Origin: Gemmatimonadales bacterium
GTDB taxonomy: Bacteria > Gemmatimonadota > Gemmatimonadetes > Gemmatimonadales > GWC2-71-9
NCBI GenBank assembly: GCA_037045245.1
Contig: JBAOHR010000007.1
Span: 860,604 to 924,603 of the forward strand
Direction of reading: 5' to 3'
Length of the DNA: 64,000 nucleotides
Numbering within the stretch: the first letter of the stretch is position 1; each line of letters starts with the position of its first letter. The notes beneath the pieces are model-generated. The model did no database searches. It was not told the DNA's origin and was given only the letters and a program-made list of their open reading frames with translations. This document shows positions 1 through 64,000 of this stretch, in pieces. Both the position numbers and the translations under genes were made by a program.

Positions 1-5
1 CGCCC

Positions 6-983
6 GTGTCCGCACCCGTCTCCACCTTCCTCCGCCACCACTACCGCCACTTCAACGCGGCCGCCCTGATCGACGCGGCCACCGCGTACACGGCGCACCT
101 GGATGGCGGCGGCACCATGATGATCACGATGGCGGGAGCGATGAGCACCGCGGAGCTCGGCCTCTCGCTGGCCGAGATGATCCGGCAGGGGAAGGTGCAG
201 GCGATCACCTGCACCGGCGCGAACCTCGAGGAGGACATCTTCAACCTCGTCGCGCATGACTTCTACGAGCGGGTGCCGCACTACCGCGACCTCACCCCGG
301 CCGACGAGGAGGCGCTGCTCGCGCGCCACATGAACCGCGTCACCGACACCTGCATCCCCGAGATGGAGGCGATGCGCCGGCTCGAGACTGCGGTGCTCGA
401 GGAATGGGTCGCCGCCGACCAGGCCGGCGAGCGCTACTTCCCGCACGAGTTCTTCTACCGGGTGCTGCGCAGCGGCAAGCTCGAGAAGTACTACCAGATC
501 GATCCGAAGAATTCGTGGATGCTCGCCGCGTGCGAGAAGAACCTGCCGATCTTCGTGCCGGGCTGGGAAGACTCGACCCTCGGCAACATGTTCACCGGCC
601 ACGTGATCTCGGGCGACGTCAAGAACGTCCACACCGTGCGCACCGGCATCGAGTACATGATGCGCCTCGCCGAGTGGTACATGGCGAACAGCCACGTCCC
701 CGGCGGCATCGGCTTCTTCCAGATCGGCGGCGGCATCGCCGGTGACTTCCCGATCTGCGTCGTCCCGATGCTGCACCAGGACCTGCAGCGCGAGGACATC
801 CCGGTCTGGGGCTACTTCTGCCAGATCTCCGACAGCACCACCAGCTACGGCTCCTACTCCGGCGCCGTCCCCAACGAGAAGATCACCTGGGGCAAGCTGC
901 GCGCCGACACGCCGAAGTTCATCATCGAGAGCGACGCGAGCATCGTGGCGCCGTTGATGTTTGCGTTGGTGCTGGGCTGGTAA
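6..983 (+). CDS. deoxyhypusine synthase family protein (homospermidine-synthase-like)
   Basis: 325-aa ORF. The stretches HFNAAAL, MTMAGAMSTAELG, ITCTGANLEEDIFN and GGGIAGDFP match the NAD-binding core I associate with bacterial DHS-like proteins. Start taken as GTG at 6. Confidence 0.8.
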   Translation: MSAPVSTFLRHHYRHFNAAALIDAATAYTAHLDGGGTMMITMAGAMSTAELGLSLAEMIRQGKVQAITCTGANLEEDIFNLVAHDFYERVPHYRDLTPADEEALLARHMNRVTDTCIPEMEAMRRLETAVLEEWVAADQAGERYFPHEFFYRVLRSGKLEKYYQIDPKNSWMLAACEKNLPIFVPGWEDSTLGNMFTGHVISGDVKNVHTVRTGIEYMMRLAEWYMANSHVPGGIGFFQIGGGIAGDFPICVVPMLHQDLQREDIPVWGYFCQISDSTTSYGSYSGAVPNEKITWGKLRADTPKFIIESDASIVAPLMFALVLGW

Positions 984-988
984 GAGAC

Positions 989-1084
989 GATGATCGATGA
1001 TCGATGATCGTCCATCGATTGGCCAGGGCGATCATCGGTGACGCGCCTTGACCATCGATCATCGACCATCGATCATCGATCATC
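989..1084. repeat. inverted GATGATC heptamer arrays (long hairpin) between convergent genes
   Basis: Left arm is GATGATC x3 (989-1010) and the complementary GATCATC-type arm is at 1056-1084, around a ~45-nt spacer. It lies between the stops at 983 and 1073, and the right arm covers the last codons and stop of the kinase gene. Confidence 0.85.
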
Positions 1085-2836
1085 CTGCAGTTCCCCTGCT
1101 GCATCGACCCTGTACCCCACCTCCCGCAGCTTCTCGTAATCCGCCGTCATCCCGTCGGCGGCGATCTGCCCGGCGCGCAGCTTCATCAGGTCGAGTCGCA
1201 GCGTCTCGAGCCCCATGACGGCGTCGACGCTGCGCGGGTCGGCGCGGTCGAGCGCGCGCGCCGCCAGGCGATCGATCAGGTCGGGCACCTCCGCGAGCAA
1301 CTTCTGCTCGCCAGGGGGGAGCGCCGCGTAGAGGCCGTGGATCGCACCGCCCAGGGCGATTGCCGTCGGCTCGCCCGACATCGGCGCCTCCCGGACCTTC
1401 CCCTGCCCCAGCGTCACCAGCGACCAGAGTTTCTTGCCGACCTTCGTGCCGAAGAGCCGCCCCCACCACGAGCCCTTCACGCCGTGGAGTTCGATCAGTC
1501 GGCGCACCGTGATGACCGGTGCGACCAGCGCCACGAGCATGAAGCCGATCCCGAACAGGCTCTCCGACTTGACCGTCCCCACGATCCCGAGAAACGTGGC
1601 CAGCACGCCGAGACCATTCACGGCGACGGGTCGGTCCCAGAGACCGCCGAGGCGTCCGGTCATCCGTCGGGTGCTGCCATCATCTTCGGCCTCGAGCTGT
1701 CGCACCGCCCGCAGGACCGCCTCGCGCGAATAGCCCCAGCCCGCGATGCCACGGATGGAGGCGACCTGCAACCCGAGCATCAGGAGCGTCAGCCCGGTGC
1801 CGAGCGCGGCGACCATCAGGAAGAGGAAGCTCTCGAGGCCGAGAAAGTTGTGCTCCACCACCATGTCGATCAGCGCCGCGCCGATCGCCGCGCTCAGCGT
1901 GCCACCGACCACGGCGCTGAGCTGGTTGCCCTGCACGAGTGCCTCGCGCGCAAAACGCTGCAGGCGCACCGGCAGCTGCGGCTCGAGCGCCCGCGCCCCC
2001 TGCAGCGCCGACGCGAACTCCTCCACCGAGGGCCAGCGCTGGTCGGGATCGCGCGCGAGGGCGCGATCGATCACCGACGCCGCCGCTGGAGGGAGCGCCG
2101 GCACCAGCGTCCGGATCGCCGGCGCCTCACTGCCCGACTGCTGGGCCAGCAACGCGCGCCCCTCGGCGCCCTCGAACGGCCGCCGTCCCGCGAGCGCCGC
2201 GAAGGCGGTGACGCCGAGCGCATAGACGTCGCCGCGCGCATCGGCGTCGGCGCCGAGCGCCTGCTCGGGACTCATGTAGTGCATGGTCCCCATCGCCGCA
2301 CCGACCGGCGTGTCGCCCTCGCCAAAGGCGGCGATCCCGAAGTCGGTGACCAGCGCCCGATCGCTCCCCTCCTCGAGGAGGATGTTGTCGGGCTTGATGT
2401 CGCGATGGATCACGCCGCGCGCGTGCGCATGCGCGATCGCCCAGCTCACCTCCTGCATCACGCGCAGCGCCTCCGCCATCGGCAGCGCGCCGCGCGCGCG
2501 GAGCCGCTCGCCGAGCGTCTCCCCGCGGACGTACGCCATCACGAAGAAGACCAGCGCCTCGTGCGACTCGACCGCATGGATCGGGACGATATGGGGGTGG
2601 GAGAGCTGAGCGGCGGTGCGCGCCTCGCGGAGGAAGCGCTCCCGGAGCGAGGCGTTCGCCGCGAGCGCCGGCGGGAGGAGCTTGATCGCGACCAACCGAT
2701 CGAGGGCAACCTCCCGCGCCAGGAAGACCACCCCCATCCCGCCTCGCCCCAACTCGCGGTCCAGCGAATACCGCCCGGCGACCTGGGCCTGGAGGGCAAG
2801 AAATTCGGGGGAGGGGGCGTTTTCAGATTGAAACAT
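1073..2836 (-). CDS. Ser/Thr protein kinase, membrane-anchored
   Basis: 587-aa ORF. Hanks motifs [29 protein letters not shown] and SPEQ lie in the first ~270 aa, followed by several hydrophobic segments. Confidence 0.9.
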   Translation of the reverse strand: MFQSENAPSPEFLALQAQVAGRYSLDRELGRGGMGVVFLAREVALDRLVAIKLLPPALAANASLRERFLREARTAAQLSHPHIVPIHAVESHEALVFFVMAYVRGETLGERLRARGALPMAEALRVMQEVSWAIAHAHARGVIHRDIKPDNILLEEGSDRALVTDFGIAAFGEGDTPVGAAMGTMHYMSPEQALGADADARGDVYALGVTAFAALAGRRPFEGAEGRALLAQQSGSEAPAIRTLVPALPPAAASVIDRALARDPDQRWPSVEEFASALQGARALEPQLPVRLQRFAREALVQGNQLSAVVGGTLSAAIGAALIDMVVEHNFLGLESFLFLMVAALGTGLTLLMLGLQVASIRGIAGWGYSREAVLRAVRQLEAEDDGSTRRMTGRLGGLWDRPVAVNGLGVLATFLGIVGTVKSESLFGIGFMLVALVAPVITVRRLIELHGVKGSWWGRLFGTKVGKKLWSLVTLGQGKVREAPMSGEPTAIALGGAIHGLYAALPPGEQKLLAEVPDLIDRLAARALDRADPRSVDAVMGLETLRLDLMKLRAGQIAADGMTADYEKLREVGYRVDAAGELQDDR

Positions 2837-2897
2837 GAGAAACGTACGGCGGGATCAGCATGGCGGTTTCGCTGATCGATGATCGATCACCGATGCG

Positions 2898-4793
2898 TCA
2901 GGGCTGGGGCGGGCGATACTTCGGCCGGTAGTTGCTGTCCGGGGGCGTGAATCCCTCCCGCGGTCCGCCGGGCCCGCTCGGCCGACGCCCTCCGGTGGTA
3001 TCGAACGGCGCCCGTCCGGTCCGGTTGAAGTCCATCTGCCAGGTGCCGCCCACCGGGACCCGCTTGAAGTCCTCGATCATCCGCGACGCGCGGAAGATCG
3101 TCTCGCGGAATGGCTCGAGCGTCGTCGGCTTGTAGACGTCCTGACTCGAGACGAAGTTGACGTTGAAGGCCGACCCCGGCGCGAGGTTGCGCACGGTGAT
3201 CCGCAGGTCGACCGAATCGCCGCCGCTCGGCGCCAGTTGCACCAGCACCATGCCGTCCGCGCCATCGAAGGCGACGTTGCGGACGTTTCGCTCGGTGCTC
3301 TGCTCCGGCACCACGACCTCCCAGCCTGGGGTCCCGCCGCGCACCCGCCGCGCCAGCTCCTGCGTCACCTGCGCGTTGAGCGCGGCCAGGTCCGGCGTGG
3401 TCGGCGAACGCGGCGCGGTGACCAGGACGAGGCGACGCGGCTTGCTGGTTCCGCTCGTCACGGTGGCGATCGCGGCGCCTGGCGCGACGCTGGTGGCATT
3501 CGGCACCGTCGGCGGCTGCGGCATCCGCGTGCCCCGCAACTCGCCGAGGCGGGCGCGCACGATCGAGTCGACGCTGGCGATCTGCACGTCGAGCGGCAGG
3601 GTGACCATCGTCGTCTCCACGACGGTACGCCGCGGCGTTGTGCCCCGCATCATCTCCAGCTCGCTCATCATTTGCTGGGCGATCTTGAGCGAATCGGCGC
3701 GCGTGAGCGGCTTGCCGGTCAGCGGCGCCCCCTCGAGCGAATCGCGTCCGCCCGCGACCACCACCGTGTTTGGCGCGGCCGGGGTCGCCGGTGGCGGCGA
3801 GTTCTTGATCTGCGCCCAGTACACCGCCGCGCTGAGCACCGTCAGCAGCGCCACCGCCGCCACGCCCATCGGAATGCGGCTCTTCGGCACCACCACGGCC
3901 GTCCGCTCGCCCGACGTCTCGCGATGCGCGTCGGCCGCCATCATCCCCGCAATGCGATCGAGTTCACGCAGCACCGTCTGCGCATCGGCCGGCCGCTCGC
4001 TCGGGTTCTTCGCGAGGCAGTGCGCAATGAGCACCGACAACGCCTCGGGCACTTCCGCCCGCAGGGCATGCAACGATTCCGGTGTGCGCGTGAGCTGCGC
4101 CGTCATCGTCGCCGTGGGGGAAGGCGCGGAGAATGGGCTCGCGCCGATCAGCAGTTCATACGCGAGCAACCCGACCGCATAGATGTCGACGCGATGGTCG
4201 GCGGCCGGGTCGGCGGCGAGTTGTTCGGGCGCCATGTAGGCCGGCGTGCCGATCGCCATCCCCGAGGTCGTGTGGCCGGCGATCCCGGTCGGCAGCGCGG
4301 CGAAGAGCGCCTTCGCCACGCCGAAGTCGGTGACCACGGCATGCTGCCCGTCGGAGAGGATGTTGGCCGGCTTGATGTCGCGATGGACGACGCCGCGGGC
4401 GTGCGCGTACGCCAGCGCCTCGACCACGTCGTGCAGCATGATGATGGTATCGCGGACCGGCAACGGGCCCTGCTGCTCGAGCCGATGCCGGAGCGACTCG
4501 CCCGAGATGAACGGCATGGTGAACCAGAGCAGCTCCCCGGCCTCGCCCGCGTGCAGCAGCGGCACGATGTACGGGTGGGAGAGCCGGGCCGCCAGCTGGA
4601 CCTCGCGCCGGAACCGCTCGCGATTGACCCCCGCCGCCAGCTCCCGCGGCAGGACCTTGATCACGACCTCGCGCCCCAGCGCCTGCTCGCGGGCCACGAA
4701 CACCCGGCTCATCCCGCCGCCGGTGAGTTCGCGCTCGATCAGGTAGGCATCGCCGAGGGCGGCCTTGAGGTCGGTGAGCAGGGCGTCGGTCAC
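2898..4793 (-). CDS. Ser/Thr protein kinase with one TM segment and a C-terminal extracytoplasmic region
   Basis: The track ORF is 2898..5315, but the kinase domain begins right after a GTG at 4793 ([21 protein letters not shown]). The upstream 174 codons are Arg/Ala-rich and overlap the + strand gene at 4960. Motifs: VHRDIKPANIL, TDFGVAK, YMAPEQ. Confidence 0.85.
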   Translation of the reverse strand: MTDALLTDLKAALGDAYLIERELTGGGMSRVFVAREQALGREVVIKVLPRELAAGVNRERFRREVQLAARLSHPYIVPLLHAGEAGELLWFTMPFISGESLRHRLEQQGPLPVRDTIIMLHDVVEALAYAHARGVVHRDIKPANILSDGQHAVVTDFGVAKALFAALPTGIAGHTTSGMAIGTPAYMAPEQLAADPAADHRVDIYAVGLLAYELLIGASPFSAPSPTATMTAQLTRTPESLHALRAEVPEALSVLIAHCLAKNPSERPADAQTVLRELDRIAGMMAADAHRETSGERTAVVVPKSRIPMGVAAVALLTVLSAAVYWAQIKNSPPPATPAAPNTVVVAGGRDSLEGAPLTGKPLTRADSLKIAQQMMSELEMMRGTTPRRTVVETTMVTLPLDVQIASVDSIVRARLGELRGTRMPQPPTVPNATSVAPGAAIATVTSGTSKPRRLVLVTAPRSPTTPDLAALNAQVTQELARRVRGGTPGWEVVVPEQSTERNVRNVAFDGADGMVLVQLAPSGGDSVDLRITVRNLAPGSAFNVNFVSSQDVYKPTTLEPFRETIFRASRMIEDFKRVPVGGTWQMDFNRTGRAPFDTTGGRRPSGPGGPREGFTPPDSNYRPKYRPPQP

Positions 4794-4959
4794 GTCATTC
4801 CTGGTGCGTTGGTCGGTCGGGGAACACCCCCGAGGGGTCGTCCTCTGAATATACGGCTTCGCCGGGCCGAAGGATGAGACACCCCGACGTCCCCATGGGA
4901 TGCCACGGCCACGATAGATTCCATTCCACTCACTTTCTGCCCGATGCACGAGGCACCTG

Positions 4960-6378
4960 ATGCGACGCACCCCGCCCGCCACGATTGCACCCGCCGCCCC
5001 CGGGGCGGCCCGACGCCCGAGCCGTTGCCTGGCGGCCGCCGCCCTGCTGCTGGCCGCCTGCGGTGGCGGGTCGCCCACCGGCAACAACGGCGTCGAGGTG
5101 GTGGTGATCACCCCGTCGACGCTCTCCGTCGGGGTTGGCGGCATCGACTCGCTCCGGGCCGTGGCGATCGGCGCCGGCGGCAGCGCCGTCTCGACCTCGA
5201 TCGCCTGGCGCTCCCTCGCCCCGACCATCGCCTCCGTCACCGCCACGGGCAAGGTCACCGGCCTGGTGCCCGGCAGCGCGATGGTGGTCGCCTCCGCGGG
5301 AGGCAGGGCAGACACCGTCGAGGTCCAGGTCTACGGCGAGCTGCAGTCGATCACCGTCACCATCGACCGCCCCATCATCAAGTCGAGCGACACCACCCGC
5401 GTGCGGGCCATCGGGCGTGACGTCGGCGGGCGCATCGTGCCGATCACGCCGGAGTGGTCGGTCGCCGATCCGACCGTCGCCATCGTCGCGCCCAACGGCC
5501 TCGTCCTCGGCCTGCGCTACGATGCCAACACCCCGATCTTCGCCAGCGTCAACGGCATCAACGGCTTCGCCACCGTCTCGGTCCTGCCGTCGGACGTGAA
5601 GAGCGTGGCGATCCGCCCCGACGCCGCGACGATCTCGCTCGGCACCTCCCTCGCGCTCATGGCGACCGTCACCGACGAGTTCGACGTCGAAGTCACCGAC
5701 CGCACCGTGCTCTGGACGTCGACCAACACCGACGTGATCACCGTGAGCAGCACCGGCCAGTTGCTTGCCGTCTCGCCCGGCACCGCGACGGTGCGCGCGG
5801 CCACCGGCGGCAAGTCGGGCACGGCGGCCTTCACCGTGCTGAGCGTGCCGCAGAACGTCTATCAGCTCGAGGTCACCAACCAGTTGATGGCATCGGTGCG
5901 CGTCTTCGTGAACGACTCGCTGGTGGTGGTGCTGCAGGAGAATTCCTCCAGCGCGCTGCAGCTGCCGAAGGTGCCGAGCGTCACGGTGCGCTGGTCGATC
6001 ATCCGCCCGAAGGCCGGGACCGCCGGCGAACCGCTGAACGAGACCCTTGGTACCGTGACCAGTCCGGATGGCATCGTGCGCTTCACGATCGACAACGTCA
6101 TCAACGGCACGACGTATTTCACGCCGTTCGTGCGCTCGCTCGCGACGGAGAAGTTCAATGTGGACATGACGCTGAAGGATGCGGCGGGACCGTGCGGGTG
6201 CGCGGTGTCGGCGGCCGAACCGGATCGACGCTTTGGCTATTGGCGCTACGGGCCGGGGGCGACGATGCTGCTGATCAACTCGGCCAATCCGTCGCAGACG
6301 ATTCCCATGGCCGTGCCGCTCGGCGGCATCGAGACAGGGACCGGCATCTGGCGGTCCACCATCCTCGTCGGCCCCTGA
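4960..6378 (+). CDS. lipoprotein with bacterial Ig-like (Big_2) repeats
   Basis: 472-aa ORF with signal peptide and lipobox LLLAACGG. It has repeated units of the type ITPSTLSVGVG..L.A......V..SIAW.S..P.IA.V...G.VTG..PG.A.V.A, which look Big_2-like. Confidence 0.7.
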   Translation: MRRTPPATIAPAAPGAARRPSRCLAAAALLLAACGGGSPTGNNGVEVVVITPSTLSVGVGGIDSLRAVAIGAGGSAVSTSIAWRSLAPTIASVTATGKVTGLVPGSAMVVASAGGRADTVEVQVYGELQSITVTIDRPIIKSSDTTRVRAIGRDVGGRIVPITPEWSVADPTVAIVAPNGLVLGLRYDANTPIFASVNGINGFATVSVLPSDVKSVAIRPDAATISLGTSLALMATVTDEFDVEVTDRTVLWTSTNTDVITVSSTGQLLAVSPGTATVRAATGGKSGTAAFTVLSVPQNVYQLEVTNQLMASVRVFVNDSLVVVLQENSSSALQLPKVPSVTVRWSIIRPKAGTAGEPLNETLGTVTSPDGIVRFTIDNVINGTTYFTPFVRSLATEKFNVDMTLKDAAGPCGCAVSAAEPDRRFGYWRYGPGATMLLINSANPSQTIPMAVPLGGIETGTGIWRSTILVGP

Positions 6379-6384
6379 GGGCGG

Positions 6385-6489
6385 CTACTCCTTGTAGCCG
6401 ACCGCGCGGGCGAGGACGTTCGAGACGATGAACGTCACGATGAAGAAGCCGACGAGGGCGTAGATGTAGACGAGCTCAGGCAACGGCAT
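6385..6489 (-). CDS. possible 34-aa hydrophobic micropeptide
   Basis: An ATG at 6489 with GGAG about 15 nt upstream, translating to MPLPELVYIYALVGFFIVTFIVSNVLARAVGYKE (one TM helix). It is below the ORF-track cutoff, and I recognise no homology. Confidence 0.2.
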   Translation of the reverse strand: MPLPELVYIYALVGFFIVTFIVSNVLARAVGYKE

Positions 6490-6531
6490 GGGACGCACGG
6501 GACAACTCCGGGAAAATGGCCGGGGGAAAAA

Positions 6532-7158
6532 CTAACCGAATTCGTGCAGACGGCGCTGGTCGATCAGCGCCCAGCAGCAGATCGCCACGTGGGACTCGTA
6601 CCCCGCAATCAGCCGGCGGATCGTCGCCGGCTTCATCCGCCGGAACACCACCCCCGCGGCCCGGGCCACCCCGGCATCGCCGGTCGGCCAGATCCCGGGA
6701 TGGCCGAAGCCGAAGATCGCCACCATCTGGGCGCTCCATGGCCCCAGCCCCTTGATGGTCGTGATCTCGGCGATCAGGGCGTCGGCATCGAGCCCCTGCC
6801 ACGCCGCCCGCGGATCCCCCCGTTCGGCCACGTACCGTCCCCAGGCGGCAATCGTCTTCCGCTTCCCGCGTGACAGGCCGTGCGCGGGCGGGTCGTCGGG
6901 CGGCGTCGCCATTGCCCAGCGCACCACCCCCTCCGCCGTCCCGAACGCGGCCAGCAGCCGCTCCATGATCGTGCGCGCCGCCGCCGCGGAGACGAGCTGA
7001 GCCACCACGGTCCGGACCACCAGGTCGGTCAGCGGCCGCTCATCGGGGACGATCCGCTCCAGCGGGTGCGCCAGTTCCACCAGCTTGGCCAACCGGGGAT
7101 GGCGCGCGCTGAGCTCCCGCGCCGCGACCGTGTGCGGGTCGCGGGCGGGACGCTTCAC
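6532..7158 (-). CDS. HhH-GPD superfamily DNA glycosylase (3-methyladenine glycosylase II / AlkA-like)
   Basis: 208-aa ORF. The helix-hairpin-helix plus Gly/Pro-Asp region IKGLGPWSAQMVAIFGFGHPGIWPTGDAGV is typical of HhH-GPD enzymes. Confidence 0.75.
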   Translation of the reverse strand: MKRPARDPHTVAARELSARHPRLAKLVELAHPLERIVPDERPLTDLVVRTVVAQLVSAAAARTIMERLLAAFGTAEGVVRWAMATPPDDPPAHGLSRGKRKTIAAWGRYVAERGDPRAAWQGLDADALIAEITTIKGLGPWSAQMVAIFGFGHPGIWPTGDAGVARAAGVVFRRMKPATIRRLIAGYESHVAICCWALIDQRRLHEFG

Positions 7159-7197
7159 CCCGCCGAGGCGGGTCGGATCCGGGGTACGGGCCGTGGG

Positions 7198-7608
7198 TTA
7201 CTCGCTGCCGGCCGGCTTCTCGGCCGGCGGGGCGGGCGGCTCGGTGGCCGTGGGCGCGGTGGTGCAGGTCAGCGTCGTCCCGCCCCGCTCCAGCGTCACC
7301 TCGTTCCCCTTGTTCCAGAACACCGCGGTCGAGTCGGCGTAGCGGGCCCCCGACGCCGACGTGACTTGACGGAGCCGGATCCGCTCGTCGCCGATCGCCA
7401 GCGACACCACGCCGGTGCCACTTGAGTCGGTGGCGAAGAGCGCGAAGATCTCCGTCTTCGCCGTGTCCGTGCAATTGAAGACCGCCGCGGCGGCCCCCGG
7501 CGGTGGTGCCATCGCCGCCTGCGTGCCGCTGTCGGGATTGGCGGCGTCGGAGGCGGCCTTCGGCGCACAGGCGGTGAGCAACAGGATGGCAAGCGAGCTA
7601 CGGCGCAT
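7198..7608 (-). CDS. mliC: MliC-family lipoprotein (C-type lysozyme inhibitor-like)
   Basis: 136 aa with lipobox LLLTACAP. The pattern F.C......I.A.F.........V.L.IG.E...L.QV.SASGARYAD....FW.KG.E..L is the MliC signature as I recall it. Confidence 0.6.
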   Translation of the reverse strand: MRRSSLAILLLTACAPKAASDAANPDSGTQAAMAPPPGAAAAVFNCTDTAKTEIFALFATDSSGTGVVSLAIGDERIRLRQVTSASGARYADSTAVFWNKGNEVTLERGGTTLTCTTAPTATEPPAPPAEKPAGSE

Positions 7609-7632
7609 CGAACGACTCCGGAAGAGGGCGAA

Positions 7633-8484
7633 TCAGGGGGTGTGGGACCGCTGCAGCACGGCCCAGACGGCAAAGTGATCGGAGGGCCACAGCGGCCCGA
7701 AGCGACGGCGATCGATCCCCGCGTCGCTCACGCGCCAAGAGGGATCGGCGAGGATGAAGTCGATCTTCCCGCCCGTGGAGTCGCCGCGAAAGTCGTTGAA
7801 GGTCCCCACGAGGCGCGCATCGGGATGCGCGGCGCGGAAGGTGTCGCGGAGCGGCGTGCGGCTCGCACTGACCATCGCCTGCGCCGCCGGATTGGTCTCG
7901 TCGGCGTTGAAGTCGCCGAAGACCAGGATCCCGTCGCCCGGGGCACCGTCCTGGGCGATCCGCTGGAGCAGCAGTGCCGCGCTCTTTTCTCGCGACGGCT
8001 GCGACTGGTGGTCCCAGTGATTGTTGTAGACGCGGAGCGTGTCGCCGGTGGCGCGATCGACCAACCGCGCCCACGTGCTGATCCGCGTGATCCCGTTGCC
8101 CCAGTGCTTCGAGCCCGGCACGGTGGGCGTGTCCGAGAACCAGAAGGTGCCGCTCGTCACCACGCGGAAGCGCAGGGTGTCGACCCAGAGCGCCGCATAT
8201 TCACCCGCCGCCTTGCCATCATCACGGCCGACGCCGATCTCCTGGTATCGGTGGAGCCGCTGCTCGAGTTCGTCGAGCTGGAATCGCAGCGCCTCCTGAA
8301 ACCCGATCAAGTGGGGCGCATGGTCGCGGATCAGCGTGACGACATGGTCGCGCCGGTTCAGCCAGGCATGGTCGCCGTCGTTCGCGGTGCCGTAGCGGAT
8401 GTTGAAGGTGAGCGCGCGCACCGGCGCCTGGGCCGAAACCGGGGCGGCGGCGAGCAGCAGGACGGCTGAGGCGAGGAAGCGCAT
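7633..8484 (-). CDS. endonuclease/exonuclease/phosphatase (EEP) family protein, secreted
   Basis: The track ORF extends to 8730, but the signal peptide MRFLASAVLLLAAAPVSAQA starts at the ATG at 8484. EEP motifs: LTFNIRYG, IGFQEA, VFGDFNA, SDHF. Confidence 0.8.
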   Translation of the reverse strand: MRFLASAVLLLAAAPVSAQAPVRALTFNIRYGTANDGDHAWLNRRDHVVTLIRDHAPHLIGFQEALRFQLDELEQRLHRYQEIGVGRDDGKAAGEYAALWVDTLRFRVVTSGTFWFSDTPTVPGSKHWGNGITRISTWARLVDRATGDTLRVYNNHWDHQSQPSREKSAALLLQRIAQDGAPGDGILVFGDFNADETNPAAQAMVSASRTPLRDTFRAAHPDARLVGTFNDFRGDSTGGKIDFILADPSWRVSDAGIDRRRFGPLWPSDHFAVWAVLQRSHTP

Positions 8485-8533
8485 CGGGGAATGATAATGC
8501 GCGCGAGGGCGGGCGGACGACGGGGCGCGACCC

Positions 8534-9058
8534 TCACGCCGTGCGCCGATCCGTCCACACGGCGATAAGGCAACCGATGACACCAAGGATGGCCAGCCCC
8601 GCCCCGGGCACCGCGATCCACTCGTAGGCGTCCTTGGCGGCGCCGGTCCCGCCGAGCCCGGGGGCGGCGAATGCCGCAACCATCCAGAAGGTCGGGTACA
8701 CCAGCGCGCCCGCGCCGATCGCGAGCGCACTCAGTTGCGCGATGCCACCACGTCCCGTGGTGAGCAGCATGATGCCGATCGCGCCGAGTGCCGCCGACCC
8801 GATCGCCCCACCATGCATGTGCGCGCGCAGGAGGTAGGTCCACGACTTGTCGACCACCGCATCAAGCTTCGCGACGTCACCGCCGTACGCGGTGGCGAGC
8901 ACGGCCTCGCCCGAGGCCTTGAGATGCGCGAGGATCGAGGGCTCCATCAGGCCGAACGCGCCTCCGAGGAGAAAGCCGAGCAGGATGCCGACGAGCGCCA
9001 GCGAGAGGCCGATCATCATCGGCGCGGGAATCGTGCGGGAGGAATAGTTGGTGGGCAT
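8534..9058 (-). CDS. integral membrane protein, unknown function
   Basis: The ATG at 9058 (MPTNYSS..) precedes four Gly/Ala-rich hydrophobic segments. The upstream part of track ORF 8534..9568 is Arg/Ser-rich shadow sequence. Confidence 0.5.
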   Translation of the reverse strand: MPTNYSSRTIPAPMMIGLSLALVGILLGFLLGGAFGLMEPSILAHLKASGEAVLATAYGGDVAKLDAVVDKSWTYLLRAHMHGGAIGSAALGAIGIMLLTTGRGGIAQLSALAIGAGALVYPTFWMVAAFAAPGLGGTGAAKDAYEWIAVPGAGLAILGVIGCLIAVWTDRRTA

Positions 9059-9194
9059 GGTGGCACTCCGGACTGCGGGGAGGAGTCGTGCAGTGCCGAA
9101 GAGTATGTCGCGGTCGGTCGATAGATAGGACGCGCCGGAAAGTCGAATGCGGAGCGCGTGGCTCCGCATTCGACCGGCTGGCAGCACGCGCGAT

Positions 9195-10280
9195 TCAGGC
9201 GATCGCGCCTGCGCCCAGCGCCGGGTAATCGATGTACCCCTTCTCGCCGCCCTGATAGAACGTCGGCACATCCGGCGGATTGAGCGGTGCATCGCTCGCA
9301 AGACGGAGCGGCAGGTCCGGGTTCGCCAGGAACGGCACGCCGAACGCCACCGCCTCGGCCAGGTGCGACTCGAGCAACTCCTCGCCGGACGCCGCATCAA
9401 GCGCGGAGTTCGCGATGATCGCGCCGTGGAAGGCCGAGCGCAGCAACTGCTGCATCCGGGCACGATCCTCCGGCGAACCGCCACCGTAGTTGACGTGCAG
9501 GTACGCGAGCGGCAACGTGTCGAGCAGCGCGGCGACATCGGGGAACGTCGTGAACGGTGCGTCGTCATGCATCGCGTTGTACGGATTGAACGGCGAGAGC
9601 CGCACGCCGACCCGACCCGGTCCCCACTCCGCCACCGTGGCCTCGATCACGTCGACGAGGAAGCGCGCGCGATTCGCCACGCTGCCACCCCACTGATCGG
9701 TGCGCTGGTTGCTGCCGCTCCGCAGGAACTGGTCGAGCAGATAGCCGTTCGCGGCATGCAGCTCGATGCCATCGAAGCCGGCTTCGCGCGCATTCGCGGC
9801 CGCGAGACGGAACTGCTTCACGAGTGCCATGATCTCGTCGGCCGTGAGCTCGCGCGGTGTCTCGAAGGCCACCAGACCCTCCGGTGTCCAGGTCTCGCCG
9901 GCCGGACGGATCGCCGACGGGGCGACCGGCGTCGCGCCACCGAGCAACGACGGATGGGAGATCCGTCCCCCGTGCGCGATCTGCAGGACGATCCGTCCGC
10001 CCTCCGCGTGAACCGCGTCGGTGATCCCCTTCCACAGCGCCACCTGCTCGGGCGTCTCGATTCCCGGCGTGTTGGCGTACGAGACGCCGGTCGCCGCGAT
10101 CTGGGTCATCTCGCTGACGATCAACCCCGCCGACGCGCGCTGGGCGTAATAGGTGGTCATGATCGGTGACGGCCGACCGTCCGCCTCGGCACGGTTCCGG
10201 GTCATCGGCGCCATGACGACGCGGTTGGCGATCGGGATGGCGCCGAGCGCCGTGGCGGTGAAGAGCATCGGGTCAGCCAT
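9195..10280 (-). CDS. NADH:flavin oxidoreductase, Old Yellow Enzyme family (alkene / N-ethylmaleimide reductase-like)
   Basis: 361 aa. NRVVMAPMTR, YYAQRASAGLIVSE, QIAHGGR and GFDGIELHAANGYLLDQFL are classical OYE motifs. Confidence 0.9.
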   Translation of the reverse strand: MADPMLFTATALGAIPIANRVVMAPMTRNRAEADGRPSPIMTTYYAQRASAGLIVSEMTQIAATGVSYANTPGIETPEQVALWKGITDAVHAEGGRIVLQIAHGGRISHPSLLGGATPVAPSAIRPAGETWTPEGLVAFETPRELTADEIMALVKQFRLAAANAREAGFDGIELHAANGYLLDQFLRSGSNQRTDQWGGSVANRARFLVDVIEATVAEWGPGRVGVRLSPFNPYNAMHDDAPFTTFPDVAALLDTLPLAYLHVNYGGGSPEDRARMQQLLRSAFHGAIIANSALDAASGEELLESHLAEAVAFGVPFLANPDLPLRLASDAPLNPPDVPTFYQGGEKGYIDYPALGAGAIA

Positions 10281-10371
10281 TGGTAGTTCCTCGGAAAATA
10301 TTTGTGAAAAACGACATTGGTTGATAACACATATATGGGTACAACGTTCCCGCAGGGGGCTACCCCGCGAG

Positions 10372-10824
10372 CTACGGAAGCATCTTGTTCAACATCCCGA
10401 TCAACTGCGGCAGCTCCGCGGCACCAATCTGGTCCGTCACCCGCTTGTTGATTGCTGCCAGGTGCGGGTCAAGCGCGGCCAGCACCGCCAACCCCGCTGG
10501 CGTCACCTTCGCAATCGAATGGCGCCGGTTCTCGGTGCCCCAGCTGCGGGCTACCAATCCCTGCTTGACCAGCCGGTCGATCATCCGGGTCACGTCCGGC
10601 GCCTTGGTGATCATCCGCCCTGCCACCTCGCAGCGCGGCAGCCCGTCGTCCTTGGCCCCCCGCAGGATCCGGAGGACGTTGTACTGCTCGAGCGTGATCC
10701 CCTGCGCCTGGCAGAGTTCCGAAAACTCCCGGTTCACCTCGGCGGCCACCATCACGATGCCGACCACCGCCTCATCGGCCGGGTCAGCGAACTTGGACTG
10801 GTTGAGCCGGGAACGAATGGTCAT
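10372..10824 (-). CDS. MarR family transcriptional regulator
   Basis: 150 aa with a winged-helix core LTLEQYNVLRILRGA..GLPRCEVAGRMITKAPDVTRMIDRLVKQGLV. Confidence 0.85.
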   Translation of the reverse strand: MTIRSRLNQSKFADPADEAVVGIVMVAAEVNREFSELCQAQGITLEQYNVLRILRGAKDDGLPRCEVAGRMITKAPDVTRMIDRLVKQGLVARSWGTENRRHSIAKVTPAGLAVLAALDPHLAAINKRVTDQIGAAELPQLIGMLNKMLP

Positions 10825-10868
10825 GAGGGAACAATACGTGTTGGCAACACGGAAAGCAAGGGGAGGGG

Positions 10869-10992
10869 GGTGAACGGTGAACGGAGGGCTTCGTTACGCG
10901 TGAAACGTAAGGCGTGAAACGGGAACCAGCGGCGGGCCACGTTTCACGTTTCACCTTTCACGCCCACTCCCGTTCACCGTTCACCGTTCACC
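10869..10992. repeat. nested palindrome built from heptamer arrays (GGTGAAC and CGTGAAA families)
   Basis: Reading outward-in: GGTGAACGGTGAACGG (10869-10884), GCGTGAAACGTAAGGCGTGAAACGG, a central loop, ACGTTTCACGTTTCACCTTTCACGC, then CCGTTCACCGTTCACCGTTCACC (to 10992). It lies in the divergent marR / multicopper-oxidase intergenic region. Confidence 0.85.
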
Positions 10993-11033
10993 ATTAATCT
11001 TCGCTCACCCCCGCACCTGCACCTGGTCCCGCC

Positions 11034-12491
11034 ATGCTCCGTCGTGACTTTCTCGCCACTGCCGCCGCTGCGGCCACCCTGGTACGCGGCCGTGCGCTGC
11101 GTGCAGCCGCCGAGCCGCGCGCCCCGATGCCGTTGCCGCCGGAGATCCGTCCAACCAATCGCGTGCTCCGGGCCGCGGTCGCCAAGGCGAACGTGACGCC
11201 CACCGCGAAGGCGACCGTGTGGTCCATCCGCGCAGATGGGGCGGCGGGAGAACCACGCGTCGCGCCGACGATCCGCGCGCGCAACGGCGACGTGGCGACG
11301 CTGACCTTCCAGAACGAGCTCCCGCAGCATTCGATCCTGCATTGGCACGGGTTGCACGTCCCCGAGGCGGCTGACGGCGGTCCGCGGCTCGCCATCGAGA
11401 CGGGTGCGTCGTACAAGTACGACTTCCCGATCCAGAATCGCGCCGGCACCTACTGGTATCACGCGCACCCGCACCATCACACGGGCGAGCAGATCTATCG
11501 CGGGATGGCGGGGCTCTTCCTCGTTGGCGACGCCGAGGAGGATGCGCTCGGTCTGCCGAGCGGAACGCGCGAGATCCCGCTGGTGATCCAGGAGCGCCGG
11601 CACGACGCCGCCGGCGAATTCGTCTTCGCGCCGGTGATGCACGAGACGATGGAGGGGTACTTCGGCGACGCGATCTTCGGCAACGGCACCAGGAGTCCGT
11701 CGATCGTGGTCGAGCCGACGCTCAACCGCCTCCGCGTCGTGAACGCGACCGGCTCGCGCATCATCCGGCTCGCCCTCTCCACCGGCGAGGCGATGACGCA
11801 GATCGGCAACGATGGCGGTCTCCTCCCCGCGCCAGCCAAGGTCTTCTGGCTCGACCTCACCACCGGCGAGCGAGCCGACCTCCTGATCGACTTCTCGGCG
11901 ATCGCCGGCGGTGGCAGGGTGATGCTCAAGTCGCTGGCCTTCACGCCTTCGGGCGAGATGGGCCGGGGGATGGGCGGCATGGGGCGGATGGGCGCGGGCG
12001 GCTACGCGCAGGGGGCCGAGCTCGACCTGCTCGAATTCGTCGGCGGGAAGCGGGTCCCGGTGGTGCCATGGGTGCCAAAGCCGTTCCCGACGATCACCCC
12101 ACTCGTGCGCACCGCTGAAACGAAGGTGCGCGAGTTCCGCTTCAACAGCATGATGATGCGGCACACGATCAACGATCGCGCCTTCGACATGGATCGAATC
12201 GACGAGGTGGTGCCGTTCGGCAGCACCGAAGTCTGGCGCTTCGTGAATCCGTCGCAGTTCCCGCACCCGGTGCACATGCACGAGGTGCAGTTCCAGATCC
12301 TTTCTCGGAGCGGCGGCCGCGCGCGGCTCTTCCCCTGGGAGGCCGGCTGGAAGGACACCGTCCTGGTCCAGCCCGGGGAGACGGTCGAGGTGATCGCCGA
12401 GTTCGCGCGCCATCGGGGCCGCTATCTGCTGCACTGCCACAACGTGGTGCACGAGGATGGGGGGATGATGATGAACTTTGAGATTCGGTAG
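11034..12491 (+). CDS. multicopper oxidase, Tat-exported
   Basis: 485 aa with a twin-arginine leader MLRRDFLATAAAAA. Copper-site motifs: HWHGLHVP, WYHAHPH, HPVHMHE, HCHNVVHEDGGMM. Confidence 0.9.
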   Translation: MLRRDFLATAAAAATLVRGRALRAAAEPRAPMPLPPEIRPTNRVLRAAVAKANVTPTAKATVWSIRADGAAGEPRVAPTIRARNGDVATLTFQNELPQHSILHWHGLHVPEAADGGPRLAIETGASYKYDFPIQNRAGTYWYHAHPHHHTGEQIYRGMAGLFLVGDAEEDALGLPSGTREIPLVIQERRHDAAGEFVFAPVMHETMEGYFGDAIFGNGTRSPSIVVEPTLNRLRVVNATGSRIIRLALSTGEAMTQIGNDGGLLPAPAKVFWLDLTTGERADLLIDFSAIAGGGRVMLKSLAFTPSGEMGRGMGGMGRMGAGGYAQGAELDLLEFVGGKRVPVVPWVPKPFPTITPLVRTAETKVREFRFNSMMMRHTINDRAFDMDRIDEVVPFGSTEVWRFVNPSQFPHPVHMHEVQFQILSRSGGRARLFPWEAGWKDTVLVQPGETVEVIAEFARHRGRYLLHCHNVVHEDGGMMMNFEIR

Positions 12492-12492
12492 G

Positions 12493-12585
12493 GCGAGACT
12501 CGAGAAGCGAGAAGCGAGAAGCGTGGCCCGGCGGGGAGATCCCTCCCCTGCACCTCGCTTCTCGCCTCTCGCTTCTCGCTTCTCG
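12493..12585. repeat. inverted GCGAGAA heptamer arrays with an inner GGGGAG/CTCCCC hairpin; likely bidirectional terminator
   Basis: The left arm at 12493-12523 (CGAGAAG x3-4) pairs with 12556-12585 (CTTCTCG units). The inner stem is GGGGAGatccCTCCCC. It fills the gap between the convergent stops at 12491 and 12586 exactly. Confidence 0.85.
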
Positions 12586-13719
12586 TTACTCGACGGTCTT
12601 GTGAAATCTCCTGACCGCCAACGCCACGAACAGCACCGCAAACCCCATCAGCAGCGCCATCTGTCGCCAGAGCGCCTCGATCCCGACGCCCTTGAGCAGG
12701 ATGCCGCGGAGGACCTGCAGGAAATAGGTGAGCGGCAGCGCCGCCCCGATCCACTGCGCCGGCTCCGGCATCGCCTCGCGCGGGAACATGAAGCCGGAGA
12801 GCAGCAGGTTGGGGAGCAGGAAGAGGAAGCCGGCCTGCATCGCCTGCGCCTGGGTGCGCACCAGCGTCGAGAGCCAGAGGCCGATCGCGAGGTTGGCCCC
12901 GATGAAGCCGACTGCCGCCAGATAGAGGAGCGGCAGCGAGCCGCGCAACGGGACGTCGAAGACCAGCCGCCCCAGCGTCAGGATCACCGTCATCTGCACG
13001 TAGCCGACCAGCACGAACGGCAGCACTTTCCCCAGCATCAGCGAGGTGCGCGTGATCGGTGTCACGACCAGCTGTTCCAGTGTGCCGCGCTCGCGCTCGC
13101 GCACCACCGACATCCCCATGATGATCACCAACGTCATCGAGAGCAGGACGCCGATGATGCCTGGGACGATGTAGGTCGCGCTCCGGATCGTCGGGTTGTA
13201 GAGCGGCCGCACCACGACCTCGAGCGGCACCCCGCCGCCCCCGCGTGCGGTGACGATGTCGAGCGCACGCTGCTGGCCACCCATCGCGGCCCCGCTCATC
13301 GCCGCCTGTGACGCGAGCGGGTCGGCGGCATCGACGATCACCTGCACCTTGGCGGTGTGGTGACGCGCCAGGTCGCGGGTGAAGTCGGGCGGGATCACGA
13401 TCGCGGCGGCGACCTTCCCCGACTCGATCCACGCGGTGACCTCGTCACGACTCGTCGCGTCCGCATAGAAGCGGAAGTTCCCCGTGTTGAGGATGGTCTG
13501 CACCAGCGCGCGCGAGTCGCTGCTCTTCGCCTCGTCGTACACCGCCGTCGGGAGGTTGCGCACCTCGGTCCGGATCGCGAAGCCGAAGAGCATCAGCTGG
13601 ATCGCCGGCACGCCGACCATCATCGCGATCGTCGGCCGGTCGCGTCGGAGCTGGATGAACTCCTTCACGAGCATCGGCCACATCGTCAGCTCGCGCACCC
13701 ACGAGATCAGTCCCTTCAC
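12586..13719 (-). CDS. ABC-2 type transporter permease
   Basis: 377 aa with an N-terminal TM segment, a large periplasmic loop and a C-terminal block of 5 TM segments, as in YhhJ/YbhR-type ABC-2 permeases. 4-nt overlap with the ATPase gene. Confidence 0.85.
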   Translation of the reverse strand: MKGLISWVRELTMWPMLVKEFIQLRRDRPTIAMMVGVPAIQLMLFGFAIRTEVRNLPTAVYDEAKSSDSRALVQTILNTGNFRFYADATSRDEVTAWIESGKVAAAIVIPPDFTRDLARHHTAKVQVIVDAADPLASQAAMSGAAMGGQQRALDIVTARGGGGVPLEVVVRPLYNPTIRSATYIVPGIIGVLLSMTLVIIMGMSVVRERERGTLEQLVVTPITRTSLMLGKVLPFVLVGYVQMTVILTLGRLVFDVPLRGSLPLLYLAAVGFIGANLAIGLWLSTLVRTQAQAMQAGFLFLLPNLLLSGFMFPREAMPEPAQWIGAALPLTYFLQVLRGILLKGVGIEALWRQMALLMGFAVLFVALAVRRFHKTVE

Positions 13720-14456
13720 GCGGCCAGCCCCTCGTCCTTGGCCTGCAGCGCGATGAAGACATCCTCGACCGTCGGCTGGTTGAACTGCGCCGTGATCTGC
13801 TCCGGCGTCCCCAAGCCGATCAGGTGGCCGCGCGACAGGAAGGCGAGTCGGTCGCAGCGCGCCGCCTCGTCCATGTAGTGGGTGGTCACGAGGATGGTCA
13901 TCCCCCCTGCGGCAAATTCATGGATCAGCTCCCAGAATCGCCGACGCGCGGCCGGGTCGACACCGGCCGTCGGTTCGTCGAGGAAGACCAGGTCGGGCCG
14001 ATGCGCTGTCGCGCAGGCGAGCGCGAGCTTCTGCTTCCACCCACCCGAGAGCGTGCCGGCGAGCTGCTTCCGCCGTGGCGAGAGCCCCAGCGTCGTGAAG
14101 AGCTCCTCCTCGCGCGCCTGCTTGACCTTGCCGTGCAGGCCATACAGCCCGGCGTAGAACGAGAAGTTCTCCGCCACCGTGAGGTCGTCGTACAACCCGA
14201 AGCGCTGCGACATGTAGCCGATCCGCCGGCGCACCGCCTCGGGCTCCTTCACCGCATCGATCCCGACCACGGTCATCTCGCCCGACGTCGGCGGCATCAG
14301 CCCGCAGAGCATCCGGATCGTGGTGGTCTTCCCGCTGCCGTTGGGGCCGAGCATTCCGAACACCTCGCCGCGCGCGACGTCGAGGTCGAGTGAATCGACC
14401 GCGACCAGCTCGCCAAAGCTCTTGCGCAGCGCGCGGGTGTGGATGGCGGTGCTCAT
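13716..14456 (-). CDS. ABC transporter ATP-binding protein
   Basis: Walker A GPNGSGKTT, signature LSGGWKQK, Walker B LVFLDEPT. 4-nt overlaps on both sides. Confidence 0.9.
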   Translation of the reverse strand: MSTAIHTRALRKSFGELVAVDSLDLDVARGEVFGMLGPNGSGKTTTIRMLCGLMPPTSGEMTVVGIDAVKEPEAVRRRIGYMSQRFGLYDDLTVAENFSFYAGLYGLHGKVKQAREEELFTTLGLSPRRKQLAGTLSGGWKQKLALACATAHRPDLVFLDEPTAGVDPAARRRFWELIHEFAAGGMTILVTTHYMDEAARCDRLAFLSRGHLIGLGTPEQITAQFNQPTVEDVFIALQAKDEGLAA

Positions 14457-15484
14457 TGCGGCGGCCGGCGTGGCTGGAGCGTGACGGTGACCGGCATCCC
14501 TGGCTTGAAGCGGCCATCGCGATCGCCAATCTCGACCTTCACGCCAAAGAGCAGGTCGGCGCGTTCGTCTTCCGTGAGCGCCGTGCGCGTGACGTACTCG
14601 GCGCGCGGGTTGATCGCGACGACCCGGCCGATGCCGGGGCGATGCGGATCATTCGACGCGGCGGGCGCGTCGTCCTTCCTGGCCTTTCTCGCCACCACCC
14701 CCCCCACCCCGGGTGGGTAGATGACCGCGGAGTCGCCCACCGCAAGGGCCGTCAATACGGAGGCCGGAACGAAAATCCGCACCCAGGGCGACTGCATCGC
14801 CCCGATCCGCAGCACCGGCCCACCCACCGGCACCAGGTCACCCGGCTCCGCCAAGCGATTCAGCACCACCCCCGCGATCGGCGCCAGCAGCACGAAGTCG
14901 GCATTGGCAGCCAACCGCGCCGCCAGCACCCCTTCCGCCTGCGCCACGTCGGCCCGCGCCGCGGCAATCCGGTTGCTGCGCGTCCCCGCCTTCCGGAGCG
15001 AGAGCATCTCGCGCGCGGACGTCACCGCCGCCGCCGCCACATCGGCCGCCGTCGCGGCCGCCTCGGCCTCGCGCGGGGCAATCGCCCCGGCGTCGGCCAG
15101 CGCCTTGAGTCGATCGCGATCATGCGCGAGCCGCGTCGCATCGGCCTGCTTCGCTGCGAGCTCGGCGGCCGCCTTCGCGATCTCCTGCGGATCGGTGCCG
15201 GCCTCGAGGTCGCGCAGCGTCGCGCGCGCCGAGTTCACGCGGGCCGTTGCCGCCTGGGCGTCGGCGCTCAGCGTGGGGGCGGAGAGAATCGCGAGCGTGT
15301 CGCCGGCCTGCACCGCGGCGCCTTCATCGACGCACAGCGTGACGAGCCGGCCGGCGGCGATCGGCGCGACATCGACCTCGCGCACTTCGACGGTGCCGCG
15401 CGCGGTCAGCGCATCGTCGGCGTTGCCGCGGCAGGCGGCGAGTGCCAGGAGCACGAACGGAATGGTGGCAGCACAGCGCATCAT
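14453..15484 (-). CDS. HlyD-family periplasmic adaptor (membrane fusion protein)
   Basis: 343 aa with a signal/lipobox-like N-terminus, a long Ala-rich coiled-coil middle and beta-barrel ends. It sits between the TetR and ABC genes. Confidence 0.8.
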   Translation of the reverse strand: MMRCAATIPFVLLALAACRGNADDALTARGTVEVREVDVAPIAAGRLVTLCVDEGAAVQAGDTLAILSAPTLSADAQAATARVNSARATLRDLEAGTDPQEIAKAAAELAAKQADATRLAHDRDRLKALADAGAIAPREAEAAATAADVAAAAVTSAREMLSLRKAGTRSNRIAAARADVAQAEGVLAARLAANADFVLLAPIAGVVLNRLAEPGDLVPVGGPVLRIGAMQSPWVRIFVPASVLTALAVGDSAVIYPPGVGGVVARKARKDDAPAASNDPHRPGIGRVVAINPRAEYVTRTALTEDERADLLFGVKVEIGDRDGRFKPGMPVTVTLQPRRPPQ

Positions 15485-16125
15485 GAGCGACTCACGGGGT
15501 GCGAAGGTTCAAGGCCCGCCATCGAGAAGCGGACGACATGATCGGCGAATTGACGGACCGACGCCGGATCGCGCGTCGAGCCGGGGCGGTCGATGATCAC
15601 CTCGAGGACCGGTCCGGCGATGAAGAACCAGTTGATCTGCGACAACAGCGACACGGCGATGTGCTCCGCGGCCAGGTCGGTGCGGAATTCGCCGCGTTCC
15701 TGTCCGGCGCGGATCAGGCCGGTGATCCCGCCGAGGAGGCGACGGGTCTGCTCGCGGAGGAACGGCGTGGCGTGGCGCGCCTCGTGGTCGGCCAGCTCGC
15801 GGGCGATCAAGCGCGGCAGCAGCGGCTGGGCGAGGAACAACTCGGCCTGGCGGCGGATGATCGCGGCGATCCCAGACGCCGGGGTCTCGGCCTGCTGGGC
15901 GATGTCGGCGAGGCTGGCCGGAAAATTGGAGACCATCCGCTCGATGACGGCCTGATAGAGGGCCATCTTGTCGGCGAAGTAGTAGTAGAGCAGCGCGGGG
16001 TTCACCCCGGCGGCCGCCCCGATCTCCTTGATCGATGTTGACTCAAGTCCTTGGCGTGCAAAGAGATCGGTGGCGGCGTCGAGGATCGCCTCGCGCGAGG
16101 CCGGGGTGGGATCGGGAGCAGTCAT
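15481..16125 (-). CDS. TetR/AcrR family transcriptional regulator
   Basis: N-terminal HTH AILDAATDLFARQGLESTSIKEIGAAAGVNPALLYYYF. First gene of the efflux operon. Confidence 0.85.
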   Translation of the reverse strand: MTAPDPTPASREAILDAATDLFARQGLESTSIKEIGAAAGVNPALLYYYFADKMALYQAVIERMVSNFPASLADIAQQAETPASGIAAIIRRQAELFLAQPLLPRLIARELADHEARHATPFLREQTRRLLGGITGLIRAGQERGEFRTDLAAEHIAVSLLSQINWFFIAGPVLEVIIDRPGSTRDPASVRQFADHVVRFSMAGLEPSHPVSRS

Positions 16126-16233
16126 GGCGATACATTAATCGCTCAATTAACACTGCGCTAGGGGGCCGCCGCCAGCGCTCGCGCCACCGGCACCGGCACG
16201 CCGGCTGCGCCGGCGCTGCGGACTGACGAGCAT

Positions 16234-16278
16234 TGGTCCCTGGTCACTGGTCACCGGTCACCGGTCACCAGTCACCAG
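16234..16278. repeat. tandem GGTCACY heptamer array (about 6 units)
   Basis: TGGTCCCTGGTCACTGGTCACCGGTCACCGGTCACCAGTCACCAG ends at the stop codon of the 16279..17487 gene. Confidence 0.85.
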
Positions 16279-17487
16279 TTACGGCCCCCACGCCACGCCG
16301 TGCGGATGCAGCATCGCCCCGTTGGGCGCCTTGACCGAAATCCCCGGTGCTCCGTTCTCCTGGAAGGTGGAGTCGAGCGCGATGGCACCGGTCGCCGGGT
16401 CAAAGCGCGCCATCAGGACCCACGGCCCCATCCCGGTGACCGCGAGGCGGGTGCCGTCGCGGTTCGCTGAGACCCAGTGCGGCTTGGCGAAGCGCGCGCC
16501 GTCCACGACGAGGCGCGCGACTTCCCGCGGTGCGGCGGGATCGCTCAGGTCGAGCACCATCACGCCGGGCAGCGCGGCGACCGCCTGGATCCAGTAGTTG
16601 CCGACCGTGGTGGCCACGGCGCAGAGGTTGTCGTCGCTGTCGCCGCCCGGGAAGGTGAAGACGCGGGACGCGGTCGGCGTGTCGCCCTCGAGAGCGCGCA
16701 CCTGATAGAGGCCGCAGTAGAAGGTGTTCGCGAACATCGCGCCGTTGGCAATCGTCGTGACGGTGGACGGCGCAATGTGGCCGCGGTCCTTGCCGTTCGG
16801 CGCGAGCGAAATCAGGGCAAGCGGGGCGAGCGGCTTCGTCAACCAGAGCTGCAGCACGCTGGTGTCGTGGTACTTGTAGTCCTTCCCCATCCCCATCTCG
16901 CCGAGGCCGACGACGGCGCGATCGCGCCCGGGCACGGGATGCACGGTGTACGGCGTCATCGCGGTGTCGCCCGCTTCGCTGCTCTTCGCCACCGCGGCCT
17001 GCACCACCGCGCCGTCGCGATCGAGCTCGGCGAGTCCGCCCGCGCCGACGTACGCACCCGGCCCACCGTTGAAGGCGACGAGCAGGTTGCCATTCGGCAG
17101 CCGCGTGAAGTCGTGCGCCCACCCGATGATGCCGCCCGCGGTCTGGAGCGTGGCATGGATCGTCGGCGCGCGCGGCGTCGCGACATCGAAGAGGAAGCTG
17201 GTGTTGGCACGCCAGGCGTTGGCGAGGATCCGCCCGTCGGCGCTCGCGCGCCGCTCGATGTGATGCGGCATCGCCCCCTTCGTCCCCGACGCGACACTGC
17301 CGACGACCTGGCCGTAGGTCGCGGAGGCGGAGTCCATGTCGACCACGAGCAGATAGTCGGCCGAGGTCGAGTCCATCCCGCCGGCCCAGACGTAGGCGTG
17401 GTGGTCTGCGGACGGCGCACTCGTGGGCGCATCGGCCGATGGAGTGCAGGCCGCGAGGCCCGCGGTGAGGAGGATGAGAGAGCGCAT
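16279..17487 (-). CDS. beta-propeller lipoprotein, distantly selenium-binding-protein (SBP56)-like
   Basis: 402 aa with lipobox LTAGLAAC. The segment ADYLLVVDMDSASATYGQVV...MPHH resembles the SBP56 / methanethiol-oxidase N-terminal signature. Weak call. Confidence 0.45.
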   Translation of the reverse strand: MRSLILLTAGLAACTPSADAPTSAPSADHHAYVWAGGMDSTSADYLLVVDMDSASATYGQVVGSVASGTKGAMPHHIERRASADGRILANAWRANTSFLFDVATPRAPTIHATLQTAGGIIGWAHDFTRLPNGNLLVAFNGGPGAYVGAGGLAELDRDGAVVQAAVAKSSEAGDTAMTPYTVHPVPGRDRAVVGLGEMGMGKDYKYHDTSVLQLWLTKPLAPLALISLAPNGKDRGHIAPSTVTTIANGAMFANTFYCGLYQVRALEGDTPTASRVFTFPGGDSDDNLCAVATTVGNYWIQAVAALPGVMVLDLSDPAAPREVARLVVDGARFAKPHWVSANRDGTRLAVTGMGPWVLMARFDPATGAIALDSTFQENGAPGISVKAPNGAMLHPHGVAWGP

Positions 17488-17520
17488 CGGAAGGTCCGGG
17501 GAATTGGAAGAGGAAAGCTA

Positions 17521-17603
17521 GTCACCGCCCACCGTTCACCGTTCACTGGTCACTGGTCACAGGTCACCGGTCACTGGTCACTGATCACCGGTCACTGGTC
17601 ACC
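17521..17603. repeat. tandem GTTCACC / GGTCACY heptamer array (about 11 units), same orientation as 16234-16278
   Basis: CCGTTCACCGTTCACTGGTCACTGGTCACAGGTCACCGGTCACTGGTCACTGATCACCGGTCACTGGTCACC. It lies between the start of the 16279..17487 gene and the stop of the WYL gene, which falls inside the array. Confidence 0.85.
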
Positions 17604-18549
17604 CCAGCATCCGCCGCAACCGCTCCCGCAACTCTTCCCGCAACTCCACCGGGCTGACGATCTGCGCGTCGGGCCCGTACTGCAGCACGTGACGGATCGC
17701 CCATTCGCGATCGGCGAGCGGCATCGTCCGGAGCGCGCTGCCGTCGGTCTCGAGCAGCCCACCATCGCGCTCGGCGATCCACCGGGCGATTCCCGGACTG
17801 TATCGCACCGTCAGCTGCGGCGTCGGTTCGCCGGCGTGGAACACCTTGCCGTCGACCATCAACTGGTCGGGCGAGAAGTTGGCGGGCACCTCGTGCTCAC
17901 GATCGGTGATGGTCACCGACACGATCCGATCGCAGCGGAAGAGCCGCAGACCGTCACTGCGCTCGCACCAGCCGCTCAGGTACCAGGCGCCGCGACTGAA
18001 CCGCAGCGCGTACGGGCGCACGGTGCGCGGCTGGGCAGCCTCGTCATGACTCTTCTGGTACTGCAACTCGACCACGCGATGCCGGCGCAGCGCATCCCGC
18101 AGCCGGGGAACTGCCCGGGCCTGGTCCGGATGTGCCAGCGCGCCGTCGCGGAGCCCGTCGTAGGCGCGATCCTGCGGCAGCCTGGTGATCAGTGTCGCGA
18201 GGCGTTCTCGAAGCTCGGTCGTCGGCAGCGGATCACCGCCATCCTGCTCGCGCTCGAGGAGCGCGAGTCCGAGTTCGAGCGCACAGAGCTCGGCCACCGT
18301 GAGTCGCATCGGCCGCCGGAAGTGATCGGTGCGCACCGACACCCGGTCCCCTTCGATCATCACGGCGACGCCCTCGACGAAGCCACCGGGATCGTCGAAA
18401 CGATCGGCCAGGGCTTGCAGGTCGGCCGACAGTTGCGCCACCGGCACGCCGCATTCGGCGGCGAGCTCGTCGAGTCGCTGCGTGTCCCGCTCCGCGAAGC
18501 GCGGCAGGAGGGTCGTCAACCGTCGAAAGCGCGCGGCCGCGGTGCTCAT
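17599..18549 (-). CDS. HTH-WYL domain transcriptional regulator (PafC-like)
   Basis: The start ATG at 18549 overlaps the upstream stop (ATGA). WYL core: RTVRPYALRFSRGAWYLSGWCERSDGLRLFRCDRI. The longer track ORF (to 19227) is a shadow extension. Confidence 0.8.
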   Translation of the reverse strand: MSTAAARFRRLTTLLPRFAERDTQRLDELAAECGVPVAQLSADLQALADRFDDPGGFVEGVAVMIEGDRVSVRTDHFRRPMRLTVAELCALELGLALLEREQDGGDPLPTTELRERLATLITRLPQDRAYDGLRDGALAHPDQARAVPRLRDALRRHRVVELQYQKSHDEAAQPRTVRPYALRFSRGAWYLSGWCERSDGLRLFRCDRIVSVTITDREHEVPANFSPDQLMVDGKVFHAGEPTPQLTVRYSPGIARWIAERDGGLLETDGSALRTMPLADREWAIRHVLQYGPDAQIVSPVELREELRERLRRMLG

Positions 18550-19589
18550 GCGGACTCCAGCACGGCCAGCGTCCGCTCGACGAGCTCGCGATAGCCGCGC
18601 ACGATGTCCGGGGGATTGATCGGGATCGCATCGCCGCCGAGGCCGAGCAGCCAGCGCAGGAACGCCTCGCGGCGGCGGACGCGGAAGCGGGTGATCTCCG
18701 GACTGCCGCGCACGGCGCTGCCGAGCGCACGCGCAGCGCGGACGGCGCCGTTCCTGGGGCCGAAGCGCACGTCGACGACGACCGTCGGTTCCTCCCCGAG
18801 CTCCCACGCGGGGACAGGGACGGCGCGCTCTGCGAGCCGGAAGTCGACCGGGATCTCGTAGTCCTGGCTCCCGGGATTGCGACGATTGACCACGACGCGC
18901 TGCATCCGCGAAACGCGGAAACGACGGACGGAGCCGCGTGACGGATCGAGGGCGTGGAGATACCAGTGCCCGCTGGTGAAGCCGAGGCCGTACGGCAGGA
19001 CGATCCGCTGTTCGGTCTCGTCGCGCTCGATGCCATAGTAGGTGAAGGTTACCTGCTTTCGGGCGAGCAGCGCCTCGCCGAGGCTGCGGAGCAGGTCGGG
19101 GTGCGCCGCCGCGAGCGGAGCGCTGAGGCCGATGCCGGACGTGGCCGTCATCGCGGGCGGTGGCACGTCGAGGGCGAGCTTGCGCAGCGCGTGGGCCGCA
19201 TCCTCGGCAAGCGTCGGATCGCCGCATTCGGCGACCCGCGCCGCGGCGTCGGCCAGCAGCGACAGCTCGTCATCGGTGAACGCGAACGAGGCGAGCGCGC
19301 GATAGCCGTAGCGATCGATCCGCCGTGGCGCCTTGAGGCCGCGCGGCGTGACCACGCCGAGGTACGGGAGATAGAAGCGGTCGGCGCGGATGAGGTATTT
19401 CGTCTCCGCGTCGCCGGTGCCGCCCACCGTGTCGACCGGAATGCCGAGGGCGCGGAGCTCGTCCTTGTCGCGCTCGAAGGCGCGCCGCACGGCGTCGGGG
19501 GAGCCCGCCGCGTAGCCGGGAACCAGGTCGCGGAGCTCGTCGAGCGTCGCCCCGTACTTCCGGGCGAGCAGCGCGGCGACGAGATCCAT
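18546..19589 (-). CDS. HTH-WYL domain transcriptional regulator (PafB-like)
   Basis: Start at the ATG at 19589 (MDLVAALLARKYGATLDEL is the HTH). WYL core: RIVLPYGLGFTSGHWYLHALDPSRGSVRRFRVSRM. Confidence 0.8.
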   Translation of the reverse strand: MDLVAALLARKYGATLDELRDLVPGYAAGSPDAVRRAFERDKDELRALGIPVDTVGGTGDAETKYLIRADRFYLPYLGVVTPRGLKAPRRIDRYGYRALASFAFTDDELSLLADAAARVAECGDPTLAEDAAHALRKLALDVPPPAMTATSGIGLSAPLAAAHPDLLRSLGEALLARKQVTFTYYGIERDETEQRIVLPYGLGFTSGHWYLHALDPSRGSVRRFRVSRMQRVVVNRRNPGSQDYEIPVDFRLAERAVPVPAWELGEEPTVVVDVRFGPRNGAVRAARALGSAVRGSPEITRFRVRRREAFLRWLLGLGGDAIPINPPDIVRGYRELVERTLAVLESA

Positions 19590-19668
19590 CCAGCGGCGGA
19601 GTTTGACGTGCTGGCTCAGGGAGGGCTCCGAACGGGAGATCCTGAATAGTAGGCGTGGGGTCTGACGG

Positions 19669-20085
19669 TCAACGCGCCACCTTGCGCGGGCGGCCGCCCT
19701 TTCGGCCATTGGCGCGAGCGGCGGCGGACTTGGCGGGGCTCTTGGTGGCGCCTGCCACCGAGGCCGAGGCCCGGAGCACGGTCTGTTGACCCAGGGCGAT
19801 GGTGACGAGTTGCCCGACACCATAGTCTGCGTCGAGTGACTCCCAATGCAATGTCAGGCCGAAGCGATCAAGCTCCAGCTCGGCAAGCTCGGCTGTGGTG
19901 GCATTCCGGAGCGGGGGAAGCAGCGCGAGTGGGATGCGCAGTGACACCCCGTTGGTGAGTTGGAGTTCGATCGCACGCGAGCCGACGGGGAAGACGACGC
20001 GTTTCGCGCGTGGCTGGGTGCTGAGCACGCGCGCTGCCCGAGCCCGAGCCGCCGGAATCTGTTGCAGGATCTCGTCATTCGTCAT
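19669..20085 (-). CDS. DUF2442-like protein with C-terminal AT-hook tail
   Basis: The core V.F.....I.L.L.NG..L.IPL is DUF2442-like as I recall it. The tail GRKGGRPRKVAR is a canonical AT-hook. The start could be 20100 or 20085. Confidence 0.55.
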   Translation of the reverse strand: MTNDEILQQIPAARARAARVLSTQPRAKRVVFPVGSRAIELQLTNGVSLRIPLALLPPLRNATTAELAELELDRFGLTLHWESLDADYGVGQLVTIALGQQTVLRASASVAGATKSPAKSAAARANGRKGGRPRKVAR

Positions 20086-20350
20086 CCGGCGTGCGCCCAT
20101 GCAGGGACTCCCAGTGCGTCAGCAGGTGTTCTGCGTGTTGTTCGACCAATCGGACGGCAGCGATGATATCCCGCTGTCGGAGGCCGAAGGCGCCACGGAG
20201 CCATACGCGTGGTCGAGGCGTACCCCAACGAAGTCCGACAATCACAAACCCCTCATTGCCCAGGTGCACATGCACATGCGGCGGAGGGTGTTCACGCGGT
20301 GGGCCATGCAGGCGCACGACGAAGCCATTGGCCCGGAGCAACGTCGGCAC
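20075..20350 (-). CDS. DUF4160-like protein
   Basis: The GTG at 20350 gives VPTLLRANGFVVRLHGPPREHPPPHVHVHLG, the DUF4160 N-terminal signature. It overlaps the DUF2442-like gene, the usual pairing. Confidence 0.55.
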   Translation of the reverse strand: MPTLLRANGFVVRLHGPPREHPPPHVHVHLGNEGFVIVGLRWGTPRPRVWLRGAFGLRQRDIIAAVRLVEQHAEHLLTHWESLHGRTPDDE

Positions 20351-20539
20351 GAGAGAATAACCTATCTGATGGGTTTGCTCAAGCGGCAGACTACGACCAC
20401 ACCGGAGCATGCCCTCCACTGCGGAACGGCCGTGGCACCGGTTCACGCCCGGCCACACCCGATGCCGCCACCCGCCCGCCTGTCACGGGTTGGGGGTATC
20501 ATAGGAGGTCTCCACCGCACCCCTCCCGACGGATCTCCC

Positions 20540-23500
20540 ATGCGGCGCCTCCCCGACGGTTCGTATCGCTTCTCGCCCAAGGATCTGATCGCCTACCTCG
20601 AGGGCGACTTCGCGGCGTGGTGCGAGCGCAATGCCGCGGAACGCGCGCGCGGAAGCGGTCGGGAGCGTCTGGGCGCAAGGGCACTCGCCCCCGACAGCGC
20701 CGACGCGGAACTCGAACTCGTGAAGCAGCGCGGGTTGGCCCACGAGGACGCCCACCTGGCTCGGCTCCGCGCCAAGGAGCCGACCCTGGTGGAGGTGCCG
20801 CGTGCGGAGGAGGCCCACGAGCTGACGATCGCGGCGATGCAGGCAGGCGCCCCGGTGATCTTTCAGGGCGAGCTCCGCGCCGATCCCTGGATGGGCATCG
20901 CCGATTTCCTCCATCGCGTCCCGGGCGCCTCAACCCTCGGCGATCACCACTACGAACCGTGGGACACCAAGCTCGCCCGCTCCGCCAAGCCGTACTTCCT
21001 GCTGCAGCTTGCTGCCTACGCCGAGATGCTCGAGGCGATGCAGGGGCGTGCGCCCGATCGCTTCGGCTTCATCCTGGGCGATGGCAGCGAGGCCACCTTC
21101 CGCACCGCCGACGTCATCCACTACTACCGGCGCCTGAAGCGGTCGTTCGAGCGCTTCCAGGCATCGTGGGACACCGACACGCTGCCCGATCCGGCCCTCG
21201 ACCGCACCCACGGCCGGTGGAGCGAGGCGGCACTCCAGATGCTCACCGACGTCGATGATCTCTCGCTGATCGCCGGCATCAGTCGCAGCCAGATCATCCG
21301 GCTGCGCGCGGCTGCGGTGGACACCGTCGAAGAGCTGGCGAATCTCGCACCCGATGCGACCATCCCGCGAATCTCGCCGGCGTCCCTCGCGGCGATCCGC
21401 GAGCAGGCGCGGCTGCAGGTCGCCACGCGCACCACCGGCACCATTGCCTGGTCACTGCGCCCGCTCGACGCGGAACAACCTCGCCGCGGTCTTGCCCTGC
21501 TGCCGCCCCCGTCTCGACTCGACATCTTCCTCGATCTCGAGGGCTTTCCCTACGCGGAACGCGGCCTCGAGTATCTCATCGGCGCCACGACGATCGCGGC
21601 CGATGGCAAACTCGCCTTCGACGATTGGTGGGCGCACGACGAACCGGAGGAGCGCGTCGCGTTCGAGGGCTTCATCGACTGGGCATGGGCGCGGTTGCAG
21701 CAGGACCCGTCGATGCACATCTATCACTATGCCGCCTACGAGCGGACCGCCTTCTCGCGATTGAGCACCAAGTACGCGACGCGCGAGTACGAGCTCGACC
21801 AACTGCTCCGCCACGACGTCTTCGTCGATCTCTACACCGTCGTGCGGCAAGGGATGGTGATCGGGACGCCGAGCTATTCGCTCAAGGAGATCGAGCACCT
21901 CTACATGCCGCCGCGGAAGGAGGCGATCACCAGCGCTGGCGGCTCCGTGGTGGAATACCAGCGATGGATCGAGAGTGGCGAGAGCCGGCAGTGGCCGGAG
22001 TCGCCGATCCTCTCGGCCATCCGCGACTACAACCGCGTCGACTGCGAATCGATGGTCCCGCTCCGCGATTGGCTGCTGGCGCGGCAGGAGGATGCGGGGC
22101 TGTCGTGGCTTCCCCGCCCCGACGCCCCGACCGACCCCATCAGCAATCGCGTGCCGAAGGAGGTCGAGCTCTACGCGGCCGCCCTGGCCGAACGCGCGGC
22201 AGCGCTCCCACCGGATTCGGAGGAGCGGCGTGTGACCGAATTGCTGGGCTGGCTGCTGGAATACCACCGGCGCGACGCCAAGCCGCTGTGGTGGCGCTTC
22301 TTCGAACGGCAGACGCTCTCGGAGCTGGAACTCCACGCCGATGCGGACTGCCTCGCCGGTGTCACGCGGACCGCGCGCGCGCCGTGGCCCGAAAAGAAGT
22401 CGACGGTCTACGAGTATGCCTTCGATCCGGAACAGGACACCCGACTGCACGCGGGCTCCGCCGTGTATGTCCTCGGCGATGGCATCACCAGCACCAAGAT
22501 CGACACGATGGACCTGACCAACGGCCGCTTGACGCTGAAGGTCGGCAATGCGCGCTCGCTCCCCGAGCATTGCCAGCTGATTCCCGACGAGTACGTGAAC
22601 CCGACACCGATCCCTGAGTCGGTCGAGCGCTACGTTCGCAGCTGGGACGAGGGCACGCCGGCGTCAGCGGCGGTCGATGACCTGATCCACCGCCGAGCCC
22701 CACGACTGCGCGGTCACGGCGGTGGGCGGGTCATCGCGGCTGAGAGCGGCAGCGACGGCGCGATCGCCGCCGTGCGCGCCATGGATGGCACCACGCTCGC
22801 CATCCAGGGGCCACCGGGCACGGGCAAGACGACGACCGGGGCACGGCTCATCGCGGCGCTGCTCGACGACGGCAAGCGCGTCGGCGTGATGGCAACCGGC
22901 CACGCCGTGATCCTCAACGTGCTGGAGAAGTTGCTGCAGCAGCGCCCCGACCTCGCCGGGCGCGTTCTCAAGGTCGGGAAGGAGAGCGACCATCCACTGG
23001 CGGTGAGCGGCGCGATGCGCCTGCTCGATTCGGCGAAGGCCCCCGATGCCGTGGCGGCGGCCTCCTGCGTCGTCGGTGGCACCGCCTGGCTCTTCAGCCG
23101 GCCGGAGATGATCGGCGCGCTCGACTACCTCTTCATCGACGAAGCCGGGTCAGGTGCCGCTCGCCAACGCCGTCGCGGCCGGGATGTCGGCGCGCAACCT
23201 GATCCTCATGGGCGACCAGATGCAGCTCGCCCAACCGACGCAGGGGGAGCACCCCGGCGAGAGCGGCAAGTCGTGCCTCGCCTATCTCCTCGAGGACCGC
23301 GCCGTCATTCCCGACGAGCTCGGCATCTTCCTCGGCACCTCGTTCCGGATGCACCCCGACGTCTGTCGCCTGATCTCCGAGTCGTTCTACGAGGGGCGGC
23401 TCGGCAGCCACGCCCTCACCGACCGGCAATCACGTCGCGCTCCCGGCCGCCGCGCCGATCACGACCGGCCACGGTGTCGCCTTCCTCCCGGTCAAGCACG

Positions 23501-23946
23501 AAGGCAATACCCAGGGGAGCGACGAAGAGGTCGCGGCGATCGTCGGCCTGGTCGCCTCGCTGCTGCAGGGGACCGTCACCGTGCACGGCAACGCCCCGCG
23601 CCCGATGACGCTCGACGACATCCTGATTGTCGCGCCATTCAACCTGCAGGTGCGCGCACTCCGCGCCCGCCTCGGCGACGCGGCGCGCATCGGCTCGGTC
23701 GACAAGTTCCAGGGGCAGGAGGCACCGGTGGTGATCGTGTCGATGTGCGCGAGCACGCTCGATGACGCGCCGCGCGGGCCGCAGTTCCTGCTCTCGCCCA
23801 ATCGCCTCAACGTGGCGATCTCGCGTGCGCAGGCGCTCGCCATCGTCGTCGGCTCCTCGACGCTCGGCGATGTGCGGGTGCGGTCGGTGGAGGAGATGCA
23901 GCTGGTGAGCCGGTGGTGCCGGATCGAGCAGCTTGCCGAGGGGTAA
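20540..23946 (+). pseudogene. RecB/Cas4-like nuclease + RNase-H-like + Upf1/DNA2-like SF1 helicase (~1135 aa), read through two +1 frame changes
   Basis: ATG at 20540 (MRRLPDGSYRFSPKDLIAYLEGDF). Nuclease motif YEPWDTKLA...QLAAYAEML. RNase-H-like DIFLDLEG..HYAAYE. Helicase motifs GPPGTGKTT, FIDEAG, then in another frame LILMGDQMQLAQP, then in a third frame VDKFQGQEAPVVIVS and NRLNVAISRAQ. Frame changes at about 23150 (extra T in GCCGGGTCAGG) and about 23420-23440. Confidence 0.8.
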
Positions 23947-24031
23947 GGAGGCGGTCGATACTTGGAGTCGATACCTGGAGCAGTCCCAGCCTGCCGATCC
24001 TGCCCCACCCCGCCCCTCGCCGAGGTCGCCG

Positions 24032-26278
24032 ATGACGCGATCGCCACTGCTCTGTGGTTTGCTCCTCCTCGTCGCGTGCGGCGGAGGGAGTGCACCGACC
24101 ACGCCGCCACCACCGCCACCACCACCACCGCCCCCACCGCCGCCACCACCGCCGCCGCCGCCACCGCCAGGCGGACCCCTCGTCTTGTCGGCGACCCTAC
24201 TGACGACGCCGACGATCGGGGCAACGCTCGCGTTCACGGTGACCCGTGACGGGCAAGCCGTCACCCCGACCCTCACGGTCCGCACCGAGCGGCGTTGGCT
24301 CACGGAGCGCGCGGTACTCAACGCCGGTTCCCTGGCGGCACGACAGTTGGTGGCCGCGGGACCGGGCGAGGTCGTGGTCAATGTGGCGGCGGACGGGCTC
24401 ACCGATTCGGTGATCGTGCGAGTTGTTCCCGCGCGACCGCTGATCACCGCCCTCTCAGGCCCTGCTGGGCGCACCCACCTCGGCACCGGCGACACGCTCG
24501 CCATCCGTGGCTACGGGATGCAGACCGTCGTGCCCGACCAGCTCTTTCCCGGCACGCTCGGCGTGAGCAAGGCCACGACCAGCGACAGTGCCACGCTCCG
24601 CCTCGTCACCTCCGCGGCCGCGAGCGGCGGGCCGTGCACCGGCCGGACCGTGGCGTATCGGTTCACGCCCACCAACGTGGACCTCGAGATTCCGGTGGGG
24701 ACGCCGTACACGCGGGCACGCGCCGGGGAGCTCGCGCTCGCCGCGGGCGAGGCGGTTGCCCTGACCAGCACGGCGGCGGGCTGCCTCCGCGTCGCACCGC
24801 AGGCCGCCAACGCGCGCTACCTCCTCGCCTGGGTCGACGACCGTCGCATGGTCCAGGCGGAGACGCAGTTCGAGTTCCCCGCACCCGGGGATGTCACCGT
24901 GCAGCTGCAGGATCAGAGCGGTCCACCCGCCACGGTGTCCGGTGCCGGGTTCGCGGCGGCGGCACCGGCGCCCGATGCGTTCGCGCCGATGGGCTCGTCG
25001 GGCCGCACCAGCTCGCTGATGGCCAGCCGCGCGCAGGCGGCCAGCGCGTTCATGGATGTTCCCTTCGCGGCCTGCGGTTCGACACCCACCGCAGCCGCGT
25101 GGGCCATCTACTGCCGCACGACACCGTGGGTCGTGGGTGCCACGTTCAACTTCCAGCCGACCGCGGTCGGGCGGCCGGCGACGACCGCACGCATCGTCGC
25201 GACGCGCCCGAAGGTCGTCGCGGCGGTCATTCAGGCGGACGAAAGCTTCCTCGCACCGGCGGCGCTCACCCGCATCGAGGCCACGCTCGATTTCCTCGAC
25301 ACCCAATACCTCGCCTCGCTTCGCCAGTCGCTCGGCACCACCCGCGACGTCGTCACCTCACCCGGTTCTGGGCAGCTGGTCGTGATGTTCGAGGCCGGCG
25401 GGACAGCCAACACGATTCGCACCACCACCGACGGCAGCGTGCCGCAAGGCGCCTTCAGCTTCGTGAGCATGCTGCTCAACGCGACCAATTGCTACGCCAT
25501 CCCAGCGAACTGCAACGACGGCGGCGTGGACCCGATCATCGTCCACGAGACGACGCACACCTACCAGTTCCTCTCGAACCGCGAGCTGCGCAACGGGCAG
25601 TCTCCATTCGGGCAGTCATGGTCGCTGGAAGGCGGCGCCGCCCTGCACGAGTTGCTGACTGCGCTGGAGCGACACAGCATCGCGTGGAACGCCAACACGC
25701 AGTTCGAGTCCTTTGCCGGGAGCGACCCGCGGCGGCAGACTGCCATCTTCACCAACGGCAATGTCGGGCCCTTCACGCTGGGCTATCGAGGGTCGGCAGC
25801 GTTCTTCCGCTATCTGGCGCAGCGCTTGGTGACGGAACGCGGGATGACCTGGACCGATGCGCTCCGCGAGGTGCAGATCGGATCGATCGAGGGGTGGTAT
25901 GGCATCGGCTTTGGCGGCGCCTCGTATGGGCAGGGGCTCGTGCCACGAATGCGTACGCGCTTCGGGCCATCCTGGCATCCAGCCGACGCGCTGTTGGAAT
26001 GGACCATGGCGCAGGCCGCTGATGATCTCACCACGAACCCGCGCTTTCAGGACCTGACCAGTCGGACCGCACCGCGCGAGGTCAACGGCCTCTACGTGCA
26101 CAACGGCGTCACGCCGTCCGGCGGGGTTTCCGCAGGGAGCGGCACGACGACCTCAAAGACGTCGCCATCGGGCAATAGCGGCGTCTTCCAGATTGATGAT
26201 GCGGCGGCTGGTGGGAGCTATGTCGCGACGTCGACGGTGGGTGGGTCGGTACGATGGATGGTGTTGCGGGTGCGGTGA
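24032..26278 (+). CDS. lipoprotein with poly-proline linker and HExxH zinc-metalloprotease-like motif
   Basis: The ATG at 24032 gives MTRSPLLCGLLLLVACGGGS (lipobox), then an uninterrupted run of 24 Pro (about 24103-24168). VHETTH is present near 25541-25560. No further family recognised. Confidence 0.6.
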   Translation: MTRSPLLCGLLLLVACGGGSAPTTPPPPPPPPPPPPPPPPPPPPPPGGPLVLSATLLTTPTIGATLAFTVTRDGQAVTPTLTVRTERRWLTERAVLNAGSLAARQLVAAGPGEVVVNVAADGLTDSVIVRVVPARPLITALSGPAGRTHLGTGDTLAIRGYGMQTVVPDQLFPGTLGVSKATTSDSATLRLVTSAAASGGPCTGRTVAYRFTPTNVDLEIPVGTPYTRARAGELALAAGEAVALTSTAAGCLRVAPQAANARYLLAWVDDRRMVQAETQFEFPAPGDVTVQLQDQSGPPATVSGAGFAAAAPAPDAFAPMGSSGRTSSLMASRAQAASAFMDVPFAACGSTPTAAAWAIYCRTTPWVVGATFNFQPTAVGRPATTARIVATRPKVVAAVIQADESFLAPAALTRIEATLDFLDTQYLASLRQSLGTTRDVVTSPGSGQLVVMFEAGGTANTIRTTTDGSVPQGAFSFVSMLLNATNCYAIPANCNDGGVDPIIVHETTHTYQFLSNRELRNGQSPFGQSWSLEGGAALHELLTALERHSIAWNANTQFESFAGSDPRRQTAIFTNGNVGPFTLGYRGSAAFFRYLAQRLVTERGMTWTDALREVQIGSIEGWYGIGFGGASYGQGLVPRMRTRFGPSWHPADALLEWTMAQAADDLTTNPRFQDLTSRTAPREVNGLYVHNGVTPSGGVSAGSGTTTSKTSPSGNSGVFQIDDAAAGGSYVATSTVGGSVRWMVLRVR

Positions 26279-26280
26279 GG

Positions 26281-26440
26281 GGCGAGAAGCGAGATGCGAG
26301 ATGCGAGATGCGAACAGCTCGGTCCTTCGACTACGCCCGCTGCGCGGGCTTCGCTCAGGATGACAACCATCCATCATCCATCATCCATCATCGCCGCCGT
26401 TGCCGTCGCTTCGTCGCGTTCTCGCTTCTCGCTTCTCGCT
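26281..26440. repeat. composite repeat: GCGAGAW heptamers / half GTCATCC element / CATCCAT heptamers / TTCTCGC heptamers
   Basis: GCGAGAAGCGAGATGCGAGATGCGAGATGCGAAC (26281-26315); GGTCCTTCGACTACG..GCTCAGGATGAC (26321-26364); CATCCATCATCCATCATCCATCATCG (26368-26392); GTTCTCGCTTCTCGCTTCTCGCT (26418-26440), which pairs with the first array. Confidence 0.8.
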
Positions 26441-29400
26441 ACTTCCCCTCCATCCCCCGCAGCTCCGTCAGCCGCTTCTTCACGCTGGCCACCGTCGGCT
26501 GCAGCTCGGCGTCGGCGTCCTTCCACTGGGTGACGAAGGCATCGTAGTGCTTGATGGCGGAGGTGCGCTCGCCCTTGGCGTCGTAGAGCTCGCCGAGGCG
26601 CTTCTGCGTGGCGGCGAGGGCGTAGGGGTCGTTGTTCCCGCCGAAGCGCTGCGCCGGGTCGATCGCGAGGTAGCGCTCGAAGTACACCATCGCCGAGTCG
26701 GCCTGCTGCGCCTTGTCAAAGCTGCGCGCGATGCCGTAGAGCCCGACGCCGGTGAGTCCCGAGGGCGCGCCGTCGACGTCCGTCATGGCGGCGCGGAACT
26801 TCGCGATCGCCTCGGTCGTCTTCCCCTCGGCGAGCAGCAGCTCCGCCTCCATCCACGCCGACGCCGCCTGAGTCTTGCGCGAGGTGGCGACCGCCGGCGC
26901 CTCGGCGAGCAACCGAGCCAGCAACGCGCGACCACGGGCCGGCGCGTTCGCCATCGCATAGATGCGGATGGTCAGGAACCAGGGTCGATCGACGACCGGA
27001 ATCGCCGCCCACTGCGGTCCGGCCACGACCTTGTCCAGATGCGCCACCGCCTGCGGCAGCCGCTGCCCGGCCAGAATGTCGGTTGCGGCCGCGGCGTAAC
27101 CGTCGAGTCGGACCGGGCTCCCGCGCGTCTCGAGCAGCGCATCGATCCGGTCGGCATGCTGGCGGAACTTCGCCAGTTGGCCCCGGGTCAACGACAGGTC
27201 GGCGAGGATGCCGTTCGCGACGATCTGCTCCGGCACCGCCTGCCAGCGGGTGACCGCCTCCATGATCCGCGTGGCCGAATCGATGTCGCCCCGAAGCCAG
27301 ATCGAGAAGGCGACGGCGCCCACGAAACTCCCCTCGCTGAGCGCCTGCGGGGTGACCTTCCGCACCGAATCGAGGAAGCGGACGGCATCGTCGGTCCGGC
27401 CGACGTCGAGGAGGGCGTTGGCCAGCTTGGCCGCGTTGCGGATGTTCTTGGCCTGGCGGAACTGCCACTCGGCGTACTTGAGCGCGCTGTCGTACTGCTC
27501 CCGACTCCGGTAGAGCAGCGAGAGCTGATTGAGCGACGCCGTCTGGGTCGAATCGATTGCCACGGCTGCCGAGTATGCGGCCAACGCCTTCCCGCGATCG
27601 CCCAGCGTGCTGTGCGCCTGGTTGAAGGCGCCGAGCACCAGGTTCTTCTCGAGCGGCGGGAGCCTGTCGGCGAAACGCGCCGCACGCTCCAGCGCCGAGT
27701 CGCGCGCGATCTGCGGCGCACCGGAGTTGTTGAGCGCGGCGTTGAGCTTCCGGTACGCCAGCGCAAAGGTCGAGTCGAGCGCGATCGCTTCGCGCAGCAG
27801 CACGACCGCGCGATCGTAGTCGCCCTCGACGTCGTTGGCGCGGGTGGCCTCGGTGTACTTGCGCAGTGCCTCGAGGTTGGCCGTCGTCGCCCGCTCGAGC
27901 GGGACGGCGTTCTGCACATCCTTGAGCGACTCGCCGAGCTTGCCGCGCAACTTCTTGGTGAGATCGTCGACGACGTTGAGCAGGTCCTTCACGCCATCGG
28001 CGGTCCCCTGATACGACGCGAGCACCGTCCCCTGTGCCGTCGACGTCAGTTCGAGCGAGACGAGGTAACCGGGGCCGGCCGCGGCGAGTCGGCCACCGAG
28101 GATCGCCTTGGCGCCCGTGCGCGTGGCGACGGCCTTGGCCGTCGCCGCGTCGAGCGGCGTGCTGTCGGGGCGCTGCATGCGGGCCAGCTCGGCCGCCACG
28201 TCGCGTCGGGCTCAGCACCTGCACCGCGCGCGACTGCGACATCGCGGCGCGCACCGCCGCCTGCACGATCGGCGCGAGCGTCGAGTCGCCGCCGGTGGTG
28301 GTGAAGTCGGCCAGCAGGACGCTTGATCCTGCGCCGCCAGCGATCCCGCTCGCGAAGAGCGACGCCGCCGGGCCGATGCCGAGCTGACGCGTGACCATGT
28401 AGCCGATCACCAGCAGCACGAAGCCGCCCATGGTGATCATGCCGTAGGCGCAGGTTGCGACGCCAGGAGAGGTGCGGGTTCGCCTTGAGCGCGATCGTCG
28501 CCAGCGTCCCCGACGGGGCGCGGCCCACCATCGTCCCGCCGGGCGTGAGCGTCGGCGTGGCGCGCGCACTGCGCCGCGCGACGGACTTGGCATAGCCCGT
28601 GAGCAGCAGCACCGGGAGGCCGAGCAGCATCAACCCGACCGCGCCCGGGAAGGTCCAGTCGGGGAGGCCGATCGCGACCACCGCCGCCTTCGCGACGATC
28701 GCCACCGCGACCGTCGCCACCACATAGAGGCTGAAGGCCTTGCCGAACGACCCCGGCCCCGACATCGACAGTCGTCGGCGTCGACGACGACGAGGCGGTC
28801 GTCACCTCGTCGAGCGTGCGCAGCACTTCGGTGGCGTTGCCGATCCGGTCGGCCGGATCCTTCTCGAGCAGGTGCTTCACGAGCGCGGCGAGCGCGGGCG
28901 GACAATCGCTCGCGCTTCTGCGTGACCGACGGCGGCGCCTCGCTCAGGTGCGCCGCGAGCATCCGCTGCGGCGTGCGGTCGGCAAACGGACTCGCGCCCG
29001 GTGAGCAGCTCGTACGCCATGCAGCCGAGCGCGTAGAGGTCGACGCGATGGTCGATCGTCGGATCGCCGGCAACCTGCTCCGGCGCCATGTACGCCGGCG
29101 TGCCGATGCTCGTGCCCACGCTGGTGAGCGTGCCGCCGGCCACTTCTGCACGCGACGCACTGAGCGCCTTCGCGATCCCGAAGTCGGTGACGACCGCGGT
29201 GCCGCCCGAGAGCAGCACGTTGTCGGGCTTGATGTCGCGATGGACGATGCCGCGCGTGTGCGCGTAGGCCAGCGCCTTGGTGACGTCGCGCAGGATCGCG
29301 ATCACGTCGGCGATCGGGATCCCGCCACCACGAATGCGATTGCGGAGCGACTCGCCCTCGACGAACGGCATCGTGAAATACGGAAGACCCGCGACGTCGC

Positions 29401-29641
29401 CGGCCGCGAGGACCGGGACGATGTTCGCCTGCTGCAGCGACGCCGCCAGCAGGATCTCGCGCTCGAATCGCTCGGCGTTGATCCCCTGCGCCAGCTCCGG
29501 CGAGAGGACCTTGATCGCCACCGAACGGGCGAGTCGCACTTCCGTCGCCAGGAAGACCCGCGACATCCCGCCGCCGCCCAGTTCCCGCTCGATGCGGAAG
29601 GCGTCGCCGAGATGAGCCTGCAGCTGGGCGCGAAGATCCAC
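26439..29641 (-). pseudogene. Ser/Thr kinase - TM - TPR repeat protein (~1065 aa), readable only across five frame changes
   Basis: Kinase domain 28877..29641 ([35 protein letters not shown]). The continuation follows five further track ORFs: [16 protein letters not shown] (28630..29160), [21 protein letters not shown] (28437..28880), TM region (28046..28765), second TM region (26716..28593), and TPR region 26439..28199. Each switch is a -1 shift in plus coordinates, equivalent to a 1-nt insertion. Confidence 0.8.
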
Positions 29642-29739
29642 GGGGATCCTTGGACCTGGGGGAGAGGGCGGGTTGGACGTGGGGAGACCGTATAAGTCTA
29701 GGGCTGGCGCGGGGTTGGCGCCAGTTGGAGGTTGCCCGT

Positions 29740-29785
29740 GTCATCCTGAGCGGAGCCCGCGAAGCGGGCGGAGTCGAAGGACCTC
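29740..29785. repeat. half copy of the GTCATCCYGAGCG palindromic element
   Basis: GTCATCCTGAGCGGAGCCCGCGAAGCGGGCGGAGTCGAAGGACCTC has the same left arm as the copies at 40476 and 42783. Confidence 0.6.
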
Positions 29786-29836
29786 AGCATGACATGCTTG
29801 AACGGCGGGCTCCGCCACCGTGATCCCCACCCCCCA

Positions 29837-29889
29837 TTGACAGAACCGGGACCTATGGTGAAATATCAGCAGTGCTGAATTATCAGCAG
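29837..29889 (+). promoter_or_regulatory. candidate sigma70-type promoter and operator upstream of blaI-like gene
   Basis: TTGACA (29837-29842), 16 nt, TGAAAT (29859-29864). Then the palindrome TCAGCAgTGCTGA (29866-29878) lies inside a direct repeat ATATCAGCAG / TTATCAGCAG. A GGAG sits 6 nt before the ATG at 29912. Confidence 0.3.
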
Positions 29890-29911
29890 GAACCCGCACC
29901 TCGGAGTCCCG

Positions 29912-30304
29912 ATGTCCAAGCCGTCCCTCACCGATGACCTCTCCCGCCGCGAGCGCCAGGTCATGGACGCCCTCCACCGCCGGGGCGAGGCCACCGTGGC
30001 GGAGATCCTCCGCGACATCCCCGACCCGCCGTCCTACTCGGCGGTCCGGTCGATCCTCCGGATCCTCGCCGAGAAGCAGCTGGTGACCTTCCATGAGGAC
30101 GGACCCCGGTACGTCTATCGCCCCGCCACCCCGACGACCCAGGCGCGCGCCGACGTCCTCAAGCAGGTGGTGCACACCTACTTCGCCGGGTCGGCCGAGC
30201 AGGCGTTCACCGCCCTGCTGCAGATGGCCGACGCGACCCTCACGCCCGACGAACTCGCCCGCATCCGCGAGCGGATTCGCGACGCCGAAGCGAAGGGGCG
30301 CTAA
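29912..30304 (+). CDS. BlaI/MecI/CopY family transcriptional repressor
   Basis: 130 aa. LSRRERQVMDALHRRGEATVAEILRDIPDPPSYSAVRSILRILAEKQLV is the family winged helix. Directly followed by an M56 peptidase gene. Confidence 0.85.
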   Translation: MSKPSLTDDLSRRERQVMDALHRRGEATVAEILRDIPDPPSYSAVRSILRILAEKQLVTFHEDGPRYVYRPATPTTQARADVLKQVVHTYFAGSAEQAFTALLQMADATLTPDELARIRERIRDAEAKGR

Positions 30305-30307
30305 CCG

Positions 30308-32281
30308 ATGACCCTCACTTCATTGCTCGGCATCGGGACCCCCTCCGGTCCGACGCTTCTCCTGGTGCTCAAGGCCACCACGATCCTGCTGGTGACCGTC
30401 GTGCTGGCCGGCGCGCTGCACAAGGCCGCCGCCGGTGTCCGCCACCTGGTCTGGTTGGTGGCGATCGCCGCAGTGCTTCTGCTTCCGGCGCTCGCGCGGT
30501 GGATGCCGCTCGACCTGCCGGTGCTCCCCGCCGCGGCCACCGTTGCCACCGTGACGCCGCCCACGGTCAGCAATCCCGAGATCACCATCGGCGCCCCCGC
30601 GCAGCAGCAGTCAACGCCGAGCGTCACGCCGGTCACCTCCACGCCGACGCGCACGCTGCCATCGATCGGCACCATGCTGATCGGTCTCTGGGCCGCGGTC
30701 GCGCTGCTGCTGATCGCGCGGCTGATTCACGGCACCCTCGCCGTGCAGCGGATCGTGCGCAACGCGAAGCCGCTCGCCGACGACGACTGGAACGATCGCC
30801 TCTATGATGTGGCCGATCGCCTCGGCATCGCCCGCGCGCCGCGCGTCGTGAAGAGCGAGTCGATCCACGTCCCGTTCGCGACCGGGCTGCTCAACGCCAC
30901 GATCGTCCTCCCGGCCGAGTGCGACAGCTGGACGCCGGGGCAGCGCGACGCGGTGCTGATTCACGAGCTCGGTCACGTGCGTCGCCGCGATCTCCTCGGC
31001 CACACGCTTGGTCGCGTCGCCTGCGCCGTCTACTGGTTCCACCCGCTGGTCTGGACCGCCGCGCGTCGTCTGCGCGACGCCAGCGAGCGCGCCTGCGACG
31101 ATCTCGCGATCCGTCTGGGTTCGCGGCCGAGCGAGTACGCCGAGCACCTGCTGCAGATCGTGACGGCGGTCGGTCGTCCGGCGGTGCCGAGCGTGGCGCT
31201 TGCGATGGCGCAGCGGAAGGAGTTCGAGGGGCGGATGCTCGCGATCCTCGATCCGGCGCTCCGCCGCGAGGCGCCGCCGCGCTGGCAGGTGGCCTCGATC
31301 ACCGGTGCACTGATGGTGATGTCGTTGCTGGTCGCGGCGGCCGCACCGGCGCCTGCGCCGGCAGGCCAAGCCGCTCGAGCTCGCGAACAGCGCGACGAAG
31401 ACGGTGCTGGCCGATCCGCCGCAGGATCCGCTGCCGGTCGCGAAGCCGGCGCCGAAGGCATCGCCCGAGCAGGCCACCCCGCCCGATGCGAAGTCGACGG
31501 TGGTAAACATCAATCCCAACGTGCGGATCAATGTCCGTACGTCGGGCGAGTTGCCGGCCGAGATCCGCGATGCCAACCCTGAGCTGCTCGCGAAGATCCT
31601 GCGCACCGACAGCAGCGCCCAAGTGCGGCGCGTGGCGGCGTGGGGACTGCACGATCACGCTGACGTGCCGGTGGCCTTCAGCGCGTTGAGCCAGGCCGCC
31701 GAACGCGATGCCGACGGCGACGTGCGCACGATGGCGGTGTGGGCGCTCGAGGGATCGCGCGACAGCAAGGTCACCGAACTGCTCGGTCGCGTGCTGGCAC
31801 GTGACAGCGACGCCGAGGCGCGCGAGATGGCGGCGTGGGCGCTCGGGCAGTTCGCCGATCCATCGGCGGCCGAACCGCTGGCCGCGGCACTCGCCAAGGA
31901 GGCGTCTGACCGCACCCTCGGCACGATCGCGTGGGCCATCGGCAACATCCCGATGGAGCGTGCACCGGCCAAGCTGACCGCACTGCTCACCAATGAGTCG
32001 AAGCACACCCGGCTCGCCGCGGCGTGGGCGCTCTCGAACATCGCCGACAAGGCGACGCTCCCCGCGATTCGTGCCGCGCTCGAAGCAGCCGCAGGACGGC
32101 AGCACCACGCGCGCGCTGCTGCGCGCCGCGATGGCGATGGACCAGTCACCCGAGGGACTGAGCGACCTGCTCACCTCGTCCGATCCGGGCGTCGCGTGCT
32201 GCGGCCGTCGCGGCGATGTCCGGCAAGAAGAGCCTTGATCCCTGGCCGTGGCCCTGGCCGCGGCCGCGCCCGAACCCTTGA
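30308..32281 (+). pseudogene. BlaR1-type M56 peptidase fused to HEAT repeats, three +1 frame changes
   Basis: The M56 core HELGHVRRRD...WFHPLVW is in 30308..31582. HEAT repeats (VRRVAAWGL, VRTMAVWAL, AREMAAWALG, RLAAAWALS) are in 31404..32348. The text then continues DGSTTRALLRAAMAMDQSPEGL in 31993..32238, and the final frame gives AAAVAAMSGKKSLDPWPWPWPRPRPNP-stop (stop at 32279-32281). Frame order mod 3 is 2,0,1,2. Confidence 0.8.
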
Positions 32282-32374
32282 TCCCCGGCGGCGGCGCGCG
32301 AGCTCCGGCTCGCGCGTGCGCCGCCTTTTCTTGGCCCTGAAGTGCTGATTTTTCACCATACCACGGAGTCCCCT

Positions 32375-33709
32375 GTGCTGCGCATCCTCTGCTCCACCGC
32401 TGCCGGCGTCCTCGCCCTCGGCTCCCTGCACGACCAGGCCGTCGCGACGGCGTCCGCCGACATCACCACGCTGATCGCCGAGACGCGCGGCGCGCCGCCG
32501 ACCCTCTGCCTCCTCGCCGCCGGCGCCATCGGCAACGGCGGCTGGTGGGGCGGCATGCACGCCCCCGTTTCGCCGCTGGTCGAGGGCGACACCTATTCGA
32601 TCCGCACCGGTCGCAACACGCCGCTCTCGGTCGGCGATCGCACGCTGCTGCTCAACTCGATCGTCCTCCCCGACAACTGCACCCGCGAAGTCGCGGTGCG
32701 CCTCCTCGGTCGTGACGGCAGCGATGCCACCGTCGCCGGGCTCACCCAGCACACCACCTCGCGCGATTCGTCGCTGCGCACCGTCGCCGCGTACGGCCTC
32801 GGCCTGATCGAGAAGGCGACCACCGTGCCGACGCTGATCGCGCTGGCTGCCGACGATGCGGTCGGTCCGCGCGCGAATGCGATCTGGGCGCTCGGCCGGA
32901 TCGGCGACGGTCGCGCGACACCCGCCGCGCTCCGTGCAATCGACGATCGCGACGCCACCGTTCGCGAGGCGGCCGCCGTCGCGCTCGGCCAGCTCGACTC
33001 GTCGGCGGCGATCACCGCGCTGATCCGTCACCTGCGCCAGGACCCGAGCGCGAGCGTCCGCCGCGTCTCCGCGTGGGCGCTCGCGCAACTCGAGGCGAAG
33101 ACCGCCGACGGCGCGCTCGGCGAGGCGCTTGCCAACGACAAGGACGCCGAGGTGCGCGAGATGAGCGCCTGGGCGATCGGCAACCTCTCGATCCGTCAGG
33201 GAAACCCGGCGCTGGTGACGGCCGCGAAGTCCGACGCCGATGATCGCGTCCGCGAGACGGCAGTGTGGGCGATTGCCGAACGCGGTGACGCCGCTGCCGC
33301 CGGTGCCGTGGGCGATCTCCTCGCGACCGAGAAGAACCCCGCCGTGCGCGCCACCGCCGCGTGGGCGCTCGGTGAGCTCGAACCGAAGACGGCCCCGCGC
33401 GGCCTGATCAGCGCGTTGACCGACGACGATGAACGGGTGCGGATGAGTGCGGCGTGGGCGCTCTCCGAGATCGGCGACGTCGCTGCACTGCCCGCGCTGC
33501 GCACCGCGCTCTCGCGCCCCGCGACGGAGCGGACACGCAAGGCGCAGATCCGTGCGCTGCTCGAGACCGGTGAGGATCCCGACCGCCTGGTGGAGCAGTT
33601 GAAGTCGCCCGACGCGAGCGTGCGCGTCGCCGTGGCGCAGGCACTCGCGGGCAAGGGCCGCATCAATCCGTGGCCGTGGCCGCAGCCGCGCCCGCGTCCC
33701 TTCCCCTGA
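32375..33709 (+). CDS. secreted HEAT-repeat protein
   Basis: The GTG at 32375 is preceded by GGAG (the track starts at 32342). About 10 PBS-lyase-type HEAT repeats (VR..AAWALG.L). The C-terminus INPWPWPQPRPRPFP is homologous to the tail of the preceding gene. Confidence 0.75.
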   Translation: MLRILCSTAAGVLALGSLHDQAVATASADITTLIAETRGAPPTLCLLAAGAIGNGGWWGGMHAPVSPLVEGDTYSIRTGRNTPLSVGDRTLLLNSIVLPDNCTREVAVRLLGRDGSDATVAGLTQHTTSRDSSLRTVAAYGLGLIEKATTVPTLIALAADDAVGPRANAIWALGRIGDGRATPAALRAIDDRDATVREAAAVALGQLDSSAAITALIRHLRQDPSASVRRVSAWALAQLEAKTADGALGEALANDKDAEVREMSAWAIGNLSIRQGNPALVTAAKSDADDRVRETAVWAIAERGDAAAAGAVGDLLATEKNPAVRATAAWALGELEPKTAPRGLISALTDDDERVRMSAAWALSEIGDVAALPALRTALSRPATERTRKAQIRALLETGEDPDRLVEQLKSPDASVRVAVAQALAGKGRINPWPWPQPRPRPFP

Positions 33710-33773
33710 GCCGACAACCTTTCGACCACGTGGGGGCGTCTCACCCGAGACGTCCCCCAACCAGGACCCCCTG

Positions 33774-36309
33774 ATGCCGTTTCGCCCTTCGATTCTCCCC
33801 TGTCTTCTGCTGCTCACCACGCTGGCCGCGGCATCCGGCGCGGCCCAAGGCATCGCACCCGCCTCGATCACGGCGCAGCGCGTCACCGCGCCACCGGTCC
33901 TCGACGGCGAGGATAACGATCCCTCATGGCGCGGCGTGCCGAGCACCGATGCATTCCGCGAGGTCCGCCCGCGCGAGGATGGTGCACCGCTGCAACGTAC
34001 CGCGTTCCGGGTCGGCTACGACGCGCAGTACCTCTATGTCTTCGTCCGGCTCTTCGACGCCGCGCCCCGACAGCATCGTCGGTCGCTGTCGCGCCGCGAC
34101 GATGAGTCGGTCTCCGACCATGTCACCGTGCTGATCGATTCGTACCACGACAAGCGGACCGGCTTCGAGTTCCAGGTCAATCCGGTCGGCGTGAAGGCCG
34201 ACTACGCCATCTACAACGACGGCGAGGAAGATTCCGCATGGGACGCCGTCTGGGACGTCGCCACGAAGGTCGACTCGCTCGGCTGGACGGCGGAGTACCG
34301 GATTCCGTTCTCGCAGCTGCGCTTCGCCCCGAAGGACGAAGTCACCTTCGGCTTCATGGTGTTCCGCAACCTGCAGCGCTTCACGGCGCAGGTGAGCTGG
34401 CCGATCTACCGCCAGTCGAAGACCGGCTTCGTGTCGCAGTTCGGCGAACTGCGCGGGCTGGTTGGGCTCGCGTCGCCGCGCCGCGCCGAGGTGGTGCCGT
34501 ACGTCGTGGCGCAGAGCGAGCCGGCGCCGGGGACCTTCGATCGCAGCCAGAAGATCTCGGCCGGTGGCGACCTCCGGCTCGCGCTCGCCTCGAACATCCT
34601 GCTCAACGCCACGGTGAATCCCGACTTCGGCCAGGTCGAGGCTGACCCCGGGCAGCTGAACCTCTCGGCGTTCGAGGTTTTCTTCCAGGAACGGCGCCCG
34701 TTCTTCGTCGGCGGGATCGGGGCTCTTCGACTTCCGCGTCAACTGCTTCGTGGTGGTCGACTGCCAGACCGGCGAGGGGCTCTTCTACTCACGCCGGATC
34801 GGCCGCTCACCCGACCTGGCCGGCCGCAATGGTGATGCGACCACGCCGACCTCGACCCGCATCCTCGGCGCGGCGAAGGTGACAGGGCGGCTCCCGGGCG
34901 GGCTCAACGTCGGCTTCCTCGATGCAGCCACCGAACGGGTGGAGGGCATCAACGGCCTCACCGCCGAGCCGGCGGCCAACTACGCGGTCGCGCGTGCGAA
35001 CCAGGACTTCGATGGCGGCAAGGGGAGCGTCGGCGCGATGATGACGTCGGTGTTCCGGTCGCTCGACGCGAGCAGCGAGGCGTACCAGCACTCGAGCGCG
35101 CTGAGCGGCGGCCTCGACGCGCGCCAGCGGATCGGTCTGTACGAGGTCTCGGGTTCGTTGATGGGGAGCCGCGTGGCGGGCACCGCCGAGGCGATCACGC
35201 GGACGCAGTCGCGGGCGGCGCACTACTACCAGCGGCCGGATGACGATCTCGCGCTCGATCCGACGGCGACGTCGCTGAGCGGCACCGCATTCGAGTTCCG
35301 GATCGGCAAGGTCGGCGGACAGAAGTCGCGCTTCGAGACCGGCTACGCGCGCCGCTCGGCCGGCTTCGAGATCAACGACATCGGCTTCCTGAATCGCGCC
35401 AACGAGCAGACGTTCACGAACTGGTACGCGCTGCGCTTCAACAAGCCGACCGCGATCTATCAGCGGCTCAACTGGAACTTCAATTGGTGGCAGTACTGGA
35501 CGCTGGACGGCCTGCCGACGGACCGTGCCTTCAACTCGAACGTGCACGTACAGTTCAACAACCGCTGGTGGCTGCACACCGGCGGCACGATCGGGATCGG
35601 CCAGACCTACTGCGATCGCGACTGCACCCGCGGCGGTCCGGCGGTGAAGGAAGAGCCGGCGTATCGGCCGTGGCTGGGGCTCGAGGGCGACGGCCGCAAG
35701 CCCCTGGTGCCGTCGCTCTGGGTCAACTACTCGAACGCCGACGGCGGGCGCAGCACCAACCTGAGCCTCAACCCGCAGGTGACGCTCCGCCCCTCGAGCC
35801 GCTTCTCGAGCTCGTTGAGCCTGAACATCGGGCGGAACAAGCGCGATGCGCAGTGGTTCGGCAACGTCACCGACAACGCCGGCACGACGCACTACACCTT
35901 CGCCGCGCTCGACCAGCACACGCTCGGCATCACCTGGCGGCTCAACTACACGCTGTCGCCGACGACGTCGTTCCAGTGGTACGCCAACCCCTTCATCACC
36001 AAGGGGACGTACTCGCGGGTGCGCGAGCTCGCCGACGCGCGCGCCAAGGCGTACGACGATCGCTACCAGCCCTATGCCGATGCGCCCGCGAACCCGGGCG
36101 GCTTCAACGTCCAGCAGTTCCGCTCCAACGCGGTCTTCCGCTGGGAGTACATGCCGGGGTCGACGCTCTTCCTGGTCTGGAACCAGGGCCGTGAGGGCTT
36201 CGCCGATCGCGAGGGATCCCGCTCCTTCCGCGGCGACGTGGAGGATCTGTTCAGTCGGCGGGCGGAGGATCGGTTCCTGGTGAAGATGTCGTATTGGCTG
36301 AATCGATAG
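33774..36309 (+). pseudogene. DUF5916-like protein with N-terminal CBM9-like domain, one +1 frame change
   Basis: Signal peptide, then DGEDNDPSW...YDAQYLYVFVRLFD...DSYHDKRTGFEFQVNPVGVKAD...WDAVWDVATKVDSLGWTAEYRIPFSQLRF. The track ORFs 33774..34835 and 34750..36309 join at ERRPFFVGGIG/LFDFRVNCFVVVDCQTGEGLFYSRRIGR, with an extra G in the GGGG run near 34722. Confidence 0.7.
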
Positions 36310-36311
36310 GC

Positions 36312-36339
36312 GTAGGGGCGACGCATGCGTCGCCCGTAC
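36312..36339. repeat. REP palindrome GTAGGGGCGACGCATGCGTCGCCCGTAC (solo copy)
   Basis: The core GGGCGACGCATGCGTCGCCC is a perfect 20-nt palindrome. The identical unit recurs at 37250, 37446 and 37672. Confidence 0.75.
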
Positions 36340-36367
36340 GCAGGGGCAGAGGGGTGACGTGCAGCGT

Positions 36368-36464
36368 GTCATCCCGAGCGAAGCGAGGGAGCTGCGTGAT
36401 CGTGAATGGGCCGAAGTTCTGCTCATTCGCGACTACGCGGGTCCCTCGCTGCGCTCGGGATGAC
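36368..36464. repeat. full copy of the GTCATCCYGAGCG palindromic (MITE/REP-like) element
   Basis: GTCATCCCGAGCGAAGCGAGGGAGCTGCGT ... ACGCGGGTCCCTCGCTGCGCTCGGGATGAC, inverted arms of about 30 nt. Confidence 0.8.
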
Positions 36465-36468
36465 GCGA

Positions 36469-37104
36469 TCACCCCCGCTTCCGTGACCGCCGCGCGCCAG
36501 CCATCCCGACCAACCCGGTGGCGAGCAACGTCAGCGTGGCCGGCTCCGGCACGACGTCGCCGTTGCCGCCCGGCGTCACGAAGCTGACATCGAGCGTCGC
36601 CGGGCCCGCGCTGCCGTAGAAGTTCGTCATGCGGCAGGGATCATCGTTCGGGTCGTTGCAGACCGCGTTCGGATCGAAGAGGGGGTTGGCCACGCTGATG
36701 GTGGTGCCGTCCGGCACCCGCGAGTAGCTCCCCGGGGTCGTGAAGGTCCCCGGCGCGAACCAGAAGAAGGCCGCACCGCCACCGGTCGGATCGTTGGTGG
36801 CCACGTCGAAGTTGAGGAAGCGGGCGCCGATGTACGAGAACCCGGTGCCGAAGCCGTTCGGATCGATCTCGGGCTGGTCGCACAGGTAGTAGTTGGTCCC
36901 CACGGTGCCCGGCGTGATCGAGCAGCTGGACGGGTTCCAGAATCCGCCCGACGTGATGGCGCTCCCGGTGGTGAGGGTGAAGGCGTAGGTCTGGGGTGTG
37001 CCAGTGAAATCCCACGTCCCGCTGAATTGGTACGTCCATTGCGCCGATGCCGGCGCGGCTCCCAGGGCGACCAGGAGCGCCCCCACAATGAATCGACTGC
37101 GCAT
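36469..37104 (-). CDS. PEP-CTERM sorting-domain protein
   Basis: 211 aa with a signal peptide and the C-terminal VPEPATLTLLATGLVGMAGARRSRKRG (PEP motif + TM + basic tail). Confidence 0.8.
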   Translation of the reverse strand: MRSRFIVGALLVALGAAPASAQWTYQFSGTWDFTGTPQTYAFTLTTGSAITSGGFWNPSSCSITPGTVGTNYYLCDQPEIDPNGFGTGFSYIGARFLNFDVATNDPTGGGAAFFWFAPGTFTTPGSYSRVPDGTTISVANPLFDPNAVCNDPNDDPCRMTNFYGSAGPATLDVSFVTPGGNGDVVPEPATLTLLATGLVGMAGARRSRKRG

Positions 37105-37159
37105 GCTGCCTCCAGTATGACGGATGTCCCCGGGGACCCGGTCGGGTCAGGGGGTATCC

Positions 37160-37850
37160 GGTCATGCGCAGGGGGGGCGGGAATTGGCTCATGGGGGGGG
37201 CGGCCGGATGGGCGCGGGGATGGGCCCGCGCGGGGAGGGCTCGCCGTGGGTAGGGGCGACGCATGCGTCGCCCGTACACACGGGGGGATCAACGCGCGCG
37301 GGGGGATCGGCGGGCGCGCGGGGGCGCGCGCGGGGCGGGCGCGCGGGGGCGCGCGGGGGCGCGGGCGCGGGCGCGGGGGCGGGGGCCGGGGGCGCGCGGC
37401 CGGATGCGCGCGGAAATTGGCCCGCGCGGGGAGGGCTCGCCGTGGGTAGGGGCGACGCATGCGTCGCCCGTACACACGGGGGGATCAACGCGCGCGGGGG
37501 GATCGGCGGGCGCGCGGGGGCGCGCGCGGGGCGGGGGCGCGCGGGGGCGCGGGCGCGGGCGCGGGGGCGGGGGCCGGGGGCGCGCGGCCGGATGCGCGCG
37601 GAAATTGGCCCGCGCGGGGAGGGCTCGGCATTGGCGCGGCGCGAGGCCCGCGCGGGCAGGGCTCGCCGTGGGTAGGGGCGACGCATGCGTCGCCCGTACA
37701 CACGGGGGGATCAACGCGCGCGGGGGGATCGGCGGGCGCGGGGGCGCGCGGGGGGATCGGCGGGCGCGGGGGCGCGCGGCCGGATGCACGCGGAAATTGG
37801 CGCGGGCGGGCGCGGGGCCGGGGGCGCGCGGGGGGATCGGCGGGCGTCAG
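37160..37850. repeat. tandem ~196/226-bp GC-rich units, each carrying the REP palindrome (BIME-like array)
   Basis: The unit GGGCTCGCCGTGGGTAGGGGCGACGCATGCGTCGCCCGTACACACGGGGGGATCAACGCGCGCGGGGGGATCGGCGGGCGCG...GGCCGGATGCGCGCGGAAATTGGCCCGCGCGGGGAG is repeated with REP cores at 37250-37277, 37446-37473 and 37672-37699. It abuts the 3' end of the RAYT gene. Confidence 0.85.
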
Positions 37851-38374
37851 CGGCGGATTTTGGCGATGTAGCGCGGAGGGTTGAGCGCGATGTAGCGGCG
37901 AATGATATGGAGCATGGGCTCGGTATCGATGAGACGCTCGTAGTAGTTGCGATGCCAGATGCGAGCCGGCGCATCCGGCCAGCGACGACGGATCTCCCGG
38001 CTCGAGGCGGACTTCAGGGAGCCGACGATGGCGCCCACCGAGCGGGGCGGCGGGCCATGGCCGCTCCACAGCGTGCGATCGCCATCGCCAGCGGCCAGAC
38101 GTCGATCATCGAGATGCAAGAGCCCGTGCACGTGATCGGGCATCACGACGAAGGCGTCGAGCGTCACGCCGGAGAAATGCTCGGGGATCGCATGCCACGA
38201 CGCCTCGACGATTCGCCCTGCCCACGTAAGGCACATGCGGCGGCCCCGCACTTCGGCGAGCAGGCGCTGTCGCTCCCCCGTCCCGAAGGTGAGGAAGTAC
38301 CAACCCGGACTGGCGTAGTGCCAACCCCGAATGCGGATCGACCGGCGGTGGTTGCGTCGCATGCGCTGAAGCAC
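37847..38374 (-). CDS. REP-associated tyrosine transposase (RAYT, IS200/IS605-like Y1 HUH enzyme)
   Basis: 175 aa. [12 protein letters not shown] motif [12 protein letters not shown] and the catalytic-Tyr region [11 protein letters not shown] follow the RAYT/TnpA-REP pattern. Confidence 0.85.
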
Positions 38375-38477
38375 GCAGGAAGGACGACTTCCAGCGGCGC
38401 GCGATGATGCGAGCCGGATCGCGAATGCGCGATCAATCGCCGCGGGAGGTCACCGTCATCGTGCTTACCTTTCCGCC

Positions 38478-38825
38478 ATGCCCAACACCCAGCCGCTCCC
38501 GCCCTGCCCGTCCTGCAACTCGCCCTACACCTACGAACAGGCGCCGCTCCTGGTCTGCCCCGAGTGCGGCTACGAGTGGAATGCCGCGGCCGAGCTGGCC
38601 GGGGAGGGGCCGCCGGTGATCCGCGACGCCAACGGCACCCCGCTCGCCGATGGCGACACGGTGACGGTCATCAAGGATCTCAAGATCAAGGGATCATCCC
38701 TGGTCGTGAAGGTCGGCACCAAGGTGAAGAACATCCGGCTCGTCGACGGCGACCACGACATCGATTGCAAGATCGACGGCGTGGGGTCGATGGGATTGAA
38801 GTCGGAGTTTGTGCGGAAGGTGTAG
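38478..38825 (+). CDS. phnA: zinc-ribbon protein PhnA
   Basis: 115 aa. [25 protein letters not shown] followed by [61 protein letters not shown] is the PhnA sequence pattern. Confidence 0.9.
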
Positions 38826-38841
38826 GGGCGCGCCAGAAATT

Positions 38842-39006
38842 GTCATCCCGAGCGAAGCGAGGGACCTGCGTACTCGCGATCACGCAGATCCCTCGCTACG
38901 CTCGGGATGACATGGCCGAGAGGTCCTTCGACTTCGCGCCGGCTGCGCCATCGCTACGCTCAGGATGACACACTCCGGGCACCCCCCTCACCCCTCACCC
39001 CTCACC
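38842..39006. repeat. 1.5 copies of the GTCATCCYGAGCG element followed by CCCTCAC heptamers
   Basis: Full unit at 38842-38911 (GTCATCCCGAGCGAAGCGAGGGACCTGCGTACTCGCGATCACGCAGATCCCTCGCTACGCTCGGGATGAC). Right half-unit GAGGTCCTTCGACTTCG..GCTCAGGATGAC runs to 38969. CCCCTCACCCCTCACCCCTCACC is at 38984-39006. Confidence 0.8.
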
Positions 39007-39757
39007 GATCCAGATCCCGCCGCGCCTTCCCCACCTGCAGCGCGATCTCCGGATAGCCGGGCCGCGCAATCGAGCCGAGCAGCACGCCGCGCTTGAGGCG
39101 CTGCTCCTCCCCGTGGCTGAGCCGCCGGACGAAGAGGTCGAGCTCCTCGCGGTTCTTCCGGCGATCCGATTCCTTGGTCCGATCGAGATAGACCAGCTCG
39201 TGGACCACGTAGACCGCGCGCGTCGCGCCGATCGAGGCGGCGTAGGCCATCGTCGCGGCGGCGCCCATAAGTAGGTCATGCCGCAACTCCTCGAGGTGCG
39301 GGAGTCCGGCCTTCCACGGCGGCAACAGCGCGGTGGCGAGTCGCTGGATGCGCCCCACCACGGGCGACGCTTCGTCGCGCCCGATGGCGCGGGCGGCATC
39401 GACGAGGACGTTGCCGAGTCGATCCCCGAAGCGTTCATCGGCAATCGCGTCGACGACGATCGCAAGCGGGCCGTCCTCGCAGTGCGCGGCGATCGCGAGG
39501 TCGGCGATCCAGCTGGTGTCGTCGACGGGGATGGTGGGGTGGACGTGTATGCTGCCGAGGGTGAGGCCGACGAAGCCGCCGCTGTCGAGCAGCGCCGCGA
39601 ATTCGTCGGGCTCGCTCGCCCGCCGGCCCTCGGGCCACCAGGCCCGCGCGAGCGCGCGCGCGCTGCGGCCGTCCTTCCATTGCTTGGGGGGAATTGCGGC
39701 GGCCCAATCATCGATCGTGGTGACGGGGCCGTGGTCGGTGCGGAGGGTGATGGGCAT
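39002..39757 (-). CDS. hypothetical protein
   Basis: The ATG at 39757 gives MPITLRTDHGPVTTIDDWAAAIPPKQWKDGRSARALARAWW. The track ORF extends to 40078 through repeat DNA. No family assigned. Confidence 0.5.
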   Translation of the reverse strand: MPITLRTDHGPVTTIDDWAAAIPPKQWKDGRSARALARAWWPEGRRASEPDEFAALLDSGGFVGLTLGSIHVHPTIPVDDTSWIADLAIAAHCEDGPLAIVVDAIADERFGDRLGNVLVDAARAIGRDEASPVVGRIQRLATALLPPWKAGLPHLEELRHDLLMGAAATMAYAASIGATRAVYVVHELVYLDRTKESDRRKNREELDLFVRRLSHGEEQRLKRGVLLGSIARPGYPEIALQVGKARRDLDR

Positions 39758-39768
39758 GCGGGAATGTA

Positions 39769-39922
39769 GATGATCGATGATCGATGATCGATTTTCCCCG
39801 CCCCCGACCGAAGGGAGGCGGCGGGGCCTCCGAAATCGCTGCACTCGGTCGCCAGAAGATGAAGGTACCGAGTGCATCTGGTTCGGAGGCCCCGCCGCTC
39901 GGGCTGCGCCCGAGGGCGGGGA
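39769..39922. repeat. GATGATC heptamer array + ~130-bp nested palindromic element (family 2)
   Basis: GATGATC x3 (39769-39792), then CCCCGCCC..GGCGGCGGGGCCTCCGAA..GCACTCGGT..ACCGAGTG..TTCGGAGGCCCCGCCGC TCGGGCTGCGCCCGA GGGCGGGGA. Confidence 0.8.
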
Positions 39923-39935
39923 GATTATGAGTTCC

Positions 39936-40316
39936 CTACCCCCGCCTCGTCGCGATCCACCACGTCGTCCCGCCCGGATCGCTGACGCCGCCGCGGCGAT
40001 CGGGATCGCCCTTCTGCTCCGGCTCCTGGACCGGGGTGCCGCCGGCGGAGATCGCGCGGAGGAAGGAGGCGTCGACATCGGGGAGATAGATATGGACGTG
40101 CGCGGCCACCGGCGGCCATCCCGGCGCCGAGTCCGCCACCATCACGACCGTGTCATCGATCCGCACCTCGGCGTGCCGAATCCGCCCGTCGGGCGCCTCG
40201 ATCGTCTGGATCAGCGAGGCGTCGAACGCGACCCGCAAGAAGTGGATCGTGGCCTTGGCGTCGGAGACGATCAGGTAGGGGGCAACAGAGGTGTAACCGG
40301 CGGGCTTGAAGTGCAT
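39936..40316 (-). CDS. VOC (glyoxalase/bleomycin-resistance fold) family protein, PhnB-like
   Basis: The ATG at 40316 gives MHFKPAGYTSVAPYLIVSDAKATIHFLRVAFDA....IRHAEVRIDDTVVMVAD...DPGGTTWWIA. Confidence 0.75.
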   Translation of the reverse strand: MHFKPAGYTSVAPYLIVSDAKATIHFLRVAFDASLIQTIEAPDGRIRHAEVRIDDTVVMVADSAPGWPPVAAHVHIYLPDVDASFLRAISAGGTPVQEPEQKGDPDRRGGVSDPGGTTWWIATRRG

Positions 40317-40421
40317 GCGGGCTCCCAGGGGGTGGGTTACCAGAATTGTAGCCACGCCGCCCAGGGGCGATGCGCAGTATGGAACAATGCGCAGAAGCTT
40401 GGGAGATTGGGTCATCGTGGA

Positions 40422-40688
40422 GGGGTGAGGGGTGAGAGGTGAGGGGGGTGAACGGTGAACGGTGAACGAAGGGCTGTCATCCTGAGCGGAGCACCCCGAA
40501 GGGGTGCGCAGTCGAAGGATCTGCGTACTCGCGATCACGCAGATCCCTCGCTACGCTCGGGATGACATGGCCGAGAGGTCCTTCGACTTCGCGACGGCGC
40601 TGCCGTCGCTCCGCTCAGGATGACAACAGCCTGGCCCCCCTCACCCCTCACCGTTTCGTCGTTCACCGTTCACCGTTCACCGTTCACC
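40422..40688. repeat. 267-bp four-layer nested palindrome (GGTGAGG heptamers / GGTGAAC heptamers / GTCATCC element / inner GTCATCC-type unit)
   Basis: GGGGTGAGGGGTGAGAGGTGAGG (40422-40444); GGGGTGAACGGTGAACGGTGAACG (to 40468); element 40476-40624, containing a second complete unit; CCCCTCACCCCTCACCG (40636-40652); GTTCACC x4 (40661-40688). Each layer pairs with its complement on the other side. Confidence 0.85.
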
Positions 40689-41480
40689 CAATCCCCCCTC
40701 CTTCTTCGGCCCCACCAACATCATCGACGGCGGAAACCCGAAGTTGCGCCGCGACGTGCGCGCCAGGTGCGGCGCGTCGGCGAAGCCGGCGGCGTGCGCC
40801 GCCTCGGAGAGCGATGCGCCTTCGGCGAGGAGCTTCCAGACGCGGAGGAAGCGGCGCCAGAGGATGTATTGCCGGAGCCCCATGCCGAGCTGCTCGACGA
40901 GCAGGTGCCGGCAGCGGCTCGGCGAGAGGCACGCCTCGCGCGCGACTTCTTCAAGTGTGAGCGGACGTGTGAGATGGAGATTGATGTAGCGCGTCGCGCG
41001 GAGGATTCGCTCGTCGGTGACCATCGTCGGCTGCACGCCGTCGGTGAGCACGCTCAGGAAGCGACGGATCGCCGCGACGAGCTGTTCGTCACTGCCCTTG
41101 AAGTACTGCTCGAAGACTTCACCGCGCTGGGCGTAGAACGACTCCGGCATCGGCGTGATGCCGAGGTCGAGGTGATGCTCGATCAGCGCGCGACCCTCGC
41201 GCGTCTCGGGTTCGACGAACATCACCGCGTTCACGGGGAGGCCGTATGCATCCATCGTGTGCGGCTGGCGCGACGCGATGATCGCGCCCGAGTAGGCCTG
41301 CCACGGCGAGTCGGTGTCGGGGCGCAGCTTCACGCCCGGCTCCGAGCCGAAGACGACCTGGATCGCGTAGTGGGAATGCGGCGGAACGAGGCCGACCTTC
41401 TCGCCGATGAAGAGACAGCCGCCGTCCCACGACACGAATCGTCCGACGCCGCCATGCACAGCCGTCACGCACCGCTCCAT
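40677..41480 (-). CDS. AraC family transcriptional regulator (cupin + HTH)
   Basis: C-terminal AraC HTH: LTLEEVAREACLSPSRCRHLLVEQLGMGLRQYILWRRF...AAHAAGFADAPHLARTSRRNFGFPPS. The stop codon lies in the GTTCACC array. Confidence 0.85.
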   Translation of the reverse strand: MERCVTAVHGGVGRFVSWDGGCLFIGEKVGLVPPHSHYAIQVVFGSEPGVKLRPDTDSPWQAYSGAIIASRQPHTMDAYGLPVNAVMFVEPETREGRALIEHHLDLGITPMPESFYAQRGEVFEQYFKGSDEQLVAAIRRFLSVLTDGVQPTMVTDERILRATRYINLHLTRPLTLEEVAREACLSPSRCRHLLVEQLGMGLRQYILWRRFLRVWKLLAEGASLSEAAHAAGFADAPHLARTSRRNFGFPPSMMLVGPKKEGGLGER

Positions 41481-41522
41481 CTCAGGGGGTGAGATAGAGT
41501 GTACACACGGCGGGCCGGCGCG

Positions 41523-42559
41523 CTAGACCATCGCCCCCCGCATCACCGCCGCCGCGACCAGCTCGGCGTCGGCGCCGACGCCACCGATCAGCGCCGAGGC
41601 GATCCGGCGCTGCTGCTGGAGCCCGACGAAGTGGAGGCCGGGGGTATCGCGCGCCGCGCGGATCCAGTCGTGCTGCGGCTTGAGGCCGGTGCACCAGATG
41701 ATCGTCGCAGGCTCGAGCACCTGCTCGCCGCAGATCGGCATCCCCTCGATCTCGCCGGAGAAGCGGCCGACGCGGACGATCCCGGCCGCGGGAATCGACG
41801 CGCGCGGGATCCCGATCAGCGAGTCGCCGCCGCTGCCGCGGGTGATCCGCCGGCCGAGGCGGGTGTCGAGCGGGAGCTTGGAGATCACCGGCCAGATCCA
41901 ATCGAAGAGGTCGCGGCCGAGCACGCGGCGCGGGAGATAGCCGGTGTCGCGGCCGGCGAGCCAGACCTTCCGGAAGCGGGCGATCTCGAGCGCGATCTGC
42001 GCGCCGGACGGGCCGGCGCCGACCACCAGCACGGGCCCAGGGGGGAGCCCGAACGGGTTCTGGTACTCCAGCGACGTCAATCTGCAGGATGTCTGGGGGC
42101 GAGTCGTTCCGCCCCCTTGGGGATCACCGGCTGCGCGAAGGCGCCGGTGGCGACGACGACCTGGTCGGCCTCGATCCGCTGCTCGCCGACGGTGAGCCGG
42201 AAGCGGGTGCCGTTCCAGTCGAGCGCGTCGACCGCCGAGTTGCCGCGTACCGGCAGGTCGAAGCGGCGCGCATACTCGGCGAGGTACGCGGCGACCTCGT
42301 CCTTGTCGGGGAGGTGATACGACGGCGCGGGGAACGGCATCCCGGGCAGCGACGAATAGCGCGCCGGGGTGAAGAGCCGGAGCGAGTCCCAGCGGCTGCG
42401 CCAGCTCTCGCCCAGCTCGGCGGCCCGGTCGAGAATCACGAAGTCGGCATCGTACTTGGCGAGGTGATAGCCGGTGGCGAGGCCGGCCTGCCCGGCGCCG
42501 ATGACGACGGTTTCGAAGCGCTCGACGCGAGACGGCGCGGTGACAAGCTGGTCGAGCAT
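41523..42559 (-). pseudogene. FAD/NAD(P)-dependent flavin monooxygenase-like oxidoreductase, frame-disrupted
   Basis: The N-terminal half is 42077..42559 (VVIGAGQAGLATGYHL, FAD GxGxxG). The C-terminal half is in the 41523..42764 frame (VLVVGAGPSGAQIALEI, second GxGxxG). The junction at about 42085-42110 seems to pass through the third frame (PDILQI), i.e. two 1-nt insertions about 20 nt apart. Confidence 0.75.
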
Positions 42560-42673
42560 GGGTCATCCCCTGGGCCCGGGTTCCGAAGGGCCACCCTGTG
42601 GTGGCGCGAACGGATCCAATATCAGGCGCGGTGGGGGGGCGGGACTTGAACGAGGGGGCTGACTTTGCGGGAC

Positions 42674-42895
42674 GATGGTCGATGATCGATGATCGATGAT
42701 CGATAACCCGCTTTCCCCGCCCCCGACCGAAGGGAGGGCGGCGGGGCCTCCGAAGCGGCCACACTCGGTGCCCCCAAGGCGTGTCATCCTGAGCGGAGTC
42801 CGCGTAGCGGACGAAGTCGAAGGACCTCTACCCGGTGCGCTGGGATAGAGGTCCTTCGACTACGCACCCCTTCGGGGTGCTCCGCTCAGGATGAC
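42674..42895. repeat. GATGATC array + left half of family-2 element + full GTCATCCYGAGCG element
   Basis: GATGGTCGATGATCGATGATCGATGATCGAT (42674-42704); CCCCGCCCCCGACCGAAGGGAGGGCGGCGGGGCCTCCGAA..CACTCGGTG; GTCATCCTGAGCGGAGTCCGCGTAGCGGACGAAGTCGAAGGACCTCTA...TAGAGGTCCTTCGACTACGCACCCCTTCGGGGTGCTCCGCTCAGGATGAC (42783-42895). Confidence 0.8.
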
Positions 42896-42899
42896 ACCA

Positions 42900-43433
42900 T
42901 TACTCCAACCCCGCCAACACCTCCAGCAACGACTCCCAGCTCGCCTCAGGAGTGGGCTCCACGACCTGCCACTCCTCTCTGGGGATCGTGATCAGCATCC
43001 CGCCATCGACGGTGATGTCCAGCGAGGGGACGGTGCCGAAGAGCTGCTCGCGCGGGCCGTCGGGGAGGAGGCCGATGACGCGCGGGAGGCCGCCGACGAA
43101 GCGCCTCAGCGGGAGGCCGCAGGAGAGGCACCAGCCGGTGATGCCACCGTTGGCGAGCATCCCCGAGAGTTCGGTGCCGCGCGCGTGGCCGCCGCAGACG
43201 GTGCAGCGGCCGGTGAACCACGCCGGCTCCTCGTGCCACATGTCGATCAGCGACCCGACGGTGAACGGTCCGGCGGTGAGGTGAACCCCTCGACAGCCGG
43301 TGCCTGGCACGCCGAGGTCGGCGTGATGGCGTCGGAGCCACTCGGCGTGGCGGTCGATCGTGGCGAACACGGTGGCGAGCTCATCATTGGGGAGCGCAAA
43401 CGGCTCCCAGGGGAGGGGTGTGACGTAGGACAT
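42900..43433 (-). CDS. hypothetical Cys-rich protein
   Basis: The ATG at 43433 gives MSYVTPLPWEPFALPNDELATVF. It contains CTVCGG...CLSCG (possible zinc ribbon). No family recognised. Confidence 0.5.
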   Translation of the reverse strand: MSYVTPLPWEPFALPNDELATVFATIDRHAEWLRRHHADLGVPGTGCRGVHLTAGPFTVGSLIDMWHEEPAWFTGRCTVCGGHARGTELSGMLANGGITGWCLSCGLPLRRFVGGLPRVIGLLPDGPREQLFGTVPSLDITVDGGMLITIPREEWQVVEPTPEASWESLLEVLAGLE

Positions 43434-43613
43434 GCGGCACCTGTGCGATGAACGATGCCGTCCCATTCGCGCATGGTTCCGACCCGGGGAGGGTCGGCCG
43501 GCAGGACCACCGATAAGGCACGGGTGGTGGCGGGTCAGGGAGCCGGAGCTCTCGCCGCACTCGACATGCTGGCCACCGGGACGGGGGTGGGCCGAAGCGA
43601 AAGGTAACGCGGG

Positions 43614-43833
43614 GATGATCGATGATCGATGATCGATTCCCCCGCCCCTCAGCCGCGGCCGTCAGGCCGCGGAGAGGCGGCGGGGCCTCCGAAGTCGCTG
43701 CACTCGGTACCCCAACAACTATTGAGCGACCGAGTGTATCTGCTTCGGAGGCCCCGCCGCTCGGGCTGCGCCCGAGGGCGGGGAGGTTATCTCAACGGAC
43801 GCGCCGCTCGGGCTCCACCCGAGGGCGGGGAGG
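43614..43833. repeat. GATGATC array + full family-2 palindromic element with duplicated right terminus
   Basis: GATGATC x3 (43614-43637); GGCGGCGGGGCCTCCGAAGTCGCTGCACTCGGTAC...GACCGAGTGTATCTGCTTCGGAGGCCCCGCCGC TCGGGCTGCGCCCGAGGGCGGGGAGG, then a second CGCCGCTCGGGCTCCACCCGAGGGCGGGGAGG. Confidence 0.8.
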
Positions 43834-43836
43834 ATC

Positions 43837-45030
43837 CTACTGGCGCATCCGATACGTCACCACGCTCTCCACGCCGAGGGAATCGCGCTGGTGGGCCAGG
43901 AGATAGTCACGGCCGATCTCGTAGACCTCGAGGGCCGGCCATTCGGCGCGGCAGACGGCGCGTCCCTCGGGAGAGAAGGCGATCCACGCGCGCCGCGAGG
44001 AGTCGGTCGCGGCACGCCCGCGCACCCAGATGCGCCCGTCTTTCCCCATCACGATGTTGGTCACCGCCGGGTAGCGCTCGGCGACTGGCCGCTTCGGATC
44101 GAGCATCGGGTCGACCAGGCGGGCCTTCATGTCGGGCGAGATGTCCGGATACTGCGCGGCGAGCTCCGCGCGCGCCGCAGCGACGGCGGCATCGGTCACG
44201 GTGCGGTCCTCGGTGGTCCAGCGGATCACCAGCGACGGCACCACCTTCTGCCCGACCTTGTAGATCACCAGCTCGGGCTCATTCCAGGTGGCGACCGCGA
44301 GTCGATCGCCGCTGCCCTCGACCTGTGCCGCTCCCTCGAACCATGGCCGCATCCAGACCGACCCCGGATCGGCCACGGTCTGACCCATCCGGCCGCTCGG
44401 CACCGCCATGACGGTGTCGCGCAACGCGCCGTTCGGTCCGTAGCGCAGGATCGTCACCGAATCCATCACCCAGTTGGCGCGCCGACCGATCTCGGCCTTG
44501 CCGAAGATCTGCTGACCATCGTCGAAGATCGCGGCGACGTTCGGGGAGTTGATCTCCGAGGGCGCGGTGACCACGGTCCGCGCGAACTTCATGTCGGGGC
44601 CGAAGAGATGCCACTGCCACGGGCTGTAGTCACCGACCCAGAGCGTGTCGCCGACGGTCCGATACATCAGGAAGGCGTCGGTGAATTCGCCGGGACCCTT
44701 CCCCTCGCGCCCGGCACGGCCGACCAGCGCGCCGGTCGAGTCGTACCAGCGCACCTCCTGCGTCCCCTGATTCACCAGGGCGATCCGGCCATCGGTCAGC
44801 CGACTGCTCCCCATGACGCGATGCAGATACGTCGCCTCGGAATCGTCGGCGCTGCCGATCCGCACCGACGGCACGCTGTCGAGCGTGCAACTCGCCGTCA
44901 CGGCCGTCATGGTGTTCTCGGCGATCGTCACGCCGAGGCTGTCTCGGGTGGTGAAGGCGGCGGTGGGCTTGGCAGCGTCGGCACAGGCGACGACCAGGAG
45001 CAGCGGCAGGATGGCGCGGAGCGGATGCAT
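43837..45030 (-). CDS. lipoprotein, 6-bladed beta-propeller-like
   Basis: The ATG at 45030 gives MHPLRAILPLLLVVAC (lipobox). GKGPGEF and repeated hydrophobic/Gly-Asp blade-like units are present. The fold call is weak. Confidence 0.5.
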   Translation of the reverse strand: MHPLRAILPLLLVVACADAAKPTAAFTTRDSLGVTIAENTMTAVTASCTLDSVPSVRIGSADDSEATYLHRVMGSSRLTDGRIALVNQGTQEVRWYDSTGALVGRAGREGKGPGEFTDAFLMYRTVGDTLWVGDYSPWQWHLFGPDMKFARTVVTAPSEINSPNVAAIFDDGQQIFGKAEIGRRANWVMDSVTILRYGPNGALRDTVMAVPSGRMGQTVADPGSVWMRPWFEGAAQVEGSGDRLAVATWNEPELVIYKVGQKVVPSLVIRWTTEDRTVTDAAVAAARAELAAQYPDISPDMKARLVDPMLDPKRPVAERYPAVTNIVMGKDGRIWVRGRAATDSSRRAWIAFSPEGRAVCRAEWPALEVYEIGRDYLLAHQRDSLGVESVVTYRMRQ

Positions 45031-45142
45031 GCAGGAGCCTGGGCAGGAGGGGGAGGCCACCGACGCGGATGGATCAACGATACCGCAGGGTGGTGGGTGG
45101 GGGGAGGGTGGCGTGGGGGGAGGGTGGCGTGGGAGCGTGGGG

Positions 45143-45286
45143 GGGTGAACGGCGAACGGGATGATGGATGATGGATGATGGATTCCCCCGCCCCCGACCG
45201 AAGGGAGGGCGGCGGGGCCTCCGAACTAGACACACTCGGTACCGCTCCGACTGCATGACCGAGTGCAGCGACTTCGGAGGCCCCGC
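45143..45286. repeat. GGTGAAC + GATGGAT heptamers + family-2 palindromic element (truncated right end)
   Basis: GGGGTGAACGGCGAACGG; GATGATGGATGATGGATGATGGAT (45160-45183); CCCCGCCCCCGACCGAAGGGAGGGCGGCGGGGCCTCCGAA..CACTCGGTAC..GACCGAGTG..CTTCGGAGGCCCCGC. Confidence 0.75.
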
Positions 45287-45558
45287 TCGACCACGCGCGA
45301 TGTAGTCCCCAGCCGCGACACTTGCGACGCGAAGGCTGCTAGCTCCCCACATTCTCACGAAGGAACCGGGCACAAAAAAAGAGACCCGGGATCGTCACCA
45401 CGCGGCGAACAACACCAAGTGGGAGAGGACTTGCCCGGGGACAGTGACCGTATGGTACGAAGTAGCGATCCATGATGCAAGAGATGTAGGCGGAGGCGGG
45501 GACGTCGAGAGCCTGCCCTGAACGAAGCGAAGGTCCGTGCTGCGCGCTGAAGGACTGC

Positions 45559-45858
45559 CTAGGCAACTTTCCGCGTGCGCTTTACCGTCAGGGTGACGTG
45601 GACCCCGGCATGGGCAAGCATGTTGACCAACCCATCGATACTGAAGAGTTCGATACGCCCACGGACCAAGTCACTGATGCGTGGCTGCGTGACGCCGAAG
45701 AGTTGGGCACCAGCGGCTTGGGTCAGCTTGCGGCCCTCGAGCATGCGACGCACCTGCACCATCAATTCGGAGCGAAGCCGCAGGTTTTGCGCCTCTTCGG
45801 GGGGGAACCCGACATCGCGGAACACGTTGCCACTGGAGCGCTGCACCTTCGTTGCCAT
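45559..45858 (-). CDS. XRE-family HTH protein (HigA-like antitoxin type)
   Basis: 99 aa. SSGNVFRDVGFPPEEAQNLRLRSELMVQV...KLTQAAGAQLFGVTQPRISDLVRGRIELFSIDGLVNML follows the pattern of antitoxins paired with Gp49/HigB-type toxins. GGAGG lies upstream. Confidence 0.75.
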   Translation of the reverse strand: MATKVQRSSGNVFRDVGFPPEEAQNLRLRSELMVQVRRMLEGRKLTQAAGAQLFGVTQPRISDLVRGRIELFSIDGLVNMLAHAGVHVTLTVKRTRKVA

Positions 45859-46126
45859 GTGGGCTACCTCCTCGAGCGCGAGCGGATCAGATCGCGCAAC
45901 CGTCTTGGGGATAGCTCGATATACAAAGTTCAGTATTGTCCGTCAATCTGCGCCTCCGGGTTGCCCGAAGGATGGAGGGCTGATCCTGGGCCCGCGGAGG
46001 CGATTTGGACGCGGGAATGGACGCGGAAATGCAGGAGGAACGCAGCGGCGCGGGGTGACTTTACAGCCGCGCATGCCTGCCCTGAGCGAAGTGAAGGGTC
46101 AATGCGCGGCGATGGTGGGAAGATCT

Positions 46127-46290
46127 GTCATCCCGAACGCAGTGAGGGACCTGCGTGATCGCGAATGGGCAAGCGCTTGCCCGCTCACGACTACGCAGGT
46201 CCCTCGCTTCGCTCGGGATGACGGATTGGGGGGTACCGAGTGTATCTGCTTCGGAGGCCCCGCCGCTCGGGCTGCGCCCGAGGGCGGGGA
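46127..46290. repeat. full GTCATCCYGAGCG element + right half of family-2 element
   Basis: GTCATCCCGAACGCAGTGAGGGACCTGCGT...ACGCAGGTCCCTCGCTTCGCTCGGGATGAC (46127-46222); GGTACCGAGTGTATCTGCTTCGGAGGCCCCGCCGCTCGGGCTGCGCCCGAGGGCGGGGA (46232-46290). Confidence 0.8.
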
Positions 46291-46300
46291 AACTCCATCC

Positions 46301-46930
46301 TCACACCCCCGGCGGCAGCATCCCCATCGGCGTCTCGGGCGCCGCGTCGTGCCGGGTGAACGGCCCGAAGACGTTGCGGACGCTCTTCCAGGTGGCGAGG
46401 AGTTCCGGCTCCTTGGCGAAGCGCTTCTTGTTCAGGCCGTCGAGGATGCCGACGATCTCGGCGCACTCGCCGGCGAGATCGGTGAAGTTGGCGCGCGCGG
46501 CGATGTGGTCGCGGCGTCCCGCGTCCACGTCGAGCGAGGCCGACTCGAAGGCGGTGATCGAGGCGGTGAGGTCGGCGAAGAAGCCGTCGCCGAGGCCGAA
46601 CTCGAGCAGCAGCGCCTCCTGGGCGGTGGCGGCGCCGAGCATCGCCTTGGCGTGCGCGACGATGGCGCGGTTCGGGCCCTGGTAGTCGGGGGCGACGAAC
46701 TTGCCGGCCAGTGCGGGGTCGCGCTTCGCCGCCCGCTCGGCCACGTGCACCAGGTGGCGCAGGTTGAGCGCGAGCTCGTTGCGGACGACCTTGCGGCGGG
46801 CGGTGGCGGCGCGTTCGGCGATGGTGCCGAGGCGCTCCTGGGCGAAGACGGTGTCGACGCGGGCGACCAGCGCCTCGAGATCGGTGACGACCTTGAGGTG
46901 GCTCGCCCCGGTGGCGGGGTTGGCCCGCTC
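46301..46930 (-). CDS. hypothetical helical protein (start unresolved)
   Basis: The coding-looking part of track ORF 46301..47317 is HLKVVTDLEALVARVDTVFAQERLG...KEPELLATWKSVRNVFG. There is no in-frame start codon near the N-terminal end of that region, so there is another frame problem or a start further upstream. Confidence 0.35.
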   Translation of the reverse strand, partial: ERANPATGASHLKVVTDLEALVARVDTVFAQERLGTIAERAATARRKVVRNELALNLRHLVHVAERAAKRDPALAGKFVAPDYQGPNRAIVAHAKAMLGAATAQEALLLEFGLGDGFFADLTASITAFESASLDVDAGRRDHIAARANFTDLAGECAEIVGILDGLNKKRFAKEPELLATWKSVRNVFGPFTRHDAAPETPMGMLPPGV

Positions 46931-47015
46931 GAAGGCGAGCGTGCGAGGTGGTTGAGGGATTGTTGGACAGTGGAGGGGGAATGTTGGGGGTTGTGGAGGT
47001 GTTTGACCCGCCCCT

Positions 47016-47317
47016 TCACTCCAGAGTGCGCTTCGCCCCACACGCAGCGCAAAGCTTGGCCTCCGGTGTCCGCAGTGGCTTGCCACACGCCGCGCAGGGC
47101 GGTCCGTACAGGGCGAGTGCGGTGGTGCCACGAGTGCAGCGGGGTTCGTCTCGGGCAAGCCGGTGATGCGCTGATACTCGGCGAGCGCTGCGCCTGCCGA
47201 ACAGGCCGCGACGTGTGGTCTCTCTGCACGAAGCAAGGCGGCCGACCACCGCGCACTCGGTCCTCGTCCAGCATCGGGCATCTCCATCTGGCAGCGCCAG
47301 CAGTAGAGCAGTTGCAT
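47016..47317 (-). pseudogene. possible small double zinc-ribbon protein, spread over three frames
   Basis: MQLLYCWRCQMEMP (frame of 46301..47317), MLDED.. (46432..47274), ..AALAEYQRITGLPETNPAAL.., and the end YGPPCAACGKPLRTPEAKLCAACGAKRTLE (47016..47444). Speculative reconstruction. Confidence 0.2.
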
Positions 47318-47334
47318 TCGGACTCACTCCGTCA

Positions 47335-47758
47335 CTAACGGTGGCGTGGTCGGCCTTGTGCGGTGCAGCGCCAAGTAGGTGGGCAGCGCGGCGCAAGAAC
47401 GGCGGCGATGTGCCCCGACTCCAGCACCGCGCCGAAGTGCCCATCGCAGAAGCGATCGTATCGCACGTGCCCGTAGAGCAGTTTGCGGAGCGTCACCAGG
47501 CGGGCGCGACCGAGGGCGCGTGGGTCATGCATCAATTCATCGGCGCGCCGGCCCCACGCGCTCCAGTTGAATTCGATCATGACACCCGACTCGTAGAGTG
47601 CCTTGTGAAGGCGCATCCCGACCGGTGCGAGGTCGTAGTAGGGGAATTGCCCTTCCTTCCACACCATCCGCCCGGCCTCGAAATCCGGTGCCTCGAGCTC
47701 CGGGAAGAAAGGCGAGGACGTCGCCCCAGTGAGGGGTGTCGGTGTTGCGATTTGGCAT
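47335..47758 (-). pseudogene. DUF6508-like protein, one frame change
   Basis: RALGRARLVTLRKLLYGHVRYDRFCDGHFGAVLESGHIAAVL resembles the DUF6508 C-terminal signature as I recall it. The ATG at 47758 (MPNRNTDTPHWGDVLAFLP) is in the 47537..47812 frame and joins ELEAPDFEAGRMVWKEG in the 47335..47955 frame. Confidence 0.35.
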
Positions 47759-47804
47759 TGCGGAAATGTAGGGTGTGGGTGTGACAGCGACAGCACGCCA
47801 GCCG

Positions 47805-48298
47805 TTATCCACGAAACCAGTGGCCTGACATGTCGGCCTTCAAGCCGGACTTGGCGATCAACAGGGCTGCACATGCCGAGCAGACTCTGACAATGCCACG
47901 ATTCGACTTGGTGAACTGGTGGAAAATCGAACCGAGTGCGTGGCACTTTGCGCAATGGCCTCTCTCCGACACCAAACGATCCCGTGTGGTGTGGAGCTGA
48001 ATGGGCTCCTCCGGGGCCGATTGAAGTCGCTGGTCATACAGTGCATCGTTGGGAACCACCGTGACCGTACGCGTTGCCACGACGTGAATCAGGCGTGAGC
48101 GGTGGCCGCGACGGCGCGCTGCGTTGGGGCGAGGGGCGCCTGAGAACGGGCGCTGGCGCGACCTGTGGAACAGGTGGCTTTGGTTTCTCCCGCGGTGGTG
48201 GCGCTGCCACCACTTTGCCTCGGCACGTGCTGCTCGTGGGCCTTCAGCAAGCGGACATCGAAATACTCGGCACACTTGGTACATGCTCGAAGTCTCAC
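47805..48298 (-). pseudogene. possible zinc-finger protein, one frame change
   Basis: The N-terminus MRLRACTKCAEYFDVRLLKAHEQH (C2H2-like, 48089..48298) continues in the 47805..48284 frame with ..HCAKCHALGSIFHQFTKSNRGIVRVCSACAALL. Confidence 0.2.
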
Positions 48299-48333
48299 AA
48301 TGTCTCCCCTTCTACTAGTCGTTCGTTGTTGCC

Positions 48334-48690
48334 CTAGTTCTGGTAGACGCCATAGCCCTGAGACCGGAGTTCCTCCGCGTACGCTCGCTCGTATTCTTCC
48401 GCTATTCGAGACTCCTCACGATCGAGTTGCTGGCGGAGCTTTTCCCGCACGAGTTCAAGCCCAAACTCTCTCGCCGACCTGCAAGACTTATAGCCGTTCA
48501 GATGTTGAGCGAACCTTGTTTCGGGGTCAGTGTCCAGGTCTTTCCGACGTAGAGAAAGTCGCGGAACCACGGTCGACTCTGTGTTTTGCTCGATAAAGCG
48601 ATCATCTTGCGCCACTTTCGGATCAAGCCGAACCACATACAACCAGCGCCCACCTTGGGTAGTCGCTGTTGCCCAGTCACGAGGCTGGCG
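48334..48690 (-). pseudogene. possible GIY-YIG-like protein, frame-disrupted
   Basis: WLYVVRLDPKV... and ETRFAQHLNGYKS...AEELRSQGYGV are in the 48334..48822 frame. The expected YIG-type motif FLYVGKT appears only in the 48498..49997 frame. Confidence 0.25.
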
Positions 48691-51060
48691 CAGCGGTAGA
48701 TCCCCCGCAGGATGCCGTCTCGGCCGTGCCCGCCGACCGAGCGCCAGAATTTTTGGCGGCCTTGCGAACCCGGCGGCCGAACATTGTGCGAACGAAGTAG
48801 TGCAGCACCATTCCATCCGCATTCTCGAGCTGTCTGGTCACCTCTCCTGCCACCGCTCCCCAGTTCGAGCTCCATCCGGTCGAGATGAAGTCCACGATTA
48901 GGTAAGGGGCATCCACCTTCAGGATTTCGGCGGATCTCTTCCTCGTACTGGATCTGCATCTCGTTGCCTCCCACCACTAAGAGGCGTATGTGACGCTTGG
49001 CAGGGGGCGCTGGCGGTGGCTCGAGCTTGCCCTCGAGACGATCGAGGCGACTGCGCAGCTCTGCAACTACCTCGTCCACGTGCTCAAACTCTTCCAAGCG
49101 CTCAAGATACGAGACCGCTTCCGCCCTTTGCCAGAGCTCCGGGCGAGCGAGTGCTTCTTGAGCCAATTGGATGAGGAGTCCCACCCCCGCGTCTCGATCT
49201 CCGCGTGCCAGCTGCAACTCAGCCTCCGCCAGGCGGAGCTCTTCAGGTTCTCGGATGGAGGTCAGCCGCTCCTCGGTATGAAGCAGTTGGATCGCGTCTT
49301 GAGTCCCGATCCCCCTCGCTGCCAGCTCAAGCACTGATCCCAATGCCTCGTCGGCTTCGTCAAGGAGCGCTTCGTGGCGGAGCAAGCCACAAAGCGCAGT
49401 CTTTGCGGCGTCAGCCCGTCGACTGGTGGAAAGTCCGTCCTTGCGGCTGCGTTCCAGGAATGCCAAGGCGACCGCTGGGATATCCGTAGCCAGCTGGGCC
49501 AGGGTGGGCACAATGTCTTCGCCGCGCTGCCTGACCAAGGCACCGAACATCCGCCCCGCAAGTTCAACGTCGGCCGTGCCTACGGCGGTGAGCACGGACT
49601 CGAGCATCCAACTGGGGATTCGGAGCTCCTCGGTCGTGGACTCGAGCAGCCGAGTCCCCGCCGAGAGGACCGTTCGGGGAGTCCCACCCTCCAGACAGAC
49701 CGCCAGCGAGTGGTGCAGGTCCGCGCGATCCAGTAGCCCAGAGCGCGTATACACGTCTGGTCGATTCCGGAACGCGGAGAGGGCGCGCTCAAGTTCAGCC
49801 CGTGCGAGTGCGAAATGCTCTGACAGCAAGTGGAACATCCCAAGCGCATATCGCGCATGGGCGGCACCGTCCGGATCGAGATCAATTGCCCGATCCAACA
49901 GTGGCCTGACATCGGCAAGGCGTCCCGCCTCCGCCACAGCGTCACCCCGTTCCTCGGGTAGGACGACATCAGCGAGCTCCCGCCAGCCGGCATCCATGAG
50001 CGCCAGGTCCGTGAGCGGCGTCTGGAGCGGAGTGCTGCGTCTTGATCCTCCTCGTCGATCAGGGGCACCACGATGCTCCTGGCGGCATCGAACTCACCGG
50101 CAAGGCGGGCGGCAGTGTGCCTGCCGGCGCCTGCCGCCGTCCGAACAAAGTCGTCGGGGACGGAATGCCCCTGCTCTTCGGCAACGGCGAGTCCATTCCG
50201 GAGGCGGTCGAACGCCGGCCGTGCCGTGGCGAAATCGCGCAGCAGCAAGTGGCTCGAGGCAAGCGCGAAGAGGCGGCGCCCCGATACGTGGCGACGCCGC
50301 CACGGCCTTGGGGCCGATCGAATGCGATCGCTTCCGTGCTGGCGGCCGGCCTCCCACAGCACGCCCAGCAGGAGGTGGGGCGCCGCCTCTGCACTCGCGC
50401 CCATGCCGTCGTTGCCAAGTTGGCGACAGAGGGGATCGGCATCAAACAGTGCGAGTACCTCCGCATCGCGCTGGCGACGCAAGCAGACCGGCAATCTTGC
50501 CGGCCAAATACCACCGTCGCGCGTTCTCGGATGTCCCGGCGGGCTGCGGGGCGAATTGCCCCTTCATCGAAGAGCGCCGAGAGCCGCCCCGCCGCATACC
50601 ATGACTGGTGGCGCTGCGGATGGGCCGCGACCAGCTCGGCAACCAGGCGCCGCGCAGCCTCCATTGGGAGGGCCGCCTCGGCGTGGTTGGCCGAATTGAC
50701 GAGGTGGACAATGACTACGTCGTCAAGAACTCCGAGCTGCTGTCCGATTCCGGGAAGCGCCAGACGGAATCCGCGGAGGCGCGGTTCGGTCGTCCTCGGA
50801 CTCCTGCTTCGCTTCGGGCTCGTCCTGTTGAGGGGCTCCTGGCACTGCGGCAGCAGCCGCTGGGGATAACGCATGCAACGCGTCGCCAAGACCTGGCCAT
50901 CCCTCGGGGATGATGGCCAGGAGACACTCGAGATAGTGTCGCGCCTCGCTCCCGTGCTGTTCCGGCAGGGCCGGCACCGCACGGGCGACCGCCTCAGGGG
51001 TGACGAACGGAGGCGACTGTTCGTCGGTGCGACGAGGCCCGTCATGGGCAACACCGACAT
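48677..51060 (-). pseudogene. large helical/TPR-like protein with DUF2325-like C-terminal domain, many frame changes
   Basis: A coherent helical-repeat sequence can be followed through track ORFs 50723..50977, 50059..51060, 50442..50711, 49580..50494 and 48498..49997. The C-terminus is RLLVVGGNEMQIQYEEEIRR.. then LIVDFISTGWSSNWGAVAGEVTRQLENADGMVLHYFVRTMFGRRVRKAAKNSG (48677..48916). Boundaries are approximate. Confidence 0.35.
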
Positions 51061-51339
51061 GCCCAGAAGAAACTCTCCTGAATCGTGGGATTCAGGTCGA
51101 TGTAGTGGGCTTTCAGCAGACTTTCAGACATTAGCTGCAGGAGTCTCAAGCGCACGTCGGACGATGTCCCGTGCCAGCTGCTGGACAGGGCCATTTCGCG
51201 AGCGTTTCGGGGCGGAATCCCCCGACACGGATCACGAAACGGCGAATGATGTGACTCCGGAAGTCGCGATTGCTCCGGAGGCGAAGCGCAACGGCCGCCT
51301 CGCGGGAGGCGACCGGGAGGGCGCGGCAAAGTTCCATGA

Positions 51340-51858
51340 TCATCGTCGAGCACCCTCCACGATGTGCTGCCTACGGCCAGTTCGGCCGCGGCGCAGGGTA
51401 GACCGGCAGCGTCGGGCAGCCTGGTGCCAGTGACCGTACCGTAGGTCGAGCCCCCAATGCGCTGACTCGTTCCGTAGAGATTGGCGCCATTTGAGCCGGT
51501 CGCGTTGAGGAAGGGTCGACGAACCGATCCGCTGGGCGGTGCCGTTGACGTTCACGCCAGACTGGGTGCGGTAGTTGAGATAGTCGATGTTGCCGATCGT
51601 CTGAGTGGTGCCCGTGGTCCCGCGATTGTCATTGTCGTCAGGGAGCGGTTCGAGCCGATCCGCTGGGTCGTGCCGTACCCGCCGCGGTTGTCGTTGGTAT
51701 AGGTCTGCTAGACCAATCTTCTGCGCGGTGCTCGAGTAGCCATTCGAACAGGTCGAGTAGGTCATCGTGCCAATGGTTTGGCTGGTGCAGGAAACTGACT
51801 GGGCCTCAGCGACGGCCGGGAGGCAGAAGGCTGCGACTACGAGGATGAACGACTTCAT
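51340..51858 (-). pseudogene. secreted protein with GT-x-Q-x-IG repeats, frame-disrupted
   Basis: The ATG at 51858 gives MKSFILVVAAFCLPAVAEAQS (signal peptide). Five units of the type (S/T)TAQKIG, GTTQRIG, GTTQTIGNIDY, GTAQRIGSST and GTSQRIGGSTY are visible, but only when three frames are combined. Confidence 0.3.
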
Positions 51859-52183
51859 GGGGACCTCGGGGAGAATGGCTTGGGCAGGCCGGAACGAGCT
51901 AGCAAGGTGCAATTCGCGTTCCCCGACGGGCGACGAGCTAACACATTGACCAGTAATGCGTTGGCCGAGCTGACCACACCAAACGGTCATTCGATTGTGG
52001 CGCGGCTGCGACGTTGAGGCCACCAGGCGCGGGGGGACCGGATTGGCGGAGGCTCAAGTCAACACGGAACGAACCTCGCCTTGGGGTGTGACAGCTGCGC
52101 CGCCTTCCCCCCAGACCCATCTCACGCAGCGGCGCGCAATCTGCGCCTGCCACCGAGCCGCGTCATTACTCGCACGGCCGATG

Positions 52184-53060
52184 CTACGGCTCTCCAAGCC
52201 CCAGATCCGAGTGAATTTCCACGCCGAGAACGGCCCGAAGCCCGATCAGTGAGGCCGGCAGCTCCCCGCCCAGCGCAAGGATGACCGCGCAGTCGACATG
52301 CCTCTGCTCAGCCTTCGCTTCTGCTTCGATCACGGCGAGGTAGCTCGACGCATTGAAACATGCCCCGCACGACCTCGCCGAGGCTGGCGTTTGGCGGCTT
52401 CACTTCGACCGCGATACGACGCGCCGCGGAAGAGAATTCCACGTCGAGGCGATCTCCAGAGTAGAGACACACTTCCATCCTGCCTGGAGCGAGGGACGCC
52501 GGCAGCCCGACAAGTTGTGGGCGCGCGGCCACTGCCTTCTTGAGAACGAAGATGGCCCCTCCCCTCACCAACCCCTCCGCCTGCGCCGACTTCCTCCACC
52601 GGGGGTAGTGCGCTAGACGGTGGTGGGACCGGATCGAGATCATAGCGGCGAAGCACCTCAGGCCATCGATCGAAGGAGAAGACCTTACTCAACATCGCAT
52701 CGATGATGATCCGCCGCTGCCGTGGCGAAGCCTTGGTGAATGTCTCGGCGTCGGGCGCAAACCACGAAATACCCTCCCCCGGCAAGCCGCTGTCCCGATT
52801 CACAACCAGCGCTTGGATTGGGGGCACTTTCTACTCGTCCGAGTCCGACCCACCTCCAACATCGAGTTGCCGATCGCCCCAAGCACGTAATTGAGATTCC
52901 GTGGGTTCGGCATACCGAGCTCCAGAGCGAGCTCGCCGTAGCGTATCGTCTGACCGGCTATTGCTTGGCGAACAAGGATCGGGAGGGCAGCACGAGCTCG
53001 AACTTGGTATAGCTTGTCGCCATTGAGGTCACCCACCAATGCTTCCCCAGTTTCCGTCAC
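52184..53060 (-). pseudogene. MGMT/Atl1-like winged-helix domain fused to PD-(D/E)xK nuclease-like domain, about three frame changes
   Basis: The N-terminus TIRYGELALELGMPNPRNLNYVLGAIGNSM (52800..53060) continues as VPPIQALVVNRDSGLPGEG (52330..52827). The nuclease core is DRLDVEFSSAARRIAVEVKP...RGMFQCV (52308..52643). The tail is YLAVIEAEAKAEQRHVDCAVILALGGELP..-stop at 52184. Confidence 0.45.
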
Positions 53061-53305
53061 GTGTCACCCCCCAGTATGCCCAATTCTCCTTGATCATCCG
53101 GCCTCTCCTTCCGCGGTGGGCCAGATGGTGCCACAAGTCGACCTTCAGCAATTGCGAGAAGTTCGCGCTCGAGCTGCTTCGCGCGATCCGTAGTTCGATA
53201 CGAGAGCTCAGAACGGATGTCACCAAGGATCTGGCCGTTGTGAAGATTCTCGCGCGGGCTATTTTTTAGTTCGTCGAGCGTGGTCTTGAAGAACGGTCGA
53301 GTCAC
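53057..53305 (-). CDS. hypothetical small protein
   Basis: 82-aa ORF overlapping the downstream start by 4 nt. Helical and charged. No family recognised. Confidence 0.3.
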   Translation of the reverse strand: MTRPFFKTTLDELKNSPRENLHNGQILGDIRSELSYRTTDRAKQLERELLAIAEGRLVAPSGPPRKERPDDQGELGILGGDT

Positions 53306-53393
53306 GATATGCCATCCGTCAGGGGAGCTGGATTGTCCAATTCTGTCATTTCACTGCTTCTACTAGGATAGCCCTGCCAGCGGATCGCCTCCT

Positions 53394-54109
53394 TTACCAT
53401 CGCCCGTTCTGCTGCCCTGCACCCTCACCGGTGTCATCCTTCCATTGCCGCCGCCACACGTTCTGCAACCGAAAGCACGGGTGCACAATGGACACGATGA
53501 CGCAGGGTGGGATCGAAGCTCCCGCAAAAAGCACATTCTCTATGAGCGAGTGGCCGGCGGCGTCCCATTGCTTGAAACTGCCCTTTGCCGTCCAAGGGCT
53601 AAGCTGGGAGGAGAGCGGTCCAAGGAAGGGGGGACGTACTTGCCCAAGGCGAGGATGAGTGCTGGCCGCTGAGTAGCGACCTGCGTCATGAAGAACTCCT
53701 GACAGCGTTTCACGAAGCTCGGACACTTTGAGCCAGGGAAGCGACCTGTCGTCTCATCGCCCTCCCTCAGCCCCATATAGATGTTCGTGAAAAAGCACTG
53801 CTCCTTTGGGACTGCGACGTCGTCCAAGAATGTGCAGAGATTCCGCCAGGTAGGAGACTTTAGGTTCTCCTCTTCATGCTTCTTGGACCATTCGTACCCG
53901 GCCTCGTTATGGAAGTCGTGGCCCAAGACCATGATGCCGCCGACCGGGAACACTGGGAGTTCTCGCGCTCCCGGCATCCAAAGTCCAGTGCCACCCGGAA
54001 AAGGCTCTGTCCCCACGATTTGACTGGGGACTTCGACAACTCCCTCTGGATACGGCGCAATTCCTTGGTGAGCTTGCCAAAGTGCCAAACTGGGATGGAT
54101 GTCGCTCAC
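53394..54109 (-). pseudogene. uracil-DNA-glycosylase-fold-like protein, one frame change
   Basis: The GTG at 54109 overlaps the upstream stop (GTGA). GGIMVLGHDFHNE and CFFTNIYMGL are placed as UDG-superfamily motifs A and B would be (weak). The C-terminus continues in the 53394..53726 frame (ALILALGKYVPP/FLGPLSS..). Confidence 0.35.
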
Positions 54110-54778
54110 AGCCCAGCTACGGGCAGAAAGACGTTGACGACACCTGATTTTGCGAGGTCACCGGAAATTCCGAGGTGCTGGTACACCTTGGGGAGCGCGG
54201 CCTTCCACTCTGCCGCCGAGCCAGGCCCTTTCATGTCATGATCGCCGTAGAAGTAGAGGAAGACCAGATGCGCATCAACACCGTGGCTGCGCAAGAATGC
54301 AAGATGCGCCAAACGATTAGCATACTGATAGAAGCCATTGAGCCAATCGGCTTCAGCCGGCGCCCCGAATTCGTGCTTCGTGCGATCAAGAGAGCCCCTG
54401 ATGACCGCAAGAGACTTGGCACCCGCTCCACAGGAGGAGGAGAGTTCGCCGAAATGGGCCTTCGCCTCGACGAGGATCACCTCACCGGCAGAACCAACGC
54501 CAAGCGCATCCCATTGCGGACCCCCAATCGGCCAGAACTGCTTAAGCGCGGGCAGGAGAGTTGGCTGCCGAACGGATCGCAGGAACCCAGCATCCCGGTA
54601 CTCTGCGAAATCATCCGCCTCACGCGGGGAAACCCACTCGACGGTCCAGGTGGATTTTCATTCACGACCGGGCGGATCGCCTCGGAAAGAAGAGTGGGCT
54701 GGCTGTTCAGCAGTCGCTGCATCCACTTAAGGCTGCCGCGAGTACCAACGGGCTGTGGGGTCCGGGCGCAATTCGCAT
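54106..54778 (-). pseudogene. PD-(D/E)xK nuclease-like protein, frame-disrupted near the N-terminus
   Basis: Core GPQWDALGVGSAGEVILVEAKAHFGEL (D ... E-x-K). The ATG at 54778 is coupled to the GmrSD stop (TGATG) with GGGAGG upstream. Reading then needs shifts near 54710 and in the A-run near 54660. Confidence 0.5.
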
Positions 54779-56505
54779 CACACACCTCCCGAGCTGCTGC
54801 TGGGCGCGATTCCGAGAAAGGAATTCAACCGGGCAACGATCATCGCGCGTCGCGAATTCAGGAATTCCGGGTACTGATCAAGCGGCAGGAGGGTAGGATC
54901 ATCTGGAATGCATTGGGTACTGAAGGCTTCCGAGCCTGCCCGGCTCACGATCTCCGGAAAGTACGCTTCCGGCTTCTTGTCCCGGATGAACTTATTTGTC
55001 GCGGCGCTAATGAATGCCAGATTCGCGATATCGTCGATTTCGCGCGACGGGAAGCGATTTTTCAGCTGTGCCTTCGGGAATATGTGGTGAAACTCGAGCT
55101 TGTGCTGTGAGCCACTGTGATCCAGCGCGATCGCCACCTTTGAAAGCCACTCCTTAGCGCCTTCTGCCCGGAACGCAAGAAACATCGTCTTGAATAGTGC
55201 ACTACGTTGCGTCCTCCCCTCCAGGTCCAGGGGAGTGATCTCGAGGCGACCGACCTGCAACTGGAGTCGGCCGAGGAGGTCAGCAACAGATTTCCCTTCC
55301 TTCACAACAGTCAGATCCTGATCCAGAATCGTCTCGCTGGAGCCCCGGGAGTAGCGTCCTTTTGCATTCGCCAGGAGGGCCCAGCGCGCCAGCTCAACCG
55401 ACTCTTCCGGGGTAAGGTGGAATCGGCGATGGTGCCCATAGTATCCGAGAGTGATCATCAGAAATGGAGAGGAAAGCAATACAGGTGAAGTGATCCCACA
55501 GTTATTGCGAAGAAAGTTGATCGCGAACTGCATCCCGCGAACGCCTGCCTTCCAGCTCTCCTTCAGCACCTCAAGCGGTAAGCTCCCGACGGTCTTGAAG
55601 CGCGACTGTCCCGTCCCATAGACTACGAGATTTTTGAGGTGGATGCCGAGATCCAGCTCAAAACCTTCCCCCTCGCATTCCTCCTGGAACCCCTGGAACA
55701 CTTTGAGACTGCCACGCCAACGCGCAGTGATTTGTGCTAACGCGAGGTCCGCGCTGCGGAGTTTTGCTCCAAGCGAGTTGACCCGCACAAAGATTTCCGT
55801 GACTTCGTCGTATGAGAGCGAGCGATCCAAGACATCGAGACGGTAGACGTACTTCTTGACGGCGCGCAACTTGGCGAGTCGCTGGGTGTACTTGTCAGCC
55901 CGTGGATCATCGAGATCCGTGACGCCAGCGCGCTTGAGAAAGGCACTGTCTCCCTCGGACTTGAGCACATCCGTCACTTTAACCCATTGTGGCAACTGTT
56001 CCAGCTTCTTGGTCGAAATGACGAAGGTCATCCGATTGAAGCGTTGCAGAAGCTCGTCCTCGGTCGAATCAGCCTCATCACCATCCACCTCATCGGCCTC
56101 GTCTTCATCCACGCCTTCCTCGTCGACCTCAGATACCACCTCCAGCCGATCCGGGTGTTCGAGGTTAAAGAGGAGTTCAATCGGAAGCTTCCTGCCGCGG
56201 ACCAAGAGTGGTTCCCCTCGCAGCACCGCAGAGAGGGAGGTAAGCCGCTGCTGCCCGTCAAGAAGCAGCCTCGTCGTGCGGAACGGGTTGCCCTCTTGGG
56301 CAATGGCCATTTCCTGTTGCGGTATTGGGTCGTCGGATTCCCAGAGCAGAATCGCGCCAGATGGGTAGCCCCGGTATAGCGAGTCGAGGAGGTCGCGGAC
56401 CCGTGTCGAACGCCAGACATAGCGGCGTTGCATTTCGGGGAGGCGCAATTCGCCGCGCTGGATCATGCCGACGAGCTCTGCAACTTCCGCCTCTGCCTTT
56501 GCCAT
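54778..56505 (-). CDS. GmrSD-family type IV restriction enzyme (DUF262 + DUF1524)
   Basis: 575 aa, intact. DUF262/ParB-like motifs LPEMQRRYVW, YRGYPSGAILLWE and LLLDGQQRLTSL. DUF1524 His-Me finger: KLEFHHIFPKAQL...DIANLAFISAATNKFI. Confidence 0.9.
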   Translation of the reverse strand: MAKAEAEVAELVGMIQRGELRLPEMQRRYVWRSTRVRDLLDSLYRGYPSGAILLWESDDPIPQQEMAIAQEGNPFRTTRLLLDGQQRLTSLSAVLRGEPLLVRGRKLPIELLFNLEHPDRLEVVSEVDEEGVDEDEADEVDGDEADSTEDELLQRFNRMTFVISTKKLEQLPQWVKVTDVLKSEGDSAFLKRAGVTDLDDPRADKYTQRLAKLRAVKKYVYRLDVLDRSLSYDEVTEIFVRVNSLGAKLRSADLALAQITARWRGSLKVFQGFQEECEGEGFELDLGIHLKNLVVYGTGQSRFKTVGSLPLEVLKESWKAGVRGMQFAINFLRNNCGITSPVLLSSPFLMITLGYYGHHRRFHLTPEESVELARWALLANAKGRYSRGSSETILDQDLTVVKEGKSVADLLGRLQLQVGRLEITPLDLEGRTQRSALFKTMFLAFRAEGAKEWLSKVAIALDHSGSQHKLEFHHIFPKAQLKNRFPSREIDDIANLAFISAATNKFIRDKKPEAYFPEIVSRAGSEAFSTQCIPDDPTLLPLDQYPEFLNSRRAMIVARLNSFLGIAPSSSSGGV

Positions 56506-56546
56506 CCGGGCTCCTTGATTCTGTGATCTAGCTCACCTGCCCCAGC

Positions 56547-57377
56547 CTAATCCATCCGGCAGTATCCAGGGATATCCTGAATCGACCCGCCACGAACGTT
56601 GGTTTGCTTCGCAATACTCAACTGCTTACACTGCCGGTACTTCTCCTCCGTCTGGAAGAGGAGATACCCGTGCGGATCGAACAACGCTCCGGGAAACCTC
56701 TCCAGGTTATTGTACCAGCAGCCATCCTTGTGGTAGAGCGCGTGACGCACGGAGACGTGCCACCGCTTGGCTAGGCCCTTTCCGCTGAGGCGCCCTCCTG
56801 CCCGCTCCGGCATCGTCGTGCCCCCCCTTTGCTTACGCTTTACATCACGTGGCTTGCTCGGCGGGCGGTCGGAGCCCATCTCACTACGTTGCAGTTCCGT
56901 CACAACCTCCCAGACCTTCTGAGTAGCCACGGAGAGTACTGAGGCAAAGGCTTCAATCTCAGAGGGGTCCATGGAAACAAACTCTACGGAGGGCGCGCTC
57001 CCCCTTGGGCGCTGCCTTCGGCTGACGCGAACGGGCCTCCCGGTCTCAGCCCAGTACCCCCAAGATGAATGGAGCAAGCGGTTGCGCTCCTCCCCGAGCC
57101 GACCGAGGTGAGCTGCGAGAGCAGCGGTGTCCATGGGCACACTGGTGACACCGGGCGCCGCAGCGAGGACAGCCACGAGCCGATCCGTCATCCATCGATA
57201 ACCGGCGCCGACAACTACTGCTCGCGCCCTCGCGTGTTCACCCAAGGCAACAAACAGGAGATGTCCCAGCGCTTCTTCAAGCTCTGCAAAACGGAAAACG
57301 ACATGGCCGAGCGATCGGTAGAGTTCGTCGGTGACCTTCTGCTCCTCGGCATGACTCACAGCGTCACCCACCATCAT
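56547..57377 (-). CDS. HEPN-like domain protein with unassigned C-terminal domain
   Basis: 276 aa, intact, with an ATGA overlap to the upstream gene. The helical N-domain has an Rx4H motif (GEERNRLLHSSW). A basic linker is followed by the C-domain RWHVSVRHALYHKDGCWYNNLERFPGALFDPHGYLLFQTEEKY. Confidence 0.55.
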   Translation of the reverse strand: MMVGDAVSHAEEQKVTDELYRSLGHVVFRFAELEEALGHLLFVALGEHARARAVVVGAGYRWMTDRLVAVLAAAPGVTSVPMDTAALAAHLGRLGEERNRLLHSSWGYWAETGRPVRVSRRQRPRGSAPSVEFVSMDPSEIEAFASVLSVATQKVWEVVTELQRSEMGSDRPPSKPRDVKRKQRGGTTMPERAGGRLSGKGLAKRWHVSVRHALYHKDGCWYNNLERFPGALFDPHGYLLFQTEEKYRQCKQLSIAKQTNVRGGSIQDIPGYCRMD

Positions 57378-58150
57378 TCAAAGTCGGCATCGAGTGGAGA
57401 GCGTCGAGACTTGTTGGGCGATTTACGCAGCGCCAATAAGTCTCGGTGTCTCATAAGCCAATCAGTCCCCTTCGCCGTGAGAGCGTACGCCGTATACTCC
57501 TCACCATTGTACCCTTGGTTCTCAAAGGACTCGAGAAGTCCCTTGACCCCAAGAGCCTTGACGCCCAGAACTGCAGCCAAGTGGGTGAAGCCAGCCTTCG
57601 CCATATCGTTCTTGATCGCATGTGCCGAGGGAGCGGAATCGCGATCAAGTTCGTACTCCGCGATCAGCGCTAGGGCAGTCATCTCTATGGCATCAAGGCC
57701 CTCGGTCTCCTCCAAGGGGGATTCCACAAGAGTGGAAATCACAGATTCTCGCTGCATCGCGGCCGCGAGCCGCGTGGTGAGCTCCTCCGTGAACGTCGCA
57801 AAGTCACTCGAAGAGTCCCTCCGGTACTTCACTACGTGGCGGTGCTGTACGTCGAAGGGAAAATGGGTCCGGCTCCCCTCGTCGCACACGAGTACAAGCG
57901 GCAAGCCAGTTGCAATCGCAACCCCCAACTCGAACCACACGTTCGGATTATCAATGGAGATATCCGCCACGCAAGCCACGGCTCCACGAATTCCCTCCAT
58001 AATTGCGTCGATGGGAATGCTTGCGCGTGGATCACGGTCCACACGATATGGTTCGAGGCCAGCAGCGACGATGGCGGGAGCAATGACATCGTCGTAGCGC
58101 TTGTCGAAAGGGCCACCATCGAATGGTTGAATTACGAAGCATGTGGACAC
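57374..58150 (-). CDS. nucleoside 2-deoxyribosyltransferase / TIR-like fold domain + C-terminal winged-helix-like domain
   Basis: 258 aa, intact. The GTG at 58150 abuts the upstream TAA and has GGAGG 6 nt upstream. The pattern CFVIQPFDGGPFDKRYDDVIAPAIVAAGLEPYRVD...IMEGIRGAVACVADISIDNPNVWFELGVAIATGLPLVLV fits that fold. Confidence 0.55.
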   Translation of the reverse strand: MSTCFVIQPFDGGPFDKRYDDVIAPAIVAAGLEPYRVDRDPRASIPIDAIMEGIRGAVACVADISIDNPNVWFELGVAIATGLPLVLVCDEGSRTHFPFDVQHRHVVKYRRDSSSDFATFTEELTTRLAAAMQRESVISTLVESPLEETEGLDAIEMTALALIAEYELDRDSAPSAHAIKNDMAKAGFTHLAAVLGVKALGVKGLLESFENQGYNGEEYTAYALTAKGTDWLMRHRDLLALRKSPNKSRRSPLDADFE

Positions 58151-59186
58151 TTAACCCCTCCAGACATGGGCGGTGGAAGCGTCAAAGTACGATATCGACA
58201 AGGGCCGCGAGGATGGCCGCCGCGACACGACTTGGTTCGCCCGGCGACGAATCCGCAAATTGTCCGGTGAGAAGGGGTCGCCGTACAACCCGACGCATAA
58301 CTGTTTGCACTTGTTCTTTTCAATGAGCCGGATGACGTGGTCATCGCCTGGGTCCATCGAGTGCCCGTATACATAGAGCGCCCCGGAAATCCCGAGCAGA
58401 CTCTTGTGCCCACGTACCAGATAGTCACTGTGCCGGATCTGGGCACGTTTTGCGGTGCTGTCCCCATCTGACACGTAGATCGGGTAGAGCTCCTGTTCAA
58501 GTGCGGCCCGAATCTGATCCATCAACGCTTCCTGCGTATTTCGCCACGTGTACTTCTGGACCTCGTGGCCGCCATCAAAGATGTGAAGTGCTCCGTGTAG
58601 ATAGAACATCTTCTGGTTGTACGAATTTTCCATTTCCCACGTTACGTAGGGCGCGGGTCCATCTTCGGGAGTTCTAAACCCATCGCTAAACTCTAGGTTC
58701 GGCAAAATCTCCGTCTGCATGACCGTCCAGTACAGCAGGAGGTCATAGTTGAGTGTGTAGACGTCGTTGAACCTCGACAGAAAGCGGCGAGCGTACCCGT
58801 ACTCCGCCGCGGAGACCTCCGACGGACGGCTCGGATGCCTCCTCCCGAGGGTTTGGACGAGCACTTCTTTGAGTGCAGCGGCATCCCTACGAAGGATCGT
58901 GATGACGTCCTGCTGCCCAGGAAGGTATTCCTCAAGAATTTTCGCAGCTGACCTGCAGGCCACGCATAACGGTTTCAAAATTTTGGGTTTGGAGAAGGTC
59001 AAATGCTCGGCGCCCGTGTGCACTCAATCTCTCAAAGTTTGCCTGTTCATAGAGTGCACCGTAGGCAAATACATCATCTCGCCAAGCTCGACTGAAGCCG
59101 TTGCCAAGAAGTAAGTGCCGCTTCTTTTGATCTGGCTCTAGCGCGATGGCGTCCTCAAATGAGATCACATCAAAGCTCTCACTCAT
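58151..59186 (-). pseudogene. DUF4917 / SIR2_2-like protein, one frame change
   Basis: The ATG at 59186 (MSESFDVISF..) overlaps the HNH stop (ATGA). HLLLGNGFSRAW is in the 58932..59213 frame. VYTLNYDLLLYW, FYLHGALHIF and YVYGHSM are in the 58151..59023 frame. The switch lies between 58935 and 59020. Confidence 0.7.
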
Positions 59187-59959
59187 CTCGCTACCATCCT
59201 GATGCGGTGCCATTCAAGGTATGGTCCATGCCCGGCACGAAGTCCTTGAATGCTATGACTGCCAGTCAGACCCAGCACCCGCCGCTCCAACTCACCCAGC
59301 CTCTCGGACACCAACACTTCGCCACCCCCCCCAATTCCAATTAACCCCGCATCGAACGCCGCATCTAGGTGTGCCGCCAACAACAGCCCGTTGTGCACAT
59401 CGAGCCGCTCGGCGTCGGTGCAGTCCTTCCACGGCTTGGCATGGCTGGCGCGGAGCAGCTCCCGCTGAGACACCCCGGTAATCGCGCACCGCCCGCCCCA
59501 ATATTTCTCCAAGGCATCGCGAAACAGATCCTGCCCAACGCGCTGCTTGACCTCCGCAACCCGCTCTGTGGTCCGCGGGCCAGGCATGGAGGCAAGCGTC
59601 GCCTCCACCTCTTGCTCCCATCGCTGTTGCGGTTGGTTCGGCAGCACTTGCCCGAGGAGAGCGATTCGGCGTAGCAAGGCGTCGAGGGCCCGGTCACCGT
59701 GGCAGGCCCATGCCGCCGCCGCGCCATCGGGCATTGGACCTTCCAGGGACGCGCACCCATCAACGGGCCCAACCTCGGCCACAAGCGCCCATGGGCCCGA
59801 TGCGACGATGTGATTGTTGCCGTCCCCTGCCAACCAGACGCTCGCCAAGTTGCCCGCCGCGCCGAATCCGAGCCAGCCACTTCCGGCCGGCACAGGAAGG
59901 TTGAATCCAGCGTCGTTGGCCCTCATCCGAAGCAGAGTGTTGTCGCGATAGGAAGTCAT
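59183..59959 (-). CDS. HNH endonuclease (HNH_2 type), probable nuclease partner of the methyltransferase
   Basis: The ATG at 59959 shares one base with the MTase stop (TGATG). The motif is RVGQDLFRDALEKYWGGRCAITGVSQRELLRASHAKPW...ERLDVHNGLLLAAHLDAAFDAGLI. Confidence 0.8.
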   Translation of the reverse strand: MTSYRDNTLLRMRANDAGFNLPVPAGSGWLGFGAAGNLASVWLAGDGNNHIVASGPWALVAEVGPVDGCASLEGPMPDGAAAAWACHGDRALDALLRRIALLGQVLPNQPQQRWEQEVEATLASMPGPRTTERVAEVKQRVGQDLFRDALEKYWGGRCAITGVSQRELLRASHAKPWKDCTDAERLDVHNGLLLAAHLDAAFDAGLIGIGGGGEVLVSERLGELERRVLGLTGSHSIQGLRAGHGPYLEWHRIRMVAR

Positions 59960-62900
59960 CAGGCTGTCCCGATCAGCCGGTCCCACGCCTCGAGGACGAG
60001 GCGGCGGGTGCGGTACTCGCCAAAGGCGCGAGCTTCCTGGGCCCTTAAGGATCGAAACGTCTCCGTGGGATAGCCATCACCCTTCGCGGCCTCCGGGTCC
60101 AGAATGAAGAGCAGATCACTCCGCGACAATCCGTATAGTTTTGCGACGTACACATCAAGTTCCGCGCGCACGGTTGCGGCGGCTGACTGTTCAAGGGTTC
60201 CGGAAGGGGGTTGCAGCCCGAGTTCGGTCGCCAACTCGAGCGAGAATGCGAAGCTCCGACCCTCGCCGGGCCCGACGAGGGCTAGCACCCGTCGCCCAAG
60301 GTCCACCGCAATTGATGCGTTCACTTGACTGGGCGTTGGGATTGCAATCTGACGCATCGTAAAGAACTTGAACGCCGTTCCTCCGACCTTTTGTCGGGCG
60401 ACATAGTCGGCGGTGAGGGAATTCAGAATGGCCAACAGACATCCAGACTGGAGGACGGAGCCCGAAGGAAACATCAACAGGAACTTGTCTCCTACACCGT
60501 ACCGTGGGATTACTGCAGAGATTAGTGTCCTTTTGTCTGTGGCCCGGGCGATATCCCGCCAGCCCAACAACCACGGCCGGTCCCACCCCTTGGCGTTGAG
60601 TCGCGCCTCAACCTCTTCCTGCGGCACCCAATAGCGCGGGCGCACCTCGAAGTTCGGATCCCGCTTCTCCTCGGCGGTGACGTTCCGGGCAGCGTCTTCA
60701 TCGGCACCAGTATACGTGGCCCATCGATGATCGTATTGATGGATCATTTTGGCCTCGTACAACGGCAGTAGGCCCGGCCCGGGGGCTGTCTCAAACAGCC
60801 CCGAATCGCTAGTCATGTTGAACAACCCCTGCCGGAACTGGATCCCCCGAAGCGTTCCCATCCTCCCTCGTCTCATCCCAGAGCACGGGGACATTGCGAT
60901 AGATCTTGGCAGTGAGCTCGGCGTCGGCCTTCGAGCGGAAGATTGGCGCGGTTCCGGTGTTTGGATTGAGGCGCTTCAGGTCTTCGGCCGTGAGAGTGAA
61001 GCGGCGCCTTTCATCGAAGCGCTGCTCCGCCTGAGAAAGGAAGAAGGCGAAGGTTGGCTCTGCGAGGCGCCCGATCGTGAGCAAGCAAAACTTGAAGCTC
61101 CGGTGCACGCCCTGAAAAAGCGCCTCCCGATTCTCGAAATCGATGAGCGACGCCAATCGCCCATCAGCCACGTGCCGGAAGAAGGGTGCTGTCCCGGCGT
61201 CACTGGCGATGCCTGAGGGGAGAACCAGCCCTGCCCGACCATCACGGTGGACGAGCTGCAGCGCGACTTCTGCAAACAGGGCGTACAAATTGACGATCCC
61301 ATTGCCGGTCAGCGGGAAACGCCGACCACCACGCGCATACGAGCTCGTCGCCTCGGAGAGGTGGCTCGCCGCCTGATAGGCCTGAAACAGGCGCCATCCC
61401 GGCGAGTCGATTGGCTCATGCTGCAGCGCCTGGATCATTCGGTCGCGAATGGCCCCGGTCGCCGCCTGCGCAATCGCAGGAGCCCGCACGCTGAAGAACT
61501 CAGTGTCGTTCAACGTGACCTTCTCCCACGGGGGATTCCCCACGACGCAATCGAAGCCGCCTCGAGCCATGATTGGGGCGAAGGTGATCGGCCAGTGGAG
61601 GAACGGAACGGACGCCGCTACCTCCGCCACCATCGTTCGCATCGCCTCAGGGACCGCCACACCAACCCCAAGATTTCGGAGCGTCCCCGTCGTTGGGAAG
61701 TGCTGGCGCGTGCGATCGTCTTTGCGAAGGATGAATGCCGCCACGTAGGCATCGCACGCGAATCGGAAATCGGTGTCCTGAGCAGCACGAGCTCCTGCCA
61801 GTGCCGCTTCCTTCGCGGCGACCTCGCTTAGCGTGCCATCGGGCATCGCCTCCAGTGCCGTTAGCGTGGCAGTCCAGGCGGATTGGTCAAACGTCAAGGC
61901 AAACTGGCCCGCTCCCCTCTCGCGCTCCAAGTCACGGCGCTCGCCACGGTTTCGCGTCTTCAACGCCGTAGCTGCGGCCCGGTCGTCCCCGGTGAGCGGC
62001 GTGAATGCCTCGTCTGGGATCCCTTCCGCGAGTACCGCCGGGTCATGGATACCGAGGATGCCATCGCCGTGCACGAGGTGATGCGCCAGGAACGCCAAAG
62101 GCTTCCCAGGCTCCATCGCCTCGAGCCAGAGAGCGATCCGCGCCAGCTCCACGGCCATTGGATTCTTGTCGACGCCGTAGCAGCAGCGCGAGATCACTTC
62201 GCGAAGCGCCGAGCGGAAGGCCTGCGGACCTGGCGTTCCATCGCTCCGGAGCTTCGCCAGATGTCCAGCAATCCGCCGCGCCGCGCCGAGCAGAAAGTGC
62301 CCACTTCCCATGGCTGGATCGAGAATCGAGAGGCTTAAGAGGGCGTGCTCAGGGTCGTCCGCAGCCAATGCCCGATCGATGAGGGGATCGAGAGCGGAAT
62401 CGAGCAGCGCCTGCACTAGGGAATCAGGGGTGTAATAGCTCCCCGTCAACCTCCTCGCCGTACCTTGCCCAGCTGCGGCGACGGCCAGTGGCGCATTCGG
62501 ATCAGGATCGCCCACGAAGCCAAATCGCTGGGCCCCGTCGTGAACTTCCGGGACGAGCTCGAGCAACGACTCGTAGACACTCCCCAACTCTTCAGTCCCC
62601 ATGTCGCGCCAGTTTACGCGCACCAGCGCGTTCCCCTCGGTCAGCCACGTGAGCCGGAACACCGCCTGCAATAGCGCGTGATTGGGGAGCCTGACGCCCT
62701 CAAGGTCCGGACACTGACTTGCCTCGAAGAGGCCGCCAAGCCCGGGAAGCGCCAGTCGCGGCTCGCCGGCAGCGCATCCCCGAAACGTCTGCTGCAGCCC
62801 GTCCCAGGCATCATCGTGACGATCGTGCGAGCGCCGCCGAACCGCCCGCTCCCGCAGACGGCGGAGACTGTAGCCGTCCCGGTAGGTCGCCAGCGCTGCC

Positions 62901-63835
62901 TCCGCGCTTCCCGGGGGGTGCAGGAGTTCGCGCTCCTCGGCGACGAGAAGGAAGATCAGGCGGTAGACCAACCGGAGGAGCTGCTGCTCATAGCCCGCGG
63001 CATCGAGAGCACCGCTGGTAAGCGCCTCCCTCAGCACGGCGTTTCCGGGATGCGCCAGGAAGCCATTCCCTAGAGCGCGGAGTGCCTCCTCGACACCATC
63101 GCGCAACCGGTCCCGTGCCGCCGTGCCAGACTCGAGCGATTTGCCCCGCCACTGCTCAAGGATGGCTTCGTGCGGAGGAGCGTCCGCAGTCCCGAACCGT
63201 GACTCGTGCAACAGCAACCAGAGAAGCGAAAAATCGGCGTACCGCTGTTCACCGAAGATTCGGGCAAGGTCGACCTCGATCCACGCCGGTCGGGTCAGCG
63301 AAGCATTGTCCCGCACCAATCGAAGCACCTGCCCGTTCGTGGCGACACCCCACAAGGCCGATTGCTGAGCGTTCAGATACTCCTGGACCAGCCCGAACGC
63401 CGAGCGCCGCTTGGTCCCATCGCCGAAGCGGACGTCCCCAGCGTCGAGGTCCTGTTGCCCGGGTGCGACGACCAGCGGAACCCGGCCCCCAACCCCGACC
63501 GCGGTTAGGAGAAAGCCCCGATCCTCAACAATCATCGGACTCGTCATCCGAACCAAGGAACCCCATCCGAAGGCCTCCGTGAGCATCGCCATCACGGCCC
63601 GCTGACGCCCCTCAGTCTGAGGCCCGGCAGCTTCGACGTCCCGCCAATGTGCTTCGGCGATGCGCCATGCTCGGCCGATTTCGTCGCGAATCTGCAAACC
63701 GCGGGGCAACTGGTACGCGTCAGCGGTCTGCTGACCAGCCTCAAGGCTGGCGACCTGGGCGAGGAAGTCTGCGCTCAGTAGCCCGCCCTCGAGCGAGATG
63801 GACTCAAAGGCGAGCTGTGGACGGCGCCGACTCAT
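59959..63835 (-). pseudogene. Eco57I / type IIG-like N6-adenine DNA methyltransferase (~1290 aa) with large N-terminal domain and TaqI-like specificity region, one frame change
   Basis: The ATG at 63835 overlaps the upstream stop (ATGA). SAM motif ILDPAMGSGHFL and catalytic motif VVGNPPWEK. N-terminal ALWGVATNGQVLRLVRDN. The C-terminal part LPLYEAKMIHQYDHRWA.. is in track ORF 59959..60894. The frame switch lies between 60809 and 60894, next to a GGGGG run. Confidence 0.85.
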
Positions 63836-64000
63836 GAGCCCGCCACGGGGAGAAGGATCCATGCCCCGACAACGTCGACCGGCTCCTTGGCCAGCACCGA
63901 ATAGGTCCCTCGAGCCCGCGCCGCGTCACGGACGCGCCGGTGATCCGCCAGCAGCGCTTCAGCGCGGCGTTTCGCAACATCGCCCAATGCCTGCTGGAAG
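63832..64000 (-). CDS. 3' end of an upstream gene of the same operon (partial)
   Basis: An open frame runs to the window edge: ..FQQALGDVAKRRAEALLADHRRVRDAARARGTYSVLAKEPVDVVGAWILLPVAGS-stop. The stop overlaps the MTase ATG. Identity unknown. Confidence 0.4.
   Translation of the reverse strand, partial: FQQALGDVAKRRAEALLADHRRVRDAARARGTYSVLAKEPVDVVGAWILLPVAGS

Follow-up and report, generated by a model that had tools for sequence, protein, structure and literature searches.

The Repeat Region and Its Flanking Genes

A repeat region of about 270 bases was identified in the intergenic region between the stop codon of a gene for an AraC-family regulator and a gene for a glyoxalase-family protein, both of which are encoded on the minus strand (Table 1). 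The host was assigned to the Gemmatimonadales (a soil bacterium) on the basis of the AraC orthologues present in Gemmatimonadales MAGs, which share 92%, 87%, and 84% identity. The stop codon TGA of the AraC gene (40677-40679) falls within a heptamer array, and the translation terminates with ...GPKKEGGLGER-stop, the codons GGT GAA CGG TGA being derived from the array.

The window, that is, the whole stretch of 64 kb of DNA that was analysed, gave no match to Rfam at the gathering threshold, and a search of positions 40300-40800 with E <= 10 returned only sub-threshold noise from plant miRNA hairpins. A Pfam scan of the ORFs in the 64-kb window identified no transposase, RAYT, or integrase. A consensus scan for terminators and promoters gave no match at the element at 40420-40688.

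Table 1: Features of the repeat region and of the two flanking genes.
Feature	Position	Strand	Basis
Glyoxalase/VOC-family gene, downstream	39936..40316	-	Pfam Glyoxalase, E = 3.6e-9, residues 15-121 of 126
Left outer array, GGTGAGG-type, ~3.9 copies, purine-rich, TGA in unit	40420..40446	+	TRF, own array scan
Left inner array (GGTGAAC)x3, perfect	40447..40468	+	TRF, own array scan
Type 1 inner palindromic element, TGTCATCCTGAGCG...CGCTCAGGATGACA	40475..40625	.	inverted-repeat pairing I4, I13
Left terminal inverted repeat TGTCATCCTGAGCGGAGC, 18 nt	40475..40492	+	100% complementary to 40608-40625 (I4)
Small hairpin module ACCCCGAAGGGGT	40493..40505	+	read from sequence
Central stem, 5' half GCGCAGTCGAAGGATCT	40506..40522	+	88% pairing with 40576-40592 (I13)
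Truncated Type 2 element TCTGCGTACTCGCGATCACGCAGATCCCTCGCTACGCTCGGGATGACA, tip of central stem	about 40520..40567	+	comparison with full Type 2 copies; I8, I10
Central stem, 3' half AGGTCCTTCGACTTCGC	40576..40592	+	I13
Small hairpin module GACGGCGCTGCCGTC	40593..40607	+	read from sequence
Right terminal inverted repeat GCTCCGCTCAGGATGACA	40608..40625	+	I4
Right array 1, CCCCTCA/CCTCACC, ~2.3 copies, pyrimidine-rich	40635..40652	+	TRF; I7
Right array 2, GTTCACC, 4 perfect units and a degenerate one	40655..40688	+	TRF, pairing, array scan
AraC-family regulator gene, upstream	40677..41480	-	Pfam HTH_18, E = 2.9e-16
Outermost pyrimidine-rich flank CAATCCCCCCTCCTTCTTCG, inside AraC coding sequence	40689..40708	+	I1 (46-nt arms, 72%), I18; folds

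Architecture of the Repeat

The region from 40420 to 40688 is a mosaic intergenic repeat, which is composed of two separable classes of sequence, heptamer arrays and a palindromic element. All sequences quoted in a preliminary description of this DNA were found where it had placed them, and the two pairings proposed there for the arms were also identified. The three GGTGAAC units (40447-40468) pair with the GTTCACC units (40659-40689) over 23 nt at 100% (I2/I3), and the GGTGAGG-type units (40431-40448) are complementary to CCTCACC (40635-40652) over 18 nt at 94% (I7). However, the arms do not form the four nested layers that had been claimed for them. The outer order is [GGTGAGG][GGTGAAC]...[CCTCACC][GTTCACC], that is, A-B...A'-B', so that the two pairings cross, and as nested stems they exclude each other. 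On the minus strand, right array 2 reads (GGTGAAC)4 and is the source of the AraC stop codon. The arrays at 40420-40468 contain stop codons in 3/3 frames that are read inward and in none of the frames that are read outward.

The Type 1 element between the arms consists of an 18-nt terminal inverted repeat (TIR), a small hairpin, a central stem, a second small hairpin, and the closing repeat, in this order. Within 40513-40550, positions 40513-40531 and 40532-40550 form an inner hairpin stem (I10). A complete second unit, GTCGAAGGA / TCCTTCGAC, had been described inside this element, but it proved to be the central stem of the outer element itself. At about 40520-40567, this stem holds a truncated element from another subfamily (Type 2), which is related to the first, and the hairpin 40513-40550 is part of this truncated element.

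The Heptamer Arrays

The heptamer families and the other sites listed in the preliminary description were confirmed by TRF and by an own scan. Several families of STRR-like tandem heptamers make up the arrays, and most of the units have the proposed (G/A)TGA core in common. In the window, 21 arrays were identified in 12 clusters, all of them between ORFs or at ORF boundaries. The same inverted usage had been assumed for all listed sites; this holds for 5 of the 12 clusters, which are inverted pairs, while the other 7 are solo arrays. The arrays are 16-80 nt long, and at least 8 unit families are present in the 64 kb, with about 19 in the lineage sample. They include GGTGAGG, GGTGAAC, GATGATC, and GCGAGAA, and differ from the STRR1-3 unit sequences. 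G-runs of at least three were found only in the GGGGTGA family. Since most families are devoid of G-runs, a G-quadruplex was rejected as a general explanation.

In 318 kb of Gemmatimonad DNA, 41 arrays with period 7 were identified, compared to 7, 7, 1, and 1 for the periods 5, 6, 8, and 9, respectively, and no period-7 array was present in 152 kb of non-Gemmatimonad loci. As a negative control, 282 kb of metagenome loci retrieved with AraC contained one heptamer array. These 80 loci share at most 61% identity, except for a 286-nt fragment, and no strain-level relative was found among them. Among the relatives sampled, STRR-like arrays are confined to this sublineage. A literature search revealed no paper linking Gemmatimonadetes to heptamers.

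The preference for inverted pairs was borne out, since complementary pairs are convergent in 24 cases and not in 2 (three data sets). Nine complementary pairs (at least 6/7 positions) are present in ~126 kb of lineage DNA, comprising the window and four loci from related MAGs (L001-L004). In the lineage clusters, a purine-rich array (R) is followed by a pyrimidine-rich one (Y) in 11 cases, and the order Y to R does not occur. In the present repeat, with purine-rich arrays on the left and their complements on the right, the 5' to 3' direction of the purine-rich strand leads inward from the flanking gene on both strands. A same-strand ORF has its stop codon within 45 nt upstream of the array or inside it on the purine-rich strand for 18 of 48 arrays, and on the other strand for none of the 48. 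A stop codon was identified on the R strand in 35 of 51 arrays, against an expectation of 15.5%; the families GCGAGAA and GGCGAAC contain none. Pyrimidine-rich arrays are located upstream of start codons in 14/48 cases, purine-rich arrays in 7/48.

Arrays are present in convergent, co-directional, and divergent intergenic regions, while an island of low GC at 47-64 kb, which was probably acquired recently, is devoid of them. The polarity also holds in the divergent promoter region at 10869-10992 and for the solo arrays adjoining gene starts at 39769, 42673, 43614, and 45159, sites at which termination and the supply of stop codons are irrelevant. A stop in three frames was therefore rejected as the sole explanation, because GCGAGAA and GGCGAAC have no stops and the polarity extends to gene 5' ends.

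The Palindromic Element

The Type 1 element is repeated in the window, and a clean copy of 115 nt is located at 42782-42896. Elements of this kind are referred to below by the sequence TGTCATCC. The terminus was matched 15 times in the window, compared to 3.4 expected matches, and 13 times in L001. The copies are 69-151 nt long and non-coding, with 18-nt TIRs of the TGT...ACA type, and in these respects the inner element resembles a MITE (TIRs, 50-500 bp, non-coding). It also has features of a REP or REPIN, namely, a short imperfect palindrome with many extragenic copies, arranged as an inverted doublet with a spacer. A target-site duplication was looked for around the copies, and no consistent direct repeat was found; in several copies the flanks are complementary. 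With no transposase, RAYT, or integrase encoded in the 64-kb window, it is solely the distribution of the copies that points to a mobility of the element.

An alignment revealed that the central-stem half GCGCAGTCGAAGGATCT is conserved in all Type 1 copies. The small hairpins are exchangeable. The module ACCCCGAAGGGGT is shared with the copy at 42782-42896, other copies contain different self-complementary modules at this position, and the GACGGC...GCCGTC modules of the L001 copies are related to GACGGCGCTGCCGTC. Full copies of the Type 2 element are located at 38841-38912, 36367-36465, and 46126-46223. A 73-nt block of the present repeat (40521-40593) is identical to 38866-38938. A hammerhead-like reading of CUGAGCGAAGCGAA was dismissed on inspection, since positions 8 and 9 of the core do not fit the hammerhead consensus.

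The terminal 18-mer TGTCATCCTGAGCGGAGC was also identified in 76 stretches of unrelated environmental IMG/VR contigs, and 18-26 nt of the terminus are conserved over contigs of 40-69% GC. A plasmid collection contained no match to the clean Type 1 copy. Searches of the literature with sequence strings returned unrelated primers or nothing, and no description of the element was found in the searchable literature or in Rfam. The contigs selected for the element contain 46 heptamer arrays in 745 kb, and about one quarter of the 76 loci hold an array. Among 31 loci selected for heptamer arrays, the element was present in none (0/31), which weakens the idea of a single mechanism for the heptamers and the TGTCATCC elements.

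Comparison with Related Genomes

The use of modular, partly complementary array arms around other palindromes, which had been proposed for this DNA, was found to recur in the window, at six sites in L001, and in L144 and L162. The layout of R arrays, element, and Y arrays is present at 26274-26440 of the window and in L001 at 1490-1680, 2481-2690, 3093-3343, 4235-4660, 10785-11062, and 11836-12073. Among unrelated contigs, at least L144 and L162 have the same layout; in L162, a T-run follows immediately after the element (...GGATGACAGGTTTTTG...).

At the orthologous intergenic site, the arrays change or vanish among the relatives, as a comparison suggested in the preliminary description revealed. 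L001 contains (GGCGAAC)4 (GATGATC)4, the element, and then GATCATC/CATCCAT arrays. L002 contains (GGATGAT)4 ... (GTTCGCC)3 without the element, and L003 contains neither arrays nor the element. Since relatives with 84% identity have no array at this site, any function must be dispensable or replaceable. Two sites in L001 carry the same 33-mer array, a variant unit included.

The window and L001 share ~80% nucleotide identity, and blocks of single genes are reordered between them. Along the window's minus strand the order of the blocks is X / FAD-oxidoreductase and AraC / VOC / Y / PhnA / Z, while in L001 it is X / VOC / PhnA / ... / FAD-oxidoreductase and AraC / Y / Z. Every boundary of the blocks reshuffled between the two consists of a repeat composite, and the arms move together with their neighbouring gene, as in the case of a GATCATC array with TACATTCCCSCATG, which is located upstream of one gene in both the window and L001.

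Folding and Proposed Origin and Function

Folding of the 291-nt region as RNA, which had been recommended for both strands, gave z-scores of -7.8 for the plus strand and -9.3 for the minus strand, and the z-score of the DNA fold is -9.9. None of 200 dinucleotide-preserving shuffles folded as well. GTTCACC is the partner of GGTGAAC in the minimum-energy folds, and the GGTGAGG units pair with 40689-40708, which lies past the right boundary that had been assigned to the repeat. The CCTCACC array (40635-40652) is mostly unpaired in these folds, and it could pair with 40431-40448 only across the GGTGAAC/GTTCACC stem.

In the explanation that we consider the best one, and to which we would give about an even chance, the mosaic repeat, whose composition as given above is very probably correct, is built by slippage and block copying and has a role as an RNA hairpin. 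The arrays would be born and change in length by slippage, and arrays and elements would additionally be copied as blocks from locus to locus. The truncated copy of the sister subfamily has entered the inner element at the tip of its central hairpin, by insertion or by recombination. If palindromic elements tend to enter pre-existing hairpins, or to recombine with them, at the centre or at the tip, this would account for the accumulation of palindromes within palindromes.

On the minus-strand transcript, the AraC gene would end in the first array, after which the arms and the inner element are expected to fold into a branched hairpin with a predicted energy of -174 kcal/mol. This hairpin might act as a REP/BIME-like element or as a terminator that is independent of a U-tract. 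It would then mark the 3' end of the AraC transcript, or insulate it, and halt 3' exonucleases. The TGA-bearing heptamers would in addition shut three frames to ribosomes arriving from either side. Hybrids of r(purine):d(pyrimidine) are more stable than those of r(pyrimidine):d(purine). By this rule, the order of purines before pyrimidines would suit a hairpin-driven release, with the pyrimidine-rich 3' arm as a weak RNA:DNA hybrid. Neither strand has a U-tract after the hairpin, so that the composite does not conform to an intrinsic terminator. The function as an RNA hairpin or terminator, as modelled here, is put forward only tentatively.

Alternative Explanations

Slippage-prone arrays and non-autonomous palindromes might also build up in tolerant intergenic space as selfish or neutral debris, which is a possible but doubtful account of the region. 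The hairpin would then have no role of its own, and the polarity would reflect survivorship. At gene 3' ends only arrays giving an immediate stop would be tolerated, and at 5' ends purine-rich arrays would be purged for making Shine-Dalgarno-like ATG/GTG mini-ORFs; GTG or ATG together with GG(A/T)G motifs can indeed be read in the purine-rich units. Such debris would be expected in all intergenic orientations (convergent, co-directional, and divergent), as observed, and the arrays also abut or enter ORF ends. The absence of arrays from the L003 orthologous site, the differing units in L001 and L002, and the array-free low-GC island at 47-64 kb are in agreement with this account. However, it does not predict that the two arms share a family far above independence, as in the 9 complementary pairs and the perfect 23-nt arms of the present repeat, that period 7 is strongly favoured over other periods that are not multiples of three, or that unrelated lineages share this grammar.

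In Gemmatimonadales, in Xanthomonas, and in unrelated contigs, the strand that is rich in purines and in most cases bears TGA runs 5' to 3' towards the centre of the pair. It seems unlikely that this invariable polarity reflects a DNA-level process, so far undescribed, that starts from palindrome centres, by repair stuttering or extension or by anti-resection. If this were true, the arms and the nested TGTCATCC-type palindromes would be the record of repeated rounds of breaking, mending, and insertion, which would also drive the shuffling of single-gene blocks between relatives. It is distinctly unlikely that the arrays are the footprint of breaks centred on palindromes, with cleavage of a hairpin or cruciform and with both 3' tails purine-rich; variants of this idea invoke stuttering of 3' ends or templated extension in repair, or polar Chi-like signals that halt resection before it reaches genes. 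The purine-rich 3' ends face the centre whatever the orientation of the genes, including those at 10869-10992, nested palindromes are located at the centre, and the composites occupy every boundary of the blocks reshuffled between the window and L001, with arms that move with the adjacent gene. Nevertheless, at least 19 unrelated units in one lineage are hard to reconcile with a single Chi sequence or template, many arrays are solo arrays, the central element is present in 0/31 heptamer-rich loci, and no candidate enzyme was identified in the 64-kb window. We know of no experimental precedent in bacteria for arrays of this origin.

Binding of a protein that covers 7 nt of single-stranded RNA or DNA, such as one with a cold-shock domain, could explain the strict 7-nt period whatever the unit sequence, with the arrays as platforms that tune the hairpin by anti-termination or translational control. 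CspB from B. subtilis, which shows weak sequence specificity and prefers strands rich in pyrimidines, binds with one protein per heptamer unit (PMC4679880), and the pyrimidine-rich arrays are the ones found more often upstream of start codons (14/48 versus 7/48). This role is nonetheless quite improbable, as the diverse units would need a very permissive binder, no lineage-specific binder was identified, and no protein in the window is tied to the arrays. The idea that the composites are attC-like sites of integron-like one-gene cassettes is very improbable. It was suggested by the reordering of single-gene blocks between the window and L001, where all boundaries are composites, and by units that end with AAC or begin with GTT like attC cores. 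It was ruled out by the core-site consensus, since GGTGAAC and GTTCACC fail the Y/R positions of RYYYAAC/GTTRRRY, and by the lack of an integrase in the 64-kb window. Furthermore, tandem cores are not known from attC sites, and the composites are scattered among housekeeping genes across 45 kb or more, with ordinary chromosomal genes in both orientations and one two-gene block. In short-read data, short repeats in tandem or inverted arrangement are a well-known cause of misassembly, and contigs ending inside heptamer regions have been reported (PMC4679880). An assembly artefact, which had been considered in the preliminary description, is hardly credible here, since independent MAGs from different studies (L001, L002, and L004), as well as IMG/VR contigs, carry the same grammar. 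The arrays are in addition in frame with conserved gene ends and, with 16-80 nt, shorter than the reads.

Comparison to Known Repeat Systems

The over-representation of heptamers in bacteria has been known since 1990 and 2007. To our knowledge, no explanation has been given so far for the preference for 7 nt or for any function of heptamer repeats. The present lineage is informative in this respect, as it combines many unit families, a strict polarity rule that extends to other phyla, a coupling to stop codons, and a visible turnover at orthologous sites. The arrays recurrently occur together with a palindromic element whose terminus spans very different genomes. The composites mark breakpoints of gene order between relatives, which bears on genome evolution and on assembly quality. 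Candidate roles of such arrays are those of terminators or insulators, of translation stops, or of repair footprints.

The STRR heptamers of cyanobacteria were reportedly described by Mazel et al. in 1990. Like these and the TAACTGA arrays, the arrays described here are dispersed intergenic tandem heptamers, with units that often contain TGA or TAA, with several families per genome (as in Microcystis and some Bacteroidetes), and with a location at synteny breaks where they differ from the arrays of close relatives. In contrast to the present arrays, STRR and TAACTGA arrays are almost all direct-only and mostly located just upstream of start codons. Phylum and unit sequences differ as well, so that the Gemmatimonadales arrays are of the STRR type and outside the named STRR1-3 families. 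TAACTGA arrays have been described for Beggiatoaceae, cyanobacteria, and Bacteroidetes, and in the Guaymas "Maribeggiatoa" genome 169 direct sets compare to 1 inverted set (MacGregor 2015, PMC4679880).

With the REP/BIME/REPIN sequences (Bertels and Rainey 2011, PMC3116915), the inner element shares the short, highly repeated extragenic palindrome in an inverted doublet with a variable spacer, and as in a BIME the region is a mosaic of several repeat types in a 3' UTR. It differs in the absence of a RAYT from the 64-kb window, in its TGT...ACA termini instead of a GTAG head, in the two extra exchangeable mini-hairpins, and in a terminus that is spread far wider than that of any known REP family. 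Intrinsic and bidirectional terminators resemble the composite in the GC-rich hairpin right after a stop codon, often between convergent genes, and in the purine-rich 5' arm and pyrimidine-rich 3' arm. However, the composite has no U-tract, its stems consist of 20-45 nt of tandem repeats, the "loop" of ~190 nt is itself folded, and composites are also present in divergent promoter regions. In Nostoc, very small hairpin modules are reportedly inserted in other repeats of heptamer-rich genomes (Elhai et al., in 2008). The likeness lies in the hairpins inside repeats, while sequences and phylum differ.

No precedent had been known in the preliminary description for heptamer arrays as complementary arms around other palindromes, but convergent inverted heptamer pairs have already been described for Xanthomonas, with 70-75 convergent inverted pairs of GGGAATC arrays per genome (Rehm et al. 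2015, PMC4692102). These arrays adjoin or overlap stop codons and differ from species to species, the starts and ends of transcripts are more frequent at the repeats than at controls, and no association with mobile elements was found (PMC4692102). In both systems, tandem 7-nt units, typically in 3-5 copies, form two nearby arrays on opposite strands that are always convergent with the G- or purine-rich array first. Both are mostly intergenic and lie very close to the upstream ORF's stop codon or overlap with it, differ in length or presence between related species, and are tied to less-conserved regions. While Xanthomonas contains essentially one unit with G-quadruplex potential, many families are present here, most of which are unable to form a G-quadruplex. 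Also unlike in Xanthomonas, two families are stacked per arm in an order that is not always nested, and the pair often encloses a separate palindromic element. Since convergent heptamer pairs are known from Xanthomonas, the composite is a variant of a known repeat type, and the Gemmatimonadales composite is a richer version of the repeats seen in Xanthomonas and cyanobacteria.

Structure and Genomic Setting of the Composite

The feature at 40420-40688, which was transcribed exactly in the preliminary description, is real and had mostly been described correctly. In composition it can be regarded with high confidence as a mosaic of heptamer arrays, similar to the cyanobacterial STRR tandem heptamers, and a nested REP/MITE-like palindrome. 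Of the four nested layers that had been proposed, all pairings were found (see table), but the two outer heptamer layers are not strictly nested, since in the order [GGTGAGG][GGTGAAC] ... [CCTCACC][GTTCACC] their pairings cross and cannot both nest. The minimum-energy folds contain the GGTGAAC/GTTCACC stem; there the GGTGAGG units find their partner in 40689-40708, beyond the limits first drawn (inverted repeats I1 and I18), and the CCTCACC units are mostly single-stranded. Nor does the "complete second unit" stand alone: GTCGAAGGA / TCCTTCGAC forms the outer element's central stem, and at the tip of this stem lies a truncated member of a related subfamily.

The folding energies of the 291-nt stretch are -167 kcal/mol for plus-strand RNA, -174 for minus-strand RNA and -98 for DNA, compared to shuffle means of about -120, -120 and -57 kcal/mol (z-scores -7.8, -9.3 and -9.9). 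Both RNA strands and the DNA are therefore far more stable than shuffled sequence, and none of 200 shuffles was as stable; the structure is thus real and cannot be put down to chance.

Two co-directional genes, coding for an AraC-family protein and a glyoxalase/VOC protein, are separated by a gap of 360 nt that is filled by the element. The AraC protein has orthologues in Gemmatimonadales MAGs with 92% (L001), 87% (L002) and 84% (L003) identity. Its reading frame terminates with ...GPKKEGGLGER*, encoded by GGT GAA CGG TGA, so that the heptamer array supplies the stop codon. Neither a promoter nor a U-tract terminator was identified at the element by consensus scans, and no match was obtained in Rfam.

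The window has a GC content of 67%. From about 47000 to 64000 it is lower (58-62%, compared to 67-73%), and this part, which contains no heptamer array and also encodes DUF6508, was probably acquired horizontally as a defence island. At 37212-37846 lies a complex repeat that is very rich in G (GC skew +0.19); its units, about 100 nt and 200 nt long, contain GGGGCGACGCATGCGTCGCCCGTAC and CGGGGGGATCAACGCGCG, and long runs of the GCGGGG type are also present. No ORF convincingly spans it.

Features of the window and of the related locus L001 (window coordinates unless L001 is named)
Feature	Position	Strand	Remarks
AraC-family gene	41480->40677	-	Pfam HTH_18
Glyoxalase/VOC gene, next on AraC strand	40316->39936	-	Pfam Glyoxalase
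(GGTGAAC)3 / GTTCACC units	40447-40468 / 40659-40689		23 nt, 100% complementary; I2/I3, repeat finder
GGTGAGG-type / CCTCACC units	40431-40448 / 40635-40652		18 nt, 94%; I7, repeat finder
TGTCATCCTGAGCGGAGC and inverted partner	40475-40492 / 40608-40625		18 nt, 100%; I4, repeat finder
Inner stem	40506-40522 / 40576-40592		I13, repeat finder
Inner stem	40513-40531 / 40532-40550		I10, repeat finder
Type 1 element, clean copy	42782-42896		115 nt
Type 2 copies	36367-36465; 46126-46223; 38841-38912		
Further composite	26274-26440		arrays and Type 1 element
Array pairs without element	988-1084; 10869-10992; 12494-12585		
Composites in L001	1490-1680; 2481-2690; 3093-3343; 4235-4660; 10785-11062; 11836-12073		
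GmrSD-type endonuclease	54778-56505		low-GC stretch
DUF4917	58151-59023		low-GC stretch
Eco57I/MmeI-like methylase-endonuclease	60809-63862		low-GC stretch

Heptamer Arrays as a Repeat Class

In the window, 21 heptamer arrays form 12 clusters, all located between ORFs or at ORF boundaries. The families listed in the preliminary description were all recovered (GATGATC, GGATGAT, GGTGAAC, GGTGACC, GGTGAGG, GCGAGAA/T and CGTGAAA), and about 19 families exist in the lineage sample. In 318 kb of Gemmatimonad DNA, 41 arrays have period 7 (window 19, L001 14, L002 3, L004 3, L003 1, L006 1), and periods 5, 6, 8 and 9 are represented by 7, 7, 1 and 1 arrays. Non-Gemmatimonad loci (152 kb) contain two arrays of period 5 and none of periods 6 to 9; in soil metagenome loci (282 kb), where period 7 was counted, one array was found. 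The heptamer arrays form a class of repeat that extends throughout the lineage.

The longest array, at 17523-17602, has about 12 units, which in minus-strand reading drift from GTGACCx over GTGAACG to GTGGGCG, and contains the stop codon of a gene for a WYL/PafC-like regulator (17599-19227). In the loci L184-L214, chosen for heptamer arrays and ranging from 39 to 71% GC, the window units GGTGAGG, GGTGAAC and GATGATC occur as arrays beside many other heptamer families, showing that particular TGA-core heptamers recur across distant lineages.

The arrays follow a strict polarity. Mixed clusters in the lineage run from purine-rich to pyrimidine-rich in 11 cases and never in reverse. For complementary pairs (at least 6/7 positions matching, within 350 nt), the purine-first order prevailed by 9:0 in the lineage, 7:2 in element-bearing contigs and 8:0 in heptamer-bearing contigs, 24:2 in total. 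A same-strand gene stop lies inside or at most 45 nt upstream of 18/48 arrays when the purine-rich strand is read, and of 0/48 on the other strand. Stop codons, mostly TGA, are present in the unit of 35/51 arrays on the purine-rich strand and of none on the other, with 15.5% expected for random 7-mers. In the composite, the three frames reading inward are blocked by both arms, and those reading outward are left open. These polarity and stop-codon rules generalise beyond the window genome.

The Inner Palindromic Element

The inner element is a second repeat class, which is separable from the heptamer arrays, because among the loci chosen for heptamer arrays (GGTGAGG, GATGATC or GGTGAAC; 31 loci with 63 period-7 arrays) none contains a copy of it. 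Its terminus GTCATCCTGAGCG (two mismatches at most) occurs 15 times in the window, compared to 3.4 expected; L001 (20.8 kb) has 13 occurrences. Two subfamilies were distinguished: Type 1 leads from TGTCATCCTGAGCGRAGC through a small hairpin to GCGCAGTCGAAGGACCTCT...AGAGGTCCTTCGACTGCGC and through a second small hairpin to GCTYCGCTCAGGATGACA, and Type 2 has the form TGTCATCCCGAGCGAAGCGAGGGAnCTGCGT...ACGCAGnTCCCTCGCTnCGCTCGGGATGACA. The small hairpins (AGCCTGAAAGGCT, ACCCCGAAGGGGT, TCCGCGTAGCGGA, GACGGC...GCCGTC) are exchangeable modules in varied combinations. The element at 40475-40625 is of Type 1, with the right two-thirds of Type 2 in its central stem. Its segment 40521-40593 (73 nt) is identical to 38866-38938, at a distance of 1.6 kb, where the same Type 2 precedes a right half of Type 1; elements are thus also copied or recombined blockwise.

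The 18-nt terminus TGTCATCCTGAGCGRAGC was found exactly in 76 IMG/VR contig stretches of 40-69% GC, followed by GAAGGATC directly or by a variable mini-hairpin and AGTCGAAGGATC. Many copies consist of one half only, and some form the full palindrome of about 70 nt (for example, 503-573 of L140). No description of this motif was found in Rfam or the searchable literature; it seems to represent an undescribed small repeat superfamily of very wide distribution. Among the most useful outcomes of this analysis is the TGTCATCC element, separable and widely distributed.

A third palindromic family, often directly adjoining a heptamer array, is present at 39800-39925 (a CCCCGCC...GGCGGGG hairpin, CCTCCGAA, ...ACTCGGT ... 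ACCGAGT..., TTCGGAGG and a mirror hairpin), with halves at 42705-42775, 45184-45240 and 46223-46300.

Recurrence, Turnover, and Rearrangement

The composites of L001 consist of purine-rich arrays, a Type 1 element and pyrimidine-rich arrays. Among the array pairs without element, one is truly nested (GGTGAAC, CGTGAAA / TTTCACG, GTTCACC; 10869-10992). The layout was also identified in two unrelated contigs, L162 (GGGGTCA arrays, half element and T-run, CTGATCC arrays) and L144 (AATTAAG arrays, element, TCAATTC arrays). In L162 (132 kb), copies at 6590-6790, 10100-10280 and 11050-11230 consist of (GGGGTCA)n, TTAGAAGCAAGAGC hexamers, a hairpin or half TGTCATCC element, GGTTTTT and (CTGATCC)n, following the grammar of the window, yet with a terminator-like T-run. 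Contigs chosen for the element (745 kb) show an enrichment of heptamers, with 46 period-7 arrays, compared to 8, 12, 10 and 1 for periods 5, 6, 8 and 9.

Comparison of orthologous regions, which had been suggested as a check, revealed turnover at the site following the AraC stop codon: L001 has (GGCGAAC)4 (GATGATC)4, an element and GATCATC/CATCCAT arrays; L002 has (GGATGAT)4, about 110 nt and (GTTCGCC)3 without an element; at the site in L003 no array was found. Past the conserved GPK(K/R), the AraC proteins differ from one another in their tails. Within L001, an array of 33 nt is identical at 10786-10818 and 11838-11870, including one variant unit.

Gene order has changed between window 36400-45200 and L001 1700-12800 (about 80% nucleotide identity). 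The window, in minus-strand reading, has X | FAD-oxidoreductase+AraC | VOC | Y | PhnA | Z and L001 has X | VOC | PhnA | ... | FAD-oxidoreductase+AraC | Y | Z, the shuffled blocks being hypothetical X, FAD-oxidoreductase+AraC, VOC, hypothetical Y, PhnA/YjdM and a PEP-CTERM protein. A repeat composite is located at every block boundary, and composite arms travel with the neighbouring gene. Gene Y keeps a GATCATC array plus TACATTCCCSCATG in both genomes, which places the breakpoints inside the composites.

Possible Functions

Any explanation must satisfy the rules for polarity, gene ends, stop codons, context, turnover, block copying and rearrangement. The favoured, though tentative, proposal is that the composite forms an RNA hairpin closing the AraC transcript, which would terminate or insulate without a U-tract or, in the manner of REP elements, protect the 3' end. 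The TGA heptamers would shut every frame against incoming ribosomes, and the pyrimidine-rich 3' arm could form a weak RNA:DNA hybrid, to be stripped by the purine-rich 5' arm; that pyrimidine-rich RNA forms weak hybrids with DNA is established thermodynamics. Against this role count the absence of a U-tract at the element, the presence of arrays in divergent regions, the heptamer families without stops and the dispensability of the array in L003. The main rival, neutral accumulation combined with orientation-dependent tolerance, is only slightly less likely. A more novel reading, that the polarity is the trace of a process started by breaks at the palindrome centre, is improbable but draws on the independence of polarity from context: the same polarity is seen in the divergent promoter region 10869-10992 and in solo arrays beside gene starts (39769, 42673, 43614 and 45159). 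Integron-like cassettes, a dedicated binding protein with a 7-nt footprint and an assembly artefact are less likely.

Comparison to Known Heptamer Repeats

Complementary heptamer arms had been considered unprecedented. However, in Xanthomonas, 183-186 arrays of the GGGAATC type per genome were described, of which 70-75 are paired "with convergent orientation"; they either overlap the upstream ORF or are found at a mean distance of 28 nt from it, they differ between species, and transcript starts and ends are more frequent there than at controls (Rehm et al. 2015, PMC4692102). The arrays of the window agree with them in polarity, gene-end location and turnover. TAACTGA arrays and mixed heptamer assemblages of Microcystis and Bacteroidetes have also been described, together with an association with synteny breaks and a CspB footprint of 7 nt (MacGregor 2015, PMC4679880). 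In the literature searched, no description was found of many heptamer families combined as arms, of arms recurrently enclosing a distinct palindromic element, or of heptamer arrays in Gemmatimonadota. Among bacterial repeats, the composite belongs to a kind that is known but has remained unexplained; it is a new variant of this kind, unusually elaborate and from a phylum not previously represented.

What the first reader, a model, noticed from the sequence alone, without database searches (positions are those of the whole stretch)
52184..64000. About 12 kb all-minus-strand defence island with almost every junction translationally coupled
From 52.2 kb to the window edge every gene is on the minus strand. 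The junctions are overlaps: ATGA at 63832-63835, 59183-59186 and 57374-57377; TGATG at 59957-59961 and 54776-54780; GTGA at 54106-54109; and a 4-nt overlap at 53057-53060.

The content is exclusively nucleic-acid or nucleotide-targeting:
- N6A methyltransferase, HNH
- SIR2-like, NDT-fold, HEPN-like
- GmrSD, PD-(D/E)xK, UDG-fold
- wHTH-PD-(D/E)xK

This density and coupling suggest one or two long polycistronic units rather than a loose island. The upstream end lies outside the window.
Basis: partly seen in the sequence, partly recalled or inferred. Interest (0 to 1): 0.7.

Follow-up and report, generated by a model that had tools for sequence, protein, structure and literature searches.

The report
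Mosaic defence island, partly frameshifted
This 12-kb stretch is a real, tightly packed row of anti-phage genes, but it is a patchwork of at least five independently travelling modules (the first being the tail of a recently described ARMADA type I system), and five of its eleven genes are broken by frameshifts in this genome.

Summary
Every gene from 52184 to 64000 is on the minus strand, and 7 of 10 junctions overlap by 1-8 nt. One more junction abuts with no spacer. All seven quoted strings are present, but the TGATG at 54776-54780 opens only a 23-codon ORF. The real start there is GTG 54785, an 8-nt overlap.

They break the methyltransferase, DUF4917, the PD-(D/E)xK gene, the UDG-like gene and the wHTH-nuclease gene. 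Relatives carry all five as single ORFs.

The "one or two polycistronic units" reading is only partly supported. The right end is the 3' part of an ARMADA type I system (YprA helicase, SNF2, PglX-like methyltransferase) with an HNH gene that is conserved after it. Two sub-blocks are colinear elsewhere, in L012 and L098, with the same junction types.

Wider comparison shows the modules vary independently:
- ARMADA-HNH occurs without the rest in six loci.
- The NDT-like gene has no adjacent partner in 80 of 80 metagenome loci.
- The GmrSD slot holds non-orthologous genes.
- The UDG-like gene and both nuclease genes also occur alone.

Verdict: an operon-packed, mosaic, partly decayed defence island. 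It is a new member of a known kind and of moderate interest.

The parts
63832..64000 (-). Last 56 codons of an SNF2 / BrxHII-like helicase (ArmA-like). The gene continues beyond the window edge.
   Evidence: 81% identical to the C-terminus of the 936-aa SNF2 protein of L001. That protein matches DpdE at 2.7e-181, DrmD at 3.3e-76 and BrxHI|BrxHII at 3.5e-68.
59959..63835 (-). PglX/DrmMI-like N6-adenine methyltransferase (ArmB-like, about 1290 aa). A +1 frameshift near 60846-60860 splits it into ORFs 60809-63835 and 59959-60894.
   Evidence: Eco57I 6.3e-16 and N6_Mtase. DrmMI 2.6e-61. The two ORFs hit consecutive parts of one type IIG profile, positions 747-963 and 976-1229 of 1250. The single 1294-aa L001 protein aligns to the window in two frames that meet at EDGNPWG.
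59183..59959 (-). HNH_2 endonuclease, 258 aa, intact. Residues 1-126 form an N-terminal domain with no family match.
   Evidence: HNH_2 9.8e-12. PADLOC HNH 1.1e-25. PDB 6yex (EVE-HNH VcaM4I) 3.9e-20. Present downstream of the methyltransferase in L001, L002, L005, L006, L009, L010 and L012.
58151..59186 (-). DUF4917 (SIR2-like, PADLOC candidate PDC-S21). A frameshift near 58944-58960 splits it.
   Evidence: The two ORFs hit DUF4917 profile positions 1-53 and 70-311, and PDC-S21 positions 3-76 and 74-335. The intact 344-aa L012 homologue aligns in two window frames.
57374..58150 (-). NDT/MilB/DNPH1-like nucleotide N-glycosidase-fold domain plus a C-terminal winged helix. 258 aa, intact.
   Evidence: 1740 homologues, many with PF05014. 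AlphaFold model with pLDDT 83. Best PDB matches are MilB and BcmB, then TIR and DNPH1. A weak profile hit (E = 0.0021) to a putative transcriptional regulator covers profile positions 193-245.
56547..57377 (-). 276-aa fusion. Residues 1-172 are HEPN-like. Residues about 189-276 are a small unnamed domain (RHALYHKDGxWYNN...FPGALFDP).
   Evidence: R98 and N99 are invariant and H103 nearly invariant in 31 relatives. Weak HEPN Pfam hits. The family is rare: 46 clusters among 1.84 billion. The L012 homologue stops at 176 aa. The C-terminal domain matches the C-termini of about 160-aa proteins.
54778..56505 (-). GmrSD/BrxU-like type IV restriction enzyme, 575 aa, intact. It has its own AAGGAG ribosome-binding site.
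   Evidence: GmrSD_N 3e-28. HEC-05 1.1e-42. The DGQQR and C-terminal HH..P..N motifs are visible in the translation. Junction sequence.
54106..54785 (-). PD-(D/E)xK-like gene A, about 226 aa. A 1-nt deletion at about 54649 breaks it.
   Evidence: 89% identical to the intact L098 ORF and 72% to the 224-aa L099 ORF. The deletion is located by DNA alignment. The D...EAK motif is visible in the translation. No Pfam or PADLOC hit.
53363..54109 (-). UDG-superfamily gene B, about 246 aa. Broken by a 1-nt deletion at about 53628, an 8-nt insertion (GCAGGGCA) at about 53413-53420 and a 1-nt deletion at about 53379.
   Evidence: 340 homologues, many with PF03167. Indels mapped against L098. The GTGA overlap with gene A is conserved in L098 and in L099-L101.
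53057..53305 (-). Gene C, 82 aa, intact, no family match.
   Evidence: 90% identical to the 82-aa ORF of L098, at the same position and with the same 4-nt overlap onto gene D.
52184..53060 (-). Gene D, a winged-helix plus PD-(D/E)xK-like protein of about 290 aa. Broken by three frameshifts, near 52832-52845, about 52545-52600 and about 52350.
   Evidence: The 290-aa Chryseobacterium plasmid homologue aligns in window frames -3, -2, -3 and -1. The repaired protein aligns in one piece at 42% identity over 97%. L098 is 89% identical over the first 115 aa.

Best explanation
The region is a horizontally acquired, operon-packed defence island built from at least five modules. Each module has its own evolutionary distribution.

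(1) The 3' part of an ARMADA type I system. It consists of an SNF2/BrxHII-like helicase tail, a PglX-like methyltransferase and an HNH nuclease that is conserved behind it. The YprA-family helicase is expected about 3-8 kb beyond the window edge.
(2) DUF4917 (SIR2-like), an NDT-fold protein with a winged helix, and a HEPN-like protein. These are candidate nucleotide- or RNA-directed effectors.
(3) A GmrSD/BrxU-type modification-dependent nuclease.
(4) A PD-(D/E)xK gene overlapping a UDG-superfamily glycosylase-like gene.
(5) An 82-aa gene overlapping a winged-helix PD-(D/E)xK gene.

Shown: the modules sit head to tail on one strand with overlapping or abutting stop and start codons. These junctions are inherited with the blocks.

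Inferred: the arrangement allows read-through transcription and some translational coupling, as described for defences "embedded" in larger systems.

Inferred: ARMADA acts on unmodified invading DNA, and the GmrSD and HNH genes (and possibly the UDG-like gene) act on modified DNA.

In this genome five of the eleven genes carry frameshifts. Much of the array is therefore probably inactive or recently decaying.
For: ARMADA type I assignment.
- Six relatives of the methyltransferase have enough upstream sequence: L001, L002, L005, L006, L009 and L010. All six carry, in order, a 1750-1765-aa DEAD + MZB (DUF1998-type) helicase, a 936-aa SNF2 helicase and the methyltransferase.
- That is the order given for ARMADA type I in bioRxiv 10.1101/2025.09.15.676423.
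- That paper's Table S1 lists ARMADA type I helicases in Achromobacter marplatensis, Pigmentiphaga, Luteimonas and Gemmatimonadota.

HNH. It follows the methyltransferase in 7 of 7 relatives that have downstream sequence.

Inherited blocks and junctions.
- L012 is colinear from the methyltransferase to GmrSD at 40-65% amino-acid identity. Its junctions are an 8-nt overlap, a zero spacer and a 4-nt overlap.
- L098 is colinear for genes A-D at 89% nucleotide identity, with 4-nt overlaps.

Independent variation.
- Only one of 80 NDT-like loci has a DUF4917 gene, and it lies 2.5 kb away. None has the HEPN-like, HNH or GmrSD homologues.
- The GmrSD genes of the three colinear loci are 24-28% identical.
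- The UDG-like gene lacks gene A in L102, L103-L105 and L106.
- Genes A and D occur singly on plasmids.

Foreign origin. GC drops by about 10 points.

Frameshifts. Documented. Ten genes in 0-17.5 kb have full-length domains.

Precedent. Payne et al. (bioRxiv 10.1101/2024.01.29.577857) report that GmrSD-like genes are often embedded in larger systems, and that embedded genes are co-oriented with the host system in 96.7% of cases.
Against: - No transcript data exist. The promoter and terminator scans were at or below the shuffle expectation and are uninformative.
- The YprA helicase and most of the SNF2 gene lie outside the window, so the ARMADA assignment rests on relatives.
- The block HNH-DUF4917-NDT-HEPN is conserved in L012 at only 52-65% identity, junction types included. 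This could reflect functional linkage rather than co-transfer.
- Only two colinear relatives were found, and each is a short metagenomic contig.
- The frameshifts may be assembly errors. In that case "partly decayed" is wrong.
Confidence: 0.75

Rival explanations
1. The whole array, or two halves of it, is one integrated multi-gene defence system. Its genes are co-transcribed, translationally coupled and functionally interdependent.
For: - 7 of 10 junctions overlap and one abuts.
- L012 keeps the order MTase-HNH-DUF4917-NDT-HEPN-GmrSD and the same junction types at 40-65% identity.
- L098 keeps genes A-D.
- No terminator-like site above chance.
Against: - The modules occur separately in most relatives.
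- L001 has the closest methyltransferase (69% identity) but lacks the DUF4917-NDT-HEPN trio.
- The GmrSD slot holds non-orthologous genes.
- GmrSD has its own spacer and Shine-Dalgarno sequence.
- Overlaps of this kind are common elsewhere in the window.
Confidence: 0.12
2. The frameshifts are assembly or consensus errors, for example from a long-read metagenomic assembly with lower coverage of accessory DNA. On this view all eleven genes of the island are intact in the organism.
For: - Frameshifts also occur outside the island. A helicase AAA_12 domain is split between frames at 23.1-23.9 kb. A kinase is truncated at 28.9 kb. A flavoprotein is split at 42.08 kb.
- Some indels lie beside C5-6 or G5 runs.
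- Mismatches to L098 are mostly at third codon positions: 143 of 226. The genes were therefore under purifying selection until very recently.
- The source contig is 937,611 bp.
Against: - The distribution is very uneven. There are none in ten full-length genes across 0-17.5 kb, against at least nine in 12 kb here.
- One change is an 8-nt insertion and another is a net +2 complex change. Several single-base changes are not in homopolymers.
- These are atypical of homopolymer read errors.
Confidence: 0.3
3. The island is a dead remnant. All modules, including the ORFs that still look intact, are non-functional leftovers, and the compact layout has no present role.
For: - Five of eleven genes are broken, three of them more than once.
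- In ARMADA type II, deleting the methyltransferase gene abolishes defence. The methyltransferase here is broken.
Against: - HNH, NDT-like, HEPN-like, GmrSD and gene C keep full-length ORFs.
- HNH, NDT-like, HEPN-like and GmrSD keep their conserved motifs.
- Divergence from L098 is dominated by third-position changes, so any decay is recent.
Confidence: 0.15

Closest known systems
ARMADA type I (disARM-related Antiviral Defense Array; Bell et al., bioRxiv 10.1101/2025.09.15.676423)
   Same: - A PglX-like N6-adenine methyltransferase preceded by a BrxHII/RapA-like SNF2 helicase.
- In all six informative relatives a YprA-family DEAD + DUF1998/MZB helicase comes first, giving the order YprA, SNF2, methyltransferase.
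   Different: - An HNH_2 nuclease follows the methyltransferase in this clade. In five relatives an LmuB-like ATPase lies between them.
- HNH is not mentioned in the main text of the paper.
- The methyltransferase is frameshifted here.
- The YprA gene is not visible in the window.
DISARM class 1 (DrmD, DrmMI, DrmA, DrmB, DrmC)
   Same: - The best PADLOC hit of the methyltransferase is DrmMI (2.6e-61).
- The upstream helicase of the relatives hits DrmD (3.3e-76).
   Different: - In the relatives the helicase and the DUF1998 module are one DruE-like protein, not separate DrmA and DrmB.
- No protein of L001 or L010 scanned with PADLOC or Pfam hit a PLD nuclease (DrmC).
Defence genes embedded in or appended to larger systems, such as BrxU/GmrSD in BREX and the HEC candidates in Hma (Payne et al., bioRxiv 10.1101/2024.01.29.577857)
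   Same: - Co-oriented, tightly packed accessory defences, including a GmrSD-like HEC-05 relative, sit next to a large methylation-associated system.
   Different: - Here the accessories trail the system rather than sitting inside it.
- They form a chain of about nine genes, several of them with no PADLOC model.
Brig1 / Brig2 antiviral UDG-superfamily DNA glycosylases
   Same: - Gene B belongs to the UDG superfamily. Many homologues carry PF03167.
- It lies in a defence island beside modification-dependent nucleases.
   Different: - The profile search found only weak matches in the PDB, to family-4 UDGs at E of about 0.15-0.6.
- In three of six lineages (window, L098, L099-101) it overlaps a PD-(D/E)xK gene, whereas the Brig-type UDG-family defence glycosylases are treated in the cited preprint as individual proteins.
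- Other members sit in non-defence contexts.
PADLOC candidate PDC-S21 (DUF4917, SIR2-like single-gene candidate)
   Same: - Full-length profile match once the two ORFs are joined: 2e-21 and 2.3e-85.
   Different: - Frameshifted here.
- In the window and in L012 it is fused head to tail with an NDT-fold gene and a HEPN-like gene.

Membership tests
ARMADA type I | PglX-like N6-adenine DNA methyltransferase | tested here: met
   Eco57I and N6_Mtase domains. DrmMI and PglX PADLOC hits. 69% identical to the L001 orthologue. The reading frame is broken once.
ARMADA type I | BrxHII/RapA-like SNF2 helicase immediately upstream of the methyltransferase | tested here: inconclusive
   Only the last 56 codons lie in the window. 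They are 81% identical to the C-terminus of the L001 SNF2 protein and overlap the methyltransferase start by 4 nt.
ARMADA type I | YprA-family DExH helicase with DUF1998/MZB, of the ARMADA clade, encoded first in the operon | not testable with these tools
   It would lie beyond coordinate 64000, and the source contig could not be retrieved. It is present in 6 of 6 relatives with upstream sequence, as DEAD + MZB with DruE-like hits.
ARMADA type I | Vsr-type nuclease at the C-terminus of the YprA helicase | not tested
   Not examined in the relatives. Pfam found only DEAD, Helicase_C and MZB in the L001 protein.
DISARM class 1 | Separate DrmA helicase and DrmB (DUF1998) genes plus a DrmC PLD nuclease | tested here: not met
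   The relatives have one fused 1750-1765-aa helicase + MZB protein. No scanned protein hit a PLD nuclease.
GmrSD / BrxU type IV restriction | N-terminal DUF262 with the DGQQR motif and C-terminal DUF1524 with an HNH-like motif, in one protein | tested here: met
   GmrSD_N 3e-28. HEC-05 hit covering residues 166-565. LLLDGQQRLTSL and FHHIFP...N motifs in the translation.
PDC-S21 / DUF4917 | Full-length DUF4917 domain in a single gene | tested here: inconclusive
   The domain is complete only across two reading frames. It is intact in L012.
HEPN superfamily | Rx4-6H catalytic motif in a four-helix bundle | tested here: inconclusive
   The R-N-x3-H motif is invariant or nearly so in 31 relatives. 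HEPN Pfam hits are weak, at E = 0.012-0.035 in 4 of 31 members. The pLDDT-92 model is mostly helical, but Foldseek found no PDB match below E = 0.4.
NDT / MilB / DNPH1 nucleotide N-glycosidase fold | NDT-like Rossmannoid fold | tested here: met
   Many homologues carry PF05014. Foldseek top hits are MilB and BcmB at E = 1e-4 to 7e-4, followed by TIR and DNPH1. Catalytic residues were not assessed.
UDG superfamily (Brig-type defence glycosylases) | UDG fold, and demonstrated excision of a modified base | tested here: inconclusive
   UDG superfamily membership rests on sequence: many homologues carry PF03167, and the repaired window protein scores E = 0.0045. No sequence link to a solved defence glycosylase. 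Activity cannot be tested here.

The most novel reading that the evidence does not exclude
Two readings remain open.

(a) In the lineage shared by the window and L012, an ARMADA type I system is hard-wired to a second layer. HNH, a SIR2-like DUF4917, an NDT-fold N-glycosidase-like protein and a HEPN-like RNase are fused to it by overlapping stop and start codons. The result would be one transcription unit coupling a DNA-targeting first line to nucleotide- or RNA-directed effectors.

(b) The overlapping PD-(D/E)xK and UDG-like pair, sometimes joined by an ASCH gene, is an undescribed two-gene system. The glycosylase would excise a modified base and the nuclease would cut the resulting abasic site.
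Probability: 0.15. Interest if true: 0.6.

Novelty: new member of a known kind. Interest (0 to 1): 0.35.

Why it matters
It gives a worked example of how defence islands are assembled. Independently mobile modules are welded head to tail behind a large methylation-associated system, here ARMADA type I, described in 2025. The welded junctions can persist down to 50-65% protein identity.

It yields three testable leads:
- An HNH nuclease associated with one clade of ARMADA type I.
- A DUF4917, NDT-fold and HEPN-like trio.
- A PD-(D/E)xK and UDG-like pair.

It also carries a caution for sequence-only reading. In this window several apparent gene ends are frame breaks inside genes. At 42077-42080 a break even mimics an "ATGA coupling".

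Tried and rejected
- Retrieving the source contig to extend beyond 64000. Exact-protein look-ups for four window proteins found nothing. The protein database lists two of them as coming from a 937,611-bp contig.
- Megablast of the island against plasmids: no match.
- tRNA and Rfam scans to find an integration site: none.
- Repeat search for island boundaries: only short, chance-level repeats.
- Promoter and terminator scan: at or below shuffle expectation, uninformative.
- Phase variation as the cause of the methyltransferase frameshift: rejected. The site is a single inserted C beside a G5 run, with no long repeat tract.
- The apparent frameshift at 18549-18555: rejected. It is two separate WYL+WCX genes.
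- The DISARM class 1 label suggested by the top PADLOC hit: rejected on gene content.
- Fold search of the HEPN-like model: no significant match.
- PDB profile search for the UDG-like family: only weak family-4 UDG hits.
- Pfam on the C-terminal domain of the 276-aa protein, the HNH N-terminal domain and gene C: nothing.
- DUF4917-NDT-HEPN as a widespread cassette: rejected. None of 80 NDT-like loci has it.

Full report
**1. What is in the sequence**

The window has about 67-72% GC up to roughly 47 kb. GC then falls to 0.58-0.62 between 52 and 61 kb. ORF listing, codon-usage scoring and homology place all genes from 52184 to the window edge on the minus strand.

In transcription order the genes are:
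- the last 56 codons of an SNF2 helicase (63832 to beyond 64000);
- a PglX/DrmMI-like N6-adenine methyltransferase (59959-63835);
- an HNH_2 endonuclease (59183-59959);
- DUF4917 (58151-59186);
- a 258-aa NDT-fold protein (57374-58150);
- a 276-aa HEPN-like fusion protein (56547-57377);
- a 575-aa GmrSD (54778-56505);
- a PD-(D/E)xK-like gene A (54106-54785);
- a UDG-like gene B (53363-54109);
- an 82-aa gene C (53057-53305);
- a winged-helix plus PD-(D/E)xK-like gene D (52184-53060).

**2. The junctions**

Six are true stop/start overlaps.

The TGATG at 54776-54780 is not. Its ATG opens only 23 codons. The L099 homologue of gene A starts VSVESRTPQPVGTRGSLKW, which matches the frame of GTG 54785. 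GmrSD and gene A therefore overlap by 8 nt.

Two junctions were not listed. DUF4917 and the NDT-like gene abut with no spacer. GmrSD is preceded by a 41-nt spacer containing AAGGAG.

In all, seven of ten junctions overlap and one abuts. Elsewhere in the window, about 5 of roughly 33 co-directional pairs are exact 4-nt overlaps, and 4 more calls overlap by other amounts. An ordinary ABC-2/HlyD operon at 12.6-16.1 kb has three 4-nt overlaps in a row. The packing is operon-like, but it is not unusual for this genome.

**3.

- Methyltransferase. It is split into a 1008-aa and a 311-aa ORF. These hit consecutive parts of one type IIG profile. The single 1294-aa L001 protein aligns to the window in two frames that meet at EDGNPWG. 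The cause is one extra C beside a G5 run.
- DUF4917. It is split at profile positions 53 and 70. L012 has an intact 344-aa version, which aligns in two window frames.
- Genes A to D. L098 is 89% identical at the DNA level and carries all four as open frames. Against it the window shows:
  - -1 at about 54649, in gene A;
  - -1 at about 53628, in gene B;
  - +8 (GCAGGGCA) at about 53413-53420, in gene B;
  - -1 at about 53379, in gene B;
  - a net +2 at 52832-52845, in gene D.
- Gene D has two further shifts, shown by a Chryseobacterium homologue that aligns in frames -3, -2, -3 and -1.
- The repaired proteins align in one piece to homologues: gene D over 97%, gene A over 92%, gene B over 97% at 80% identity.

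That makes at least nine frameshifts in five of eleven genes.

**4. Are the frameshifts real or assembly errors?**

Frameshifts also occur outside the island.
- A helicase AAA_12 domain is split between frames at 23.1-23.9 kb.
- A kinase domain is truncated at 28.9 kb.
- A flavoprotein is cut at profile position 141 of 305, at an apparent ATGA overlap at 42077-42080.

However, ten genes across 0-17.5 kb have full-length domain matches. The distribution is therefore very uneven.

The 8-nt insertion, the complex +2 change and several non-homopolymer single-base changes are not typical read errors.

Mismatches to L098 are mostly at third codon positions, 143 of 226. The genes were under selection until recently.

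I judge real, recent decay more likely, at about two chances in three. Only the reads can settle it.

**5. The right end is ARMADA type I**

A scan of 185,579 species genomes with the methyltransferase found 11 loci. Six have enough upstream sequence: L001 (a Gemmatimonadetes MAG, 69% identity), L002, L005, L006, L009 and L010. All six carry, in order, a 1750-1765-aa DEAD + MZB (DUF1998-type) helicase with DruE-like PADLOC hits, a 936-aa SNF2 helicase (hits to DpdE, DrmD and BrxHI|BrxHII) and the methyltransferase.

This is the composition and order defined for ARMADA type I by Bell et al.. Their Table S1 lists ARMADA type I helicases in Achromobacter marplatensis, Pigmentiphaga, Luteimonas and Gemmatimonadota.

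DISARM class 1 is the top PADLOC label, but it does not fit. The helicase and DUF1998 module are fused, and no scanned protein hit a PLD nuclease.

An HNH_2 gene follows the methyltransferase in 7 of 7 relatives that have downstream sequence. In five of them an LmuB-like ATPase lies in between. The main text of the ARMADA paper does not mention HNH.

The HNH domain matches the modification-dependent EVE-HNH enzyme VcaM4I at 3.9e-20.

**6. Do the genes travel together?**

Partly.

Two colinear relatives were found.
- L012 is an 8.4-kb contig. It carries methyltransferase, HNH, DUF4917, NDT-like gene, a 176-aa HEPN-like gene and a GmrSD, at 40-65% identity. Its junctions are an 8-nt overlap, a zero spacer and a 4-nt overlap.
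- L098 carries genes A-B-C-D at 79-94% amino-acid identity with the same overlaps.

Beyond these two, the modules separate.
- L001, with the closest methyltransferase, goes straight from HNH to a different GmrSD (HEC-05 at 1e-210, 24% identical to the window's).
- The GmrSD of L012 is only 28% identical to the window's, over 99 residues.
- Five other ARMADA-HNH loci contain none of the downstream genes.
- Among 80 metagenome loci with NDT-like homologues, one has a DUF4917 gene 2.5 kb away. None has the HEPN-like, HNH or GmrSD homologues.
- Three further NDT-like contexts show the gene among other defence genes, including OLD-like and Shedu SduA_C genes.
- L099-L101 keep gene A and gene B overlapping, followed by an ASCH gene.
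- L102, L103-L105 and Rubrobacter (L106) have the UDG-like gene without gene A, partly in non-defence surroundings.
- Gene A occurs alone on an Azospirillum plasmid. Gene D occurs alone, beside Abi genes, on a Chryseobacterium plasmid.

**7. The individual proteins**

- The NDT-like family is large, with 1740 hits. Its model has pLDDT 83. The best matches are the CMP/hmCMP N-glycosidases MilB and BcmB, then TIR and DNPH1. A C-terminal winged helix is suggested by a weak profile hit.
- The HEPN-like N-domain is rare: 46 clusters among 1.84 billion. It has an invariant R-N-x3-H motif and only weak HEPN Pfam hits. Its pLDDT-92 model has no significant PDB match.
- The C-terminal 88 residues of the 276-aa protein are a separate small domain. 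It is otherwise found at the end of about 160-aa proteins, and once fused to a 5'-nucleotidase.
- DUF4917 is the family of the Campylobacter sirtuin SliP and of PADLOC candidate PDC-S21.
- Payne et al. found their chosen HEC-05 representative to be 99.2% identical to BrxU, and they report that GmrSD-like genes are often embedded, co-oriented, in larger systems.
- UDG-superfamily defence glycosylases (Brig1, Brig2) are known. Gene B shows no sequence link to a solved one.

**8. Conclusion**

The best explanation is a mosaic, operon-packed defence island anchored on the 3' end of an ARMADA type I system. Its modules are appended head to tail and their junctions are inherited with the blocks. In this genome the island is partly broken.

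The reading that it is one or two integrated polycistronic systems is not excluded for the HNH-to-HEPN block shared with L012. The wider comparisons argue against it for the island as a whole.

This is a new member of a known kind, with three modest leads worth testing.

Noticed in passing
window 19826-23943 (+): A gene of about 1350 aa for an RNase_H_2 domain plus an SF1 helicase (AAA_11/AAA_12). It appears broken by two frameshifts: AAA_12 profile positions 16-55 and 88-194 lie in different frames.
   Followed up: partly
window 26442-29740 (-): A Ser/Thr kinase domain stops at profile position 198 of 263. It is followed by several abutting coding segments in other frames and by a TPR region. 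This is probably a frameshifted kinase-TPR gene.
   Followed up: partly
window 41523-42559 (-): A Pyr_redox_3 flavoprotein ends at profile position 141 of 305, at an apparent ATGA overlap at 42077-42080. Coding signal continues in the next frame. This is a probable frameshift that mimics a translationally coupled junction.
   Followed up: partly
window 56547-56810 (-): The C-terminal 88 aa or so of the 276-aa protein form a small unnamed domain (RHALYHKDGxWYNNLxxFPGALFDPxGY). Elsewhere it sits at the C-terminus of about 160-aa proteins. One of these gave a faint SeqA_N-like hit at its N-terminus. It is also found once fused to a 5'-nucleotidase.
   Followed up: partly
L002, L005, L006, L009, L010 at about 14.5-16.9 kb: In five relatives an ATPase of about 649 aa, LmuB-like (Lamassu SMC-type), sits between the ARMADA type I methyltransferase and the HNH gene. 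It is absent from the window, L001 and L012.
   Followed up: partly
L011 (Xanthomonas phaseoli CP094243.1) 10001-13732: The methyltransferase homologue survives only as several short fragments. No SNF2, YprA or HNH homologue is nearby. It looks like a decayed remnant of the same system.
   Followed up: no
L099 (GCA_020051655.1) 1-7232: DUF4917, a type III-like restriction-modification pair (N6_N4_Mtase and ResIII), a gene A homologue, the UDG-like gene and an ASCH gene lie in one co-oriented array. This is another island that reuses some of the same parts in a different order.
   Followed up: partly
window 17599-19589 (-): Two adjacent WYL + WCX (PafBC-like) regulator genes with a 4-nt overlap. 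They were first suspected to be a frameshift but are two genes.
   Followed up: yes
window 45183-46292: A pair of 61-nt inverted repeats 988 nt apart, and a 52-nt palindrome at 46123-46226. They lie just upstream of where GC starts to fall.
   Followed up: no
window 47338-48033 (-): A DUF6508 protein (4.2e-23). The stretch 48.5-52 kb has poor coding signal and no family hits apart from one weak TPR match, so the left flank of the island is itself atypical DNA.
   Followed up: no

Follow-up and report, generated by a model that had tools for sequence, protein, structure and literature searches.

Two series of candidate defence genes, PDC and HEC, have been defined by their location within loci of BREX, DISARM and type I restriction-modification (R-M), and one member, the BrxU-like HEC-05, is a validated defence gene (10.1101/2024.01.29.577857). 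The DUF4917 family is already catalogued among them, as the PADLOC single-gene candidate PDC-S21. Only one DUF4917 protein has been studied, SliP of C. jejuni, which is reported to be a secreted deacetylase and which threads onto ThsA, with sirtuin-type activity (PMC10421069). Here we describe a DUF4917 gene in a 64,000-nucleotide stretch of Gemmatimonadales DNA (GCA_037045245.1 JBAOHR010000007.1:860604-924603; the window), where it precedes a gene for a nucleoside 2'-deoxyribosyltransferase (NDT)-like protein with a winged helix (gene ii) and a gene for a candidate HEPN-like protein (gene iii). A preliminary description took these three genes for one coupled candidate defence module. We favour, with moderate confidence, a different reading, that independently mobile defence-type genes have been stacked in an R-M-anchored, translationally coupled operon of a horizontally acquired, lower-GC island.

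The operon comprises five start/stop-coupled genes on the minus strand, a methyltransferase, an HNH_2 nuclease, DUF4917 (gene i), gene ii and gene iii (Table 1). Direct reading of the junctions confirms that genes i to iii are coupled to one another and to the HNH gene upstream: the HNH stop overlaps the DUF4917 start in an ATGA at 59183-59186, a GTG at 58150 directly follows the DUF4917 stop TAA with GGAGG 6 nt upstream, and the gene ii stop overlaps the gene iii start in an ATGA at 57374-57377. The coupling reaches beyond what was first described, as the methyltransferase stop and the likely HNH start also share a 1-nt overlap (TGATG, ATG at 59959). The mechanical ORF of the HNH_2 gene begins at GTG 59986, and its homologue in the related island L001 is a 258-aa protein with an N-terminus reading MT. 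A GmrSD gene starts 41 nt after gene iii, with AAGGAG upstream of its start.

Table 1 Features of the operon and of the adjoining restriction gene, in window coordinates.
Feature	Position	Strand	Basis
Methyltransferase, N-terminal part, 1017 aa; N6-adenine, type IIG / DrmMI / PglX kind	60809..63862	-	Pfam Eco57I 6.3e-16, N6_Mtase 5.3e-8; PADLOC DrmMI 2.6e-61, REase_MTase_IIG 6e-33
Methyltransferase, C-terminal part, 311-aa ORF	59959..60894	-	L001 tblastn; PADLOC REase_MTase_IIG C-terminal region 1e-13
HNH_2 nuclease, 258 aa from ATG at 59959	59183..59959	-	Pfam HNH_2 9.8e-12; PADLOC HNH 1.1e-25
Gene i, DUF4917 / PDC-S21, SIR2-like; 344 aa once extra base removed	58151..59186	-	Pfam DUF4917; PADLOC PDC-S21; L101
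Gene ii, NDT / DNPH1 / TIR-like domain (aa 1-~110), long helix, PadR-type winged helix (aa ~150-235)	57374..58150	-	AF2, Foldseek, family profile
Gene iii, N-terminal domain G3N (aa 1-180), candidate HEPN-like	56838..57377	-	47 representative relatives, alignment, model
Gene iii, C-terminal ~90-aa domain G3C, mobile	56547..56837	-	Homologues and fusions
GmrSD / BrxU-like type IV restriction enzyme (PADLOC HEC-05)	54778..56505	-	Pfam GmrSD_N 3e-28; HEC-05 1.1e-42 over residues 166-565

In the island the GC content drops to 57-62%, from ~70%. Its methyltransferase and HNH_2 nuclease are an R-M-like pair; the methyltransferase gene, which begins 138 nt short of the end of the window, is the first of the operon to be seen there, and the operon may continue past that end. 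A PADLOC search of the eight proteins encoded in 54778-63862 returned no Drm or Brx match beside DrmMI for the methyltransferase. The GmrSD enzyme combines a GmrSD_N (DUF262) N-terminal domain with a DUF1524-type C-terminal nuclease that shows an HHIFPK...N motif, and Pfam GmrSD_C was not reported for it at E<=0.1. ORFs further downstream of 54778 were scanned against Pfam only, and the matches in the other island ORFs (52.3-54.8 kb and 46-50 kb) are a weak UDG, TPR repeats and DUF6508.

Two reading frames in the operon are broken. The single frame change that had been noticed in the SIR2-like gene is real in this sequence, and it comes down to a single surplus base at 58950 (CAGGT[C]AGCTG, minus strand) relative to L101, an independent assembly from another run that is 100% identical over 1523 bp save for this base and encodes an intact 344-aa protein (P0311). 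On the strength of L101, which matches without that base, we rejected a programmed frameshift in DUF4917. The methyltransferase frame is broken near 60849 (GCTT[C]GGGGG), where removal of one C restores N-A-W-G-I-Q-F-R; the L001 homologue is one unbroken ORF and matches two frames of the window by tblastn. A GC3-based screen for more frame breaks across the window was ambiguous. The presence of two single-base disruptions ~2 kb apart could mean that the island is decaying, the breaks being genuine mutations and this copy non-functional. We regard this as unlikely, however, given the intact DUF4917 protein of the otherwise identical L101, the fact that a single additional C in the coding strand accounts for each break, a likeness that recalls systematic assembly error, and the intactness of all other catalytic motifs.

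With the extra base removed, the gene i protein matches Pfam DUF4917 (PF16263) over model positions 1-311/311 at 216.6 bits (cutoff 28), while its unrepaired fragments score 33.7 and 175.8 bits, and the PADLOC PDC-S21 model is covered end to end by the two fragments (2.3e-85 and 1.5e-21). Both libraries agree with the original assignment to DUF4917; it and the SIR2-like nature of the protein, which the matches of its relatives (below) favour, had been read from the motifs LLLGNGFS, YTLNYDLLLYW and LHGALH. These motifs fall on invariant or near-invariant columns in 51 DUF4917 relatives, namely G28, N29, G30, F31, S32, N147 (>=90%), D149 and H198, and the window copy has all of them. Nearly all of the relatives (48/51) also match SIR2_2 weakly (best 3.4e-5), and 14/51 match AbiH; a DUF4917 profile found no match among PDB sequences. 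The ~340-aa relatives are all single-domain, lacking SLOG, Macro and any other ligand sensor.

DUF4917 relatives occur repeatedly inside or beside R-M loci: one is embedded in an hsdM-hsdS-X-hsdR locus (L094) and two adjoin type I R-M genes (L102, L105). Furthermore, three lineages, those of the window, L001 and L093, retain the overlap between HNH_2 and DUF4917. These contexts would suit a functional unit of methyltransferase, HNH_2 and DUF4917, R-M-like with a dedicated SIR2-like partner, in which genes ii and iii are cargo inserted downstream. Such a unit nevertheless seems improbable to us. The R-M partner varies, being HNH/type IIG-like here and type I elsewhere, and two relatives (L095, L104) stand alone with no R-M neighbour; because the partner varies or is absent, opportunistic embedding fits better than a fixed partnership.

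Gene ii had been described as an NDT/TIR-like fold joined to a winged helix, and both halves of that description are borne out by an AF2 model (pLDDT 88.9), Foldseek and a profile of the family, which we call NDT-wHTH. The closest Foldseek matches of the N-terminal domain are MilB (4.7e-5), NDT (5e-4), DNPH1 (1e-3) and TIRs (~1e-3), and those of the C-terminal domain are PadR, LmrR and DnaD-N. The family profile in turn matches PadR-like TA0346 (0.0034) and Rcl/DNPH1 (0.004), the latter with the invariant E74 (FELG) aligned to the glutamate of Rcl YELG, the nucleophile position. The segments CFVIQPFDGG and NPNVWFELG occupy invariant or near-invariant alignment columns. Among sequence models, gene ii matches the PADLOC CBASS 'Effector TIR' (3.8e-6) and scores 15.6 bits against PF05014, under the 28.8 cutoff (E 0.018), although a precomputed PF05014 match is present in roughly half of the homologues listed; Pfam DUF4062, TIR and CAP12-PCTIR gave no match at E<=0.1. 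By its fold and by E74, the N-terminal domain is placed in the NDT / DNPH1 / MilB class, flavodoxin-like and TIR-related. The family, present in at least 319 species, has 1740 full-length homologues, across bacterial phyla and some archaea, and no dedicated Pfam or PADLOC model.

It is conceivable that gene ii is not an immune effector at all but encodes a transcription regulator that responds to nucleotides, or a housekeeping enzyme of nucleotide salvage, and lies in the island by chance. Winged helices of the PadR type are typical of regulators that bind DNA, the neighbours of many homologues are housekeeping genes (aspS, apt, GTPases, dnaE, gyrB, glnA), and for a defence gene the family is highly conserved between phyla (mean column identity 46%). 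We judge this quite unlikely, as the catalytic-type residues, E74 among them, are invariant and no conserved target operon or divergent partner was found among the neighbourhoods. A minority of neighbours, moreover, are strong defence matches (DRT UG36, DarG, Old, GajA, AriA, type IIG, SpbK-like TIR), and close relatives adjoin Gabija-like UvrD/OLD genes; the second-closest (60% identity) follows a UvrD helicase and has variable genes downstream. In addition, most of the matching records of temperate Streptococcus phages carry an N-domain homologue 3-6 kb from an end; in phiARI0923 the distance is 28 kb.

The gene iii protein consists of two domains, G3N and G3C. G3N is modelled with pLDDT >90 as a helical domain into which a beta-meander is inserted. 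Its R98-N99-x3-H103 motif occupies the C-terminal end of a helix that is followed by the meander. An alignment of 44 relatives shows an invariant R98, with N99 and H103 at >=90% conservation, and R-x4-6-H with a polar residue after the arginine is the HEPN pattern. In line with the proposal that gene iii is HEPN-like, ERNRLLH is present and the Rx4H pattern conserved, but HEPN Pfam models match only below threshold in 7/44 relatives (HEPN_RiboL-PSP in 3, HEPN_Cthe2314 in 3, HepT in 1), and Foldseek of the gene iii model against the PDB gave no significant match (best E 0.31) despite the high pLDDT. Against BFVD it found one unnamed 159-aa phage protein (E 0.024). The motif and the sub-threshold Pfam matches weakly suggest that G3N is a HEPN-like candidate. 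The 47 representative relatives are all stand-alone proteins of ~150-190 aa, and a metagenome scan with a narrower alignment returned 4 loci only.

The second domain had been set aside in the preliminary description as a ~90-aa domain that could not be placed, and Pfam, PADLOC and the PDB likewise gave no match for G3C. It is a separate mobile domain, found both in proteins of ~160 aa whose N-terminus is SeqA_N-like and in fusions to 5'-nucleotidase and other domains, and it is missing from the L001 orthologue; gene iii here has probably picked it up as an extra C-terminal domain. Its most conserved segment is modelled with pLDDT <50. Some JGI names suggest an HNH/McrA nuclease, which we rejected on the lack of a Pfam HNH match and, by eye, of an HNH-type His/Cys pattern in the conserved motif. 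The whole gene iii protein has no Pfam or PADLOC match. More broadly, searches of PDB sequences returned nothing for DUF4917, G3N or G3C, whether the query was a single protein or a family profile, NCBIfam has no model for any of the three genes, and their PHROGs matches are to 'unknown function' families only.

Genomic contexts bear on how the three genes relate to one another. A DUF4917 or G3N relative was found within 8 kb of NDT-wHTH in 0/80 loci from many phyla, whether single sequences or profiles were searched. Nor does any neighbour family of NDT-wHTH recur across the 80 species. Conversely, neither of the other two families was found near DUF4917 relatives (7 contexts) or near G3N relatives (6 contexts), a small sample of 7 and 6 lineages in which many contigs are short. 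The G3N relative of L097 is alone, and others adjoin a PDC-S35 TIR-like protein (L091), a REase-ARP protein (L099) or unknown proteins (L090, L087). L001 is the only related island that repeats the gene order, with the five-gene order and its tight overlaps kept at ~64% protein identity, and in L093 the overlapping HNH-DUF4917 junction is kept while a different, 390-aa gene, located between that junction and a GmrSD gene, replaces genes ii and iii. The GmrSD genes show the same mosaic, that of L093 being 77% nucleotide-identical to that of L001, to which the window GmrSD is not orthologous (28% identity, N-terminus only). The three families are thus distributed independently, and modules are swapped between related islands. 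Since each family normally occurs without the other two, the locus is best read as independent immune-type genes packed in one operon. The claim of one coupled defence module is not supported because the families are not co-conserved, and DUF4917 is in any case a single-gene candidate already.

Against stacking, it must be said that conservation of the five-gene order between the window and L001 at ~64% identity might be due to selection that keeps a functional unit together, and not to shared descent only. The whole operon could also be read as an R-M-anchored multi-effector unit; here the methyltransferase/HNH complex would act as a guard, phage anti-restriction proteins would disable it, and its loss would free the SIR2-like NADase, the NDT/TIR-like nucleotide glycosidase and the HEPN-like RNase together, following the logic of PrrC with several effectors. 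We hold this reading quite unlikely; in a more modest variant NDT-wHTH alone would be new, an uncatalogued single-protein sensor-effector immune family. Least probable of all is one integrated NAD- or nucleotide-directed system, in which for example the NDT/TIR-like protein would sense or signal and the SIR2-like and HEPN-like proteins would be effectors: the coupling of all three genes, its recurrence with the same order in L001 and a SIR2 plus TIR-like pairing that recalls Thoeris speak for it, but the families do not co-occur in the loci surveyed, L093 replaces genes ii and iii by an unrelated gene while keeping HNH-DUF4917, the DUF4917 relatives have no ligand sensor, and neither ThsA nor ThsB is matched in PADLOC.

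If stacking is correct, each of the three proteins would be an abortive-infection-type effector in its own right: DUF4917 by depleting NAD+, the NDT-like protein by breaking the N-glycosidic bond in a nucleotide or in NAD+, and the HEPN-like protein as an RNase. Their co-transcription would then provide for co-regulation and co-transfer, and some of the genes may back up the R-M pair when it is inhibited, by the logic of PrrC and of embedded genes. More generally, tight start/stop coupling and one syntenic relative are insufficient grounds for calling a multi-gene defence system. The most interesting by-product of the analysis is the widespread solo NDT-wHTH family, which, with its invariant Glu and no conserved partner, can reasonably be proposed as a new immune protein that is encoded by a single gene and directed at nucleotides or NAD. 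G3N and G3C add two domains that have no models in current libraries.

Compared with known systems, gene i corresponds to PDC-S21 (Payne et al. 2024, 10.1101/2024.01.29.577857), a candidate of the 'guilt-by-embedding' screen whose model it matches over the full length; like the embedded candidates it lies directly beside R-M genes in the same orientation, but the genes to which it is coupled are an HNH_2 / type IIG-like pair, and within the window no type I, BREX or DISARM locus is seen around it. With the SIR2-type immune NADases (ThsA, DSR1/2, AbiH; the 'SIRim' clade) it shares invariant GxGxS, N-x-D and H motifs, which suggest NADase activity, while lacking their fused sensors (SLOG, Macro, the DSR2 C-terminus). 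SliP, described as a secreted deacetylase, differs from these immune proteins (PMC10421069). For the gene ii N-terminal domain the best structural class is that of the MilB/BcmB CMP hydrolases, DNPH1/Rcl, nucleoside 2'-deoxyribosyltransferase and the NDT-like effector of retron Ec86. Gene ii departs from these N-glycosidases in its sub-cutoff PF05014 score and in a C-terminal winged helix that those enzymes lack, and from retron Ec86 also in having no linked RT or ncRNA. In architecture it resembles Swarozyc (DUF4062 with an HTH/winged AUX; 10.64898/2026.05.01.722283) and CAP12/PycTIR, as a solo protein with an N-terminal TIR/NDT-class domain, a conserved Glu and a C-terminal HTH/winged domain, although it is structurally nearer MilB/NDT/DNPH1 than TIRs and matches none of the corresponding Pfam models. 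Thoeris likewise places a SIR2-family protein and a TIR-related fold in adjacent genes, but we rejected membership, in line with the preliminary description: the models of ThsA (SIR2-SLOG or Macro) and ThsB have no match here, DUF4917 and NDT-wHTH were never together in 87 other loci, and the operon has an extra HEPN-like gene. A parallel in arrangement is PrrC, a latent effector embedded in an R-M locus, since DUF4917 is nested in or abuts R-M operons in the same orientation in L094, L102, L105 and the window. By analogy only, the R-M proteins might hold DUF4917 inactive, and the repeated location of this family in or beside R-M loci, together with the junction kept in three lineages, makes such an R-M-guard hypothesis testable.

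The low-GC last ~16 kb of the window (57–62% GC, against ~70% elsewhere) carries a series of minus-strand genes that includes genes i–iii, which the preliminary description had proposed as one candidate defence module. Reading each junction directly bears out the tight coupling it described: the HNH_2 nuclease stop and DUF4917 start lie in a common ATGA (59183-59186), the DUF4917 stop TAA is followed directly by the GTG of gene ii at 58150 with GGAGG 6 nt upstream, and genes ii and iii again meet in a common ATGA (57374-57377). At the upstream end, the stop of the type IIG/DrmMI-like methyltransferase shares one base with an ATG at 59959 (TGATG, 59957-59961), and because the HNH_2 homologue in a related island, L001, has 258 aa, this ATG (258 aa) rather than the GTG at 59986 is probably the true HNH_2 start; all five genes are therefore coupled. 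At the downstream end, a GmrSD-type gene starts 41 nt past gene iii with AAGGAG in front. The operon is therefore one of five or six genes, not three.

Features of genes i–iii, in window coordinates
Feature	Position	Strand	Assignment
gene i	58151-59186	-	Pfam DUF4917 + PADLOC PDC-S21
gene ii	57374-58150	-	NDT/TIR-like N-domain + winged-helix C-domain
gene iii	56547-57377	-	N-terminal 180 aa (G3N) + C-terminal ~90 aa (G3C)
G3C	56547-56837	-	mobile domain, motif W.V..RHALYH.DG.WYNNL..FPGALFDP.GY; proteins P0002-P0024

Downstream of the GmrSD gene, 52330-54785 holds several small minus-strand ORFs without a Pfam family. One (53540-54109) gives a weak UDG-superfamily match (E 0.014), and the abutting ORFs 54106-54480, with an ILVEAKAH stretch, and 54477-54785 could be a single gene. 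At the island boundary are a DUF6508 protein (3.1e-23; 47335-47955) and a 499-aa TPR-containing ORF (48498-49997) whose tail is seemingly out of frame.

Two genes of the operon are interrupted in the assembly. The single frame change noted earlier in gene i proved to be one extra C at 58950 (CAGGT[C]AGCTG): contig L101, from a different sequencing run, encodes an intact 344-aa protein (P0311) in the same 90% cluster and is 100% identical to 57808-59331 apart from one single-base gap. The large methyltransferase is split into ORFs of 1017 aa and 311 aa that overlap at 60809-60894, and its homologue in L001 is uninterrupted. An extra C at 60849 (GCTT[C]GGGGG) accounts for this split, and its removal restores N-A-W-G-I-Q-F-R, which fits the conserved pattern N-x-W-G-I-Q-F-R. 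The two breaks are of identical kind, one of them contradicted by the independent assembly L101, which together point to a probable assembly error.

The two ORF fragments of gene i match Pfam DUF4917 at 33.7 and 175.8 bits (cutoff 28) and PADLOC PDC-S21 at 1.5e-21 and 2.3e-85, and the repaired protein matches DUF4917 across the entire model (216.6 bits). Among 51 DUF4917 relatives, G28-N29-G30-F31-S32, D149 and H198 are invariant and N147 is at least 90% conserved; 48 match SIR2_2 weakly (best 3.4e-5) and 14 match AbiH, which has been assigned to the immune SIR2 clade (bioRxiv 10.1101/2024.09.18.613514). Profile searches of PDB sequences with DUF4917 gave no match. One member, C. jejuni SliP, has been studied; it threads onto ThsA and shows sirtuin behaviour (PMC10421069). 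DUF4917 is an already catalogued candidate.

Gene ii matches Pfam NDT below threshold (15.6 bits) and the PADLOC CBASS 'Effector TIR' at 3.8e-6. Gene ii gives a confident AlphaFold model with a pLDDT of 88.9; the best matches to its N-domain are the MilB/BcmB CMP N-glycosidases, nucleoside 2'-deoxyribosyltransferase and DNPH1, with many TIR domains ranking next, and its C-domain matches the winged helices of PadR, LmrR and DnaD-N. The family profile likewise finds Rcl/DNPH1 (0.004), placing the 'FELG' glutamate E74 on the Rcl 'YELG' glutamate, and a PadR-like regulator (0.0034). From these structure and profile matches, the original call of an NDT/TIR fold joined to a winged helix was right. 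The family has 1740 full-length homologues of ~250-275 aa, with Q8-P9-F10-D11, R18, Y35-R36-x-D38-x-D40, N68-x-N70-x-W72-x-E74, P98-F99-D100 and H103 invariant. Homologues of the N-domain without the winged helix (30-36% identity) occur in phage records H46-H56, such as Streptococcus phage SM1 gp11 (4680-5066). In most matching temperate Streptococcus phage records they lie 3-6 kb from one end (in phiARI0923 the distance is 28 kb), a position that may be near the lysogeny module. In plasmid matches H31-H44 (Rhizobium and others) the N-domain aligns with the N-terminus of larger proteins, for which the NCBI name is 'TRAFs-binding domain-containing protein'.

Exhaustive searching for G3N relatives yielded 47 representatives, all stand-alone and ~150-190 aa long. 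Within LNxERNxxIHSxWG, conservation is complete at R98 and at least 90% at N99, H103 and W106. The model (pLDDT above 90) has long helices and a three-stranded insert. Searches of Pfam, PADLOC and NCBIfam returned no family for G3N, and Foldseek against the PDB gave nothing significant (best E 0.31). Beyond the conserved RNxxxH motif, the only pointers are that 7 of 44 relatives match one of three HEPN Pfam families below threshold and that BFVD holds one unnamed phage protein (E 0.024). The HEPN-like label given earlier is plausible, and G3N stands as a candidate. For G3C no known family was found, Pfam and PDB profile searches included, and its most conserved segment is modelled at pLDDT below 50. 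G3C homologues are usually ~160 aa with a SeqA_N-like (ribbon-helix-helix) N-terminus; occasional fusions include one with a 5'-nucleotidase (P0005) and one with a helical region of 250 aa (P0012), and the L001 orthologue of gene iii is without G3C.

If genes i–iii formed one integrated system, they should travel together, and in L001 they do. This island holds the closest relative of gene ii and repeats methyltransferase, HNH_2, DUF4917, NDT-wHTH and G3N with the order and tight junctions of the window, at ~64% identity, and it is because of this persisting synteny that we retain a single system as a slender chance. However, L001 is the only repeat of the order found. NDT-wHTH homologues occur in at least 319 GTDB species, and among 80 of these sampled with 8-kb flanks (Acidobacteriota, Planctomycetota, Proteobacteria, Bacteroidota, Firmicutes and an archaeon among them), phmmer and profile HMMs found neither a DUF4917 nor a G3N relative, nor was there any recurrent neighbour family. 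In most cases no gene is tightly linked to the NDT-wHTH copy; flanks are mixed, with housekeeping genes (aspS, apt, dnaE, gyrB, glnA) and, in a minority, strong defence matches (DRT UG36, DarG, Old, GajA, AriA, type IIG, SpbK-like TIR). Other close relatives adjoin UvrD/OLD-type genes. On contigs L106-L109, which are otherwise identical, the same NDT-wHTH gene (P0027) follows a UvrD helicase and precedes either a 135-aa unknown or a 161-aa MUG113 protein, which indicates a local insertion hotspot.

The other two families also keep their own company. DUF4917 relatives at 54-65% identity, and plasmid copies, are nested in a type I R-M locus as hsdM-hsdS-DUF4917-hsdR (L094:3859-4872), lie beside one as hsdS-hsdR-DUF4917 (L102:4995-6044), or adjoin one with a DUF262 gene close by (DUF262-hyp-DUF4917-hsdM-hsdS-FRG-hsdR, L105:4995-6068); they are solitary in L095 and L104 and downstream of an unknown gene in L103, and none of these contexts holds NDT-wHTH or G3N. 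G3N is solitary in L097, downstream of a REase-ARP protein in L099, and adjoins unknown proteins in L090 and L087. In L091 (3271-5098) a G3N relative, P0147, is followed after 74 nt by a protein of 403 aa (PADLOC PDC-S35, 3.3e-54) with a C-terminal CAP12/PycTIR-type TIR-like domain; this second instance of an RNxxxH protein beside a TIR/NDT-class protein might not be coincidence.

A second related island, L093, also argues against a single system. It keeps the overlapping HNH-DUF4917 junction, and its upstream ORF ends in a stretch (GEVERRVLG...WHRLR) that can be aligned to the HNH C-termini of the window and L001, whereas an unrelated 390-aa gene (L093:1182-2354) replaces genes ii and iii between DUF4917 and GmrSD. 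That protein has no match in Pfam or PADLOC and carries an LRNQIIHG (Rx4H) motif, so a different HEPN-like candidate may occupy the same slot. The GmrSD genes of L093 and L001 share 77% nucleotide identity, and those of the window and L001 are not orthologous. Given this replacement and the non-orthologous GmrSDs, the island is a mosaic of exchangeable modules, in which the pairing that holds most firmly is HNH_2 with DUF4917 rather than the trio.

We conclude that each of genes i–iii is an independent module of immune type; the three are co-transcribed with an R-M-like pair, and a type IV enzyme comes after them. Going by fold and motifs alone, the SIR2-like protein would deplete NAD+, the NDT/TIR-like protein would cleave an N-glycosidic bond in a nucleotide or NAD+, and the RNxxxH protein would cleave RNA. 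The winged helix of gene ii could bind DNA or might, like the winged/HTH part of Swarozyc (bioRxiv 10.64898/2026.05.01.722283), sense a phage protein. The island's layout fits the 'embedded defence gene' architecture of Payne et al., in which HEC-05 (BrxU-like GmrSD) is a validated example and PrrC is discussed as a model for an embedded back-up effector (bioRxiv 10.1101/2024.01.29.577857). The main points of interest are the NDT-wHTH family and the way DUF4917 associates with R-M genes. None of the parts is new as a category: DUF4917 is catalogued, GmrSD/BrxU is known, and so are effectors of NDT-like and TIR-like type (retron Ec86-type, Swarozyc); what is new is a large uncatalogued family of solo NDT-wHTH proteins, a rare RNxxxH family and an unnamed small mobile domain, G3C.
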